A DNA stretch of 38,691 nucleotides from a virus, in the IMG/VR virus record IMGVR_UViG_3300026902_000002. The stretch is one strand, 5' to 3'. This document shows, in pieces, positions 1 through 38,691 of the stretch (the first letter of the stretch is position 1; each line of letters begins with the position of its first letter). The position numbers and the translations under genes are program-made. The notes under the pieces were generated by a model that saw only the letters and a list, made by a program, of their open reading frames with translations, was not told where the DNA came from and ran no database searches.

Positions 1-130
1 TCGTTCAGTCATTCAATCGCTCATTCGTTCAGTCATTCAATCGCTCATTCGTTCAGTCATTCAATCGCTCATTCGTTCAGTCATTCAATCGCTCATTCGT
101 TCAGTCATTCAATCGCTCATTCGTTCATTC
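1..130. repeat. Tandem array, left part: 5 perfect 24-bp units TCGTTCAGTCATTCAATCGCTCAT (1-120) plus a decayed partial unit
   Basis: Direct reading. Bases 1-106 equal 38586-38691. The unit is built from three 8-mers TCRYTCAN, with TC every 4 nt. Confidence 0.95.
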
Positions 131-207
131 GTGTAGTGATGATGACACGCATTTCATCCAGCGTCAACACCCATTCCAAAAGAAAAAAGAAAAAAGAGAA
201 CCGCACA

Positions 208-288
208 TGTGACAGATGTGACAGATGTGACAGATGTGACAGATGTGACAGATGTGACAGATGCGGCACATGTGACAGATGTGACAGA
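208..288 (+). repeat. 9-bp iteron array TGTGACAGA x9 head-to-tail (8 perfect; unit 262-270 degenerate, TGCGGCACA)
   Basis: Direct reading; units start at 208, 217, 226, 235, 244, 253, 262, 271 and 280. Confidence 0.95.
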
Positions 289-338
289 ATGGCAACATTG
301 ACTAAACCATAACAAATTCAATGATTTACGTGCCCACA

Positions 339-423
339 TGTGACAGATGTGACAGACAAAAATTCAAAAATCTGAAATTTAAACTTCAATGAATTCAATG
401 AGTTAGGCGTTCTCTTGTGACAG
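339..423 (+). repeat. Three further direct TGTGACAGA iterons (339-347, 348-356, 415-423)
   Basis: Exact 9-mer matches to the 208-288 array. Confidence 0.9.
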
Positions 424-450
424 AATTCCTTGCGCACGCGAAAAACCCCA

Positions 451-501
451 TTTTTAGACCTTTTTCTTGTTCTTTTCCACTTTTGCATCTTTTCCCACTT
501 T
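451..501. other. Six T-tracts phased at about 10 bp (starts near 451, 461, 473, 481, 490, 499); predicted intrinsically bent DNA
   Basis: Direct reading of the T3-T5 runs. Their spacing is close to the helical repeat, and they lie between the direct and inverted iterons. Confidence 0.6.
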
Positions 502-505
502 CTGC

Positions 506-596
506 GTGACTTTGTCACAAATGGCCCTCTAAACCATTGATTCTTATATAATTTTAATCAAATTTTTGTCTGTCACACTCGCGACATTCTGTCACA
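506..596 (-). repeat. Inverted-orientation iterons: palindrome GTGAC-TTT-GTCAC (506-518) and exact TCTGTCACA at 569-577 and 588-596
   Basis: TCTGTCACA is the reverse complement of TGTGACAGA. Confidence 0.9.
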
Positions 597-683
597 TGTA
601 CCGCTTTTTCTTCGCTCTTCCTTTATATAGATATAGCTTGGAATAACCCGCTAAAAATATTTTAAATTTTTTCAATTTCGCGC

Positions 684-711
684 TTTACATTACCGCTAAC
701 TGATATATACT
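684..711 (+). promoter_or_regulatory. Candidate sigma70-type early promoter: -35 TTTACA (684-689), 16-nt spacer, -10 TATACT (706-711)
   Basis: Hexamer match read by eye. It sits about 35 nt upstream of the first early ORF. Confidence 0.45.
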
Positions 712-744
712 GAACACATCAACCAACAAATGAGGGTTAACAAA

Positions 745-927
745 ATGAAAGATCTCAAAACTGAAACTTATTATATGAATGTCTCCACCGGCTCAGTCGA
801 TACCAGGGACGGCTGGGACTATGAAGACGAAACCGGTCAGACGGTTAACGCGGCAGATCGTGGGGAGGTCGTTGAAGTTGAGTTTACTGAATGCCTGCCT
901 GGTGAATGGGTACTTGTAAATAGATAA
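745..927 (+). CDS. 60-aa acidic small protein, unknown function (first early gene)
   Basis: ORF 730..927 trimmed to the ATG at 745, which follows GAGGG (731-735). Confidence 0.6.
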   Translation: MKDLKTETYYMNVSTGSVDTRDGWDYEDETGQTVNAADRGEVVEVEFTECLPGEWVLVNR

Positions 928-952
928 CAAACAACAACTGAGGAGAACGAAC

Positions 953-1138
953 ATGAAGAAACTACAAATGAACACGCCGGACGGATGGCTTTATGTATTC
1001 TGCAACAATGGCGGGAAAGTGATAACGCTATCAGAACGCGACAAGGCTAAGGCGCTACCGTCTCAAACATGGATGGCAGAAGCCGACCTCGCATACTTTA
1101 GCAATAAATTTGCCAATTCTGAATTCAGGCTGGCATAA
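953..1138 (+). CDS. 61-aa protein, unknown function
   Basis: ORF track; ATG preceded by GAGGAGAA. Confidence 0.6.
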   Translation: MKKLQMNTPDGWLYVFCNNGGKVITLSERDKAKALPSQTWMAEADLAYFSNKFANSEFRLA

Positions 1139-1151
1139 CTGGAGAACGACC

Positions 1152-1223
1152 ATGACTCACACGACATCAGAAAGCTTTCATCCTATGCGCGGACATGTGC
1201 ATGACGGCGCAACAACAAACTAA
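1152..1223 (+). CDS. Speculative 23-codon micro-ORF (MTHTTSESFHPMRGHVHDGATTN)
   Basis: Below the ORF-track cutoff. It has the same initiation context GGAGAACGAxCATGA as the 953 gene. Confidence 0.3.
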   Translation: MTHTTSESFHPMRGHVHDGATTN

Positions 1224-1224
1224 T

Positions 1225-1245
1225 CAAACGAGGATTATCAAAATG
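1225..1245 (+). promoter_or_regulatory. Conserved translation-initiation cassette CAAACGAGGATTATCAAAATG, copy 1
   Basis: Same 21-mer at 1923-1943 and, with one extra A, at 2633-2654. Confidence 0.8.
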
Positions 1246-1872
1246 ACCGAATACAAATATCAAGTCGCAATCCAGATTAATCATTTGCGCGCTGTGCGCC
1301 TATTTACTGCCACTAAAAATACCAAGCAATATCTTTGCGGCGTGGCGATAAAAAATGGCTATCTTATTGGCGCAAACGATCACTATATCGGCGCCATAAA
1401 ATACACCGATGTCTTGACTGGCCTCCCTGAATTAATCATTCCAAATACACAAATTGATTTTTATCTGAAAAAGACAAAGCGGGCGAAAATAGGCATAGTT
1501 GTCATCGAATGGAACGACGATAAAAAAGGACGGATGACAGACGGGGATAATGAGGAACGATTCATCGGTGTGGATGGATTGTACCCAGACATAACACGAG
1601 TATTCCCGACCCATACTAAAGCAGGAGAGAGTGCCCAGTTCCAGTGGTCTTATCTTACTGTCTTTGAAAAAGCAGCTATTGAGCTTGGTGTTTGTAAAAA
1701 TGAGCCATTCAAAGCGTCATTGCTTCCAAACGGCACCGATACCGCCTGGGTGATGATACCGGGCTACCCGGAATTTGTCGGCGTTTTAATGCCAATGCGA
1801 TTGAAGCCGGTTTCGAACTGCTTAGTGCAGATTGATTATGGCAGCGCTATCGAAAAAGAAGAAATACTTTAA
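1243..1872 (+). CDS. 209-aa protein, tentatively a beta-sliding-clamp (DnaN)-like two-domain protein
   Basis: ORF 1195..1872 trimmed to the ATG inside the conserved initiation cassette. Clamp-like strings: LRAVRLFTATKNTKQYLCGVAIKNGYLIGANDHY and VDGLYPDITRVFP (compare DnaN idG.fPdy..viP). Confidence 0.6.
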   Translation: MTEYKYQVAIQINHLRAVRLFTATKNTKQYLCGVAIKNGYLIGANDHYIGAIKYTDVLTGLPELIIPNTQIDFYLKKTKRAKIGIVVIEWNDDKKGRMTDGDNEERFIGVDGLYPDITRVFPTHTKAGESAQFQWSYLTVFEKAAIELGVCKNEPFKASLLPNGTDTAWVMIPGYPEFVGVLMPMRLKPVSNCLVQIDYGSAIEKEEIL

Positions 1873-1922
1873 TTTATCACTTTGCATTACTAGTAACTAT
1901 GCTAAACTAAATACACAAACAA

Positions 1923-1943
1923 CAAACGAGGATTATCAAAATG
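1923..1943 (+). promoter_or_regulatory. Conserved translation-initiation cassette, copy 2
   Basis: Identical 21-mer to 1225-1245. Confidence 0.8.
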
Positions 1944-2432
1944 GAAACTAAAGACGCTAAAGAGCAAGCCGCTACACAGTATTCTTCAATAGTAGCAATG
2001 CTGGACGCCATTAATTGTGATTATGATCGTTTAACCGAATTGACAGAAGAACGCGAAGAGCTGGTAGAGCTAGGTTCACATGCCGAGCTTATCGAATGGG
2101 ACAGAGAAAACGGCGAAGAGCTGGAAGAGCTTAATGAAGCAGCCGGCGAGTACACAGACCAAGATGACGCTATGGCGGCATTGTACGACTCACCCCTTGA
2201 AGTATTAGTGCGTAGCGGCTGGGCTGGAATAGGTGAAGAGTTAGAGGCCGAAGAGTTTGTGATTTTGTTGTGTACAGGTGGTCCTGCTGTTCGCATTAGG
2301 GGCAATTTAGATGGCTACGATGTAACAGCGGCCTGGCTTGAATATCAAGACTGGGGCACACCATGGACGCACTATACAGGTGCGTCACAAAGCGTACTTA
2401 TTGAATTTGCGCAATATTTTTTTAGTAACTAA
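1941..2432 (+). CDS. 163-aa strongly acidic protein (E/D-rich N-terminal two thirds), unknown function
   Basis: ORF track plus the conserved initiation cassette; composition read from the translation. Confidence 0.75.
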   Translation: METKDAKEQAATQYSSIVAMLDAINCDYDRLTELTEEREELVELGSHAELIEWDRENGEELEELNEAAGEYTDQDDAMAALYDSPLEVLVRSGWAGIGEELEAEEFVILLCTGGPAVRIRGNLDGYDVTAAWLEYQDWGTPWTHYTGASQSVLIEFAQYFFSN

Positions 2433-2448
2433 ATCAGGAGAGTGAAAT

Positions 2449-2625
2449 ATGTGTTGTGACAATTTAATGACCCAACGCGATCAGGATTTGCTTGTTGTGG
2501 GAAAGTGTGATGATTGCGGCGCATGTGTTGATAGTGACGGATGCTGTATTGAGCTTGACGATTGCAGCTATTCGCCTCTGGCATGCAGTAAATGCGGGCA
2601 CCGTCCATGTGATCTTTCCTGTTAA
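2449..2625 (+). CDS. 58-aa Cys-rich protein (12 Cys; MCCDNLMTQRDQDLLVVGKCDDCGACVDSDGCCIELDDCSYSPLACSKCGHRPCDLSC)
   Basis: Not in the ORF track (under 60 aa). ATG follows CAGGAGAG (2435-2442) and the ORF exactly fills the gap between neighbouring genes. Confidence 0.6.
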   Translation: MCCDNLMTQRDQDLLVVGKCDDCGACVDSDGCCIELDDCSYSPLACSKCGHRPCDLSC

Positions 2626-2632
2626 TGATAAA

Positions 2633-2654
2633 CAAACGAGGATTATCAAAAATG
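2633..2654 (+). promoter_or_regulatory. Conserved translation-initiation cassette, copy 3 (one extra A)
   Basis: CAAACGAGGATTATCAAAAATG. Confidence 0.8.
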
Positions 2655-3245
2655 AAAAACTACACAGTCAATGAGGTTCTAAAAATTGCAGAATATGACG
2701 AAGAATCGTGGGTCTATTTTGTGGAGGCAGACGGCGAAGACATTACAATAACAGTAAGTGAATGGGACGGTGATTACAATTATGGTATGCGCGGTGATAA
2801 AGACGGGTCGATCACACTTGATGGTCCGGGGAACGGCTCAGTCTATCGCAAAGGCCATGGGAATGGGCACGCTTGGCGTTTTGGTACTGGCAACGGATCG
2901 GCTTATCGTACTGGCGCGGGCGATGGTTCAGCCTTTCGTACTGGCGTAGGTGAGGGGTCGGCGTATCGTTTTGATTCTGGTGACGGTACGGCATTCCGAG
3001 ATAATCTAGGATCCGGATATGCGGTTCGTGAGGGTGGCGATATTAAATCAGAGGAGGCAAAAATGGAAAAAGTAACTGAAGAAAATTCAGATGAACGGGC
3101 AGCGTATTTGACCACGTGCGAGCTGTGGCTTACAGAAAACACCCCGTTGCGCGAAGAGCTTGCGTATCGAGATGGCCATAAAGCTGGATGGAATAACGCG
3201 ATTAAACAAATGGGAAAACTAATAGACGGGAAAGTTTTATCATGA
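2652..3245 (+). CDS. 197-aa protein with seven tandem 10-residue Gly-rich repeats (G-x-G-[NDE]-G-S-A-[YFW]-R-x); probable beta-solenoid, unknown function
   Basis: ORF 2625..3245 trimmed to the ATG in the conserved cassette. Repeats: GPGNGSVYRK GHGNGHAWRF GTGNGSAYRT GAGDGSAFRT GVGEGSAYRF DSGDGTAFRD NLGSGYAVRE. Confidence 0.8.
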   Translation: MKNYTVNEVLKIAEYDEESWVYFVEADGEDITITVSEWDGDYNYGMRGDKDGSITLDGPGNGSVYRKGHGNGHAWRFGTGNGSAYRTGAGDGSAFRTGVGEGSAYRFDSGDGTAFRDNLGSGYAVREGGDIKSEEAKMEKVTEENSDERAAYLTTCELWLTENTPLREELAYRDGHKAGWNNAIKQMGKLIDGKVLS

Positions 3246-3949
3246 AGATTGAAATTAAACGCAGTAGCGGCAGTCGAGTTTTATTCTCACACGAAGCAGA
3301 AGACAATTCGATGAGACTTACTTTAACCGCAGCACGGTATGCTGGAGCAAACTTGACTGGAGCAAACTTGACTGGAGCTGATTTGACTAGAGCTGATTTG
3401 ACTAATGCAAATTTGACTATAGCTGATTTGACTAATGCAAATTTGACTAGAGCTGATTTGACTAATGTAAATTTGACTGGAGCTGATTTGACTAGAGCTG
3501 ATTTGACTAATGTAAATTTGACTGGAGCAAACTTGACTGATGCTGATTTGACTAATGCAAATTTGACTAGAGCTGATTTGACTAATGTAAATTTGACTGG
3601 AGCTGATTTGACTAGAGCTGATTTGACTAATGTAAATTTGACTGGAGCAAACTTGACTGATGCTAAGCTATCGGGCGCGATGATTGAAGGGTATTGCTTG
3701 TTAATCGGTCAGCGCCCGATATTTCAAATCGGGCCCATTGGTTCACGCTGCGACTACTTTACTGCTTACGTCACAGATAAGGGGCTGAGGTTCGACGCAG
3801 GCTGTCAGAGGCAAATTACGCGCGAAATCTTTGAGTCTCGTCTACATAATGGTCATGGCGATAATATGCATGCTGCTGAATATAAAGCTGCATTAGCTCT
3901 AATTGATATACATGCGGAAATTTGGAGAAACGACAACGTGGAGGAATAA
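3242..3949 (+). CDS. 235-aa pentapeptide-repeat protein (about 24 A[DN]LT[GNRD] repeats) with an unrelated ~90-aa C-terminal domain
   Basis: ORF track; ATGA overlap with the upstream stop. The textbook A(D/N)LXX repeat runs from ANLTGANLTGADLTRADL to ANLTDAKLSGA. Confidence 0.9.
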   Translation: MKIEIKRSSGSRVLFSHEAEDNSMRLTLTAARYAGANLTGANLTGADLTRADLTNANLTIADLTNANLTRADLTNVNLTGADLTRADLTNVNLTGANLTDADLTNANLTRADLTNVNLTGADLTRADLTNVNLTGANLTDAKLSGAMIEGYCLLIGQRPIFQIGPIGSRCDYFTAYVTDKGLRFDAGCQRQITREIFESRLHNGHGDNMHAAEYKAALALIDIHAEIWRNDNVEE

Positions 3950-4019
3950 TCATGCTGGCTGGGCGAATGCGATTAAACAAATGGGGAAACTACTTGATGA
4001 CGTTAAACTGGAGGGATGA
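3912..4019 (+). pseudogene. Relic duplicate of the 3' end of the 2652..3245 gene (frame ends ..HAGWANAIKQMGKLLDDVKLEG*)
   Basis: Compare ..HKAGWNNAIKQMGKLIDGKVLS* at 3176-3245. The 17-nt core GCGATTAAACAAATGGG is identical at 3198-3214 and 3968-3984. Confidence 0.5.
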
Positions 4020-4020
4020 A

Positions 4021-4266
4021 ATGCGAGACAGATATATAGAAGAAGAATTCCCTAGATATTTTGTTTTTGGGCCGCACCATGATGATGGCCGCGTGGATAT
4101 ATCTACGGTGAAGAATTCAACGCTGGCAACGGTGAGTCCATTAGACGCTGAAACGTTGATTGCAGATAGGGCCGCCGCAGTGACAATGATATGTAACATG
4201 GCGCGGGCGTTCAATGCGGCTGCCCCGGACGATTTTACAAAATTCTGGTATGGGGAGACAAAATGA
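4021..4266 (+). CDS. 81-aa protein, unknown function
   Basis: ORF 3922..4266 trimmed to the ATG at 4021, which follows GGAGGGA. The upstream part of the ORF is the relic region read in another frame. Confidence 0.6.
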   Translation: MRDRYIEEEFPRYFVFGPHHDDGRVDISTVKNSTLATVSPLDAETLIADRAAAVTMICNMARAFNAAAPDDFTKFWYGETK

Positions 4267-4646
4267 AAGACTGGGTGCCTAAGGCTATAAGGTTTTTTAA
4301 ATGCGTCGGTAACACGATAGGCTTAGCAGCAAAACCATCCAAATACGACATTTATTACAAAACGTCTACGCCCGTGACTTTAACAATGAACGGCAAGGTA
4401 TATAGATTGTCGGATGTATCGTATAAGGATAAGACATATAAGGCCGGAATTGTAGCAGTGGGCAATGATGTATATAGGTTTGAATATGATCTAATATATC
4501 GTGGCTATTTGATCAATGGCGGTAATGGGGTCAGGTTGTATACCGCTACGGATGACTTATTGACGGCAAAATCGTATTTGTTTAATTACTTACTTGAGCA
4601 GTCAGACATGAAACGACAAGCACAAGAGGAGGATGTTGCAAAATGA
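4263..4646 (+). CDS. 127-aa protein, unknown function
   Basis: ORF track; ATGA overlap with the upstream gene. Confidence 0.7.
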   Translation: MKDWVPKAIRFFKCVGNTIGLAAKPSKYDIYYKTSTPVTLTMNGKVYRLSDVSYKDKTYKAGIVAVGNDVYRFEYDLIYRGYLINGGNGVRLYTATDDLLTAKSYLFNYLLEQSDMKRQAQEEDVAK

Positions 4647-4831
4647 AAATTCAATCACTTAGTCAGATTCAGGAGTTATCCATAAGTAACCGTAGCGCCC
4701 AGTGCAGGCAGTGTAGGGGGCGATGGTTTGATGGAAGCGGTGAGTACTTGCGCATTAGGCAGTTTGGTTTATGTGCAAAGTGTGTAGCAGATACGACAAA
4801 TAATTCTACAATTATTACAGAGAAGGAGTAA
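4643..4831 (+). CDS. 62-aa putative zinc-ribbon protein (CRQC..17 aa..CAKC)
   Basis: ORF track; ATGA overlap; two CxxC pairs. Confidence 0.65.
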   Translation: MKIQSLSQIQELSISNRSAQCRQCRGRWFDGSGEYLRIRQFGLCAKCVADTTNNSTIITEKE

Positions 4832-4834
4832 CAC

Positions 4835-4933
4835 ATGGGCGCAGACGATGAAAGTTTTAGCCAGCAAAAATTCTGGGTAGTGATCGGGGTGATTATATTC
4901 GCCGAGCAATTTATAAACTATTTTTTAAACTGA
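4835..4933 (+). CDS. 32-aa hydrophobic micro-protein (MGADDESFSQQKFWVVIGVIIFAEQFINYFLN)
   Basis: Below the ORF-track cutoff; strong SD GAAGGAG 6 nt upstream; one hydrophobic segment. Confidence 0.45.
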   Translation: MGADDESFSQQKFWVVIGVIIFAEQFINYFLN

Positions 4934-4940
4934 GGCGTAC

Positions 4941-5102
4941 ATGCAAACAAGCGAAAAGATCAAAGAGTCAAACCGAAAGACACAGGAAACGTTCAGAGCC
5001 AATCAACGTGCAATGGGGCGCGTTCGATGGCATGAATGGGTGACTATAGAAGAGAAAGAGGTACTCAAGAACGTTTTGGCACAGATCAGAGGGGAAGCAT
5101 GA
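4941..5102 (+). CDS. 53-aa basic protein, possibly a small DNA-binding (RHH-like) protein
   Basis: Below the ORF-track cutoff; GAGG 5 nt upstream; ATGA overlap with the next gene. Sequence: MQTSEKIKESNRKTQETFRANQRAMGRVRWHEWVTIEEKEVLKNVLAQIRGEA. Confidence 0.45.
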   Translation: MQTSEKIKESNRKTQETFRANQRAMGRVRWHEWVTIEEKEVLKNVLAQIRGEA

Positions 5103-5305
5103 GAGCTAAAATTGTAGAAAATCTACTTGATGTTATAGAGCAAGAAATGGGTGAAGCTGAAGGCCACAGGTATGACAAAGATTTTCTTGCCCTTTGTGGC
5201 CGTATCGCTGGAAAGGAAGTTGACCTAGTTTTTACCGCTGGCGACGCATTTGAGGCGATAGACAATAACTACTGGCTCCCAGATTGCTGCTGGGTTGTCA
5301 TATAA
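5099..5305 (+). CDS. 68-aa protein, unknown function
   Basis: ORF 5036..5305 trimmed to the ATG at 5099, which follows GAGGGGAAG and makes an ATGA overlap. Confidence 0.6.
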   Translation: MRAKIVENLLDVIEQEMGEAEGHRYDKDFLALCGRIAGKEVDLVFTAGDAFEAIDNNYWLPDCCWVVI

Positions 5306-5336
5306 CACAGGCATTAAGGCTGCGCCGTAAGGCGTC
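5303..5336 (+). repeat. 34-bp junction repeat, copy 1 (TAACACAGGCATTAAGGCTGCGCCGTAAGGCGTC)
   Basis: Perfect copy at 5631-5664. It starts at the TAA stop of the upstream ORF and contains the stem CGCC-GTAA-GGCG. Confidence 0.95.
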
Positions 5337-5384
5337 ACGCCTGGATTGATTTGTTAGGTTGCAACCAATTAAGAGGATTGAGAG

Positions 5385-5633
5385 ATGAATGAGTTTGGGA
5401 TGTACCCGAGCAACACCGATGAAGTGCGCCGATGGGAGTCTGAGCGCGAGAACGCAACAGCGAGGCTTGAGCTGGCGAGAATGCGGGAGTGCTGCAAGTT
5501 GCTCGTATCACAGCACGATCCCGTGCATAGCCTCGGCATTGACCGCGACGCGCTACGAATTTTGTTGGGGTTTGTGCAGCATCACGACGTAAAGAGGCTG
5601 CGGCGTGATTGTGAGGCCCACATTGCAACCTAA
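5385..5633 (+). CDS. 82-aa protein, unknown function (cassette between the 34-bp repeats)
   Basis: ORF track; ATG follows GAGGATTGAGAG. By eye it is more GC-rich than the flanking early genes. Confidence 0.65.
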   Translation: MNEFGMYPSNTDEVRRWESERENATARLELARMRECCKLLVSQHDPVHSLGIDRDALRILLGFVQHHDVKRLRRDCEAHIAT

Positions 5634-5664
5634 CACAGGCATTAAGGCTGCGCCGTAAGGCGTC
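5631..5664 (+). repeat. 34-bp junction repeat, copy 2
   Basis: Identical to 5303-5336; again starts at a TAA stop codon. Confidence 0.95.
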
Positions 5665-5710
5665 GGGCCTTGAATAACTTGCTATGCCGGTTTTAACTAA
5701 GGATGAAACG

Positions 5711-6190
5711 ATGAACATACATTTTTCAAGCGTGACAGATTTACACGCGACACCCCAAGAGTTTTTCGACAAGCTCAATGCGGAGTTTAACTTTACGCTG
5801 GACGTTTGCGCGACAGACGAAAACACAAAGTGCTTGTCATGGTTTACCAAAGAGCACGATGGATTGTGTCAAGAGTGGAAAGGGGTTGTTTGGATGAACC
5901 CTCCCTACGGACGCGAAATAGGGCGCTGGATGGAGAAGGCCAACGAAGCAGCGAACGAAGGCGCAACGGTGGTTTGCTTGGTTCCTGCACGCACCGATAC
6001 GAAATGGTGGCATGAGTGCGCCATCCAGCACGAGGTGCGCTTTATCAGGGGGCGACTCAAGTTTGGGGACGCGAAGAACAGCGCACCATTTCCTAGCGCC
6101 GTGATTGTGATGCGGAGCCGGGTAGGGCATAACGCAGAAATAACCGGCGGCTTAAATGAGTTGTTAGATCAGAGGGGAAGAATAAGATGA
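5711..6190 (+). CDS. Phage Dam-family DNA N6-adenine methyltransferase (159 aa)
   Basis: Motifs FTLDVCA and VWMNPPYGR (NPPY catalytic motif), LVPARTDTKWW, FIRGRLKF. ORF 5684..6190 trimmed to the ATG that follows AAGGA. Confidence 0.85.
   Translation: MNIHFSSVTDLHATPQEFFDKLNAEFNFTLDVCATDENTKCLSWFTKEHDGLCQEWKGVVWMNPPYGREIGRWMEKANEAANEGATVVCLVPARTDTKWWHECAIQHEVRFIRGRLKFGDAKNSAPFPSAVIVMRSRVGHNAEITGGLNELLDQRGRIR
6127..6171 (+). repeat. 45-bp junction repeat, copy 1 (inside the methyltransferase 3' end)
   Basis: GCATAACGCAGAAATAACCGGCGGCTTAAATGAGTTGTTAGATCA; 44/45 identical to 7099-7143. Confidence 0.95.
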
Positions 6191-6723
6191 ACTTTGAAGG
6201 GTTTGGTAAAATCGCAAGATGGTCTAGGAATATAACAATAACTGAAAAAATAGATGGGACGAATGCCTGTATTTTTATCGGAGAAAATGGGGAGTTTTTG
6301 ACAGCGTCGCGGACACGATGGATTACGCCAGCAGATGACAACTATGGGTTTAGTAAATGGGCGCATGAGAACAAGGATGACTTACTTTCGCTTGGTGTAG
6401 GGAAACACTTTGGCGAGTGGTGGGGCGAAGGTATCCAGCGGAGGTATGATCAAAACAAAAAACGGTTTAGCCTTTTCAACACATCAAAATGGAGCGCGGT
6501 TAGGCCAGAGTGCTGTGATGTAGTGCCTATTATTTACAATGGCATACTTGACGAAAAAGCAGTAAGTAGTGCTATTGAAATATTACGGACGAATGGCAGT
6601 GTAGCTGCACCTGGTTTTATGCGCCCAGAGGGAATAGTGATCTGGCATGAGGCAGCGTGTAAGTATTTCAAGAAAACTCTGGAGAAGGACGAAGAACCTA
6701 AAAGCGTGGCAGCTTGGCTATGA
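6187..6723 (+). CDS. Minimal ATP-dependent RNA ligase-type nucleotidyltransferase (178 aa)
   Basis: Motif I KIDGTN (KxDGxN), then GEWWGEG, EGIVIW and YFKKT, in the order expected for ligase motifs III-V. ATGA overlap with the methyltransferase stop. Confidence 0.7.
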   Translation: MNFEGFGKIARWSRNITITEKIDGTNACIFIGENGEFLTASRTRWITPADDNYGFSKWAHENKDDLLSLGVGKHFGEWWGEGIQRRYDQNKKRFSLFNTSKWSAVRPECCDVVPIIYNGILDEKAVSSAIEILRTNGSVAAPGFMRPEGIVIWHEAACKYFKKTLEKDEEPKSVAAWL

Positions 6724-6822
6724 ATATGCGCGGCGCGAGTTTGCGAAAGCTACCGGACTTTACAAGGAAGATGATTATGACGCATAACGTTCAAGTTCAG
6801 GGTTATGCATCTGGAGACGAGA

Positions 6823-7104
6823 ATGAGTGATTACAAACGAGTACCGACAAGCGCCGAAGTGTGGGCGGTGATTCGGGCGCGGCATCCCGAAATGCGCGTG
6901 TTCGGCAGCTACAGCGCCCCGGACGGCGACGAGTTCGGCAACCCGAGCAAAGGAAGGATGTTTACGAGCTACGGATTCGAGCATGGCGATTACCCGGTGA
7001 TCGAGGCGCAGACGACATGGGACATTGACCCGGAGGCGCGGCACAAGAGGATAAACGAGCAGCATGAATACTGGCTGTGCTTGCCGGTGCGCGAAGATGC
7101 ATAA
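6823..7104 (+). CDS. 93-aa protein, unknown function; visibly GC-rich
   Basis: ORF 6805..7104 trimmed to the ATG that follows GGAG. Its stop lies inside copy 2 of the 45-bp repeat. Confidence 0.6.
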   Translation: MSDYKRVPTSAEVWAVIRARHPEMRVFGSYSAPDGDEFGNPSKGRMFTSYGFEHGDYPVIEAQTTWDIDPEARHKRINEQHEYWLCLPVREDA

Positions 7105-7143
7105 CGCAGAAATAACCGGCGGCTTAAGTGAGTTGTTAGATCA
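7099..7143 (+). repeat. 45-bp junction repeat, copy 2
   Basis: One mismatch (7128 G vs 6156 A). In the methyltransferase frame it reads HNAEITGGLSELLDH*. Confidence 0.95.
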
Positions 7144-7157
7144 CTAAGGAGGATGCG

Positions 7158-7403
7158 ATGCACAGACGTAAAAGGTTTTTAATTTATCCAAAAAACTACA
7201 AGCCTGGTGATGGTTTTGTCATTAGATACTCAAAGCGGCAAGCGTGGAAAGTAGCGGTGCGTATGGGAGAAGGAGCAAGCGTTGACGTTGAGGTCAACAT
7301 TCACCCGGCGCGTGGGAAATTTTGGGCGTCGAGCCAGCAGTTAAACCTTTGGGAGCCGCTGGCGTTGAAGCCTCAACTAAACTTTAGAGGGGTAATAAAA
7401 TGA
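7158..7403 (+). CDS. 81-aa protein, unknown function; paralogue of 8501..8710
   Basis: ORF track; SD AAGGAGGA. Shares the pattern [FY]L[IV]YP...[IV]R[YF]SK.QA.K.A...G with the 8501 gene. Confidence 0.7.
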   Translation: MHRRKRFLIYPKNYKPGDGFVIRYSKRQAWKVAVRMGEGASVDVEVNIHPARGKFWASSQQLNLWEPLALKPQLNFRGVIK

Positions 7404-7406
7404 ACG
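7366..7406 (+). repeat. 41-bp junction repeat, copy 1
   Basis: TGAAGCCTCAACTAAACTTTAGAGGGGTAATAAAATGAACG; 39/41 identical to 7601-7641. Confidence 0.95.
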
Positions 7407-7600
7407 TAGCTGAATTGATTGAATTTTTGCAGACACAACCTAAAGAATTACAAGTCGCGTATGACATGTATAGCGAACACCGCCTTATTGAGCAGATGGA
7501 CATTCGTATTGTGGAGGCATGTGAGCCGCGCCCAGATGGTTGGATTCAGCGCAAGCGCCCTGACAAGCCAACTCAGTTGTATTTGATGCTGCCCGGTTAA
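7400..7600 (+). CDS. 66-aa protein, unknown function (cassette between the 41-bp repeats)
   Basis: ORF track; ATGA overlap with the upstream gene. Confidence 0.65.
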   Translation: MNVAELIEFLQTQPKELQVAYDMYSEHRLIEQMDIRIVEACEPRPDGWIQRKRPDKPTQLYLMLPG

Positions 7601-7641
7601 TGAAGCCACAACTAAAATTTAGAGGGGTAATAAAATGAACG
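7601..7641 (+). repeat. 41-bp junction repeat, copy 2
   Basis: Encodes the relic ..MKPQLKFRGVIK*, matching the C-terminus ..LKPQLNFRGVIK* of the 7158 gene. Confidence 0.95.
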
Positions 7642-7823
7642 ACGTAGATAATGAGGAATTTGAAGATATTATCTTTGATTACGAATGCGAACGTGACGCA
7701 ATCAACGATGCGGCACCACTGGATATGCCTGCCGAATGTGATAACTGCGGGTGCATTGATTGCATTCGGGTCAGAGGTGGCATTGAGTGCGCAGAGTGTG
7801 GAAAGTTTTACAGAATTCAATAA
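7635..7823 (+). CDS. 62-aa acidic zinc-ribbon protein (CDNCGCIDC ... CAEC)
   Basis: ORF track; Cys pairs. Confidence 0.65.
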   Translation: MNDVDNEEFEDIIFDYECERDAINDAAPLDMPAECDNCGCIDCIRVRGGIECAECGKFYRIQ

Positions 7824-7834
7824 GGATAGGTGAA

Positions 7835-8041
7835 ATGAAAAAGTATTATGTAATATCGGCACTATGGGTTTTGTTCGCTGTATGTCACACGATAGTGTCA
7901 GCGGCTAATTTGCATCATGGAAATACTCTTAATGTGGTTGTCGGGGTGGGCTTCGCTACAGTGTCTTTTATAATGGGCATGCGCAATATGAATATTATAC
8001 ACTTAATGAATTTAATGGATGGGGATGATCAAAATGGATGA
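7835..8041 (+). CDS. 68-aa membrane protein with two predicted TM segments
   Basis: ORF 7787..8041 trimmed to the ATG that follows AGGTGA. Hydrophobic stretches: ISALWVLFAVCHTIV and VVVGVGFATVSFIMG. Confidence 0.6.
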   Translation: MKKYYVISALWVLFAVCHTIVSAANLHHGNTLNVVVGVGFATVSFIMGMRNMNIIHLMNLMDGDDQNG

Positions 8042-8504
8042 AAATGCTTGTGATGTGTGCGGCTGTCATTTATTCATTGCTCGCAAAGATGGCGTGGAGT
8101 GCCAGGTGTGCGGCAATGTAATCAAAGATGAATTAGCGCCTCAAATACTACTGAGTAGTTTAATGGATGCAAAATTTGAACTGCTTAGCTTGGTGAGCAC
8201 AGTAGAATCGAATCGTATTCGGATGAGGACAGTAAACGAATCATGCGTTATCGCATTCGATTTTTATTACAACGATTTTAACAGGATCCTTGGAATTACA
8301 AACTGTGAACTTATGGGAGCAGAGCTAAAAAACGACTCCGTAACAACGAGTGCAGATATCGGGTTAATGTGTGTGGTATGGAACAATGAGCACGTATGGA
8401 AACCACTTGTTGAGGCGCTAAACAAAAGCGAATTACTTGGTGATATCGTAATGACGCGTGGGGCTTATAGAAATAGCATCAAAAGTGAATGGGTGCGATC
8501 ATGA
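8034..8504 (+). CDS. 156-aa protein with an N-terminal zinc ribbon (CDVC..13 aa..CQVC), unknown function
   Basis: ORF 8019..8504. The start is uncertain (8019, 8025 or 8034); 8034 follows GGGGA. Confidence 0.65.
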   Translation: MDENACDVCGCHLFIARKDGVECQVCGNVIKDELAPQILLSSLMDAKFELLSLVSTVESNRIRMRTVNESCVIAFDFYYNDFNRILGITNCELMGAELKNDSVTTSADIGLMCVVWNNEHVWKPLVEALNKSELLGDIVMTRGAYRNSIKSEWVRS

Positions 8505-8710
8505 AATTACATGAATTTGGACCAATTAAGAAAATAAGAATTGGATATCTGGTCTATCCTGATTCCCGTAATAGTCCATGTCGTGTCCGATTCAGTAAAT
8601 ATCAGGCAAAGAAACTGGCTAAATCCTTAGGACCAGAGGCAGAGATTGCCAAGATGGTTACAGAGTTTCGCCCAGATGGATGTATCTGGACTAAATTAAC
8701 TGAGGTTTGA
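8501..8710 (+). CDS. 69-aa protein, paralogue of 7158..7403
   Basis: ORF 8489..8710 trimmed to the ATGA-overlap start. Confidence 0.65.
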   Translation: MKLHEFGPIKKIRIGYLVYPDSRNSPCRVRFSKYQAKKLAKSLGPEAEIAKMVTEFRPDGCIWTKLTEV

Positions 8711-8732
8711 ACAATCATCCTAAATTAAAACT

Positions 8733-8756
8733 GGGGGCTACGGCCCCCTTTTCTTT
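8733..8756. terminator. Bidirectional intrinsic terminator: GGGGGC-TACG-GCCCCC stem-loop flanked by T-runs on both strands
   Basis: A 6-bp GC stem with a 4-nt loop, followed by TTTTCTTT on the + strand and AGTTTTAATTT on the - strand. It sits between convergent genes and overlaps the primase stop codon. Confidence 0.75.
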
Positions 8757-11212
8757 GCCGAAGGGTTCTTCTTTGGGATAGCATCAAAGATTTCCTTAAT
8801 TTGCGCTTTTGATTTAATTACGGCAGCGCGATACTCAGCAAATTCACTGGCAAGTCTTGGGTTTATTGCGTAATTCGCAGTTTTTCCATCGGGTGGGAGT
8901 TGTGCCACGTATCCAGCATCACACAAATCGGCCATTATATACTGCAATGTCATGTCGATGTCTTTGGTGTCCATGTTTTCGGTCTGTCGCCTGCTCGATC
9001 TTTTTATGTCAGCAATTCGGATTGTGTCACGTACTCCAGAATTTTGCACAATGTGATCAATCACCCATCTTGTCAAAGTTGACTCTGTGGAAACTACATC
9101 ATTGAACGCATACTTCATCGACGGAATAAAAAACTTCATCATGCAGTCAACAGCCTGCTGCATTGTTTCACCAGGCATGGCCACTATAGAAGGCGCCTGA
9201 ATAATGTGAAACACGAGTGCCAAACGTAGACATGTTCCTTCTGATTTACCCAGTGCTGTCATGTAATGCTTGGATGATTTCGTTATTATTTCCGCGCGTC
9301 TTAATTCAAGATACCATTTGCAAAAGGTTCGGAATATTTCTCTCGCTGCCGGTGATAAACTGTACTCAACTTGAGGAAGGTTAAAAATTGCCCTAATGAG
9401 TTTCTCATATTCGCCCTTCCTTGTCATAAACGAGGGTGCGTCATCTTGCCAAAGCGTGGTTTTTTCTCTGTCTATGGTTACTGGCAGGAATCGCTGCATT
9501 AAGCCATCGGCGCTACCTTGTTCAATGTGCCGTTTGAAAACGTCTGGTTGGATATTGCCGTATATTGTTACAGCAAGGTTTTCCGCACTGATTGTTCCAG
9601 TTGTCACCCTATCCATTGTGTAACTGCCAGTTTCATACCCTTGAATCCAACATCCCCTATCTTCTCCCGACTGTGGGCTGTTGATGCGCTTTAGCCAGTT
9701 TTCCATTTCGTCGAGTAATAGCAAAAACCCACGTGGTCTACCATCGGCCAGGTGGATTACCTTCTGGCTTGTTGCGTCGTTGATGATCAACCTCAGTTGT
9801 TTTGGTTCTGGTGGTAACTCAGATACAAAGGGTGGCGGCGAGTTGGACAGTTCCATTTCAGCCGAACCATAGAATTGCTGGAAGGCTTTCATCTGGGATA
9901 CGTGCTTGGCCTCGTGGCCTTTCCATATGAGTGCTTCAGCCCTATACCGTGGAAAATCCTCTTCTTGAATATCGTATAAAATACTGTGCAGTGGCTTACT
10001 GCCGGGTGATTTTTTGTCAGACGATAGGCCGATTGTCATTAGCCACAAAATCGGCGGCACTGTCCAGGACTCAGTAACTCTTAACTTGGTTCTGCTATCC
10101 ACTGCCGCACATACGGAAGACAATGCAGCCAGCAATGGAACAACTGGGTCACTTCCAACCATTGTTGCTACTTCAAGCGCCCGCGCTGCAATAATCTCGG
10201 GGAATAATGATAAATCGCACACGGGTTGAGCTGGTGCAGTTTGGAAATTTCCAAGGAATGTCGCTGGACAAGCAATGCTCTTAATGTTGCCGAATAACTT
10301 TGATGCATCTGTTGCCATCCACCCGTTCTCACGAGCGTAATAAAATAGGGTGTCTATCCTGATTCCCCTATTCGTCATCGACTTGAACGATCTCCACACC
10401 GTGCGGATATCTCGCTCGCCTTTGTACTTATCTTTGGACTTAGCTGACCAAGTGTTGAATAACATCAGTGCCGCGTCATTGTCACCAATCACTTCCCCCG
10501 CGTGATGCAGTGCCATCCCCACATGAACCCACTCTGCCCGCGATATGCTCGGATCAATGAACTCCAGCGCACTACGAATAGTCTCCAGCTCAATCAGCTT
10601 CGGATCGCTTGGTGGCAATCCCTCATCCGTGTGACTGATCAGTGAGTGCCATAGCTCAACAAGTGCTTGTGGCATTGTTGGCAGATTGTCAAAACTCCCA
10701 TTCCCGCCCCATTCATAACTACGGTTTGTGTCTGGATGGATTGAAGGCGGCAATACGTCCTGTGCAGTAAGACCACCGGCGGTGGCGCACCTGAAGTCAA
10801 TGAAGTTGTACTTGGTGCCATCTGGGGCGGTAGCGATTAGTTTCTTCGACACCATGGGAAGGCCAAATGGCAGGTTGTATAATAGTTTAGTGTGGCCTTC
10901 TCGACCTGATTCAATCCTGACTGCATCTGGTGCGCCAAGAAGCGCGTTTAGGTCAATCCCATGGGAAGCCAAGTACGCCGTAGCATCATCCAGTGCGTCA
11001 ATGTCTATGGCTGCTGTACCACTGTAGGCGTGAGCAAGTCCGATGTTCCACCCTTCTGGAATTCGACCTGAATCAGTTATGCAGTTTCCAGACTCATTCC
11101 ATCCTTTAGTTGATGGGCCTTTTTGACCAGGCGGGATTGGAACAAGGTGCCAACCTAAAGAAGTGTACGAGTCAAAAAGGGTGACTAGTTCATTGTTTGC
11201 TGCGAGTGGCAT
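8738..11212 (-). CDS. Primase-helicase: N-terminal PrimPol domain, PriCT-2-like middle region, DUF3987-like C-terminal region (824 aa)
   Basis: LGWHLVPIPPGQKGPSTKGW and AAIDIDALDD (PrimPol); AEWVHVGMALHHAG (PriCT-like); LLLLDEME (Walker-B-like). The track ORF starts at a TTG (11248), so I prefer the ATG at 11212. Confidence 0.8.
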   Translation of the reverse strand: MPLAANNELVTLFDSYTSLGWHLVPIPPGQKGPSTKGWNESGNCITDSGRIPEGWNIGLAHAYSGTAAIDIDALDDATAYLASHGIDLNALLGAPDAVRIESGREGHTKLLYNLPFGLPMVSKKLIATAPDGTKYNFIDFRCATAGGLTAQDVLPPSIHPDTNRSYEWGGNGSFDNLPTMPQALVELWHSLISHTDEGLPPSDPKLIELETIRSALEFIDPSISRAEWVHVGMALHHAGEVIGDNDAALMLFNTWSAKSKDKYKGERDIRTVWRSFKSMTNRGIRIDTLFYYARENGWMATDASKLFGNIKSIACPATFLGNFQTAPAQPVCDLSLFPEIIAARALEVATMVGSDPVVPLLAALSSVCAAVDSRTKLRVTESWTVPPILWLMTIGLSSDKKSPGSKPLHSILYDIQEEDFPRYRAEALIWKGHEAKHVSQMKAFQQFYGSAEMELSNSPPPFVSELPPEPKQLRLIINDATSQKVIHLADGRPRGFLLLLDEMENWLKRINSPQSGEDRGCWIQGYETGSYTMDRVTTGTISAENLAVTIYGNIQPDVFKRHIEQGSADGLMQRFLPVTIDREKTTLWQDDAPSFMTRKGEYEKLIRAIFNLPQVEYSLSPAAREIFRTFCKWYLELRRAEIITKSSKHYMTALGKSEGTCLRLALVFHIIQAPSIVAMPGETMQQAVDCMMKFFIPSMKYAFNDVVSTESTLTRWVIDHIVQNSGVRDTIRIADIKRSSRRQTENMDTKDIDMTLQYIMADLCDAGYVAQLPPDGKTANYAINPRLASEFAEYRAAVIKSKAQIKEIFDAIPKKNPSAKKRGP

Positions 11213-11241
11213 CGTACATACCTTTTTATTTGAGTAGAGGG

Positions 11242-11271
11242 TTGACAATATAGATCATCCCGTTCTACAAT
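11242..11271 (+). promoter_or_regulatory. Near-consensus sigma70 promoter for the replication operon: -35 TTGACA, 18-nt spacer, -10 TACAAT
   Basis: TTGACA at 11242-11247 and TACAAT at 11266-11271, upstream of the RHH gene. Confidence 0.6.
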
Positions 11272-11275
11272 TCAA
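11247..11275 (-). promoter_or_regulatory. Divergent promoter for the primase gene: -35 TTGAAT, 17-nt spacer, -10 TATATT (minus strand)
   Basis: Reverse complement of 11270-11275 and 11247-11252. Its -10 overlaps the -35 of the rightward promoter. Confidence 0.5.
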
Positions 11276-11304
11276 TAACATTTGTGAAACGTGAGGTAAA
11301 TACA

Positions 11305-11484
11305 ATGAAGATTCGACATGATCGCTTCCTCGGTACGAGGGTTACAGAGGATACATATGACCTATTTGTACAGAAGGTGATGCGGCTGCCAGTAGATCGT
11401 TCACAAGTGTTACGTGAATTAATAGAATCATTCGTCGAAGACCGGGTGATAATCGTACCATCAAACAAGAGGATATTAAAATGA
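11305..11484 (+). CDS. 59-aa ribbon-helix-helix (CopG/Arc-like) DNA-binding protein
   Basis: A candidate beta-strand FLGTRVTE followed by two helices (TYDLFVQKV, RSQVLRELIESFV). ORF 11284 (GTG) trimmed to the ATG that follows GAGG. Confidence 0.6.
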   Translation: MKIRHDRFLGTRVTEDTYDLFVQKVMRLPVDRSQVLRELIESFVEDRVIIVPSNKRILK

Positions 11485-11903
11485 GCATCGAAGACAGCCT
11501 TTCAAGAATTGCCACAGCATTGGAACAACTGGTGAGTAAACAAAGTACACCACCCCCCGTTGCTACAAAAAAGAAAGGGAATGATATCTGCGATAAACCA
11601 GTTGTTGCATCTGCTGTACCAGAGGCCGCGCCTGTTATAAAACCCGAACCCGCTATGATGACAGATGTGCCTACTGTGGTTGAAAGCGTACCTACTGTAG
11701 CCCCGCTCCCATTTTCAGACAAGGCAGGATTGACCGCATACATCATGGCCGCTTACAAAAAACTCGGGCCAATCAGCGGTTCGAAAATAGAAGGCATCAT
11801 ACAGTCGCTAGGCTTTAACCGGGTAAGTGATGTTACACCAGACAGCTTCTTTAATGTGTATAATAAAGTGGAAGAGCTGATTGCTCAGTCAGGGGACAAG
11901 TAA
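11481..11903 (+). CDS. 140-aa protein with a Pro/Val/Ala-rich linker, unknown function
   Basis: ORF track; ATGA overlap. Confidence 0.7.
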   Translation: MSIEDSLSRIATALEQLVSKQSTPPPVATKKKGNDICDKPVVASAVPEAAPVIKPEPAMMTDVPTVVESVPTVAPLPFSDKAGLTAYIMAAYKKLGPISGSKIEGIIQSLGFNRVSDVTPDSFFNVYNKVEELIAQSGDK

Positions 11904-13192
11904 TGACAGAAAATACTCACTCTGAGATGTCGCCAAGTGGTTTTGAGAGACTGATGACATGCCCGGCATCATACAAGGCCAACAAGAAATATAGAGAGAT
12001 TGAGTGCGTCAGTAATCCGGCCAGCATTGATGGAACGCATTCTCATACGTTACTTGCATATTGCGGAAAGGAGAGGATTCATCCAACAAGTACATTGGGT
12101 ATGACATTTGAGGACCACGAAGGGACTTTTACTGTCGCTGTCGATAGAGCGGAGCGGGTCGCCGTAGCGTTTGATTACATTGCCTCCCGTGTTGCGGAAC
12201 TTGGCGAGGATCAAACGGAGGTGGAGCACGAGGTCAAGATGGATAGCGACTCAGTATTTGGTCGTGGTGACATGGGCGGTACGGCAGACGTTATTATCTT
12301 ATCGAAGGATACGATGGAGGTAATTGATTATAAGGATGGTAGGGAAAAAGTTGATGTGGAGTGTGCCCAGTTGTACATTTATGGGCTACTGGCGATGCGA
12401 AATTATTTCTATCGTGCCCATAATCCTTATCCTTTTGTAAATACTGTCAGGCTTACCATAATACAACCGAGGTTGGGAACCACGGATGGGCCATCCAGTG
12501 GTATATCATCTATAGATATTCCAATAGGCGAGTTGTGGGAAAGACGCAATCTGTACATAGCTGCGGCAGCGGCGTGTGAAGAGGACGACGCGCCTTATGT
12601 ACCGTCGGACTTGTGCAGATATTGCCCCAGTGCCACAAATAGTAGTTGTACTGCGTTTGCAAACCATGTGTTCAACAAGGTGAATATTTTATTCTCTGCA
12701 ACGGATATTACAGATCAGGCTGCGAAGAAGGATGCGTCGTCCCTGACAAATGACCAATTGCGGGAAATAATACTGGCTGGCCCCTTATTGAGATCATTGA
12801 TTGCAGATGCGGAAAAGGAAGAAGTAAGACGCTTGGCCAGCGGGCAGGTAATCGAAGGACGAAAGCTGGTCCACGGCAAAGGGTCAAGGGATTGGAAATA
12901 CGAAGAAGATGAGATGGCAGCCAAGTTGAAAAAATTCGGTATCCCAAAAACTCAAATTTATAAGCAAACGCTGTTATCACCAGCGCAGGCTGAAGGAATT
13001 TCATGGAAGAAAGCAGACGGTAGTGTTTCAAGACTGTCCAAGAAGCAGATAGACATGTTGCGAAATGACTATGTGGTCTGGTCACCAGGGAAGATCATCG
13101 CTGTAGATAGTGATGATAAGAGAGAAGAAGTGGGCAGTAGGTCATGTGAGGCGCTGTTCAATAGTGTCGACCCACTTCCGGAATGGCTGTAA
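11903..13192 (+). CDS. DUF2800-like PD-(D/E)XK (Cas4-type) nuclease, 429 aa
   Basis: GTADVIILSKDTMEVIDYKDG (D...D-x-K). Four Cys arranged as in Cas4/AddB Fe-S clusters (TCPASY ... CRYCPSATNSSC). Synteny with SSB and polymerase. Confidence 0.75.
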   Translation: MTENTHSEMSPSGFERLMTCPASYKANKKYREIECVSNPASIDGTHSHTLLAYCGKERIHPTSTLGMTFEDHEGTFTVAVDRAERVAVAFDYIASRVAELGEDQTEVEHEVKMDSDSVFGRGDMGGTADVIILSKDTMEVIDYKDGREKVDVECAQLYIYGLLAMRNYFYRAHNPYPFVNTVRLTIIQPRLGTTDGPSSGISSIDIPIGELWERRNLYIAAAAACEEDDAPYVPSDLCRYCPSATNSSCTAFANHVFNKVNILFSATDITDQAAKKDASSLTNDQLREIILAGPLLRSLIADAEKEEVRRLASGQVIEGRKLVHGKGSRDWKYEEDEMAAKLKKFGIPKTQIYKQTLLSPAQAEGISWKKADGSVSRLSKKQIDMLRNDYVVWSPGKIIAVDSDDKREEVGSRSCEALFNSVDPLPEWL

Positions 13193-13242
13193 TGAGTAAT
13201 TAAAAAACAAGTACCTTAATTTAAAAAATGGAGAATTTAATA

Positions 13243-13986
13243 ATGAGCGACAATACTGTTGTATACCTGCCGAACGTCCGATTGTCTTTCCCTAGGCTAG
13301 TTGAACCCAAGGCGTCTGGAAAAAACCCTAAGCCTGACGCAGTAAAGAAATATTCCGCAGATTTCATACTGGATCCTGTAGAAGACGCAAAGACCATTGC
13401 CAACTTCATGAAGGCGGTGAACGATGTGGCAGTCGCTAAATGGAAAGAGCTTGCCCCGGAAGTGATGAAGATGATTAACGCCGACCGCAAGCAACGAAAC
13501 TATGGCAACGGTTCTGAAAAAATAAGCTCAAGTACGTTCAAGGTGTATGACGGATATGAGGGCAAATTCTTCATCGTGGCAAACAGTATCCGCCAGCCGC
13601 AAATGATACAGTCTGACGGGACACCTATTTCTACCATGGATGACATATACCAAAGTCTTACCAAAAAGCCGCACAGTGGCCAACCGCCACAATTGATGCA
13701 GGCCGACGGAACACCTATTTCTACCATGGAGGGCCGATACCAAAGTCTTGCCAAAAAGATGTATGGTGGGTGCAGGATGAATGTTGCAGTGCAACCATGG
13801 GCGCAAGATAACTCTGGGGAAAGAGGGGGAAAGGGAATACGCTGCGACTTATTAGCGATTCAGTTTTGTGCCGACGATGAGCCATTCGGTGAAATTGCTC
13901 CAGATGTGTCTGGCGCCTTTGGTAAAGTTGCATCTACCAATAAATCAGAGTTTAGTGAAATGTTCGATGGACCAAGTTTCATCTAA
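13243..13986 (+). CDS. DUF2815-like phage ssDNA-binding protein (247 aa) carrying an internal 30-aa duplication
   Basis: N-terminus VVYLPNVRLSFPRLVEPKA and synteny. The start could be 13228 or 13243; 13243 follows GGAG. Confidence 0.7.
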   Translation: MSDNTVVYLPNVRLSFPRLVEPKASGKNPKPDAVKKYSADFILDPVEDAKTIANFMKAVNDVAVAKWKELAPEVMKMINADRKQRNYGNGSEKISSSTFKVYDGYEGKFFIVANSIRQPQMIQSDGTPISTMDDIYQSLTKKPHSGQPPQLMQADGTPISTMEGRYQSLAKKMYGGCRMNVAVQPWAQDNSGERGGKGIRCDLLAIQFCADDEPFGEIAPDVSGAFGKVASTNKSEFSEMFDGPSFI

Positions 13987-13993
13987 GTTACCC

Positions 13994-14026
13994 AACAGGC
14001 CGGCTAAGTAAAGTTTCCGGCCTGTT
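13994..14026 (+). terminator. 10-bp stem-loop AACAGGCCGG..13 nt..CCGGCCTGTT followed by a pyrimidine-rich tract; possible attenuator between the SSB and polymerase genes
   Basis: Direct reading. The trailing CCTTTCCTT is only weakly U-rich. Confidence 0.45.
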
Positions 14027-14057
14027 CCTTTCCTTACTCGATACAGTGGTAAACACA

Positions 14058-15899
14058 ATGTCAATTATATGGGATATTGAAACCTTCCCCAACTGTTTCA
14101 CGTTGGCGGCGGAGCACTCCTGCGCACCATTTAAGTGGATGTTTGAAATTAGTGAATTCCGAGATGATACATCCGACCTTTTCCAATGGTGTGAGTGGTT
14201 GGCAAAGAATGATTACTCAATGGTCGGATTTAATAACATAGGGTTTGATTATATAGTCCTGCACGCGATATTGAGTAACCGTGGAATGCCACCTGGTGAT
14301 ATATACAGGCTTGCCATGGACATAATTGAAGCTGATGACAATGAGAAATTTAAGTTCATTATTTACCCTGATGCCAGATACATAAAACAAATTGACCTCA
14401 TGCGTGTACATCACATGGACAACAAATCAAGACGCACGAGTCTGAAGAAGTTGGAATTTGCAATGAGGTTGGACAATGTATGCACGATGCCTGTTCCATT
14501 TGGTACGCGCCTGACCAAGCCCCAGATTGAGGTACTAAAGCAATATAACGAAAACGACGTACATGCCACCAAGCAGTTCTATAAAGCGAGCGCGAAAGCA
14601 CTAGAGTTTCGCAATGAGCTTAGCCAAAAGTACGGACGGGATTTTTCCAACCATAGCGATGTGGGCATAGGCAAAGACTTCTTTGTGTCAAGATTGGAGG
14701 CAGCTGGCATAGCCTGTTACGACTATTCATCTGGACGCAGAGCACCAAAACAAACAATCAGGAAAGAGATTGTGCTGAATGACGCAATCCTTAAATGGAT
14801 AAAATTCGATCATCCAGAATTCACCAGAATAATCAATTGGCTAAGGAGTCAGGTAGTTACTGAGACAAAAGGTGTGTTCGAGGACTTGACTGCAACAGTT
14901 GGCGGTCTCACCTATGTCTTCGGGATGGGCGGAATACACGCATCCGTCAACAACAGGATTTATGAATCCGATGCAGATCGTTTAATTGTAGACATCGATG
15001 TTGAAGGGTATTACCCGACTACAGGGATTGTTCAGGGGTTCAGGCCAGCCCACTACCCTAAAGAATTTAGTGACATATGGCGCGATATCAAACATCAAAG
15101 ATCTTTGTACAAAAAGGGCACAGCGGAAAATGGCGTGTATAAGTTGGCAGCTAACGGCGCATTCGGTGACATGAATTCCCAATACAGCGTGTTCTATGAC
15201 ACATTGTCCTTCTGTCAAATCACACTCAATGGCCAGATGCTAATGTGTCTGCTTATCGAAAAATTAATCCTCATCGAAGGACTTGATGTAATTCAGGCCA
15301 ACACTGACGGCATCACCGTGTACATCAAGCGGGAAGTACTACCGGAATTAAACTACGCAGTATCCCAGTGGGAAAAACTAACGCAGTTGAAAATGGAGAA
15401 TAACAATTACTCCAAAATGTTCATCAGGGATGTCAATAACTATATTGCGGTGCATGAGGATGGGACAATTAAGCGTAAAGGCGCATATGATTATGCTCCA
15501 GGGTGGCACCAGGATCATGGAATGCTTGTTGTGGCAAAGGTCGCAGAGCAGGTACTCCTTCATGGGAAACCAATTCGGGAAACACTGGAAAACTGGCCAG
15601 ATATCTACGATTTCATGAAGTGCGCAGTAATACCAGCATCGAGTAAGCTATTCTACAACTACAGGCTACCTGATCAGCGACAACTGGAGAACACTCAGCG
15701 GTACTACGTATCGACCACAGGTGGGAAACTTACCAAGGTTATGCCACCACTTCCAAAGAAACCGGATACAGAAAGACCCATTGGTATCGTTTCAGACTGG
15801 ACTGTTTGTCCATGTAATGATATTTCCGATGCAAATCAGCCCATTGACTACGACTACTACGCCCAAGAGGTAGAGAAACTATGTCTATGTCTTGCTTGA
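14058..15899 (+). CDS. DNA polymerase with a DEDD 3'-5' exonuclease domain (613 aa)
   Basis: Exonuclease motifs: ExoI WDIETFPN, ExoII NNIGFDYIVL, ExoIII YNENDVHAT. Palm motifs resemble family B: DIDVEGYYPT (compare DxxSLYPS), KLAANGAFG (compare KxxxNSxYG), QANTDGI (compare DTDS). Confidence 0.85.
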   Translation: MSIIWDIETFPNCFTLAAEHSCAPFKWMFEISEFRDDTSDLFQWCEWLAKNDYSMVGFNNIGFDYIVLHAILSNRGMPPGDIYRLAMDIIEADDNEKFKFIIYPDARYIKQIDLMRVHHMDNKSRRTSLKKLEFAMRLDNVCTMPVPFGTRLTKPQIEVLKQYNENDVHATKQFYKASAKALEFRNELSQKYGRDFSNHSDVGIGKDFFVSRLEAAGIACYDYSSGRRAPKQTIRKEIVLNDAILKWIKFDHPEFTRIINWLRSQVVTETKGVFEDLTATVGGLTYVFGMGGIHASVNNRIYESDADRLIVDIDVEGYYPTTGIVQGFRPAHYPKEFSDIWRDIKHQRSLYKKGTAENGVYKLAANGAFGDMNSQYSVFYDTLSFCQITLNGQMLMCLLIEKLILIEGLDVIQANTDGITVYIKREVLPELNYAVSQWEKLTQLKMENNNYSKMFIRDVNNYIAVHEDGTIKRKGAYDYAPGWHQDHGMLVVAKVAEQVLLHGKPIRETLENWPDIYDFMKCAVIPASSKLFYNYRLPDQRQLENTQRYYVSTTGGKLTKVMPPLPKKPDTERPIGIVSDWTVCPCNDISDANQPIDYDYYAQEVEKLCLCLA

Positions 15900-15921
15900 C
15901 CCACCAATCATTGAGGAAGTT

Positions 15922-17325
15922 ATGCTAACAGTAGATAAATTGCGCGGTTACCAGGCCGACGCCGTAGAGTTTCAGTGTTCTAGACCAGGGAGCGCATTGT
16001 GGTTGGACATGGGACTGGGCAAAACAGTAATTACGTTGACCAGTATCGCTTACCTCATACGAAGTGGGCAGTTAAATGCGGTCATCGTTGTCGCTCCAAT
16101 TCGAGTGGCCCGGCTTGTGTGGCGACAAGAAGCGTTGAAGTGGAGCCATACCAGCCACCTACGATTTTCCATGGTAATGGGATCAAAAGATCAGCGTGTT
16201 CGCGCCCTCTTGCAGCCAGCGGATGTCTATTTAGTAAATTACGAAAACCTCCGATGGCTCAATGACACAATCAATGTTTATTTTCGCAAAAAGGGCAAAC
16301 CGTTACCTATTGATGGAATAGCGTTTGATGAGGTGTCACTGTGTAAAAATAGTGGTACTGAGCGAGTCAAATCATTAATGAAGAGCTTTCCTCACTTCAA
16401 GTGGCGCACTGGACTAACAGGAACACCTGCTGGAGAAGGGTATAAAGATTTGCATGGTCAATACTTGGTGCTGGACGGTGGCGCCAGGTTAGGTACATCG
16501 AAGGTTAAATTTATGACTGATTTTTACAGAAGCGAAGGGTACAAGCAAGTACCGTATTCAGATACACCGGACAGAATTAAACGGCTTATTGCAGACATGA
16601 CAATGGAAATGACTGCTGCTGAACACAACCCCCTACCTGACTTAGTGGTTAATGATATTGAGGTGGATCTCCCTGCAAAAGTCAGGGAAAAGTACGATAT
16701 GTTGGAGCGTGAGCTATTTGTGAAACTGGATAGCGGTGAGAGTATAGAAGTAATCAACAAAGTTGGCCTTCTTCCAAAGTTGTTCCAGTTCAGCAATGGC
16801 GCAGTGTATCTCGCACCAGGCGAACCGGCTTATGAAGACATCCATGATGCAAAAATTGAGGCGCTGGAGGACATCATAGAAGAAAGTGCCGGTAGTCCGA
16901 TACTGTGCGCATATTCGTTCAGAAGTGACGCCGAGCGGATAATGAAGAGGTTTGCCCACATTGACCCAATTAACCTAACTTCTTGCAAGACAGAAAGATC
17001 ACTACTTGACGCAATGACTAGATGGAAAAGTGGAAATTGCAGACTGATGATAGGACATCCTGCATCAATGGGGCATGGAATAGACGGTCTTCAGGATGCC
17101 GGGAATATCCTCGTGTGGTTTGGGCTAACCTGGTCGCATTCCCAACTTTGCCAGTTCAATGCCCGTTTACGCAGGCAGGGCCAGAATAAGCCAGTGATTT
17201 GCCATAGAATAATCTGCCGGGATACAGCAGACTATCTACAGCTCGCAATGCTTACAGACAAAGGTGAGACCCAAGACGACCTAAGAGCGGCACTGAGCAA
17301 ATATCGAAAAGAAAGGGGCATGTAA
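15922..17325 (+). CDS. SNF2-family helicase/translocase (467 aa)
   Basis: LDMGLGKT (motif I), AFDEVS (II), LTGTP (III), QFNARLRRQGQ (VI). The track start is a TTG (15892), so I prefer the ATG at 15922. Confidence 0.85.
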   Translation: MLTVDKLRGYQADAVEFQCSRPGSALWLDMGLGKTVITLTSIAYLIRSGQLNAVIVVAPIRVARLVWRQEALKWSHTSHLRFSMVMGSKDQRVRALLQPADVYLVNYENLRWLNDTINVYFRKKGKPLPIDGIAFDEVSLCKNSGTERVKSLMKSFPHFKWRTGLTGTPAGEGYKDLHGQYLVLDGGARLGTSKVKFMTDFYRSEGYKQVPYSDTPDRIKRLIADMTMEMTAAEHNPLPDLVVNDIEVDLPAKVREKYDMLERELFVKLDSGESIEVINKVGLLPKLFQFSNGAVYLAPGEPAYEDIHDAKIEALEDIIEESAGSPILCAYSFRSDAERIMKRFAHIDPINLTSCKTERSLLDAMTRWKSGNCRLMIGHPASMGHGIDGLQDAGNILVWFGLTWSHSQLCQFNARLRRQGQNKPVICHRIICRDTADYLQLAMLTDKGETQDDLRAALSKYRKERGM

Positions 17326-17327
17326 AC

Positions 17328-17630
17328 CTATGGCAGTTCGCCGAGGCCGATATCCCATGTTCCCACAATATTGCTTACTGCCACCCTGTACATTCCGGCA
17401 GCAAGATCTACGATAAACGCAGTGTTGCCCGTAAGGGTTGTTCTTGAGTTGGCATCTGGAATAATTACCCAGTTGCCGAAACCCGTCTTCATTTGAAGCT
17501 GTCCAGCAAACGTTGGTGATGCGCCAGCGGTATTCGCAAGATAAAACGAAAACGGGCCATCCATTCTTACGCCTTCATTTGATGGAACATTTAGTGCGTT
17601 ATCTGCACTTGTTACCTGTGCTGTAAACAT
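17328..17630 (-). CDS. 100-aa late protein, unknown function (last gene of the late operon)
   Basis: ORF track; tight spacing with upstream late genes. Confidence 0.65.
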   Translation of the reverse strand: MFTAQVTSADNALNVPSNEGVRMDGPFSFYLANTAGASPTFAGQLQMKTGFGNWVIIPDANSRTTLTGNTAFIVDLAAGMYRVAVSNIVGTWDIGLGELP

Positions 17631-17639
17631 TTCATACCC

Positions 17640-17999
17640 TCACGAATGGCCGATTGCGGCAGAGTTAATTACGAGCGTGGTAGTTATACTAAGCGAGTCC
17701 AGAATCAATGCCGCCTGACTGCCTGCAACACCTACGGTTATCGCATCGCGCACCATTGTGCCATCTGCCTTTGTTATCTTTGCGCTTGCTGCGGTGCCTG
17801 CCGTAATTCCGGTGCCAGTCTTAGGGAATCCAGAGAATGTCAGCGTGTCCGTTGTCGTGGTCGGCGCACACGTTGCATCGAATGTTATTGTCCCCAGAGC
17901 TGTACCAGAGGAATTAACAACTACCAACTTACCACTGGTGCCGATTGCTGCGATATAGGCATTCATTTGTCCGGCTTTAAGTTCTGTAGAAAGTGCCAT
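17640..17999 (-). CDS. 119-aa Thr/Gly/Ala-rich late protein, probably virion- or tail-associated
   Basis: ORF track; position next to the tail genes. Confidence 0.65.
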   Translation of the reverse strand: MALSTELKAGQMNAYIAAIGTSGKLVVVNSSGTALGTITFDATCAPTTTTDTLTFSGFPKTGTGITAGTAASAKITKADGTMVRDAITVGVAGSQAALILDSLSITTTLVINSAAIGHS

Positions 18000-18017
18000 T
18001 GGGTAGTGCCTCCGTTA

Positions 18018-19130
18018 TTAAGGGTTCGTTCTGACTACTTGTAGTCGGTATGTTTTAACTATTGAAAAATCCGATGTTTCTATTGAAAGGTACAACCAGT
18101 CACCAACGCTTATATTTAACCCACTGGCCAAATTGACAACGAGTGTACCTGTGCCATCGGTTGTCTCATTTGTTAAGTTTGCAATAACACTGGTCGCGTT
18201 GGACGCGGTCCTTACAGAAACAATCAGCCCTGTTAAATTTGTTTTCAGCAGGTCACTGTCAGTATCTCTCAGTTGAAGACTGAATCCTTTTACGGCTGCT
18301 TCACCTGTTCCAATGAATGTTCCAGTAACATTGTCGGTCAATAGAAACGTGCCATTGAGAGTAGCAGTTGTTTCTCTAATAACAACGACAAAAGTTACGC
18401 CACGGTTGAAACCACTTGTGTTATAAAGTGTAGCACCAATGGTCGGCGCCACTGAGCCAGATCCGGCCGTGCATGTTGTACGGCATGTAAATCCGCTTAC
18501 CCTGGCCCCGCTTGAGTAAATCGTTTCATTGTCTTCCACAACTGTGTCGAAAGTAGATCCTGTTTGCGAAATTGTCTCTGCACTGAAATCGGGGTCGTTC
18601 ACGGCGTTTGTGCAGGTCAGTCCGATCAGCACATGATCCCCGGACGTGATTCCAATTGCATTAGTTAGCGTATTCGTCCACGCGGTAGTAGCGGGAGCCG
18701 CCGCCTCTTCTCCAACAGATGCAGTTACCCCCCATGATCCAGTAGCGTTTGAATATCTGAGTATCTGAGCATATCCAACGTCTAGCCCACTTACATCTAC
18801 CGTTATATTTGTACCACCTTCTGTGCCCGCTGCCACTTTGTAGAACAGCTTATGCCCGACGTTGCCGGTTCCGGTCGCTTGCGCATCTCCGTAGCCTCCG
18901 CCGAGGGCAGAGCTAAGAAGCGTAAAGCCCGCTGGCGTGGACACTGTGTCACGCCAGAGAGGAGCTGACCCGAATAGCAAAGGCTTGTATGACACTCTGA
19001 GAATTAAAATATCACCGGCGGTGACTGTTGTTGGTGCAGGCACAGGCGCAGAATAAGGAGCGCCGTATTCCGTTCCGCCTGAGACCGGGAAATTAAAAAG
19101 CGTGCCGGGCGTTTGTCTTGTAATTGCCAT
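18018..19130 (-). CDS. 370-aa Thr/Gly-rich late protein, probably tail-associated
   Basis: ORF 18018..19136 (TTG start) trimmed to the ATG at 19130, which overlaps the upstream stop as TAATG. Confidence 0.7.
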   Translation of the reverse strand: MAITRQTPGTLFNFPVSGGTEYGAPYSAPVPAPTTVTAGDILILRVSYKPLLFGSAPLWRDTVSTPAGFTLLSSALGGGYGDAQATGTGNVGHKLFYKVAAGTEGGTNITVDVSGLDVGYAQILRYSNATGSWGVTASVGEEAAAPATTAWTNTLTNAIGITSGDHVLIGLTCTNAVNDPDFSAETISQTGSTFDTVVEDNETIYSSGARVSGFTCRTTCTAGSGSVAPTIGATLYNTSGFNRGVTFVVVIRETTATLNGTFLLTDNVTGTFIGTGEAAVKGFSLQLRDTDSDLLKTNLTGLIVSVRTASNATSVIANLTNETTDGTGTLVVNLASGLNISVGDWLYLSIETSDFSIVKTYRLQVVRTNP

Positions 19131-21274
19131 TACCAATCTACTCCTACTTTCATATGTCCGAGTCCAACCGGCTTTCCGGCATACCCTAGCGTATTAGTCC
19201 AACGGTAGTCATAAGTTGCCGCGCTTGTGTAAGCCGGCACTGTAGCTGTCTCTGTAGAGTTTTTGTCAGGCTCTTGCATAAGCACTTGATTGTCTGTGAC
19301 ACCACTGCCGACTTTATTTACAGCCTGCCACGCTGCCAGCGTCGTGTAATTCACAGTGCCGTTATATATGTGCGTGCTCCACGTCTTGGTCCCATTTACA
19401 TACAAACAGTAGTCGCCATATTCGAGTCGCGATAGAAAAGCCCCGTTCCCATTGCTTCCCCATTGCGCGCTTGAGTCTTCGCTGATGTTATTGAAATAGC
19501 GCACATGATCGCCGTCGAGACTTCCGATATAGCCGTTCATTCGAGCGACACAGTTGTATACGTCGATACGGTCAGACTGGGCGCTGGCTGGCCCGTCCAT
19601 GTATATCCCGACAAGAGCCACTTTCCCCCCTACTCCAGCACGTGTATTACCATCGGTTACACAGTATCCTATTACCGCTTTTAACGTTGGGGGTGAGCCT
19701 GAGCCAGCGTTTGATAGAATTATAGCTGCCGCTTTCACTCGCTTAAACAGACAGTGCTTTACTGTATAAGTGAAGTATCCGACATTGACGCCTTGTCCAC
19801 CAGGTGCATTTTTTTGATACAGCCCATATTCGCCGTTATCTGTAGTGCAGCCAATTATTCTCATGCCGTAGCTATGAAAAGACTGAATAGACCCCTCAAG
19901 GTTCATCGGTATTACGGTCCCCAGATATGGCCCCGGTGTGGCAGATGGCCATAGCGATGGGCCACCGCCGCTTTCATAAGTGTACGCTTCTGACGCTGTG
20001 CACGAGTCATAGATGCAATCATATGATGCGTCAAAGCGGATATTGTGGACGTTAGACCCCTCTGCGGCCACCCATTGTGATTTCATGCGCCATAAAACAA
20101 TATGATGAATGTAGTTATAGTCATCAGCATATCCACCTATGCCGCCGTGGATTGAATCCATCCCAATCATCCAAATATGCGAAGCATATCTGCCACACAT
20201 TATGCCGCCTTTTTTGCTCAGATAAGGCGAGTACTGAGTTGCGCCGTTAACGTCAACGTAATTTCTACCCAGGTCATTATCAAATACCGGTCGACCTGTG
20301 TTGCTTGGGTTCGGTAGTACGATTAGCGGATTAGTAACGGTGCATAGGTTTTCAAATATGAAAGCTCCACCATATGCCGTAGAAGACTTATTTGCTCCAG
20401 AGTCCTGATAAGCTCCGTTAGCGTCTGATACATATAGCACGCCACCAGAGTTGCCCATTTGAGTAGCCGCATAGGACGGACTACGCCACGGATTACCTGC
20501 GCTGCCATCACCAGTTGTATTGCCATTCGATTCAACCCCCGCGCCTAGCGATAACAAATGCTTGGCGCCTGCTACAGTGCCCGTTCCTTGCAGCCAGATA
20601 TAGCAGTATTCATTTCGTGCAGTGCCGGTGCCATTAGGGATATAATTACTCAGCTTGAGTCCGATTATGCCGAAGCCGGTTGGAATAGATGTAACGTTAA
20701 CCGTGACTTTCTTCCAGCCTATTTCTCCGTCTGAAAATGTCACTACTTGCGAAACTGGTGAGTAGTGGGCGCCACTTCTTGCCCCGCCAGTGAGTACCTC
20801 AAACGTAGTTATCGTTGTGCTGATACTGCCGGTTTCCCCCAGTACGCGCTCAACGTAAAAATCTACAGCACCGGCTGCCGACACTTCGAAAATTGCAGCA
20901 CCTTTGTGATTCTGAGCATTTGCGAAATACACTGGATCAATGTACCCGGCCTGTGCGGATTTGCGCGCACCTGTTGCCTGAGCCGACCAACTGTAATCTG
21001 AAAACGTTTGTACCTGAGTAGTTCCTGCCCCGGCAAATGTCCCCTGTACTGAATCCAACAAAGACATCCACCCATTGTTCACCACTGCGGGAGGAGGAGC
21101 GGTCACCGTACTATCGTACAATCTAATTGCACTCTTGATGCTCGGTTTTATTGCCTGCCGAATGGACTGATTAGCTGAACCAATTTCCGCTTGGATTAAC
21201 GATGCCCACTCGTCACTACCGAATCTGTATCCGGTTATCGGGTGGATATCTGTACCAAATCGGTATATTGTCAT
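19130..21274 (-). CDS. 714-aa tailspike-like or receptor-binding protein; a beta-helix/depolymerase fold is only suspected
   Basis: Size, Gly/Asn/Thr-rich composition, position among tail genes, and ATGA coupling to the endolysin. Confidence 0.6.
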   Translation of the reverse strand: MTIYRFGTDIHPITGYRFGSDEWASLIQAEIGSANQSIRQAIKPSIKSAIRLYDSTVTAPPPAVVNNGWMSLLDSVQGTFAGAGTTQVQTFSDYSWSAQATGARKSAQAGYIDPVYFANAQNHKGAAIFEVSAAGAVDFYVERVLGETGSISTTITTFEVLTGGARSGAHYSPVSQVVTFSDGEIGWKKVTVNVTSIPTGFGIIGLKLSNYIPNGTGTARNEYCYIWLQGTGTVAGAKHLLSLGAGVESNGNTTGDGSAGNPWRSPSYAATQMGNSGGVLYVSDANGAYQDSGANKSSTAYGGAFIFENLCTVTNPLIVLPNPSNTGRPVFDNDLGRNYVDVNGATQYSPYLSKKGGIMCGRYASHIWMIGMDSIHGGIGGYADDYNYIHHIVLWRMKSQWVAAEGSNVHNIRFDASYDCIYDSCTASEAYTYESGGGPSLWPSATPGPYLGTVIPMNLEGSIQSFHSYGMRIIGCTTDNGEYGLYQKNAPGGQGVNVGYFTYTVKHCLFKRVKAAAIILSNAGSGSPPTLKAVIGYCVTDGNTRAGVGGKVALVGIYMDGPASAQSDRIDVYNCVARMNGYIGSLDGDHVRYFNNISEDSSAQWGSNGNGAFLSRLEYGDYCLYVNGTKTWSTHIYNGTVNYTTLAAWQAVNKVGSGVTDNQVLMQEPDKNSTETATVPAYTSAATYDYRWTNTLGYAGKPVGLGHMKVGVDW

Positions 21275-21825
21275 AAACCAAGTACCCTATTTTTAAACCA
21301 GCCGTATATGAATTTCTCGTCCTTTGTCCGACGCTCTGCCAGCTCAATCAGGTAATTTCCGTACAGGCATTTCACCATACCGCGAAGAACAAGAACTCCT
21401 TCTCCGCCCCGACGCTTGGTATAGGCAGCAAGGCACATTGTTGTAACTTCTCCAATGGTGCCATCTACCTTTATGTCTGGAAAATAATCACCGTCCAAGT
21501 TCAGGACATTGAGGCATCGCTGTAACATTTTAATAACTGTACCTGCTCCAGTCGGTGCAGCATAATCGAACATTTCAGCGGCAAGTTCGGGACTAAACCT
21601 CTCTACTTTCGAGAACCCAGGTTCGACCCAATTCATTGCCATGTATATATCAACGGCCTTTCCTCTGGGCAGTTCGCGCATGTCGCCCGTATACCCATAT
21701 AATCTGGCTGTCTTTTTTGTAATCCCCCATCGTGTAGGCCCACCTGAATCACTCGGGTCATCTGTGTAGCGGCCATTGCCTTCCTTGGCGATCGTATCGT
21801 CGATCAGCTTCATCACTGTGATCAT
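21271..21825 (-). CDS. Endolysin: glycoside hydrolase family 108 N-terminal domain plus a PG_binding_3-like C-terminal domain (184 aa)
   Basis: IAKEGNGRYTDDPSDSGGPTRWGIT (the GH108 EGG..D.GG.T..GI signature) and DGTIGEVT. The start is taken at the ATGA overlap with the upstream gene; the longer 306-aa ORF is rejected. Confidence 0.8.
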   Translation of the reverse strand: MITVMKLIDDTIAKEGNGRYTDDPSDSGGPTRWGITKKTARLYGYTGDMRELPRGKAVDIYMAMNWVEPGFSKVERFSPELAAEMFDYAAPTGAGTVIKMLQRCLNVLNLDGDYFPDIKVDGTIGEVTTMCLAAYTKRRGGEGVLVLRGMVKCLYGNYLIELAERRTKDEKFIYGWFKNRVLGL

Positions 21826-22079
21826 TTTTTGACATCCGTTGCTTGTATATTTTTCTGCTTTATCAATCTGGATACAACGGATAGTAGGGATACCAATACG
21901 CCAACCAGTGGTACATATTGTACGGGGATCATTGCCTTTAGTGAATCTGGGATAGCGTTCCACAACTGAAGAGCGGCATCTGGAGAGGCTACAAGAAATC
22001 CAGTGGCTCCTACACCAAGCGTACCCAATTGAACAGATAGCATCTTCGGTGACTGTTTGATATTGTCGATAAATTTCAT
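21822..22079 (-). CDS. 85-aa two-TM membrane protein (second holin, antiholin or other lysis accessory)
   Basis: ORF track; ATGA overlaps on both sides. TM candidates: LGTLGVGATGFLVA and VPLVGVLVSLLSVV. Confidence 0.65.
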   Translation of the reverse strand: MKFIDNIKQSPKMLSVQLGTLGVGATGFLVASPDAALQLWNAIPDSLKAMIPVQYVPLVGVLVSLLSVVSRLIKQKNIQATDVKK

Positions 22080-22405
22080 TCTTTGTCCCCATTCTTACCG
22101 AATATTTGACGGTGTATTGCCTCAAATCCCGAAATTGCGCGGGTACCCATGTGACCAGATATGGCGATAAGTATGGCAGACATTGTATCACTGATACCAG
22201 CAGTTAGACAAAAATAATATGTCAATAGGCCAGCGAAAGACGATGTGATTAAATCAAATGCCAACTCCCGCCAAGAGAAGATCCGTCCTCTCCTTACAGA
22301 TTGGATATAGTTAACAATACCGCCCCACAAAGATAAAAAAATTGTACTGATGTATGGTCCAATGTGATGAATAAATTCGAAAATGCCAGGGTCTTTATCG
22401 TGCAT
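22076..22405 (-). CDS. 109-aa three-TM holin-like protein (LydA-type pattern)
   Basis: ORF 22076..22489 trimmed to the ATG that follows GGAGGA. Three hydrophobic segments; directly upstream of the endolysin. Confidence 0.65.
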   Translation of the reverse strand: MHDKDPGIFEFIHHIGPYISTIFLSLWGGIVNYIQSVRRGRIFSWRELAFDLITSSFAGLLTYYFCLTAGISDTMSAILIAISGHMGTRAISGFEAIHRQIFGKNGDKE

Positions 22406-22422
22406 TGATCCTCCAAGGTTAA

Positions 22423-22839
22423 CTACACTATCGCCAGATAGTTCACAATCACCGATGCGGCATCTTCCCAAGAATAGCACACGGTCCATAGAAATCCTTG
22501 GGTTTGGGCAAATCTTCTAAACGCCGCCTGTTCTTCGGTTACTCCGCCCTTACTATAGGCACGAACTGGTTTCAGCGAAGGCTTCTTAAGCTCAATATAC
22601 AGTCCACTACACGCGCCACGTTTCACGGGTAAGAATACATCTGGTATTCCAGTCTTTACCCCCTGTGCTTTCATTTGTGCGCCACGAATAGCTCTACTTC
22701 GTGCGTCATCCCCACGACTGCCACCGTTTGCGATGTGGTGCATCCACTCAAGCTCTGGCCAGCGGTTAACTTGCGTATCCCTCCACTTGAAAAGCGCAAC
22801 TTGGTGGAAAGACTCTGTTTCAGATTTTGGTGTTTTCAT
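22423..22839 (-). CDS. VRR-NUC domain nuclease (138 aa)
   Basis: GIPDVFLP ... LYIELKKP (the D...E-x-K core), with C-terminal QAAFRRFAQTQGF. Confidence 0.75.
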   Translation of the reverse strand: MKTPKSETESFHQVALFKWRDTQVNRWPELEWMHHIANGGSRGDDARSRAIRGAQMKAQGVKTGIPDVFLPVKRGACSGLYIELKKPSLKPVRAYSKGGVTEEQAAFRRFAQTQGFLWTVCYSWEDAASVIVNYLAIV

Positions 22840-23177
22840 TATACCTTTCCTTTCTTAGCTAACTCTGCTTTCACCAGATTGTTTACCACCTTGATCGCTG
22901 CCTTGTCAGCACCCGTAGCCATAGCTTCAAGGATGTCCAGGATGAGTGGGAAGGACTCGGTAAGTTGAGTGGCAATAACGCGGTCAGCAGTAGCATTGGT
23001 GGAAGCTATTATCGCAGCAGTGATCTCAGCCGGCGTCTGTCCGGGGGTAGGAACATTACCCTTAGCTACCCATTTTTGGTATTCCGCGTAGTCTGTGTTT
23101 TGGGGATCAGCGGGAATGCTCGCACCGTCTGAAATTCTGGTGATCGATGTTGAGTTTTGGTTTAGTTTGTATGCCAT
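22839..23177 (-). CDS. 112-aa protein, possible tail-fibre accessory
   Basis: ORF track. Motif ISDGASIPADPQNTDYAEYQKWVAKGN, and position just downstream of the fibre gene. Confidence 0.6.
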   Translation of the reverse strand: MAYKLNQNSTSITRISDGASIPADPQNTDYAEYQKWVAKGNVPTPGQTPAEITAAIIASTNATADRVIATQLTESFPLILDILEAMATGADKAAIKVVNNLVKAELAKKGKV

Positions 23178-23186
23178 GATTTATCC

Positions 23187-24374
23187 TTATAGCTCAGATG
23201 TGGCGCTGAATGACGCCGCTATTGCTGATGAGGCATTGGTCTCTTGATATGTACCATGTACAGTCCCCGGATTAAGTGTTCCGCCATTGGTTGCCGACAA
23301 CGCCACGAATGTAGGGGTGGCTCGTTTAGTCTGCTTAAACGCCCACGGCGTATAGTATTGCGCTGCGTGTAAAACACCGTAAATGATTTCGTAGTATCTT
23401 TGACAAAGGCTTAACTCATGTCCAACACTCCGCACATCGAATTTCGTAGCAACCGAGCCAGCCTCTAGTTGCACTAAGGCAATGTTGAATACATTGGCAG
23501 TAGAATCCAGAGCGTTGACTTGGTTTGCCGTTGCAATGAAATTACCAGCAGCCCATGTGTTTGCTGTGGTTTGGAAGGTTGTACCCGCCATTAGTGAGAA
23601 ACATAAATCCAAACCAACACCAGTGTCATACCGCCATGTACCTGCTGTATCAACCGGGATTGTGATGGTCTTGTATTCCCAAGTGTTAGTGGCAACGATG
23701 GTGTATTCAGCGACGTAAGACCTACCTTGAGCGCCATTTGTAAACCCGACACAATGAATTCCAGTCTTAGTTCCTTTTACCCAAAAAGACAGTGTTACGT
23801 TTCTGCTACCAGCTTGTCCAAAACCAAATGGCGCGACGGTTAATCCCTCAATAAATTGCCGAAGTATGTAAAGATCACTCGCGGCAATCGAGGTATCGGC
23901 AGTAGTGACTGCTATACTTATACAATGCTGAGTAAAAATTCCAGCCTGTGCTGCGGTAGGGGAATCTGCTACCTTCGATGCTGTAGTTACAGCAGTTGTG
24001 GCATATCCAACAGCCCACCTATCTGCAAAATAAACATTACTGGCTATCGCAGGAAAGCTCGTACCACGTTGCCACGGGTTAATGGTGAAGTCACCGCCGA
24101 TGATTTTGTTTTTGAAGCCAATGCCAACGGCCGCCTGTACAAAAGCCGTAGTAGCGACCTGAGTAGTATTGGTGCCTTCTGCTGCGGTAGTTGCCGAGAA
24201 TGCTTGAGTGGATGAACCAGCTGTGACGGCTTTACTTGTGTTAAGAGTTTCAATTGCTGTCGCAATGTTATCGAACTCTACGTCTACCTCGGTTCCCCTT
24301 GCCCTCTTTAGGGGGTCACCTGTAGTCAGTGAATCTTTTGCTGCGAAATCAGTAATTTTGGTATAAATCGCCAT
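23187..24374 (-). CDS. Tail fibre protein (395 aa)
   Basis: N-terminus MAIYTKITDFAAKDSLTTGDPLKRARGTEVDVEFDNIATAI resembles conserved fibre N-termini. ORF 23187..24434 trimmed to the ATG at 24374, next to the upstream stop. Confidence 0.65.
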   Translation of the reverse strand: MAIYTKITDFAAKDSLTTGDPLKRARGTEVDVEFDNIATAIETLNTSKAVTAGSSTQAFSATTAAEGTNTTQVATTAFVQAAVGIGFKNKIIGGDFTINPWQRGTSFPAIASNVYFADRWAVGYATTAVTTASKVADSPTAAQAGIFTQHCISIAVTTADTSIAASDLYILRQFIEGLTVAPFGFGQAGSRNVTLSFWVKGTKTGIHCVGFTNGAQGRSYVAEYTIVATNTWEYKTITIPVDTAGTWRYDTGVGLDLCFSLMAGTTFQTTANTWAAGNFIATANQVNALDSTANVFNIALVQLEAGSVATKFDVRSVGHELSLCQRYYEIIYGVLHAAQYYTPWAFKQTKRATPTFVALSATNGGTLNPGTVHGTYQETNASSAIAASFSATSEL

Positions 24375-24375
24375 A

Positions 24376-25920
24376 TTAGTATTTCCCGTTTTTTGCCTGA
24401 ATGCCGACTTGCTGAATAGATACATTATTTCCACTTATGTCAACATCTATTCCAATCTGTACGACTTTGCCGGAACCGCGAATTGGTGCACGAAGGTTTG
24501 ATATCCCAATGCCCACTCCCCACTCACCAATTCCCCATTCGGCAACCCCCCATTCTGATAGCGATGCGCCACCTAGCCCCAGAACGAATGCTGTAGTAGG
24601 CGTACTGTCGAAATCAAACCGGACACTAAGTATCATTGGCTGGTCTACGTCACCTATCACGATGGCCGATACCTGCTTAATCAATGAAACACGCTGATCG
24701 TTTCCAAGATCGAGCCATGGTGAAAGATAACTAATTCGGTAACCTGCGCCATCATCGGAATAACCATTGTATTTGCCAATATACCCCGCTTTGCCCATGT
24801 ATAACTCTCTTTCGTCCGTATAAAGAAAAGCATACGCGGGGTTATCTATCCAAGTGGTTGCGCGTAGTGCGCCATTCTCCAACTTGATTCTGGTATTGAA
24901 ACAAAAGCCAATAAGTGAGTCAGGGAATGACAGTAAGTAAAAAGCATCCACCTGCGAATAGGCAGACTTTATTCTGGATGGGGAAGATTGACTACTTATG
25001 TAACCACGTATGTCGTTCCAAACATTTGCACTGATGTCACCAACAGGGGCGGATTTTTCCTGAATTGTACGCTCAAGTGATCTTACTCCACTGTCTGATA
25101 GAAAGATCAAATCGTCTTCTGTATTCTGAATTGTATCTCTTCCCGCGCAACCTATCCCCGCAATGACATCGTATAGGGCCATCGTTGATGGATTGTTCGC
25201 TCCCTGATATATTAATATTTGTCGTGCGCCAAAGATAATCAGAAAGTTGTTATGGGACGCAAGGGCCACAATTCGATCTGATCCATTTGGCCACACACCT
25301 TGCAGATCAAGGTAACCAGCAGTACCCGCTGTCCACTTGTGCTTGATCATGCTGTCGCACCAGGTAACTGTCATTCGGTTCGTGGTTGTGTCAGCGCACC
25401 AGATCCGCCCATAGGCACTGATTGCACAATTTGCCAGAGGTACGGTACCAGTGTAGCTTGGGTGCTCACTTAGCCGCCGATAGGTCGTTGTAGATAATGC
25501 AGGGTCGAACAACAGTGGGTCATGACCTAGTTGGAAGAATACTGCCGATCCCGCAAGACTTACCAGTTGCCAATTGTTACCTGTGATTGTTGGCGCTGCC
25601 CCACCCCCACCGTAAGTAAGCGTGACAATCGAGCTTCCTGATAACTTGAAAAGATTATTCGCCCCTGCTGCAAGAATCGTCCTTGCCCCATCTATTGCAA
25701 TTAGTTCCCCAAGTGCCTCTATGTTACTTTGACCAAGTTGCGCATTCGTGTTGCTACTTACTCTGACACCCCCCTTCCTTGCACAAGTTCTACCAGATTG
25801 ATCTATTACGCAATTGATGGCAGTAAGCGCAAATTGTGCGTCCATGCCCACCGGACTATCACTGGTATTTACTCCGGCATATCCTGGCTTGTCGATAGAG
25901 AAGGTTAGGATCGGCTGCAT
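24376..25920 (-). CDS. Tail tubular protein B (nozzle, T7 gp12-like), 514 aa, tentative
   Basis: Position immediately after a gp11-like gene, plus size. Confidence 0.55.
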   Translation of the reverse strand: MQPILTFSIDKPGYAGVNTSDSPVGMDAQFALTAINCVIDQSGRTCARKGGVRVSSNTNAQLGQSNIEALGELIAIDGARTILAAGANNLFKLSGSSIVTLTYGGGGAAPTITGNNWQLVSLAGSAVFFQLGHDPLLFDPALSTTTYRRLSEHPSYTGTVPLANCAISAYGRIWCADTTTNRMTVTWCDSMIKHKWTAGTAGYLDLQGVWPNGSDRIVALASHNNFLIIFGARQILIYQGANNPSTMALYDVIAGIGCAGRDTIQNTEDDLIFLSDSGVRSLERTIQEKSAPVGDISANVWNDIRGYISSQSSPSRIKSAYSQVDAFYLLSFPDSLIGFCFNTRIKLENGALRATTWIDNPAYAFLYTDERELYMGKAGYIGKYNGYSDDGAGYRISYLSPWLDLGNDQRVSLIKQVSAIVIGDVDQPMILSVRFDFDSTPTTAFVLGLGGASLSEWGVAEWGIGEWGVGIGISNLRAPIRGSGKVVQIGIDVDISGNNVSIQQVGIQAKNGKY

Positions 25921-26552
25921 TATACAGGCACCATCTGTAGGCCATCGGCCTCCATTGCGACGGCATCGGATAAACTTGACCTAAATAGCTGGTATAATTC
26001 AGAACTACTCATCCCAGTATCTTCTCCTCTTTCCAGTGCGGCTCTTGCATGCGCACCAAGTAATATCAAATGCGGATCTACTTTTGGCGTATCATTATTG
26101 CTCACCATATCACCAGAATTGATATATGCGTTCACGAATAATAGATATTCCCCATCGGGAACAGGCGACAACTTTATATAACTGTCTGTCCCATTGGTGC
26201 CGCTCCACGCATAATACAAAGGTCTTCCAAATATGGCAGGTGCAATCATTGTCTGACTTGTAATCCATGATAATGGCCTACTCTGCAATGCCGCATACTG
26301 TGAGCTATTGTATACTTCAGTAAACCGTTGACGTATCCCTGAGTTGGGCAGCAGATACACGTCAGTCATGTTTGCCGTGGTGAACCCCAATGTCTGATGC
26401 AGTACTCGCCAATGCCATGTATTTTCTATTTCTCGCATTGTGTCGTTGATGAATATCCCAACAATTTTTGAATACTTGGTCGAGTCCACAGACGACACTT
26501 GGTCTTCACCAAGCCTAACCAATATGTTATTAACCATTTGAAGAAACGTCAT
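25920..26552 (-). CDS. Tail tubular protein A / adaptor (T7 gp11-like), 210 aa
   Basis: MVNNILVRLGEDQVSS...INDTMREIENTWHW, compared with the T7 gp11 pattern VNDILASIGEPPVS...INRQIQSRGW as recalled from memory. Confidence 0.6.
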   Translation of the reverse strand: MTFLQMVNNILVRLGEDQVSSVDSTKYSKIVGIFINDTMREIENTWHWRVLHQTLGFTTANMTDVYLLPNSGIRQRFTEVYNSSQYAALQSRPLSWITSQTMIAPAIFGRPLYYAWSGTNGTDSYIKLSPVPDGEYLLFVNAYINSGDMVSNNDTPKVDPHLILLGAHARAALERGEDTGMSSSELYQLFRSSLSDAVAMEADGLQMVPV

Positions 26553-28516
26553 CTGTTATCATCTCCTGACATTAGGCCGCCCTGAGTAAGGACTGTATTG
26601 GAAGTCGGATTCAACAGCATTTCGGCCGTAGGTGATAGGTAAGGTGCCCTATCCCATAAATCCAGTAGAGCCTGAGGTGTCAACATAGCGCGTCCAATAT
26701 CTTGGTGTATTCTCTTATTGATTCCGGTCTTTATTATGTCCCCTGCCGCATTGGTTAGGGCTATGCCAGGCTTTAGCATATTTGGAATACGTGGCCAATG
26801 TCCACCTTCCGCTAAGATCTGAGTTGCTGCAATGTCTCCTTCCTTGGCATACCCTGACAGCATCGAATCTCTATCCAACTGGCGAGTAATTTCCCTATAC
26901 GCCTCGGCCTGTCTTCCCATCTTTTTACCAAGGTCATGGCTGTTATTGCCCGGGCCAAATACAGATTCAAGTGCATCTGGTGAATCCCCTCGTCCAAAAT
27001 CAGCTAGGCTCTTGTCAGAAGCCTTTTGCATTTTCTGAGCAATTTCCATTTTCTCAATTACTCGCTTACCTTTTGCGAAATTTCGGAGGTAGTCTGACCA
27101 TTCTTTTGTACCAGTTGCTTTATTGATTACATCATCGCTGAGTGGCTTGAATTTACGCAGTGCTCTGGAAACGTCACCTTTTACTTTGGTATCCGCACCC
27201 TTCATTGCTGTCTCAATTGCGTCACTTATGCCAGCTTGCCGTAGCTGATGTATATCCTGTGCTGTCAGGTACCCCCCATTTGCTTTCTCGGCTGCGGATA
27301 TTCTTCCACCAAGGTCATTCAGTACTGCTTCCACATGTGGACGAATACTTGGCGAAAACTCGCCTTTTGTCCTGCTAATCTGCTCTAAAAATGGCTTTGC
27401 TGTAATCGCATTTGGCGGAACGTTCTTTTCCAACTCACGTGTTACCAAGTCAATCACTTTCTTTGATGCGCCGACTTCTTTCAAGGTAGTTATTTTTTCA
27501 TTATTGGCTTTCATGATGGGAACGTGCGCGTTTGCTCGATCCATTATATCCTGACGAACTGGGTCGAGCTTTGCGTTTAGTGCAGCATTCTGCGCACCTT
27601 GTGCAGTTATTGAGCCTTCTTGTGTACTGCCTCCTGCGAACTTGTCAATAAGACCTCTGCGCCATCCCTCTTGAGCGAGTCGCATGTTTCCGTAGCTATC
27701 GACAAAATCAGGATGTCGCGATACGATTTCCTCCAACGCAGGGAATGTCCTGCTTTGAGTAGGGCCAGCGGCCTGCGACGCAGTGATATCGTTTCTTCCT
27801 GTAGCCGCATAATCTCTTATGTTCTGAATAGCAGTTGGATTATCTCCCATGGTCCGCTTGGTGATTGCCGTTGCGCGGTTAAGGTGAGGTTCCATTATTT
27901 TACCTACGATATTGCTTACATAGGGCCTTGCTTTACCTGCCAAATAAGGTGCACCAAAGCCTATTAGAGCAGGCGCAGCAGCACCCACAAAATTCGCTGT
28001 GGCGTCACGTGCCCATCCAGGGTTCTCTCCTCTGATACTCTCGGCAATAAGGTCTGTTCCACCGCCAAGGGTAGCGGCATAGGAGAGCGCATTCTGTGCG
28101 GCGTTTATTGGATTGTAGGGCGATGTTCCGACATCTGATAATGGAGGAAGTACTATTTTGTCCCTTACGGCCTGTTGTACTCTGGCAGGGGCTTCTCCAT
28201 CTGATTGCCCACCCGGCAACGCCTGACGAACAATTTCGCCAATACCGGCAATTCCACCGATGCCCGTTGCCGCAATTTCAGAACCCATTCGCAAGATTGG
28301 CTCAAGTACCATCCCTGCACCAGATTCCTCATATTCCTTTTTCATTCTTGCGTCATGTTTCGCAAGTTCGTCTGCTCCATCAGAGGGCTGCGACTTGAGG
28401 TATTGCCTATACTGCTCGTCACCCATCTGTTGGGCCTGTTCGAGTGTTACGTCATCATCGACTTCCATTTCAAAGATACGGCCATCGGGCGCTTCATATT
28501 CTGCAATTTTTGGCAT
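26549..28516 (-). CDS. Internal virion / ejection protein (655 aa)
   Basis: Size, position between the capsid and tail tube genes, and helical composition. Confidence 0.55.
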   Translation of the reverse strand: MPKIAEYEAPDGRIFEMEVDDDVTLEQAQQMGDEQYRQYLKSQPSDGADELAKHDARMKKEYEESGAGMVLEPILRMGSEIAATGIGGIAGIGEIVRQALPGGQSDGEAPARVQQAVRDKIVLPPLSDVGTSPYNPINAAQNALSYAATLGGGTDLIAESIRGENPGWARDATANFVGAAAPALIGFGAPYLAGKARPYVSNIVGKIMEPHLNRATAITKRTMGDNPTAIQNIRDYAATGRNDITASQAAGPTQSRTFPALEEIVSRHPDFVDSYGNMRLAQEGWRRGLIDKFAGGSTQEGSITAQGAQNAALNAKLDPVRQDIMDRANAHVPIMKANNEKITTLKEVGASKKVIDLVTRELEKNVPPNAITAKPFLEQISRTKGEFSPSIRPHVEAVLNDLGGRISAAEKANGGYLTAQDIHQLRQAGISDAIETAMKGADTKVKGDVSRALRKFKPLSDDVINKATGTKEWSDYLRNFAKGKRVIEKMEIAQKMQKASDKSLADFGRGDSPDALESVFGPGNNSHDLGKKMGRQAEAYREITRQLDRDSMLSGYAKEGDIAATQILAEGGHWPRIPNMLKPGIALTNAAGDIIKTGINKRIHQDIGRAMLTPQALLDLWDRAPYLSPTAEMLLNPTSNTVLTQGGLMSGDDNR

Positions 28517-28518
28517 AT

Positions 28519-29703
28519 CTACTCACCCTTTGGCCTAAAATTTCTAACTTTTCCCATTGGTGGACTACTGGATACCGCTGGATCATTGCGAGATGCACCA
28601 ATATCGGCTTCAGTAATTGGCTCCCACACAACTCTCTCCTTGAATCCTTTTGTTTTACCAAAGTGCTCATTGTATCTGTCTATTTCGTCATTTACGCCGT
28701 TCACCAAGTGTTCTGCTACTTTGTTCAACTGACGAACTGTAAATTTTGCACCTCGGCCTGTCTTTACGTTGGCAATAGAATCTGCCGCAATTGGCCATTC
28801 CTGTAACGTCATTGTGCCCACAGATCCACCGAGTAGGGTTTTTATGTCAGCAACACCTACCTTTTTCAATGTTTGTTGTATTTCTGACAGCAAATCATTG
28901 GCTCGTTGGGTATCACCGGGCGCATACCTATAACCCTGCTCTATCGGATGAACCAGGTTACTAAACCCAGGCTCTTTCACAAGTGATTTAAGTTTACCAA
29001 ATACCTCAGAGGAAAGGCCATCCATCGCCTCAATACGTGTATTTCTCTTAGCCCAATCAACCTCTAATTTTTCGCTTAGTTTTTGCTTCCCGTCTTCTTT
29101 TTTTGCACCAATTTTCATCTCCTCCAGTCGCGCCCTTGCGGCGTTATCTGCGTTATTCATCCTCTCCATTAACGCATTACGATCATTTGTGGCCTGTGCT
29201 CTTGCAGCAATACTTTGCGCAGTGTTTTCGGCAGAAGCCTTTCGTATGGCGGCGGTGTTTTCAAGAGATCGCATTTTTTCCTCATGTTTCCAACCGGGCA
29301 ACTTTAGCGCGTTGTCTGTCCTTGCCGCGTTAAGTCTTCCTTGCTCAAGCTGGCTCTGTCTCTCCTGAGCGGCTTGAGTATATGCAACAGCCATCTTGGT
29401 ATTCCCAACACTATTGAACCTTTCTGCACCTTTCAGTAAACCTTCTGGGGTAGAGTGGTCAATCCCCTTCTGGATGAAACTAACCTGTTCTGCTTCTGAT
29501 ACATCTGGGTTTTCTAATCCGAGCATATTTGCAACAGGTCTGGCAAACCCTGCGCCCGCCATTCCCATCATGTATTTTGACGCACTGAGTGGATCAAGTT
29601 TAGCAAGCTCTAAGGCATCTTGTTGGGAAGACCGAAATTGCTCACGGTCTGCCTCGTAGGGGCTTCTTCCGATCATTGAAGGTATCATTCCACCATTTGC
29701 CAT
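28519..29703 (-). CDS. Internal virion protein (394 aa)
   Basis: Position; coiled-coil-like composition. Confidence 0.55.
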   Translation of the reverse strand: MANGGMIPSMIGRSPYEADREQFRSSQQDALELAKLDPLSASKYMMGMAGAGFARPVANMLGLENPDVSEAEQVSFIQKGIDHSTPEGLLKGAERFNSVGNTKMAVAYTQAAQERQSQLEQGRLNAARTDNALKLPGWKHEEKMRSLENTAAIRKASAENTAQSIAARAQATNDRNALMERMNNADNAARARLEEMKIGAKKEDGKQKLSEKLEVDWAKRNTRIEAMDGLSSEVFGKLKSLVKEPGFSNLVHPIEQGYRYAPGDTQRANDLLSEIQQTLKKVGVADIKTLLGGSVGTMTLQEWPIAADSIANVKTGRGAKFTVRQLNKVAEHLVNGVNDEIDRYNEHFGKTKGFKERVVWEPITEADIGASRNDPAVSSSPPMGKVRNFRPKGE

Positions 29704-29704
29704 A

Positions 29705-31006
29705 TTACCCCCACTTAGCCCTTGCTTGCGCTTCAGCGTCAGCCTTGGTCCTCATATCGTAATTTTTACCAAGGGTTGACCCCAACATGCCCAATCCGTA
29801 TGCGTATGGATTATACGCGTTAGATTGGTACATCGAGTTAGCTGCATCCGTTGTTCCGGCGGCCAATAGCTGCCCTGACCGATCTCTTGCCGCAGTCCCT
29901 TTTGCGCCTATATCTATGCCCATATCCATGGCATTCTGAGCAAGTCCTTCAAGTTTTACTTGGCCACCTAATGCGGCATTGTAGGGGGAAAACGAATTGG
30001 TTTGGTTATTGTAGTAATTCGACATCATGTTTCCACCAGCGGTCGTCATGTCTACGCCAAATTTGGAATAATCCATGCCTCCCGCTGTGGAGTCTGCTGC
30101 CAACTGTAAGTCCTGCATCCGTTGGGCATTATAATAGGCGTCCATCTCTGGGTTGGATGGCCTAAATCCGCCATCTGTTGTACCACCTACAGCAAGCCCC
30201 TGCCTGCCCTGTCCCTGCAACGTGGATATTAACTCAGCGAGGCTTCTCTCCCTTGACGGATTAATGAGCGCCATCTGATCTTCCATGTACTTTCTTGCTT
30301 GATCCTGTGGCGAGGTACTCATATAGCTATTCCCTAACGACATAGCTCTCTTTCCGCCATCGAATAGCCCAATATTGTCAGTAGGGGATCTATTGAACTG
30401 CGCCATCCCTGAATCAATCATTGGAGTCAATCTATCTTGTAGGGATTTTGTTTGCTGTGATGGATTGTATCCGGCACTAATGATATTGCCGTCCTGATCC
30501 ATGTCGAACTTTGATGATCCATAACGGGTTGTTACACCAACAGGTCTAAACTTGGCAGCGTCCGCAGCAATACGGGCAGCCTCAATTTGTGAGTTCGCCA
30601 GTGATTTGGATGCGTCCTTCGCGCTGTTTGCGGATAATAGTCCTCCGCCGACCATTGCGCCAGTTGTTGCAATATTGCCCCATCCACCAAGTGCGTCAAC
30701 CATGCCGCCACCTGCCGGTAGCATGCCACCAAGGCTTGGTACCGATGACGACACCAACTGACCCGCTGCGTTAACATATGACCCGGCAGTGCTAGCAGTA
30801 GTAGCACCAGCCGCTAACGTAGATGCCACATAAGGGGCAGCAAAATATACACCGGTCGCGGCTACGCCCACCTTTGCGACCCGTTTCCAGTCGTTCTCGT
30901 TTCCGGGGATCTTACCTACCAAGTTCCCAGTTGCATTTCCAATGCTGTCCGATGCGCTACTTACGCTTTCTCTGGCATCCTTGTATCGCTCGCTTACCCA
31001 ACTCAT
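29705..31006 (-). CDS. Internal virion protein, Gly/Ala-rich (433 aa)
   Basis: Position; composition. Confidence 0.55.
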   Translation of the reverse strand: MSWVSERYKDARESVSSASDSIGNATGNLVGKIPGNENDWKRVAKVGVAATGVYFAAPYVASTLAAGATTASTAGSYVNAAGQLVSSSVPSLGGMLPAGGGMVDALGGWGNIATTGAMVGGGLLSANSAKDASKSLANSQIEAARIAADAAKFRPVGVTTRYGSSKFDMDQDGNIISAGYNPSQQTKSLQDRLTPMIDSGMAQFNRSPTDNIGLFDGGKRAMSLGNSYMSTSPQDQARKYMEDQMALINPSRERSLAELISTLQGQGRQGLAVGGTTDGGFRPSNPEMDAYYNAQRMQDLQLAADSTAGGMDYSKFGVDMTTAGGNMMSNYYNNQTNSFSPYNAALGGQVKLEGLAQNAMDMGIDIGAKGTAARDRSGQLLAAGTTDAANSMYQSNAYNPYAYGLGMLGSTLGKNYDMRTKADAEAQARAKWG

Positions 31007-31269
31007 TGTTCGAGGACTCCTTTTTGTCTCAGCATTTCCTCATGGGCAGGGTTTGTTTCTTTCAGCTCGCCATTCTCTATGTACCCAATCAGCGCTCTTT
31101 CTGGTGTGACCACCATCATCCCGTCATCTGAAACAAACATTGTATTGCCTTCATAGGTCAATACCCCATCTTTGACAGGTACAATATCATTCTCTACTTT
31201 TATTTCGCCATTGTAAGGACTTCTCCCAGGAGAAGCACCTCCCGTAAGCATTCCTTCGGGTTGTGGCAT
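31003..31269 (-). CDS. 88-aa late protein, unknown function
   Basis: ORF track; ATGA-type overlap. Confidence 0.6.
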   Translation of the reverse strand: MPQPEGMLTGGASPGRSPYNGEIKVENDIVPVKDGVLTYEGNTMFVSDDGMMVVTPERALIGYIENGELKETNPAHEEMLRQKGVLEQ

Positions 31270-31272
31270 AGA

Positions 31273-31524
31273 TTATTCCTCAGTTATGGGGAGAGCGGAG
31301 ACTGTAACTGGGCGGTAAGGCGCAACATCGCAATTATGCTTTGTGTATTTTCGTTTTGCTGTAAGAGTTTGCAGCTGATCGTTTTCTGAAATTTTAGCAG
31401 GCTTCTCGTTTTCTAATACTTCTTCGTACCCCTCGTGCGCCCTTAATCCTTGGATATCACCTTCGTTGATAAATGATACAAGATTTCCTGATCGCTTACA
31501 TCTAAATGTTGTCATATTATCCAC
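31273..31524 (-). CDS. 83-aa late protein, unknown function
   Basis: ORF track. Confidence 0.6.
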   Translation of the reverse strand: MDNMTTFRCKRSGNLVSFINEGDIQGLRAHEGYEEVLENEKPAKISENDQLQTLTAKRKYTKHNCDVAPYRPVTVSALPITEE

Positions 31525-31541
31525 CGTTTTACTTTTATTTA

Positions 31542-31576
31542 CTGTAGGCCGATTGAGAATATCAGTCAGCCTACAG
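31542..31576 (-). other. 8-bp stem-loop (CTGTAGGC..19 nt..GCCTACAG) immediately downstream of the major capsid gene
   Basis: Direct reading. No U-tract follows on the transcribed strand, so it is more likely a partial terminator or RNA-stability element. Confidence 0.5.
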
Positions 31577-31590
31577 CAACACTTTACCTA

Positions 31591-32622
31591 TTATGCAGGT
31601 ACAATTATAGCAACACCAGCATAGTCACGCAGCTCTTTTGTGCCAAACACGGTATCTGCCGTAACCAATGTTCCCAGATATTCTTGTTTGTATTGAGACT
31701 GAGTTCGCACCTTTTGTTGCGTGGCTAACGCAAGGGCGTCTTTGTGCAGCAGTAAACAGGCACGGTACTTTGTGTCAGTTGGGGACGATGTTGCCCAGTC
31801 CACAGTAAGACCGAATGCGTCAGCAAATGATGCACCAGTTGGCGCGGCTGACGTAAAAGTTACAGACTGCGTACTTGTCACACTATTTCGGTGAATCCAT
31901 GGGCAATTCGAGGTCCCGATCACCTCGACACCATATAGATTACCAATTCGCCCTGTGATCAGCGTAGAACCATCGCCCCTAAATGCGTCCTGCGTAAACC
32001 TGTCAATTCCACGGATGACCGAAGCCTCAACAGGTGGGATTACGAATGACAGTTCATCCGTGGCGTAGTCATTATCCTCAAGTGACTGAATTGCCTTGCG
32101 TAAACCAGCGTCCGTAAGAGCAGTACCGTTATTGCCTGACCCTGAAAATGCGGTCACGCCGTCACCACCAATTACGGCAGTTTCGTAAAGGTTGGTTGCT
32201 CCCGCAATACTTCCACCGTTTAGACCAGCGCCCAATAGGTGCAGGGTTTGGTCTATTTTTCTCGCCAAGGCATACCCCGCATCTTCGGTATAGAATCGTC
32301 GCATTGACGATTTTGCCTGAAGTTGCGAAATATCCTCATACAGCTTTGAGTATTCCCAATGTTGATCAATGAGTACGGCAATGTCAGTGGCGGTATCCGT
32401 GACCAGCGTTACTTGGGTGTTCGCTAACTTTTGTGACGCATTTCCTCTACCTGGCACTGGGATATGCAAAGTGTCGTATTTTTTACCAACAAATGAGATA
32501 TTGGTGACAAGGCGAGCAAGGGCTAGTTTCTTTTCCTTTGCTGCAATTACCTCGTCACTCCATTGCTCGGCAATAAACGCCGAATCCGTTGTGGTGGTTT
32601 GGTGACCTGATCCTAATGCCAT
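31591..32622 (-). CDS. Major capsid protein (343 aa)
   Basis: Follows the scaffold gene. Size and sequence pattern are consistent with T7-like/HK97-fold capsid proteins. Confidence 0.75.
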   Translation of the reverse strand: MALGSGHQTTTTDSAFIAEQWSDEVIAAKEKKLALARLVTNISFVGKKYDTLHIPVPGRGNASQKLANTQVTLVTDTATDIAVLIDQHWEYSKLYEDISQLQAKSSMRRFYTEDAGYALARKIDQTLHLLGAGLNGGSIAGATNLYETAVIGGDGVTAFSGSGNNGTALTDAGLRKAIQSLEDNDYATDELSFVIPPVEASVIRGIDRFTQDAFRGDGSTLITGRIGNLYGVEVIGTSNCPWIHRNSVTSTQSVTFTSAAPTGASFADAFGLTVDWATSSPTDTKYRACLLLHKDALALATQQKVRTQSQYKQEYLGTLVTADTVFGTKELRDYAGVAIIVPA

Positions 32623-32644
32623 ATTATTTAACTCCTATAATCAA

Positions 32645-33448
32645 TTAGTATACCCGGCCTTCCCGATACGCCAACGCTATTTCGTCCTGATTGGCCTCGT
32701 ACTTTGCCGGATCTGTGATTTGCATTCTGATTAAACTCTGCCGACTAAATCGCTTCTTCGTTGTTTCTCCAGCTCCACCTACGTCAACTGAGGCTGCACG
32801 TATTGCAGAAGATCGAGATTCTCTATCTGCCTCACTTGTATCCGCTCTGCTGCTATTTGCGGCAACCTTTCTCAATTGCTTGAATGTGGAAAACAGTTCG
32901 TTCCCTGCGTCGAGGTCATAATCGACGGCCTGTTTGTACAAGGCTGTTCGGATCTTGCTTGCTGTAACCCACTCATTGAATGCAGGGTCGTTTACTATCT
33001 GACCTGCGTCTGGATGAAGTTCGTCAAATTCCCGCTTGATTTGTGCTCTCTGTGCAAGCAGTGCGTATTCTTGCGTGGCTTTGACGATTGGATTACTTTC
33101 AATAGATCTACGAACAGCCTCTTCTGGGTTATCAAAAAAGTCCAACTTATCGTCAGGTTCTTTTTCAGGCGGTTGTGAAATTTGTGATTTTATTAACTGG
33201 TCTGCCAGCTTCCTAACTTCTCCCACCTCTTGAGCGTGCCTACTGGCGAGTCTTTCCGCCTCTTGGTGCATCTTGATGACGTCTTGGATTGCTTTACCTT
33301 TGTATTTCTCAGGTACGTCATCTACAGGTGGAGCTTCTGGCGTAATAACGGGTTCGCTTGGTTGTAGTTGGTTATCAACTGCCTCGGATTCGTCACCAGC
33401 TTCATAAAGATCATCTACTATTTCAACCACTTTCGTTCTCCTGCCCAT
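32645..33448 (-). CDS. Scaffolding protein (267 aa, acidic, helical)
   Basis: Position between the portal and capsid genes; E/D/K/Q-rich. Confidence 0.65.
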   Translation of the reverse strand: MGRRTKVVEIVDDLYEAGDESEAVDNQLQPSEPVITPEAPPVDDVPEKYKGKAIQDVIKMHQEAERLASRHAQEVGEVRKLADQLIKSQISQPPEKEPDDKLDFFDNPEEAVRRSIESNPIVKATQEYALLAQRAQIKREFDELHPDAGQIVNDPAFNEWVTASKIRTALYKQAVDYDLDAGNELFSTFKQLRKVAANSSRADTSEADRESRSSAIRAASVDVGGAGETTKKRFSRQSLIRMQITDPAKYEANQDEIALAYREGRVY

Positions 33449-33537
33449 CTTGGGTTATAGGAATTTAAATAATCCTCCGGCCAAATGGCTTATGGAGGAG
33501 ATGTTATTCTTCTACCACTATACTACGCGATTGTCAA

Positions 33538-33786
33538 CTACTCATTGGCACCTTCCCTTTGTCGTTTCGCAGCGTTCCGCCTTGCGTGCTTTTCTCGAAT
33601 CGTTGCCCACTTATCATGGGCCGATGGAAAGTGTCCGGATGTTCCATCAAGTCGTATTGTGGGAGTAGATATAATTCGCATCGCCTTTCCTCCGCACTCG
33701 CAATCAACCACCTTCTCCTTGTGATTGATGAACTTCTCTTTCACTGTTCCACAAGACTTACATGCAAAATCAAGCATTATCCTCAT
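33538..33786 (-). CDS. 82-aa FmdB-like zinc-ribbon protein (CKSCG ... CECGG)
   Basis: ORF 33538..33807 trimmed to the ATG that follows GAGGAA. Confidence 0.55.
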   Translation of the reverse strand: MRIMLDFACKSCGTVKEKFINHKEKVVDCECGGKAMRIISTPTIRLDGTSGHFPSAHDKWATIREKHARRNAAKRQREGANE

Positions 33787-33790
33787 TTCC

Positions 33791-34039
33791 CTATTCCTCT
33801 GGCTCATCCTTGGGCGTAGTCAATTCATCGAATACTGCCTCACTTAGATCCTTTAGCGACAACATCCAACGTAGCACACTCATTTCACCTTGTTTGAACG
33901 TAAGTGTGTCCACGGTCACTCCATCCAATCGGTTAGTCGCATCTGCGGCTTTCTGAAGATCTTCCATCAGGTCTTTCCAGCCTTTTGTCTCAAACATTTT
34001 GAATCGCTCGATATAATAGTCCTCAAGTTCCTTATTCAT
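33791..34039 (-). CDS. 82-aa acidic late protein, unknown function
   Basis: ORF track; overlaps the portal stop. Confidence 0.6.
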   Translation of the reverse strand: MNKELEDYYIERFKMFETKGWKDLMEDLQKAADATNRLDGVTVDTLTFKQGEMSVLRWMLSLKDLSEAVFDELTTPKDEPEE

Positions 34040-36020
34040 TTGGTTGTCCCTTATTCATACTGGAAAGTAGTTGGTTTTCTGAAATATCGCGTGTGTTATC
34101 AATGGCTTTTTCCTCAAGCATTAATTTGGATATCTTGTATCGTCTGTCAAAGTCTTTGTCCTCTTCACCGTTTTGAAGATTTGTTGATAGTGCCGCAATC
34201 AACTTGGCTTTTGCGATTGATGGTGCGTCGATCGTATCCTGCTCAATATTCTTTATCTCCGCTGCAATTTTCGCAATCTTCGCTTCATTTAACGCTGCCT
34301 CTCCCTGCGCTTTCTGTTGCTCCGCCTGCGCCGTTGCCGGGTCAGGCTTCATTGCTTCGCCCAATTGGGCAATTAGCTCCTCCCGCTGAGGGTGTGAGGA
34401 ATTATGCAATATGCCTTTCATTAATACTGGGGTGAGTGGGGATTGCGCACCAAGTGTCTGAATCAGGAATGCTATCTGCTTTTGTTCATGTTCTCTTGCA
34501 ATTATCCCAAGCGTACCTGTAGGAATAAACGTAACGTCTACCGATGGATACCGCTCTGCGTCATATTGCATCCGTCTCCAGATCGACTTATTAATAAACG
34601 GAATCAAGAAGTCTTCCTGAAAGTTAACGAGTACTCGTTTGTATTTCTTGATCATGGTAGCTGTAGCCATATCCATATCGCCATCTCTGGACACCTGTGA
34701 AGGTGAACCTGCGGAGTCAATTGTGCCAGTGGCCATGAGTAGCATTCTCTCAAATTCCTTACTCGCGACCAGCGCATTATTGTCCGTTACGCCAAGGTCT
34801 ATTCTTTTTATAATTTCATCGGCTGGGCCAGTGGTAAAAAACGTGTTACCTGGGTATGCCTCAAATGTCTTTCCTCTTGGGAACCTTGTTGAGTCGATGC
34901 CGAACATTGGCGCATTGGTCAAAGCAAGCGAGTCCAAATGTGAGCGCATTGACCCATCTATTCCCGACTGCATATTAAATGCTTTCTCAACTGTCCCTCT
35001 GCCCAAGATCCGATTTGGTACGGTATCGGATTGCGCAGTAAGGACCGGCCGGTCCTTCATCATATAGGGCGATTCTTCACGCTTCAGCAATAACCCACCA
35101 TTGGCAATAACCACAATTGCCTCGACCATATCGGAATAGTCGTCCGAATCGGCAACATCCCCCTCACCGTTCGTCAGATACTCTCTTGGCACAAGACCGT
35201 AGTATGTGAGCAAAAGCCCTTTATTCTTATCAAAGGCTACGGCTTCTACCAACTCCTCCTTCTCGCTCTGGGAGTAAGTCGCCTCAATATCTACGTTTAG
35301 ATACTTTCCGTTTTTTATTCCCTGTTTAATGGTGTGGATGGACACGTACTTCTCTATCGCGCACCCAAGACAGTTGTTGATCTCAGTACCATTCGGGTCA
35401 AATAGGAAATTCTTAGGGCTTACTGGGTTGAGTTTAACAAACGTCCTTTTCCCCGGTGTTGTGCCATGTGCAAACTTGTCATTGCCTAATGGGATTTCCA
35501 TCGGCGTATAAATATCTTCCTCCCCAATTACTATTTCGCCAATCATTGTTCCATATATTTCACCCATCAGGGTGATCTGATCAAACGATTTGCGAATTTT
35601 GTCCCGCTTAAAGTCCTCTGCCAGCAGCGCCTTAATCTTGGCTACATCCATGGGGCCATTCTGATCTTCGATATCGTCAACAATATCGAAAAACTCACCT
35701 TGGCCAAAAATAGCTTCCATTATTTCAGCATGTCTTGTTTCCACGGCCTGTTGTGTGGCAGGTGATATTATCCTACTGCGTTCACTTTTGCGTAACTTGT
35801 CAGAAGCACTCCATTCTCCTCGCCAAATTCGCTCATACTTCAGCCAGTTATCTAAATAGTTGGCGTTCCTATATTCCCGCCATGAATCAGTCTGTTCCAA
35901 AACAAACGACACCAGCTTTTCATCGCCATCCGTCAGTTTGTAAAACTTACTAACTACTTCGTCTTGATCAACGTCGTCAAGTATCTGAGGGTCATTGCGA
36001 TTGATTACAATATCTACCAT
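34032..36020 (-). CDS. Portal protein (662 aa)
   Basis: Size, and position directly after the large terminase and before the scaffold and capsid genes. Confidence 0.75.
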   Translation of the reverse strand: MVDIVINRNDPQILDDVDQDEVVSKFYKLTDGDEKLVSFVLEQTDSWREYRNANYLDNWLKYERIWRGEWSASDKLRKSERSRIISPATQQAVETRHAEIMEAIFGQGEFFDIVDDIEDQNGPMDVAKIKALLAEDFKRDKIRKSFDQITLMGEIYGTMIGEIVIGEEDIYTPMEIPLGNDKFAHGTTPGKRTFVKLNPVSPKNFLFDPNGTEINNCLGCAIEKYVSIHTIKQGIKNGKYLNVDIEATYSQSEKEELVEAVAFDKNKGLLLTYYGLVPREYLTNGEGDVADSDDYSDMVEAIVVIANGGLLLKREESPYMMKDRPVLTAQSDTVPNRILGRGTVEKAFNMQSGIDGSMRSHLDSLALTNAPMFGIDSTRFPRGKTFEAYPGNTFFTTGPADEIIKRIDLGVTDNNALVASKEFERMLLMATGTIDSAGSPSQVSRDGDMDMATATMIKKYKRVLVNFQEDFLIPFINKSIWRRMQYDAERYPSVDVTFIPTGTLGIIAREHEQKQIAFLIQTLGAQSPLTPVLMKGILHNSSHPQREELIAQLGEAMKPDPATAQAEQQKAQGEAALNEAKIAKIAAEIKNIEQDTIDAPSIAKAKLIAALSTNLQNGEEDKDFDRRYKISKLMLEEKAIDNTRDISENQLLSSMNKGQPNE

Positions 36021-36057
36021 TGGTTATCGCCCTACTTTGAAAATACGTTAAATTGGA

Positions 36058-37326
36058 CTAAAATCCACATATTTCATCCATCACTATGTAGTTGTAGTCA
36101 TCGTTATTGCGATTTCCGCCATATGGGACGGTAACCAGGTGCGCAATCATTGATAAGGAATCCAAAAGGTCATCGTGAGTACGAGGTGATGGGAATGCGA
36201 TCATTTCTCGTCTGAACTGATCCCAATTCTCATTCACGTTGAACTCTATTCGACCATGCTCCATCATCCCCTGAAGCGCGTATGATATCCTATTGATCTT
36301 TGATGAGCCGCTTGTTGAAATTGGCTTGATATTTGGGTAAACCATGTTGTTCTTGCGCATCAAGTCTGTGAAGTAGGGAAGAAACGCCCTTGCCAACGAT
36401 CCACGCTCTATTCCAATACTCAGTGGCTTAAATGTACGGATTGCCATCATCACGCGAACGGACGCTTCCCTGACGTCCCACCGACCATAATCTATCTTAT
36501 GTACCCACCATTTGCCAGTAGGGGTAACTTTTACTATCGCAATTGCAAAATTATCAAGATGCTTTTTCTTTTTCGGGTCAATTACGCTTTCAAATCCCGC
36601 TGGGTCAATAGTTATGTAATAATCCCCTTCTATTGGGTCAGGGCCATGCTTAAACCATTCCATCTTTAATAAATTGGCCCCGGATGTAAACCTGTTGGCC
36701 ATATATTCTTGCTCAAATACCGCTGTAGATAGGGTGCGTTTGGCAGTCTCTATTTCATCTCGATCGATCGTTTCATTGTCATAGGTGGTCAATAGCGTAG
36801 CAGTCCAGTCCTTGTCCACTCCACTTTCGGCATAATCGAACAAGTCATTGAACTGGTTGTCACCTGGTTCAGGTGTTCCAATAAACATTGCCCCACCCTT
36901 CATATCCGTAAGCGCAGGGCGTATTACCATAGGCCAAACATCAGGCTTGAAATCTTTTATTTCATCGAGAACAACAAAGTACAGCTTTAATCCACGTAGG
37001 TTATCCGGCTTATCCGCACCAGCGACATAGATAGTCACCCCATTGATCAGTGTCACTTCCATGTGGGTGTTACTTACTGATCGAATAATCGACTTTCCTT
37101 GTTCGAGTATGGCGTTCCATGCCAAACGTCTAGCCATGGCTTGTGTGGGCGCAACATAGGCTACGCCAGCCGTCTTATCTGGGCACTCTATGCCCTTTAT
37201 CAAAGCCTTCTTAATAGCCCCGCTGGTCTTACCGCACCGTCTGCCCGCCATGATTACAGAAAACCGAGGGTTCTTCTTGAACTCCTTCATTTGCCAGTTG
37301 AGTAATTCAAACCTCAAATCGGCCAT
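36058..37326 (-). CDS. terL: Terminase large subunit (422 aa)
   Basis: Walker A MAGRRCGKTS, Walker B YFVVLDEIKD, and a C-terminal nuclease-type ITIDPAG. Confidence 0.9.
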   Translation of the reverse strand: MADLRFELLNWQMKEFKKNPRFSVIMAGRRCGKTSGAIKKALIKGIECPDKTAGVAYVAPTQAMARRLAWNAILEQGKSIIRSVSNTHMEVTLINGVTIYVAGADKPDNLRGLKLYFVVLDEIKDFKPDVWPMVIRPALTDMKGGAMFIGTPEPGDNQFNDLFDYAESGVDKDWTATLLTTYDNETIDRDEIETAKRTLSTAVFEQEYMANRFTSGANLLKMEWFKHGPDPIEGDYYITIDPAGFESVIDPKKKKHLDNFAIAIVKVTPTGKWWVHKIDYGRWDVREASVRVMMAIRTFKPLSIGIERGSLARAFLPYFTDLMRKNNMVYPNIKPISTSGSSKINRISYALQGMMEHGRIEFNVNENWDQFRREMIAFPSPRTHDDLLDSLSMIAHLVTVPYGGNRNNDDYNYIVMDEICGF

Positions 37327-37859
37327 CAGTCATTTCCAATTAAGAATGGGTCATCGTTATCAATTGTTAGCCCTGTATTGGCTTTCGGAGTAATGCCATC
37401 AATGAATATATTGACCTGCTTGTCCGACGTATTGGCAACTTCCCGCTTATCCCCATAGGTGTCTCTATCCCACACACCAAGAAGCCATTTGCGGGTGTCG
37501 AGTTGCAGTTTGGAGCGGTACACATCCTTATCAACGTCGTCTGCAATGCGCAGCATCTCGTCTTCCACACAGTGGGCGCCAATCTTCTTGGCCGCCTTGT
37601 ATGTCTTACTTCGGGCATCGTCGTTGTGAACCCAACGTCTAAATCCAGTGATATCGAGGTTTGTTTCTCTTTCGGCAATTTCACGGAGTAGTTCAGAAAG
37701 CGGTCTTCCTGATTCTAGTTGGGGAAGGATACGGGTGAAGATTATATCGTAGTTGTATTCTCTTGATTCGCGTGCGTCCTTTGCTGACATCATAGGCTGC
37801 GGCTGTGCCGATTCAGCATCCGTCATTTCCGATATGATGGTCATATCCGACTTTAACAT
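37326..37859 (-). CDS. terS: Terminase small subunit (177 aa)
   Basis: Directly upstream of, and overlapping, terL. Motif SKLQLDTRKWLLGVWDRDTYGDK is typical of small-terminase families. Confidence 0.7.
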   Translation of the reverse strand: MLKSDMTIISEMTDAESAQPQPMMSAKDARESREYNYDIIFTRILPQLESGRPLSELLREIAERETNLDITGFRRWVHNDDARSKTYKAAKKIGAHCVEDEMLRIADDVDKDVYRSKLQLDTRKWLLGVWDRDTYGDKREVANTSDKQVNIFIDGITPKANTGLTIDNDDPFLIGND

Positions 37860-37948
37860 TTACTACGTCTCTAGTTGGGCAATGATTTGGCGAACGTAAA
37901 ACTAATAACATAGTCGGAAGGTTTAGTCAACCCTCATTGGCATATTCC

Positions 37949-38164
37949 CTAAAATTTCACTGTGGGGCGGTACTTTCCAATAAAGCCCATATTCTTACCA
38001 CACTTCTCACAAATGGCATCGCAGGCTTGGGTCTCAATTAGTCTACCATCGTGCTTACACTTGGCTCGCGTTGCAGCGGAGCCTATAGCTACTGCCCCAC
38101 CTAGTACAACCAGGGCGATCACAATTGCAAGGGTTAACACATCACTGATTGTCCAGACGAACAT
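37949..38164 (-). CDS. 71-aa membrane-anchored Cys4 protein (first gene of the late strand)
   Basis: ORF track; N-terminal TM LTLAIVIALVVLGGAVAIG, then CKHDG...CDAICEKCG. Confidence 0.55.
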   Translation of the reverse strand: MFVWTISDVLTLAIVIALVVLGGAVAIGSAATRAKCKHDGRLIETQACDAICEKCGKNMGFIGKYRPTVKF

Positions 38165-38261
38165 ATGTCACCTATTTAATGTAAAGTTACTGCTAATTTC
38201 AAAAAAGCTGTGCTAGATTTTCTGGTGGTGGTACTACAAGTGTGACACTCTATCGACGAGT

Positions 38262-38401
38262 CTCCCCCCCCCCTGTGCGCCGGTCCGGTCGGTGGCTGGC
38301 CGGGTGTCGCGGGCAGTGCGCGGTTGAGCGCGGCGCGTGCCTCCTGGTGCAGTGTGGTGCGTGTGGTGCGGTGGTGCTGTGGTGCTGTGGTGCGGCGGTG
38401 C
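38262..38401. other. GC-rich island: a C10 run, a GC-rich core, then an 8-bp periodic array of TGGTGC motifs. Flanked by TGTGACAC at 38241-38248 and 38402-38409.
   Basis: Direct reading. The composition contrasts sharply with the rest of the window. Confidence 0.85.
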
Positions 38402-38458
38402 TGTGACACACGATATGCGATCAATAATAATTTGGGATTTTCGGGATTTTAAGATAGT

Positions 38459-38691
38459 CATTCGCTCATTCGTTCAGTCATTCAATCGCTCAGTCATTCG
38501 CTCATTCGTTCAGTCATTCAATCGCTCATTCGTTCAGTCATTCAATCGCTCAGTCATTCAGTCATTCAGTCATTCAATCGCTCATTCGTTCAGTCATTCA
38601 ATCGCTCATTCGTTCAGTCATTCAATCGCTCATTCGTTCAGTCATTCAATCGCTCATTCGTTCAGTCATTCAATCGCTCATTCGTTCAGTC
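38459..38691. repeat. Tandem array, right part: variant 8-, 16-, 24- and 28-nt modules followed by 4 perfect 24-bp units and 10 nt
   Basis: Direct reading; AGTCATTC x3 at 38552-38575; 38586-38691 equals 1-106. Confidence 0.95.

Follow-up and report, generated by a model that had tools for sequence, protein, structure and literature searches.

The repeat region near the left end of the window, the 38,691-nucleotide stretch of viral DNA analysed here, contains a conserved core at ~339-596 that we regard, on balance, as a bipartite, iteron-type replication origin of the phage. Origins of this sort have precedents in phage satellites, and the same repeat word occurs in many unrelated mobile elements. 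The repeats, their layout and conservation, the recurrence of the module beside primase-helicase genes and the domain structure of the 836-aa protein are seen directly; the identity of the protein that reads the repeats and the start of replication at this place are what we infer. An earlier note on this DNA had proposed an iteron origin of classic architecture. The origin reading is the best supported one, by the layout, the kept units, the primase-helicase neighbours and the winged helix, but the architecture is not the classic one; it is rather of the SaPI/PICI/P4 type, served by self-loading helicases.

The genome resembles that of a P22-like podovirus with its own replisome, and its repeats lie in a non-coding stretch that separates the terS-led late operon from the early operon. 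In contig L318, an uninterrupted sequence of the same phage, the two ends of the window overlap within one 24-bp tandem array, so that the repeats fall in a single intergenic region of ~1.1 kb, bordered by terS and a 71-aa gene on one side and by the early operon on the other. The sole ORFs there are antisense read-throughs of the repeat, in agreement with the earlier statement that no coding explanation fits, and the early promoter proposed at 684-711 is indeed found as a sigma-70-like match (Table 1). Its -35 hexamer starts at 684, and the closest iteron stops 88 bp before it, at 596. A weak match to a leftward promoter is given by the -35-like GTGACA within the unit 569-577. Beside the primase gene lies the other sizeable intergenic region, 11249-11304, which has a consensus promoter and no iterons. 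At the DNA level, positions 1-1200 match no known phage; DnaA boxes (at most one mismatch) are absent from 1-760, and there is no GATC enrichment. GC skew, with a minimum at ~804 and a maximum at ~17124, was discarded as an indicator of the origin. Since the primase gene, on the opposite strand to its neighbours, shows the skew of its own coding strand, the skew reflects gene orientation and is uninformative.

Fifteen 9-bp copies, direct then inverted, had been counted in 208-596, and a motif scan finds them as 13 exact TGTGACAGA units and two degenerate ones. The head-to-tail array at 208-288 is present, but only eight of its nine units are exact, the ninth having decayed. The further direct units at 339 and 348 had been placed correctly, but the third lies at 416-424, one base beyond the 415-423 first given. 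The GTGAC-TTT-GTCAC palindrome at 506-518, which is formed with the minus-strand unit 511-519, the two exact inverted units on the minus strand and the TGTGACAC copies at 38241 and 38402 all exist as described. Tandem Repeats Finder reports 207-288 as a repeat of period 9 with 9.1 copies. By simple arithmetic, any given 9-mer is expected ~0.3 times in 2 x 38.7 kb. At no more than one mismatch, TGTGACAGA has 26 matches genome-wide, 14 of them inside 208-596, compared with 9.2 +/- 3.3 in shuffled sequences; none of 100 shuffles reached 26. Of the two outlying copies, the close relative has only the first.

Table 1. Repeat units, other sites and relevant genes in the window
Feature	Position	Strand	Description
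Exact TGTGACAGA units, direct (starts)	208, 217, 226, 235, 244, 253, 271, 280, 339, 348, 416	+	
Exact TGTGACAGA units, inverted	569-577, 588-596	-	
Tandem array of nine 9-bp units	208-288	+	eight exact TGTGACAGA plus TGCGGCACA at 262-270
Degenerate ninth unit of the tandem run	262-270	+	TGCGGCACA, 3 mismatches
Left-hand direct iteron pair	339-356	+	two contiguous units, 18 bp
Inner left iteron	416-424	+	start of the most conserved block
GC-rich box	430-442		TTGCGCACGCGAA; left edge of the central region
Pyrimidine tract	443-505	+	63 nt, 79% pyrimidines
Palindrome	506-519		GTGAC-TTT-GTCACA; inner right iteron 511-519 (-) plus one flipped core
Degenerate unit	511-519	-	TGTGACAAA, 1 mismatch
IHF consensus matches	530-542, 556-568	-, +	WATCAANNNNTTR; candidate sites, host may be without IHF
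Right-hand inverted iteron pair	569-577, 588-596	-	starts 19 bp apart
Early promoter-like site	684-711	+	sigma-70-like, TTTACA-16-TATACT; conserved in relatives
Candidate initiator, 836 aa	8738-11248	-	PrimPol, PriCT-2, DUF3987 (Pfam, PHROGs), C-terminal winged helix
RHH-like ORF, 59 aa	11305-11484	+	head of the replication operon; alternative candidate repeat binder
Sf6-like small terminase subunit TerS	37326-37859	-	Pfam PF20901, E 1.5e-16
Two outlying TGTGACAC copies	38241-38248, 38402-38410	+	flank a 73.5% G+C island

The conserved core consists of five or six units, the direct ones at 339, 348 and 416 and the inverted ones at 511-519, 569 and 588. The two sets are separated by a conserved GC box followed by the pyrimidine-rich tract, and 357-568 as a whole is 66.5% A+T, compared with 53.7% for the genome. 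In the close relative L321, whose flanks are ~95% identical, the left-hand and right-hand pairs are both kept. The variant L320 retains the first unit of the left pair, the second being replaced by ATGTACAGC, and preserves the core and spacing of the right pair with a different spacer sequence. The inner left iteron opens the block 416-478, in which 59 of 64 positions are identical in L320, and in distant relatives its place in the module is taken by the left GTGAC units. The GC box is identical in L320, and the corresponding part of the module in relatives has a similar box, 'tccgcgcggga'. The pyrimidine tract that follows is a candidate site of DNA unwinding and helicase loading. In L320 the palindrome retains its arms, with the spacer TTT changed to TCT, and relatives have GTCACattGTCACa in its place. 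The two IHF-like sites are two of only three WATCAANNNNTTR matches in the genome; both are kept in the close relative, as read from the alignment, and the first is kept in L320. Over 330-610, 52 of the 59 iteron positions (88%) are identical between L320 and the window, against 152 of the remaining 226 (67%; Fisher p = 0.001). This difference suggests stronger selection on the iterons than on the spacers, and the 19-bp spacing and the palindrome arms are also kept.

Judging from the same comparisons, the nine-unit array is a lineage-specific expansion, separate from the conserved core. L317 and L318 contain it whole and without a change, and the contigs L319 and L324 start within it and match from that point on. 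Conservation of the 9-mers in relatives, which the earlier note had named as a check, holds for the core but not for the array, in place of which the close relative has exactly one unit and L320 none. The array may have arisen recently by slippage from the outermost left iteron, and it would probably supply extra initiator-binding sites, as an enhancer or by titration, without being essential. A possible but doubtful alternative for the array alone is that it is a neutral, microsatellite-like expansion of one iteron and that only the core 339-596 is functional. The presence of one unit or none in the two relatives would agree with neutrality, as would the decay of one unit to TGCGGCACA. However, the array is unchanged wherever it is covered in four independent samples (L317, L318, L319 and L324) and is therefore not in rapid flux, and extra initiator sites near origins, such as P4 crr and the incompatibility repeats of plasmids, often modulate firing.

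Within the phage group, a TGTGAC cluster in both orientations is present in 16 of 82 sequences (the window and 81 related loci), and it lies ~170-700 bp upstream of a terS homologue wherever one is in view. In order, the clusters inspected show GTGAC units, a GC box, ~70 nt rich in A+T and lastly GTCAC units. Among 80 relatives with primase-helicases 42-52% identical, exact GTGACAG clusters occur only in a near-identical relative; the group has the TGTGAC core in common and not the full word. The named relative DSL-LC05 has no GTGAC arrays, which counts against the origin reading. A separate conserved C-rich box lies closer to terS than the iteron module, and the promoters of relatives carry a different palindrome, CCCA(N)TGGG, which in DSL-LC05 falls between -35 and -10 and in L177 lies across the -35.

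The candidate initiator belongs to a primase-helicase family with 828 homologues and one named isolate, DSL-LC05. The model of its DUF3987 helicase has a pLDDT of 94, and the top Foldseek hits are MCM and ComM (E 7e-6); at the sequence level, the DUF3987 family of the window matches no solved structure. The C-terminal model (pLDDT 83) has a winged-helix topology, and winged-helix domains make up nearly all of its best Foldseek hits, though these are weak (E 0.008-0.1). Its putative recognition helix, in our own reading of the sequence, is acidic and hydrophobic, which counts against the origin reading. The predicted order of PrimPol, MCM-like helicase and winged helix fits a self-loading initiator. 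Two RHH-like proteins had been named earlier as further repeat binders, but a single RHH-like ORF was found, the 59-aa product of 11305-11484. It is conserved in 43 relatives, its strand-helix-helix pattern is again our own reading, and it has no Pfam hit and, in a sequence-profile search, no match to a solved structure. Its strand motif, FL(T/V)VR(V/I/L), shows no visible covariation with the presence or absence of the TGTGAC cluster.

In SaPI origins, 6-12 iterons lie immediately downstream of rep around an A+T-rich centre, with at least two per side in opposite directions, two of which fit in 19 bp, and the protein that binds them is an SF3 or MCM-like (SF6) Rep helicase, through its C-terminal winged helix (PMC9371898). 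Gram-negative PICIs have the same build, and their rep-ori segment replicates autonomously (PMC6092414). In both, the iteron layout has been shown experimentally to be the origin (PMC9371898, PMC6092414). The window resembles them in having two opposed iteron sets, with at least two units per side and about a dozen in total, around an A+T-rich region, and in fitting two units into about 18-19 bp. It also resembles them in its candidate initiator, for which Pfam and the predicted structures give a primase, an AAA+ helicase (SF3 or SF6/MCM-like) and a C-terminal winged helix. It differs in the length of the units, which is 9 bp in the window and 5-6 bp in SaPI/PICI, in the extra nine-unit tandem array on one side, and in being a full-size phage of ~38.5 kb, not a satellite. 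Unlike the SaPI/PICI modules, that of the window is placed between the terS and early operons, 8 kb from the initiator gene, beyond whose 3' end there are only 27 bp; this distance counts against the origin reading.

The iteron of P4 ori is TGTTCACC, and P4 crr is a second repeat cluster. The window is like P4 in its octamer-sized iterons in both orientations, which in P4 are read by the C-terminal winged helix of the primase-helicase, and its nine-unit array could play a crr-like auxiliary role. The earlier note compared the primase-helicase with P4 alpha, but the helicase of the window is MCM-like and not of the SF3 type; the P4 protein has the order Toprim primase, SF3 helicase, winged helix (PMC2777425). 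The primase differs too, being PrimPol (AEP) as against Toprim, the iteron word is other than TGTTCACC, and the winged helices have no detectable homology, which also counts against the origin reading. With word, primase, helicase and C-terminal profile all different, the window is not a P4 ori/crr system in the strict sense. A classic plasmid iteron origin (Rep_3/RepA, as in F, pSC101, R6K and P1) was rejected, the units being 9 bp, contiguous and in both orientations. Classic plasmid origins combine direct iterons of 17-22 bp, at about the helical repeat, with DnaA boxes and an initiator of Rep_3 type, and none of the proteins scanned was of that type. SCCmec Cch and SaPIbov1-type Rep2 are MCM-like helicases of bacterial mobile elements (PMC9371898). 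The window protein is likewise an MCM-clade AAA+ helicase encoded by a mobile element, and it differs in that its DUF3987 family is known from sequence and model, with a presumed link to an iteron origin. Its fusion to an AEP domain is as in BcMCM, a primase-MCM fusion of a Bacillus cereus prophage.

In the proposed origin, the two sets of 9-bp iterons point at each other across the GC box and the easily melted pyrimidine-rich tract (430-505) between the innermost units. The 836-aa PrimPol/MCM-like protein would read the iterons through its C-terminal winged helix and load itself, one hexamer per side. Once loaded, it would melt the centre, and its own PrimPol domain would prime synthesis. The two IHF-like sites (530-568) may help to bend the DNA.

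The same word was found in elements unrelated to this phage. Loci were selected by two tandem units, and a cluster was defined as at least four core copies, in both orientations, within ~800 bp. Clusters are present in 9 of 16 viral and 32 of 111 genomic loci selected in this way, and in none of 27 loci for a permuted control 18-mer. In nine unrelated loci a primase-helicase gene runs at its 3' end directly into the cluster, which again has direct units, then an A+T-rich spacer, then inverted units; a position immediately downstream of rep or pri-rep, not seen in the window, is thus seen in these nine. The adjoining proteins are P4-like Toprim/D5_N/DUF5906/Pox_D5 proteins (L019, L027, L034 and L113), BT4734_N/VapE/DUF3874 proteins (L125, L102, L101 and L029) and a DUF3854 protein (L106). 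In L017 the cluster is 1 kb from the primase-helicase gene. In the Bacteroidales loci the neighbouring genes encode HU-like proteins, glycosyltransferases and transposases, and a terminase gene is absent, as it also is from L027, an AlpA-primase island with a cluster. Homologues of the P4-like primase have the same architecture with other words (TGTAACG, TGTGCAA, TGTGACG and TGTGACA), a further likeness to the window in their TGT... origin words. Other clusters are found between ordinary chromosomal genes where no replication gene is visible nearby, and such orphans count against the origin reading. The range of the word extends from VirE loci on Bacteroidales chromosomes to a MAG that was assigned to Micrarchaeota, an archaeal group. 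All-against-all BLASTP of the ORFs gave no one protein family common to all cluster loci; the largest families, integrase, TerL, P4-like primase and VirE-like, are each found in five loci. L002, a match with three tandem units, is a coding DVTDVT repeat and irrelevant, and a full-text literature search for the 9-mer returned primer noise only.

A P4-like primase HMM found nothing in the window. A shared winged helix as the reader of the word was rejected, hhalign giving a probability of 0.1 for the C-terminus of the window family against the P4-like and DUF3874 C-termini. Because the winged helix of the window family has no detectable homology to those C-termini, the shared iteron word is left unexplained. 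It is an unlikely proposition that the GTGACAG word and the bipartite layout form a cross-phyla origin code of mobile elements with non-homologous initiators; the initiators under such a code may include P4-like SF3, VirE/VapE-like, DUF3854 and PrimPol-MCM-like proteins.

Repeats around a central site are also a pac-type layout, with precedents in pacL/pacR of SPP1 and the pac hexamers of P1. In a pac site, the Sf6-like TerS would bind the units flanking a central cleavage region, and the large subunit would make the first headful cut. We consider this improbable, even though the module is ~1.25 kb upstream of terS in the window and ~170-700 bp upstream in the group relatives. In the unrelated 67% G+C phage L001, ten core copies lie immediately upstream of an Sf6-like terS, which is the sole protein visibly common to L001 and the window. 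This place just upstream of an Sf6-like terS, throughout the group and in L001, counts against the origin reading, since a pac role would suit these cases just as well. Clusters are also located upstream of terminase genes in L015 and L017 and ~1 kb downstream in L005. However, the co-occurrence with the terminase pair, constant in the phage group and L001, fails in the Bacteroidales VirE/HU loci and in L027, where the same word and layout stand beside primase-helicase genes without a terminase. A shared TerS as reader of the clusters was rejected, since the adjoining candidates (Sf6-like, Terminase_4 and HTH_28-type) belong to families that are not detectably related. The 9-bp head-to-tail period would also keep the sites off the one helix face needed for wrapping by a TerS ring, and the conserved C-rich box nearer terS could serve as pac.

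The place of the region between divergent operons, with the early promoter at 684-711, would suit a regulatory array, in which a small DNA-binding protein polymerises on the units and controls the early and late promoters. The candidate for this omega-like action is the 59-aa RHH-like product, and contiguous short direct and inverted units are typical RHH operators. In the L005/L009/L014 family, an RHH gene and its promoter directly adjoin the cluster, and a late-regulator gene follows closely on the cluster in L006, L019 and L113 (a weak DUF1492 match, below the Pfam cut-off, in L006 and the same reading frame in the other two); the weak leftward promoter match at 569-577 points the same way. 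Nevertheless, such regulation seems unlikely. The early promoter is free of units, none of which overlaps or abuts its -35 and -10 hexamers, and at the promoters of relatives the CCCA(N)TGGG palindrome is found instead. The RHH-like strand motif has no visible link to the cluster, the small proteins gave no match to a repressor or RHH family, and the clusters that abut primase-helicase 3' ends elsewhere would be left unexplained. The head-to-tail form of the array is also typical of the centromeres of RHH partition proteins, and omega of pSM19035 binds contiguous heptads (WATCACW) in either orientation. The window is like omega and ParR-parC systems in its contiguous short units, direct and inverted, and WATCACW resembles the GTCACA core. 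It differs in that the units lie off the promoter and the putative RHH-like ORF is 11 kb away. A partition centromere (parC or omega-type array) of a plasmid-like prophage is nevertheless hardly credible, given the P22-like genome with its own replisome, and neither a ParA, ParM or ParB-like protein nor an integrase was found among the non-structural proteins scanned.

The recurrence of one iteron word beside unrelated initiators is raised here as a question. If the shared code were true, there would be a common reader, perhaps a host factor, perhaps a small domain that sequence profiles cannot pick up, or else winged helices would have converged repeatedly on one DNA word, and the plain chromosomal copies could be orphan or mobile origin cassettes. 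If the core at ~339-596 is the origin, it would provide one for a large, almost unstudied group of ~38 kb P22-like phages. DUF3987 would gain a function, that of an MCM-like self-loading helicase with an origin-binding C-terminal winged helix, and the origin design of the SaPI/PICI satellites would extend to full phages.

The claimed cluster of 9-bp repeats is real. A word search of both strands yields 13 exact units of TGTGACAGA, which are joined by one degenerate and one one-mismatch unit, and Tandem Repeats Finder reports 207-288 as a period-9 run of 9.1 copies. Genome-wide, 26 matches with at most one mismatch occur, against 9.2 ± 3.3 in shuffled sequences, none of 100 shuffles reaching 26; 14 of the 26 lie within 208-596. 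All but one of the unit coordinates proposed in the earlier note are correct, the third direct unit beyond the tandem run lying at 416-424. The IHF consensus, WATCAANNNNTTR, has three matches in the genome, two of them inside the iteron region with starts 26 bp apart, and such a pair would suit any higher-order nucleoprotein complex. A scan of 1-760 for DnaA boxes with up to one mismatch found none, and GC skew is uninformative.

Coordinates of the repeat units and associated features of the phage genome
Feature	Position	Strand	Remark
Exact units TGTGACAGA (11)	208, 217, 226, 235, 244, 253, 271, 280, 339, 348, 416	+	
Exact units TGTGACAGA (2)	569-577, 588-596	-	
Degenerate unit TGCGGCACA	262-270	+	Ninth of the tandem run
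One-mismatch unit	511-519	-	Part of GTGAC-TTT-GTCAC palindrome (506-518)
IHF-consensus match	530-542	-	Both IHF matches kept in close relative, one in variant L320
IHF-consensus match	556-568	+	
24-bp tandem array TCGTTCAGTCATTCAATCGCTCAT	1-127 and 38458-38691		8-bp sub-period; one continuous array, about 9-10 units in contig L318
Promoter-like site	684-711	+	Precedes early genes
836-aa PrimPol/PriCT-2/DUF3987 protein	8738-11248	-	Replication gene
59-aa RHH-like ORF	11305-11484		Head of replication operon
Sf6-like terS	37326-37859	-	

The phage genome in the window is complete and is opened within the 24-bp array. In L318, a contig that carries this phage without a break, the window ends overlap and the true intergenic region measures about 1.1 kb. 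To its left lie a gene for a 71-aa membrane protein, terS, terL and the structural genes, all on the minus strand; to its right are the promoter-like site and the early genes. Besides the 836-aa protein, the replication genes encode a DUF2800 exonuclease, an Enc34-type single-stranded-DNA-binding protein, a DNA polymerase and an SNF2 helicase. Among the relatives, only the P22-like podovirus DSL-LC05 has a name; its primase is 44.5% identical. An island of 73.5% G+C (38260-38410), containing 12 consecutive C and (GTGGTGCG)n repeats, stands out in this 46% G+C genome. A C-rich box, CCCTCCCCCaCCCCCT, located at the place of this island, between terS and the iteron module, is kept across the phage group including DSL-LC05, and could be the real packaging (pac) site or another signal. 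A 15-bp tandem repeat of about 21 copies (3345-3658) is coding, within an early pentapeptide-repeat protein gene (3242-3949; Pfam PF00805, E 7e-40).

L317 and L318 contain the entire nine-unit array without change, while L319 and L324, two further contigs matching this phage, begin within it and match from there, so that four independent samples agree. Over 270-720 the close relative IMGVR_UViG_3300042741_000050 (also L321) shows about 95% identity, and it retains the units at 280, 339, 348, 416, 569 and 588 together with the palindrome. It has one unit at the place of the window's nine, its sequence left of about 270 is unrelated, and about 460 nt of unrelated sequence replace the 24-bp array. 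In a third variant, L320, the early genes are 95% identical and the iteron region only about 75%. Over 330-610, 52 of its 59 iteron positions are identical to the window, against 152 of the remaining 226 (Fisher p = 0.001). The spacers differ, while the right pair keeps its 19-bp spacing and the palindrome its arms. In the block 416-478, which spans an iteron, the GC box TTGCGCACGCGAA and the first part of a pyrimidine tract, 59 of 64 positions are identical. The pattern of conservation in the close relative and L320 therefore places the predicted functional core at about 339-596. By the same comparison the array at 208-288 is specific to the window lineage, a recent and probably auxiliary expansion. 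In L320 (130-600) the iteron is extended into a 19-bp composite, TGTGACAGAATGTACAGCC, present in five copies in both orientations, and the locus L011 likewise mixes word forms, CTGTCACA with CTGTACACA; both hint at a possible second half-site.

A search with the primase-helicase gave 828 homologues at E <= 1e-10; 80 related viral loci were retrieved for comparison. The earlier note looked to conservation of the 9-mer in related phages. Among these loci the exact word is confined to the near-identical relative, but clusters of TGTGAC in both orientations are present in 16 of 82 sequences (the window and 81 related loci). In those loci that show a terS homologue, the cluster is found in the gap between terS and the divergent early operon, about 170-700 bp upstream of terS. 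The clusters inspected have one module in common: GTGAC units are followed by a GC-rich box ('tccgcgcggga...'), then by about 70 nt of A+T-rich DNA and finally by GTCACattGTCACa. The counterpart of this module in the window is 416-519. CCCA(N)TGGG palindromes are found at the promoters of relatives and are missing from the window. The forms CCCATTGGG, CCCAGTGGG or CCCAGCGGG occur in 5-12 copies in many of the loci L157-L235, in L177 (14500-15200) and in DSL-LC05 (L236, 33300-34000), one copy overlapping the -35 element of a promoter in L177 and one lying between -35 and -10 in DSL-LC05; they are likely operators of a repressor.

Beyond the group, the 18-nt sequence of two units in tandem is present in 15 viral stretches and 111 genomic ones. 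A cluster of four or more core copies, in both orientations and within a span of about 800 bp, is found at 9 of 16 viral loci (about seven of them independent) and at 32 of the 111 genomic ones, while a permuted control 18-mer is found in 27 viral stretches, none with such a cluster. The recurring layout is two or three direct units, an A+T-rich spacer of 50-110 bp and two or three inverted units. The cluster sits right against the 3' end of a primase-helicase gene in nine loci; these genes encode P4-like Toprim_3/D5_N/DUF5906/Pox_D5 proteins (L019, L027, L034, L113), Bacteroidales BT4734_N/VapE/DUF3874 proteins (L125, L102, L101, L029) or a DUF3854 protein (L106); in L017 it lies 1 kb from a P4-like primase gene. 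L027 is an AlpA-primase island, and the Bacteroidales loci are surrounded by HU-like, glycosyltransferase and transposase genes; no terminase gene is in view at either. Several of 80 P4-like primase homologues examined have the same architecture just after the gene, with the words TGTAACG, TGTGCAA, TGTGACG and TGTGACA. One iteron word and layout recur beside non-homologous initiators, and also in plain chromosomal intergenic DNA.

In L106 (353-1050) the whole 240-bp bipartite module (three direct GTGACAG units, spacer, three inverted) is repeated three times in tandem beside the 748-aa DUF3854 protein, and looks like a triplicated origin. The Bacteroidales element consists of TGTGACAGATGTGACAGA, a spacer of about 55-100 bp and TCTGTCACATCTGTCACA, and follows the BT4734/VapE/DUF3874 (VirE-like) genes. 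It occurs in L125, L102, L101 and L029 and in other Prevotellaceae/Bacteroidaceae loci (L023, L052, L080, L110 and others), in several copies per MAG, next to genes for HU-like proteins, glycosyltransferases or transposases; some of them adjoin unrelated housekeeping genes (uvrB, hipA, dnaX). In L001, an unrelated viral contig of 67% G+C, ten core copies at 10900-11210 lie immediately upstream of an Sf6-like terS, the sole protein visibly common with the window; they comprise three tandem units and palindromic pairs with a TTTTTAAAAA spacer.

Three functions may be considered for the repeats. A packaging site would fit L001 and the phages of the window's group, with the cluster directly upstream of an Sf6-like terS; this fails at the loci that have no terminase gene, and the TerS families adjoining the clusters are unrelated. 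Control of the early promoter is weakened because no unit overlaps it, the nearest ending 88 bp upstream, and because the promoters of relatives carry a different palindrome. Only a replication origin covers all contexts of the module, because each such element needs an origin. SaPI origins have 6-12 iterons right downstream of rep, at least two per side in opposite directions, with an A+T-rich centre (PMC9371898). Rep helicases, SF3 or MCM-like (SF6), recognise these iterons through their C-terminal winged helix; a 19-bp duplex accommodates two iterons, and one hexamer per side is thought to load (PMC9371898). Gram-negative PICIs share this design, and their rep-ori segment can replicate on its own (PMC6092414). 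The window layout matches the origin design established by experiment, including two units in roughly 18 bp. The iteron-type origin proposed earlier is partly supported, as most likely one of SaPI, PICI or P4 kind, by layout, conservation and recurrence beside primase-helicase genes, except that the nine-unit array falls outside the core. That such a bipartite origin is read by the phage's own PrimPol/MCM-like helicase/winged-helix protein has a somewhat better than even chance of being correct.

P4 alpha and pRN1 ORF904 have a common order of primase, SF3 helicase and winged helix (PMC2777425). In the 836-aa protein, the last 137 residues (model pLDDT 83) are arranged as helix, strand, helix, helix, strand, strand, and nearly all top Foldseek matches are winged-helix domains (MarR, PadR, an ORC subunit), with weak E-values of 0.008-0.1. 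Profile comparison found no homology of this domain to the C-terminal domains of P4-like or DUF3874 proteins. A second candidate reader is the 59-aa RHH-like ORF, kept in 43 relatives and preceded by a consensus promoter (TTGACA-18-TACAAT, 11241-11269). Its strand motif is FL(T/V)VR(V/I/L); it has no match in Pfam or in a sequence-profile search of solved structures that would assign it to RHH. The other small early proteins match no DNA-binding family, save a sub-threshold zinc-ribbon match for 4643-4831. A sequence search found no structure-bearing relative of the 836-aa protein. Its residues 340-720 (9089-10231, minus strand; DUF3987) are modelled at pLDDT 94. In Foldseek the model's top matches are AAA+ helicases, namely archaeal and eukaryotic MCM and ComM, at a best E of 7e-6 and a query-normalised TM-score of about 0.5. 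The predicted domain order therefore fits a self-loading initiator, and the model suggests that DUF3987 is an MCM-like AAA+ helicase, which would give a function to a Pfam family annotated as unknown.

What the first reader, a model, noticed from the sequence alone, without database searches (positions are those of the whole stretch)
3183..7641. Recurrent architecture: four early-region cassettes, each bracketed by direct repeats that duplicate the upstream gene end and ribosome-binding junction
There are four independent cases within 4.5 kb. (a) 3183-3228 versus 3955-4003 brackets the pentapeptide gene. (b) The perfect 34-mer at 5303-5336 and 5631-5664 brackets ORF82. (c) The 45-mer at 6127-6171 and 7099-7143 (44/45) brackets the RNA ligase plus ORF93. 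(d) The 41-mer at 7366-7406 and 7601-7641 (39/41) brackets ORF66. In every case the repeat covers the last codons and stop of the upstream gene plus the SD or start of the next gene. As a result, excising one repeat unit and the cassette would restore an intact gene-to-gene junction. A 15-mer AGATCAGAGGGGAAG is also shared between two different junctions (5083-5097 and 6166-6180). Families (b) and (c) both begin TAAC(A/G)CAG at a stop codon. This resembles the repeat-flanked mobile early cassettes (PeSL elements) described in T4-type phages, but here the repeats are coding-end/RBS junctions rather than promoter stem-loops. It may be a general mechanism for gain, loss and exchange of accessory (likely counter-defence) genes.
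Basis: partly seen in the sequence, partly recalled or inferred. Interest (0 to 1): 0.75.

Follow-up and report, generated by a model that had tools for sequence, protein, structure and literature searches.

The report
Repeat-bracketed gene cassettes in phage operon
In this ~38.7-kb phage, small accessory genes in the early operon are stitched together by a few reusable junction sequences (gene tail, stop, ribosome-binding site, start), and related phages carry different genes between the same junctions, so the repeats mark and probably guide gene swapping, much like the known T4 'PeSL' elements but without promoters.

Summary
All four repeat pairs, the shared 15-mer and the TAAC(A/G)CAG motif are real and far beyond chance. 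The anatomy is less uniform than described. Only (d) spans gene tail + stop + SD + start. (a) and (c) duplicate coding tails next to the SD. (b) is a post-stop hairpin spacer.

The region (730-8710) looks like one promoter-to-terminator operon of about 24 small genes. Four other haplotypes of this phage, from metagenomes, share a gene backbone but carry different, non-homologous genes in the variable slots. Homology-block ends lie a median of 7 nt from gene boundaries. The d and e junction sequences recur in front of different genes in different haplotypes. One gene sits on opposite sides of orf62b in two haplotypes. An RNA-ligase block is 99.6% identical between haplotypes whose flanks are 88-92% identical.

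orf82, the methyltransferase and orf93 have foreign GC3, and homology to their relatives in unrelated phages stops at the repeats. A simulated crossover in every pair leaves intact genes. No recombinase was found.

Three distant relatives (51-55% identity in replication proteins) have their own junction repeats. No exact empty site for a, b, c or d was found.

Verdict: short-homology, linker-mediated cassette shuffling. This is a promoter-less, translation-junction variant of PeSL/Botstein-linker shuffling.

The parts
684..711 (+). Only strong sigma70-like promoter candidate upstream of the early operon (TTTACA-16-TATACT, 10/12)
   Evidence: consensus match only, function not shown
730..8710 (+). 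Early operon: about 24 small, tightly packed or overlapping genes on one strand; the hyperplastic cassette array
   Evidence: no promoter enrichment inside it
1223..1245 (+). J1 junction copy (CAAACGAGGATTATCAAAATG) at the start of gene 1243
   Evidence: (D4)
1921..1943 (+). J1 junction copy at the start of gene 1941
2631..2654 (+). J1 junction copy at the start of the GSAYR-repeat gene (F5); W/A homology breakpoint at 2638
927..955 (+). J2 junction; 45 nt identical in haplotype C upstream of a non-homologous gene, with the breakpoint right after ATGA
3178..3226 (+). Repeat a, copy 1: codons ..KAGWNNAIKQMGKLID of the F5/orf60 gene tail
   Evidence: (D9)
3242..3949 (+). Cassette a: pentapeptide-repeat protein (235 aa; 195 aa in some otherwise near-identical contigs)
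3949..3997 (+). Repeat a, copy 2: in-frame relic ..HAGWANAIKQMGKLLD(DVKLEG*), followed by SD GGAGGG and the ATG at 4021
4941..5102 (+). orf53 (backbone gene F11), left anchor of the e junction in W, A and C
5083..5097 (+). Repeat e, copy 1 (AGATCAGAGGGGAAG): orf53 tail plus SD of orf68
   Evidence: (D20)
5099..5305 (+). orf68, first gene of the e-bracketed block
5303..5356 (+). Repeat b, copy 1: starts at the orf68 stop; hairpin with GUAA loop, no T tract
   Evidence: (D6)
5385..5633 (+). Cassette b: orf82 (GC3 0.675). Homologs in three other phages match only 5382-5623. TTGCAACC sits at 5359 and 5623.
5631..5684 (+). Repeat b, copy 2: starts at the orf82 stop; nucleotide homology to L023's methyltransferase module begins at 5683
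5711..6190 (+). Dam-type N6-adenine methyltransferase (PF05869; GC3 0.60). The module shared with other phages ends at GGGCATAACG (6134); the last ~18 residues are translated junction sequence.
6127..6171 (+). Repeat c, copy 1 (methyltransferase tail ..HNAEITGGLNELLDQ)
   Evidence: (D8)
6166..6180 (+). Repeat e, copy 2: SD of the RNA ligase; overlaps c copy 1 by AGATCA
6187..6723 (+). RNA ligase (PF09414). 6173-6712 is 99.6% identical to haplotype A. The native tail is clipped at KSVA|.
6712..6787 (+). 25-codon relic of an unidentified gene's 3' end (..GLYKEDDYDA*), ending in GCATAA
   Evidence: reading of the sequence; no homolog sought
6823..7104 (+). orf93 (GC3 0.734); full-length homolog in the unrelated siphovirus MW202423
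7099..7143 (+). Repeat c, copy 2: supplies orf93's last codon and stop; reads ..HNAEITGGLSELLDH* in the methyltransferase frame; followed by SD AAGGAGG. Its right half travels with orf81b in L108.
7158..7403 (+). orf81b
7366..7406 (+). Repeat d, copy 1: orf81b tail (LKPQLNFRGVIK*) + SD + ATGAACG of orf66
   Evidence: (D5)
7400..7600 (+). Cassette d: orf66 (F18); also d-bracketed in haplotypes C and D, absent from A and B
7601..7641 (+). Repeat d, copy 2: relic MKPQLKFRGVIK* + SD + ATGAACG of orf62b
7635..7823 (+). orf62b (backbone gene F19), preceded by a d junction in all five haplotypes
8733..8748 (.). Bidirectional intrinsic-terminator-like hairpin closing the early operon
11903..13192 (+). 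PD-(D/E)XK / DUF2800 nuclease, candidate recombination exonuclease (role inferred)
13228..13986 (+). Enc34-type ssDNA-binding protein (recombination role inferred)
15892..17325 (+). SNF2-family helicase (recombination role inferred)

Best explanation
The early operon of this phage is a hyperplastic array of promoter-less, ORF-sized modules joined by a small set of reusable junction sequences of 15-54 nt. Each junction is built from a gene tail and stop, an SD, a spacer and a start codon, or, for (b), a post-stop hairpin spacer.

The same junctions occur at several places in one genome and in co-circulating relatives. Short-homology recombination between non-allelic copies can therefore insert, delete, replace or transpose a module, hand it ready-made translation signals, and leave its neighbours intact. 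The likely routes are single-strand annealing or replication template switching during co-infection, plausibly using the phage's own PD-(D/E)XK nuclease, ssDNA-binding protein and helicase.

New junction duplications arise when a foreign segment enters by two crossovers at staggered microhomologies. For (c), leaving the recipient at AGATCA and re-entering at GCATAA 39 nt upstream would duplicate 45 nt. Alternatively, two genomes carrying alternative genes behind the same junction undergo one unequal crossover. That stacks both genes and leaves a truncated copy of the upstream gene's tail, as in (a) and (d).

The four brackets, plus the 15-mer bracket, are thus footprints of insertions and also substrates for precise deletion.

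Shown: the repeats and their reading frames, alternative occupancy and breakpoints in relatives, foreign composition, module limits that coincide with the repeats, and intact genes after in-silico excision. Inferred: the recombination pathway and enzymes, the direction of each event, any circular intermediate, and any adaptive role of the cargo.
For: (1) Repeats are real and confined to the early operon: all 7 dispersed repeat hits lie in 21% of the genome.
(2) Downstream copies of a, c and d read in frame as tails of the upstream gene.
(3) Five haplotypes were compared: W = window; A = L001/L016-19; B = L020; C = L021; D = L108. They share a backbone order, F0-F5-F8-F9-F11-(F15)-(F18)-F19-F25-F21-F22, with non-homologous genes in the slots.
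(4) The 24 homology-block ends lie a median of 7 nt from a gene boundary against about 69 nt at random; 0 of 100,000 permutations reached the observed median.
(5) The d core precedes orf66, orf62b and F24 in 9 junctions with 6 different upstream genes, and the same nucleotides are read in different frames as different C-termini. The e junction follows orf53 in W, A and C and precedes the RNA ligase in W and A, bracketing different cargo. The J2 junction is identical for 45 nt ahead of non-homologous genes.
(6) F24 lies upstream of orf62b in A and downstream of it in C.
(7) The RNA-ligase block starting in the e junction has 2 mismatches in 540 nt against 8-12% in the flanks, P about 3e-17.
(8) Copies within a genome share genome-specific variants (GAGGGGT twice in W, GAGGAGT twice in D, GATGGAG twice in C), and two polymorphisms are swapped between d1 and d2 in W versus D.
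(9) GC3 of orf82, the methyltransferase and orf93 is 0.60-0.73 against 0.32-0.52 for the other early genes. Their homologs occur in unrelated phages, and homology ends at the repeat edges: 5683 and 6134 for the methyltransferase, 5382-5623 for orf82. Five methyltransferase variants diverge right after GGGCATAACG.
(10) In-silico crossover in each pair yields intact genes, and the e product has the orf53 tail and e-junction sequence seen in haplotype A.
(11) No integrase or transposase was found; a nuclease, an SSB and an SNF2 helicase are present.
(12) One operon: a single strong promoter candidate and a terminal bidirectional terminator.
(13) Distant relatives have their own unrelated junction repeats: DSL-LC05 has a 49-nt junction three times; L115 has a 70-nt repeat at 97%; L003 has a 55-nt repeat.
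(14) The W arrangement is 100% identical in independent JGI, ENA and Logan assemblies.
Against: No relative shows a precise empty site for a, b, c or d, and the exact predicted deletion proteins for a and c are not in the protein collection.

Several breakpoints are not at repeats (6712 in the RNA-ligase tail; 2752; 4507). L108 carries a truncated methyltransferase stump, and the boundaries of (c) show only 6-nt microhomology. Illegitimate recombination plus selection can therefore account for part of the pattern without any guiding role for the repeats.

The concerted-evolution signal rests on a few sites in about 41 nt; overall identities of paralogous and orthologous copies are similar.

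Only about five haplotypes were available, all from metagenomes. No host, no isolate, no read-level data. The enzymology is entirely inferred.
Confidence: 0.6

Rival explanations
1. Passive scars only. Random illegitimate or microhomology-mediated recombination between co-infecting phages inserts DNA anywhere. Purifying selection keeps only products in which the upstream gene's end and the downstream gene's overlapping SD and start both survive, and in a tightly packed operon that forces a duplication of the junction. The repeats have no role in promoting exchange (Hendrix-type model).
For: 6-nt microhomologies AGATCA and GCATAA at the two ends of (c), and 8-nt TTGCAACC around orf82. A truncated methyltransferase stump in L108. 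A 25-codon relic at 6712-6787 and clipped RNA-ligase tails. Stop-less in-frame fusions at some junctions. Some breakpoints lie away from repeats. Overlapping stop/start signals make junction duplication a prerequisite for viable insertions.
Against: One-off scars do not explain multi-copy junction families: J1 three times in W and three times in C; d at 9 sites with 6 different upstream genes; a DSL-LC05 junction three times. Nor do they explain the same junction being used for different cargo in different haplotypes, or genome-specific variants shared by both copies. Repeats of 34-54 nt at 87-100% identity are within the range that PMC2839356 and PMC2327257 report phage recombination systems can use, so some recombination between them is hard to avoid.
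Confidence: 0.25
2. The repeats are conserved mainly as functional RNA or DNA signals, and their association with variable genes is secondary. Candidates are translation-initiation or translational-coupling regions, operators for a phage translational or transcriptional regulator, or RNA processing and stability hairpins.
For: The d core contains the palindrome CTAAAnTTTAG next to the SD and is kept across haplotypes that are only 80-87% identical in the flanking genes. (b) is a stable GUAA-loop hairpin placed after two stop codons. The J1, J2 and J5 families are SD-centred.
Against: (a) and (c) have no structure or shared motif and read as coding relics. There is no Rfam match and no promoter enrichment. 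A signal function does not explain in-frame relic tails, foreign GC3 of the bracketed genes, or module limits at the repeat edges. It is compatible with the best explanation rather than an alternative to it.
Confidence: 0.08
3. A dedicated site-specific system, integron-like or transposon-like: an unrecognised phage recombinase acts on the junction sequences and moves cassettes as circles.
For: Promoter-less cassettes sit downstream of a single promoter candidate, as in integrons. The stop-codon-proximal motif TAAC(A/G)CAG is shared by b and c, and GCATAACG recurs at three module ends. An 8-nt direct repeat and a 12-nt inverted repeat surround orf82. Many early proteins have no known function.
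Against: No integrase, transposase or homing endonuclease was found in Pfam scans covering 26 of the 29 ORFs of at least 150 aa plus most early genes. The repeat families are unrelated to one another in sequence, length (15-54 nt) and structure, and range from 80% to 100% identity, unlike attC sites or target-site duplications. Distant relatives use entirely different junction sequences.
Confidence: 0.05
4. Assembly artefact: strain variants collapsed into a chimeric contig, creating false duplications. Or ordinary tandem duplication of paralogous genes.
For: Some Logan contigs break inside repeats: L012 at 5635 and L013 at 7627. Several haplotypes come from related sample series. L003's repeat is partly a paralogous tandem duplication.
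Against: The W arrangement is 100% identical across independent assemblies from JGI, ENA and Logan, including contigs of 32.9-38.7 kb that span all the repeats. No two window early genes are paralogous at E<1e-4.
Confidence: 0.02

Closest known systems
PeSL (promoter-early stem-loop) cassettes of T4-type phages (Arbiol et al. 2010, PMC2839356; Comeau et al. 2014, PMC4122927)
   Same: Short conserved sequences between the stop of one gene and the SD/start of the next, concentrated in a hyperplastic region of small ORFans. They flank the genes that differ between close relatives and are proposed to act as homology patches for recombination that inserts, deletes or replaces ORFs. No dedicated recombinase is known.
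   Different: PeSLs contain a consensus sigma70 promoter and a stem-loop terminator, so each cassette is transcriptionally autonomous. Here no promoter signal is found, only (b) has a hairpin and it lacks a T tract, and the cassettes appear promoter-less inside one operon. Several repeats overlap coding tails and leave in-frame relics. The genome is about 38.7 kb and not T4-like. Mini-circles were shown for PeSLs; nothing of the kind is shown here.
Botstein/Campbell 'linker' sequences and the short conserved boundary sequences of lambdoid phages (as discussed in PMC2839356; cited in PMC2327257 as its reference 9)
   Same: Short conserved sequences at module boundaries, shared among related phages, allow homologous exchange of otherwise unrelated modules and place them correctly for expression.
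   Different: Those concern temperate lambdoid phages and multi-gene functional modules. Here the modules are single small ORFs in what appears to be a non-temperate phage (no integrase found), and the linkers are translation-initiation junctions repeated within one genome as direct repeats.
Integron gene-cassette arrays
   Same: A row of promoter-less, single-ORF cassettes expressed from an upstream promoter, each separated by a recombination-prone repeat. Cargo is variable and accessory.
   Different: No IntI integrase, no attC-type imperfect palindromes, no attI. The repeat families are unrelated to each other. The mechanism is inferred to be general homologous or microhomology recombination, not site-specific.
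Morons and illegitimate-recombination mosaicism (Hendrix model, as summarised in PMC2839356), and Red-type homeologous recombination (Martinsohn et al. 2008, PMC2327257)
   Same: Mosaic joints coincide with gene boundaries. Foreign genes of different composition are added between resident genes. Phage recombinases tolerate short and diverged homology.
   Different: Morons carry their own promoter and terminator and need no conserved flanks. Here the inserted genes borrow resident junctions, and the flanks are conserved repeats.

Membership tests
PeSL elements (T4-type phages) | Located between the stop codon of the upstream gene and the SD/start of the downstream gene, in a hyperplastic region rich in ORFans | tested here: met
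   All repeat copies lie at gene junctions of the early operon. Definition taken from PMC2839356.
PeSL elements (T4-type phages) | Contains a consensus sigma70-type early promoter | tested here: not met
   No promoter-like site falls in any a-e copy. The region has 14 sites against 17.3 expected from shuffles.
PeSL elements (T4-type phages) | Contains a stable stem-loop acting as terminator or attenuator | tested here: not met
   Only (b) folds (dG -18 and -23 kcal/mol, z -1.7 and -2.0), and it has no T tract. c and d are not different from shuffles. Terminator function is not testable here.
PeSL elements (T4-type phages) | Repeats coincide with insertion, deletion or replacement breakpoints between closely related phages | tested here: met
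   The d, e, J1 and J2 junctions sit at W/A/B/C/D breakpoints.
PeSL elements (T4-type phages) | Formation of excised mini-circles by recombination between neighbouring elements | not testable with these tools
   Needs reads or PCR from lysates.
Linker / boundary sequences of modular phage evolution | Short sequences conserved among related phages that flank non-homologous modules | tested here: met
   The d core occurs in 9 junctions across 5 haplotypes with 6 different upstream genes. The J2 junction is identical for 45 nt ahead of non-homologous genes.
Linker / boundary sequences of modular phage evolution | Evidence that exchange has actually occurred through them | tested here: inconclusive
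   The RNA-ligase tract at 99.6% identity starts in the e junction, and F24 is transposed. However, the right ends of some tracts are not at repeats, and direction and mechanism are inferred.
Integron cassette array | Tyrosine-recombinase integrase (IntI) adjacent to the array | tested here: not met
   No integrase in Pfam scans covering 26 of the 29 ORFs of at least 150 aa and most early genes. Gene tables of related loci also show none.
Integron cassette array | attC sites: imperfect inverted repeats with a conserved core at every cassette boundary | tested here: not met
   The repeat families are unrelated in sequence and length, and c and d are unstructured.
Integron cassette array | Promoter-less cassettes expressed from a common upstream promoter | tested here: inconclusive
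   A single strong promoter candidate at 684-711 and a terminator at 8733-8748. This is a consensus scan only.
Transposon / IS insertion with target-site duplication | Transposase gene and terminal inverted repeats; short fixed-length perfect duplication | tested here: not met
   No transposase was found. The duplications are 15-54 nt at 80-100% identity. Only orf82 has a 12-nt inverted repeat and an 8-nt direct repeat nearby.
Tandem paralogous gene duplication | The bracketed or neighbouring genes are paralogs | tested here: not met
   All-against-all BLASTP found no within-window pair at E<1e-4.

The most novel reading that the evidence does not exclude
Translation-initiation junctions (gene tail + SD + start) act as a selected, family-wide 'plug-and-play' linker system. 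In the large family of ~36-40-kb phages with this Prim-Pol primase-helicase, and possibly in other small lytic phages, promoter-less accessory genes would be captured, shuffled and shed at high frequency by recombination between junction copies, possibly through circular cassette intermediates. That would make the early operon a recombinase-free analogue of an integron, used for rapid turnover of host-takeover and counter-defence genes.
Probability: 0.3. Interest if true: 0.75.

Novelty: new variant of a known kind. Interest (0 to 1): 0.55.

Why it matters
How phages gain and lose small accessory genes without wrecking densely packed operons is a long-standing question: conserved linkers versus random illegitimate recombination followed by selection.

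This locus shows both signatures at base resolution in one small genome, with several natural haplotypes for comparison. There are reusable junction sequences that recur in front of different genes, and there are microhomology scars and relic gene tails.

If junction repeats do raise exchange rates, three things follow. They would help explain why mosaic joints sit at gene boundaries. They would give a simple sequence signature for finding recently acquired, possibly counter-defence, genes in uncultivated phages. And they would suggest a design rule for engineering phage operons: insert cargo between duplicated junctions.

The system is experimentally tractable. Four brackets of 34-49 nt lie within 4.5 kb, so deletion and exchange can be scored by PCR.

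Tried and rejected
- GenBank phages: megablast found nothing and blastn found only scattered gene-level hits. The nearest phage is DSL-LC05 at 51% DNA-polymerase identity.
- IMG/VR and JGI metagenome scans with the primase returned only one close relative (L001 = L002) and one distant one.
- Exact searches in IMG/VR for the c, d and e junction sequences and the b hairpin found only that relative or nothing. The b hairpin is also absent from 185,579 reference genomes.
- The RNA ligase was a poor anchor. Its 75-87% homologs sit in unrelated phage backgrounds, which is useful only as evidence that the gene is promiscuous.
- orf81b has no relative in IMG/VR.
- Exact-sequence look-up of the predicted (a) and (c) deletion products was negative. 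This is weak evidence, because one substitution would hide them.
- Rfam and tRNA scans were negative.
- Overall identity matrices of the d copies do not by themselves prove concerted evolution; only the site patterns are suggestive.
- Rejected: assembly chimera, because independent assemblies are identical; paralogous duplication, because there are no paralogs; PeSL membership, because promoter and terminator are absent; integron or transposon, because there is no recombinase and the repeats are heterogeneous.
- I first read c copy 2 as a relic of an ancestral methyltransferase C-terminus. Homologs show that the family ends at ..VIVMR(SRVGHN), so the 'tail' is itself junction-derived sequence appended at the GGGCATAACG boundary.

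Full report
THE OBSERVATION

The window is a complete or nearly complete phage genome of about 38.7 kb. Its two ends carry the same tandem array. It encodes a small and a large terminase subunit and a capsid protein. It also encodes a Prim-Pol/PriCT-2/DUF3987 primase-helicase, a DUF2800/PD-(D/E)XK nuclease, an Enc34-type ssDNA-binding protein, a DNA polymerase and an SNF2 helicase.

- (a) 3178-3226 / 3949-3997: 49 nt at 80%.
- (b) 5303-5336 / 5631-5664: perfect 34-mer, extending to 54 nt at 87%.
- (c) 6127-6171 / 7099-7143: 44/45.
- (d) 7366-7406 / 7601-7641: 39/41.

The 15-mer AGATCAGAGGGGAAG occurs only at 5083 and 6166. TAAC[AG]CAG occurs five times on the + strand against 1.05 expected, and four of the five open the b and c copies. 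A whole-window self-comparison at E<=0.01 puts all seven dispersed direct-repeat hits in the 8-kb early operon, which is 21% of the genome. The remaining 30 kb has one hit, an internal duplication in the SSB gene.

ANATOMY

Translation of each copy in all frames shows that the pairs are not of one kind.

Copy 1 is the last 12 codons and stop of orf81b (LKPQLNFRGVIK*) overlapping the SD and the ATGAACG of orf66. Copy 2 reads MKPQLKFRGVIK* in the same frame and carries the SD and ATGAACG of orf62b.
- (a) duplicates about 16 penultimate codons (KAGWNNAIKQMGKLID against HAGWANAIKQMGKLLD). Both copies run on in frame to their own stops, and copy 2 ends one base before the ATG at 4021.
- (c) reads HNAEITGGLNELLDQRGRIR* as the methyltransferase tail in copy 1. 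In copy 2 it reads HNAEITGGLSELLDH*, and there it also supplies the last codon and stop of orf93 in another frame.
- (b) is non-coding. It begins at the TAA of orf68 and of orf82 and folds into a GC-rich hairpin with a GUAA loop and no T tract. (c) and (d) have no structure beyond shuffled controls.

Promoter-like sites are not enriched (14 found against 17.3 expected), and none lies in a repeat. The one strong candidate is at 684-711, just before the first early gene, and a strong bidirectional terminator sits at 8733-8748. The region therefore looks like a single operon of about 24 small, tightly packed genes, and the cassettes are promoter-less. No Rfam family matches.

The 15-mer pair is a fifth bracket, around orf68-orf82-methyltransferase. 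A further family, CAAACGAGGATTATCAAAATG, precedes three consecutive genes. About half of the operon's gene starts lie in or just downstream of a member of an intragenomic repeat family.

A simulated crossover inside each of the five pairs leaves the upstream gene in frame with a near-identical tail. The downstream gene stays intact with normal spacing.

RELATIVES

GenBank has no close relative. The primase-helicase retrieved one from IMG/VR (L001). Through its 90% protein cluster it retrieved a set of metagenomic contigs.

Contigs from JGI, ENA and Logan assemblies are 100% identical to the window across the repeats, so the arrangement is not an assembly artefact. Four other haplotypes exist: A (L001/L002/L016-L019), B (L020), C (L021) and D (L108).

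Gene families shared between haplotypes keep one order: F0-F5-F8-F9-F11(orf53)-(RNA ligase)-(orf66)-orf62b-F25-F21-F22. The genes between them differ and are not homologous. Haplotype A lacks window 3057-4624, which includes the pentapeptide gene. It has a different ~100-codon gene between two e-type junctions where W has orf68-orf82-methyltransferase, and a different 56-codon gene (F24) between two d-type junctions where W has orf93-orf81b-orf66. Haplotype C lacks 5104-7375 and has one 66-codon gene there, but it keeps orf66 bracketed by d-type repeats. It carries F24 on the other side of orf62b.

The 24 ends of homology blocks lie a median of 7 nt from a gene boundary, against about 69 nt for random positions; 0 of 100,000 permutations reached that median. 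No two genes of the window's operon are paralogous at E<1e-4.

JUNCTIONS AS EXCHANGE POINTS

Aligned on the start codon, the d core (A[CT]AACTAAA[ACT]TTTAGA[GT]G[GA]G..ATGAA[CT]) occurs at nine junctions in five haplotypes. It sits in front of three different genes and behind six different genes. The same nucleotides serve in different frames as the C-terminus of orf81b (..KPQLNFRGVIK*), of the RNA ligase in A (..HGHTTKL*) and of a C-specific gene (..PPTTK*).

The e junction follows orf53 in W, A and C and precedes the RNA ligase in W and A. The J2 junction is identical for 45 nt in W and C and is followed, right after ATGA, by unrelated genes.

The two d copies within a genome share genome-specific variants (GAGGGGT in W, GAGGAGT in D, GATGGAG in C). 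Two polymorphic sites are swapped between d1 and d2 in W relative to D. This suggests exchange between copies, although whole-repeat identities do not separate paralogous from orthologous copies.

The RNA-ligase block 6173-6712 starts in the e junction and differs from haplotype A at 2 of 540 positions. The flanks differ by 8-12%, giving P about 3e-17, so this was a recent transfer.

FOREIGN CARGO AND MODULE LIMITS

orf82, the methyltransferase and orf93 have GC3 of 0.68, 0.60 and 0.73. The other early genes range from 0.32 to 0.52. Their homologs, and those of the RNA ligase, occur in unrelated phages.

Nucleotide homology to the nearest methyltransferase (L023) runs from 5683, the end of b copy 2, to 6134, the start of c copy 1. 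Homology to orf82 relatives covers only 5382-5623, which is the ORF itself. The repeats are therefore joints between imported modules and are not parts of the modules.

Five methyltransferase variants all diverge right after GGGCATAACG..GHN*..GHNAK*..GHNAKLAVQQ....GHNE* and W's ..GHNAEITGG... GCATAACG occurs three times in the window against 0.56 expected, and all three are at module ends between 6127 and 7106. In L108 only the right half of (c) precedes orf81b, and it is fused to what looks like a 28-codon stump of a different methyltransferase (the identification is by eye).

RNA-ligase tails are clipped at different points in W and A relative to the family consensus ..PKSVAER... A 25-codon relic lies at 6712-6787. 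These are scars of illegitimate or microhomology joins.

MOST LIKELY MECHANISM

The simplest history for c and e is one insertion. An ancestor carried methyltransferase(..ELLDH*)-orf81b. A segment 'GAGGGGAAGAATAAG-RNA ligase ... orf93' came from a genome in which it followed orf53. It entered by a join at AGATCA, which is shared by the orf53 tail and the methyltransferase tail. It re-joined at GCATAA, 39 nt upstream of the exit point, and that duplicated 45 nt.

(a) and (d) fit one unequal crossover between two relatives that carried alternative genes behind the same upstream gene. Such a crossover stacks both genes and leaves a truncated tail. The 80-95% identity of those copies matches the divergence between haplotypes.

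Once present, the repeats are long enough for phage recombination systems. Both cited papers report that these systems use short or diverged homology: PMC2839356 cites patches under 50 bp for T4, and PMC2327257 shows lambda Red recombining diverged sequences. Precise deletion, replacement and transposition through shared junctions should therefore follow, which is what the haplotypes show.

No integrase, transposase or homing endonuclease was found. The phage does encode a PD-(D/E)XK nuclease, an SSB and an SNF2 helicase. Their involvement is inferred, not shown.

COMPARISON WITH KNOWN SYSTEMS

PeSLs of T4-type phages are the closest described system. They are conserved stop-to-start intergenic motifs flanking ORFans in hyperplastic regions, and they mediate indels and mini-circles by homologous recombination (PMC2839356, PMC4122927). 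This locus shares their location and their coincidence with breakpoints. It fails two defining tests, the sigma70 promoter and the terminator stem-loop, so it works like a PeSL array without being one.

It matches the older 'linker' concept of Botstein and the short boundary sequences invoked for lambdoid phages (PMC2839356 discussion; PMC2327257 introduction). It resembles an integron array only in layout.

I found no paper in the searchable library that describes translation-junction repeats bracketing promoter-less cassettes in a phage early operon. That library is incomplete, so this is not proof of novelty.

GENERALITY

Three distant members of the same phage family (51-55% identity in DNA polymerase or primase) have their own unrelated junction repeats in the equivalent operon.
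- DSL-LC05 has a 49-nt stop-SD-start sequence at three gene starts, and GGGGGCCTGATCATGA at two or three more.
- L115 has a 70-nt, 97%-identical repeat covering gene end, SD, ATG and five codons around one gene.
- L003 has a 55-nt repeat ending in ATG at two genes, partly from a paralogous tandem duplication.

LIMITS

No precise empty site for a, b, c or d was found. The exact predicted deletion proteins for a and c are absent from the protein collection. An orf53 with the W body and the deletion-type ..GEE tail does exist (P0246), but I could not retrieve its context. There is no read-level evidence for deletions or circles, no host, and only five haplotypes. Whether the repeats raise exchange rates or are merely scars kept by selection cannot be settled from sequence alone; I put about 0.6 on the former combined with the latter, and 0.25 on scars only.

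VERDICT

This is a real, well-supported feature and a new variant of a known kind, with moderate interest.

Noticed in passing
window 1-130 and 38460-38691; also 185-620: Both ends of the window carry the same 24-nt-period tandem array (TCGTTCAGTCATTCAATCGCTCAT), so the contig is circularly permuted or terminally redundant. Next to it lie a 9-nt CAGATGTGA array and direct and inverted copies of ATGTGACAGA, which look like iterons or operator sites upstream of the early promoter.
   Followed up: partly
window 3242-3949; loci L104, L110, L112: The pentapeptide-repeat gene is 235 aa in the window but 195 aa in otherwise almost identical contigs (3 mismatches; a 120-nt change in repeat number). 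One W-type contig (L011) also ends inside this repeat.
   Followed up: partly
window 2652-3245; L001 reverse strand 1834-2700; L020 (haplotype B) 307-aa ORF: Some junctions have lost the upstream stop codon, giving in-frame read-through fusions with an internal SD+ATG. Examples: the GSAYR-repeat protein + orf60 in W, gene X + RNA ligase (288 aa) in A, and an F5-like N-terminus + F21 in B.
   Followed up: no
window 6712-6787: A 25-codon open stretch (..LGYEYARREFAKATGLYKEDDYDA*) sits between the RNA ligase and orf93. It looks like the relic 3' end of another gene and ends in the recurrent GCATAA(CG) motif.
   Followed up: partly
window 5353-5366 and 5623-5634: orf82 is flanked by a perfect 12-nt inverted repeat (GTTAGGTTGCAA / TTGCAACCTAAC). 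This includes the palindrome GGTTGCAACC and an 8-nt direct repeat TTGCAACC, whose second copy starts exactly where homology to orf82 relatives ends.
   Followed up: partly
L108 1-135: What looks like a 28-codon N-terminal stump of a different (N6/N4-type) methyltransferase (MSIELKNIDCMEYMATLPDKAYELAIAA*), with its own SD, is fused to the right half of the (c) sequence upstream of orf81b. The family assignment is by eye, not by a profile search.
   Followed up: partly
window 13615-13758 (inside the SSB gene 13228-13986): Tandem 54-nt duplication at 89% identity inside the Enc34-type ssDNA-binding protein gene; also present in haplotype A (L001).
   Followed up: no
L001 reverse strand 4044-4622; L021 (haplotype C) equivalent: Haplotypes A and C carry an extra 192-193-aa gene (F26) between the last early gene and the bidirectional terminator. 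It is absent from the window (8710-8737).
   Followed up: no
L009 5154-7316: A 75%-identical RNA-ligase homolog in an unrelated phage lies one gene upstream of an IS605 OrfB/TnpB-type gene.
   Followed up: no
L114 (phage DSL-LC05) 8960-10130: Two adjacent genes after the SNF2 helicase share nearly identical stretches within their first ~165 nt (49 and 56 nt at 96%). This is a partial-gene duplication outside the early operon.
   Followed up: no
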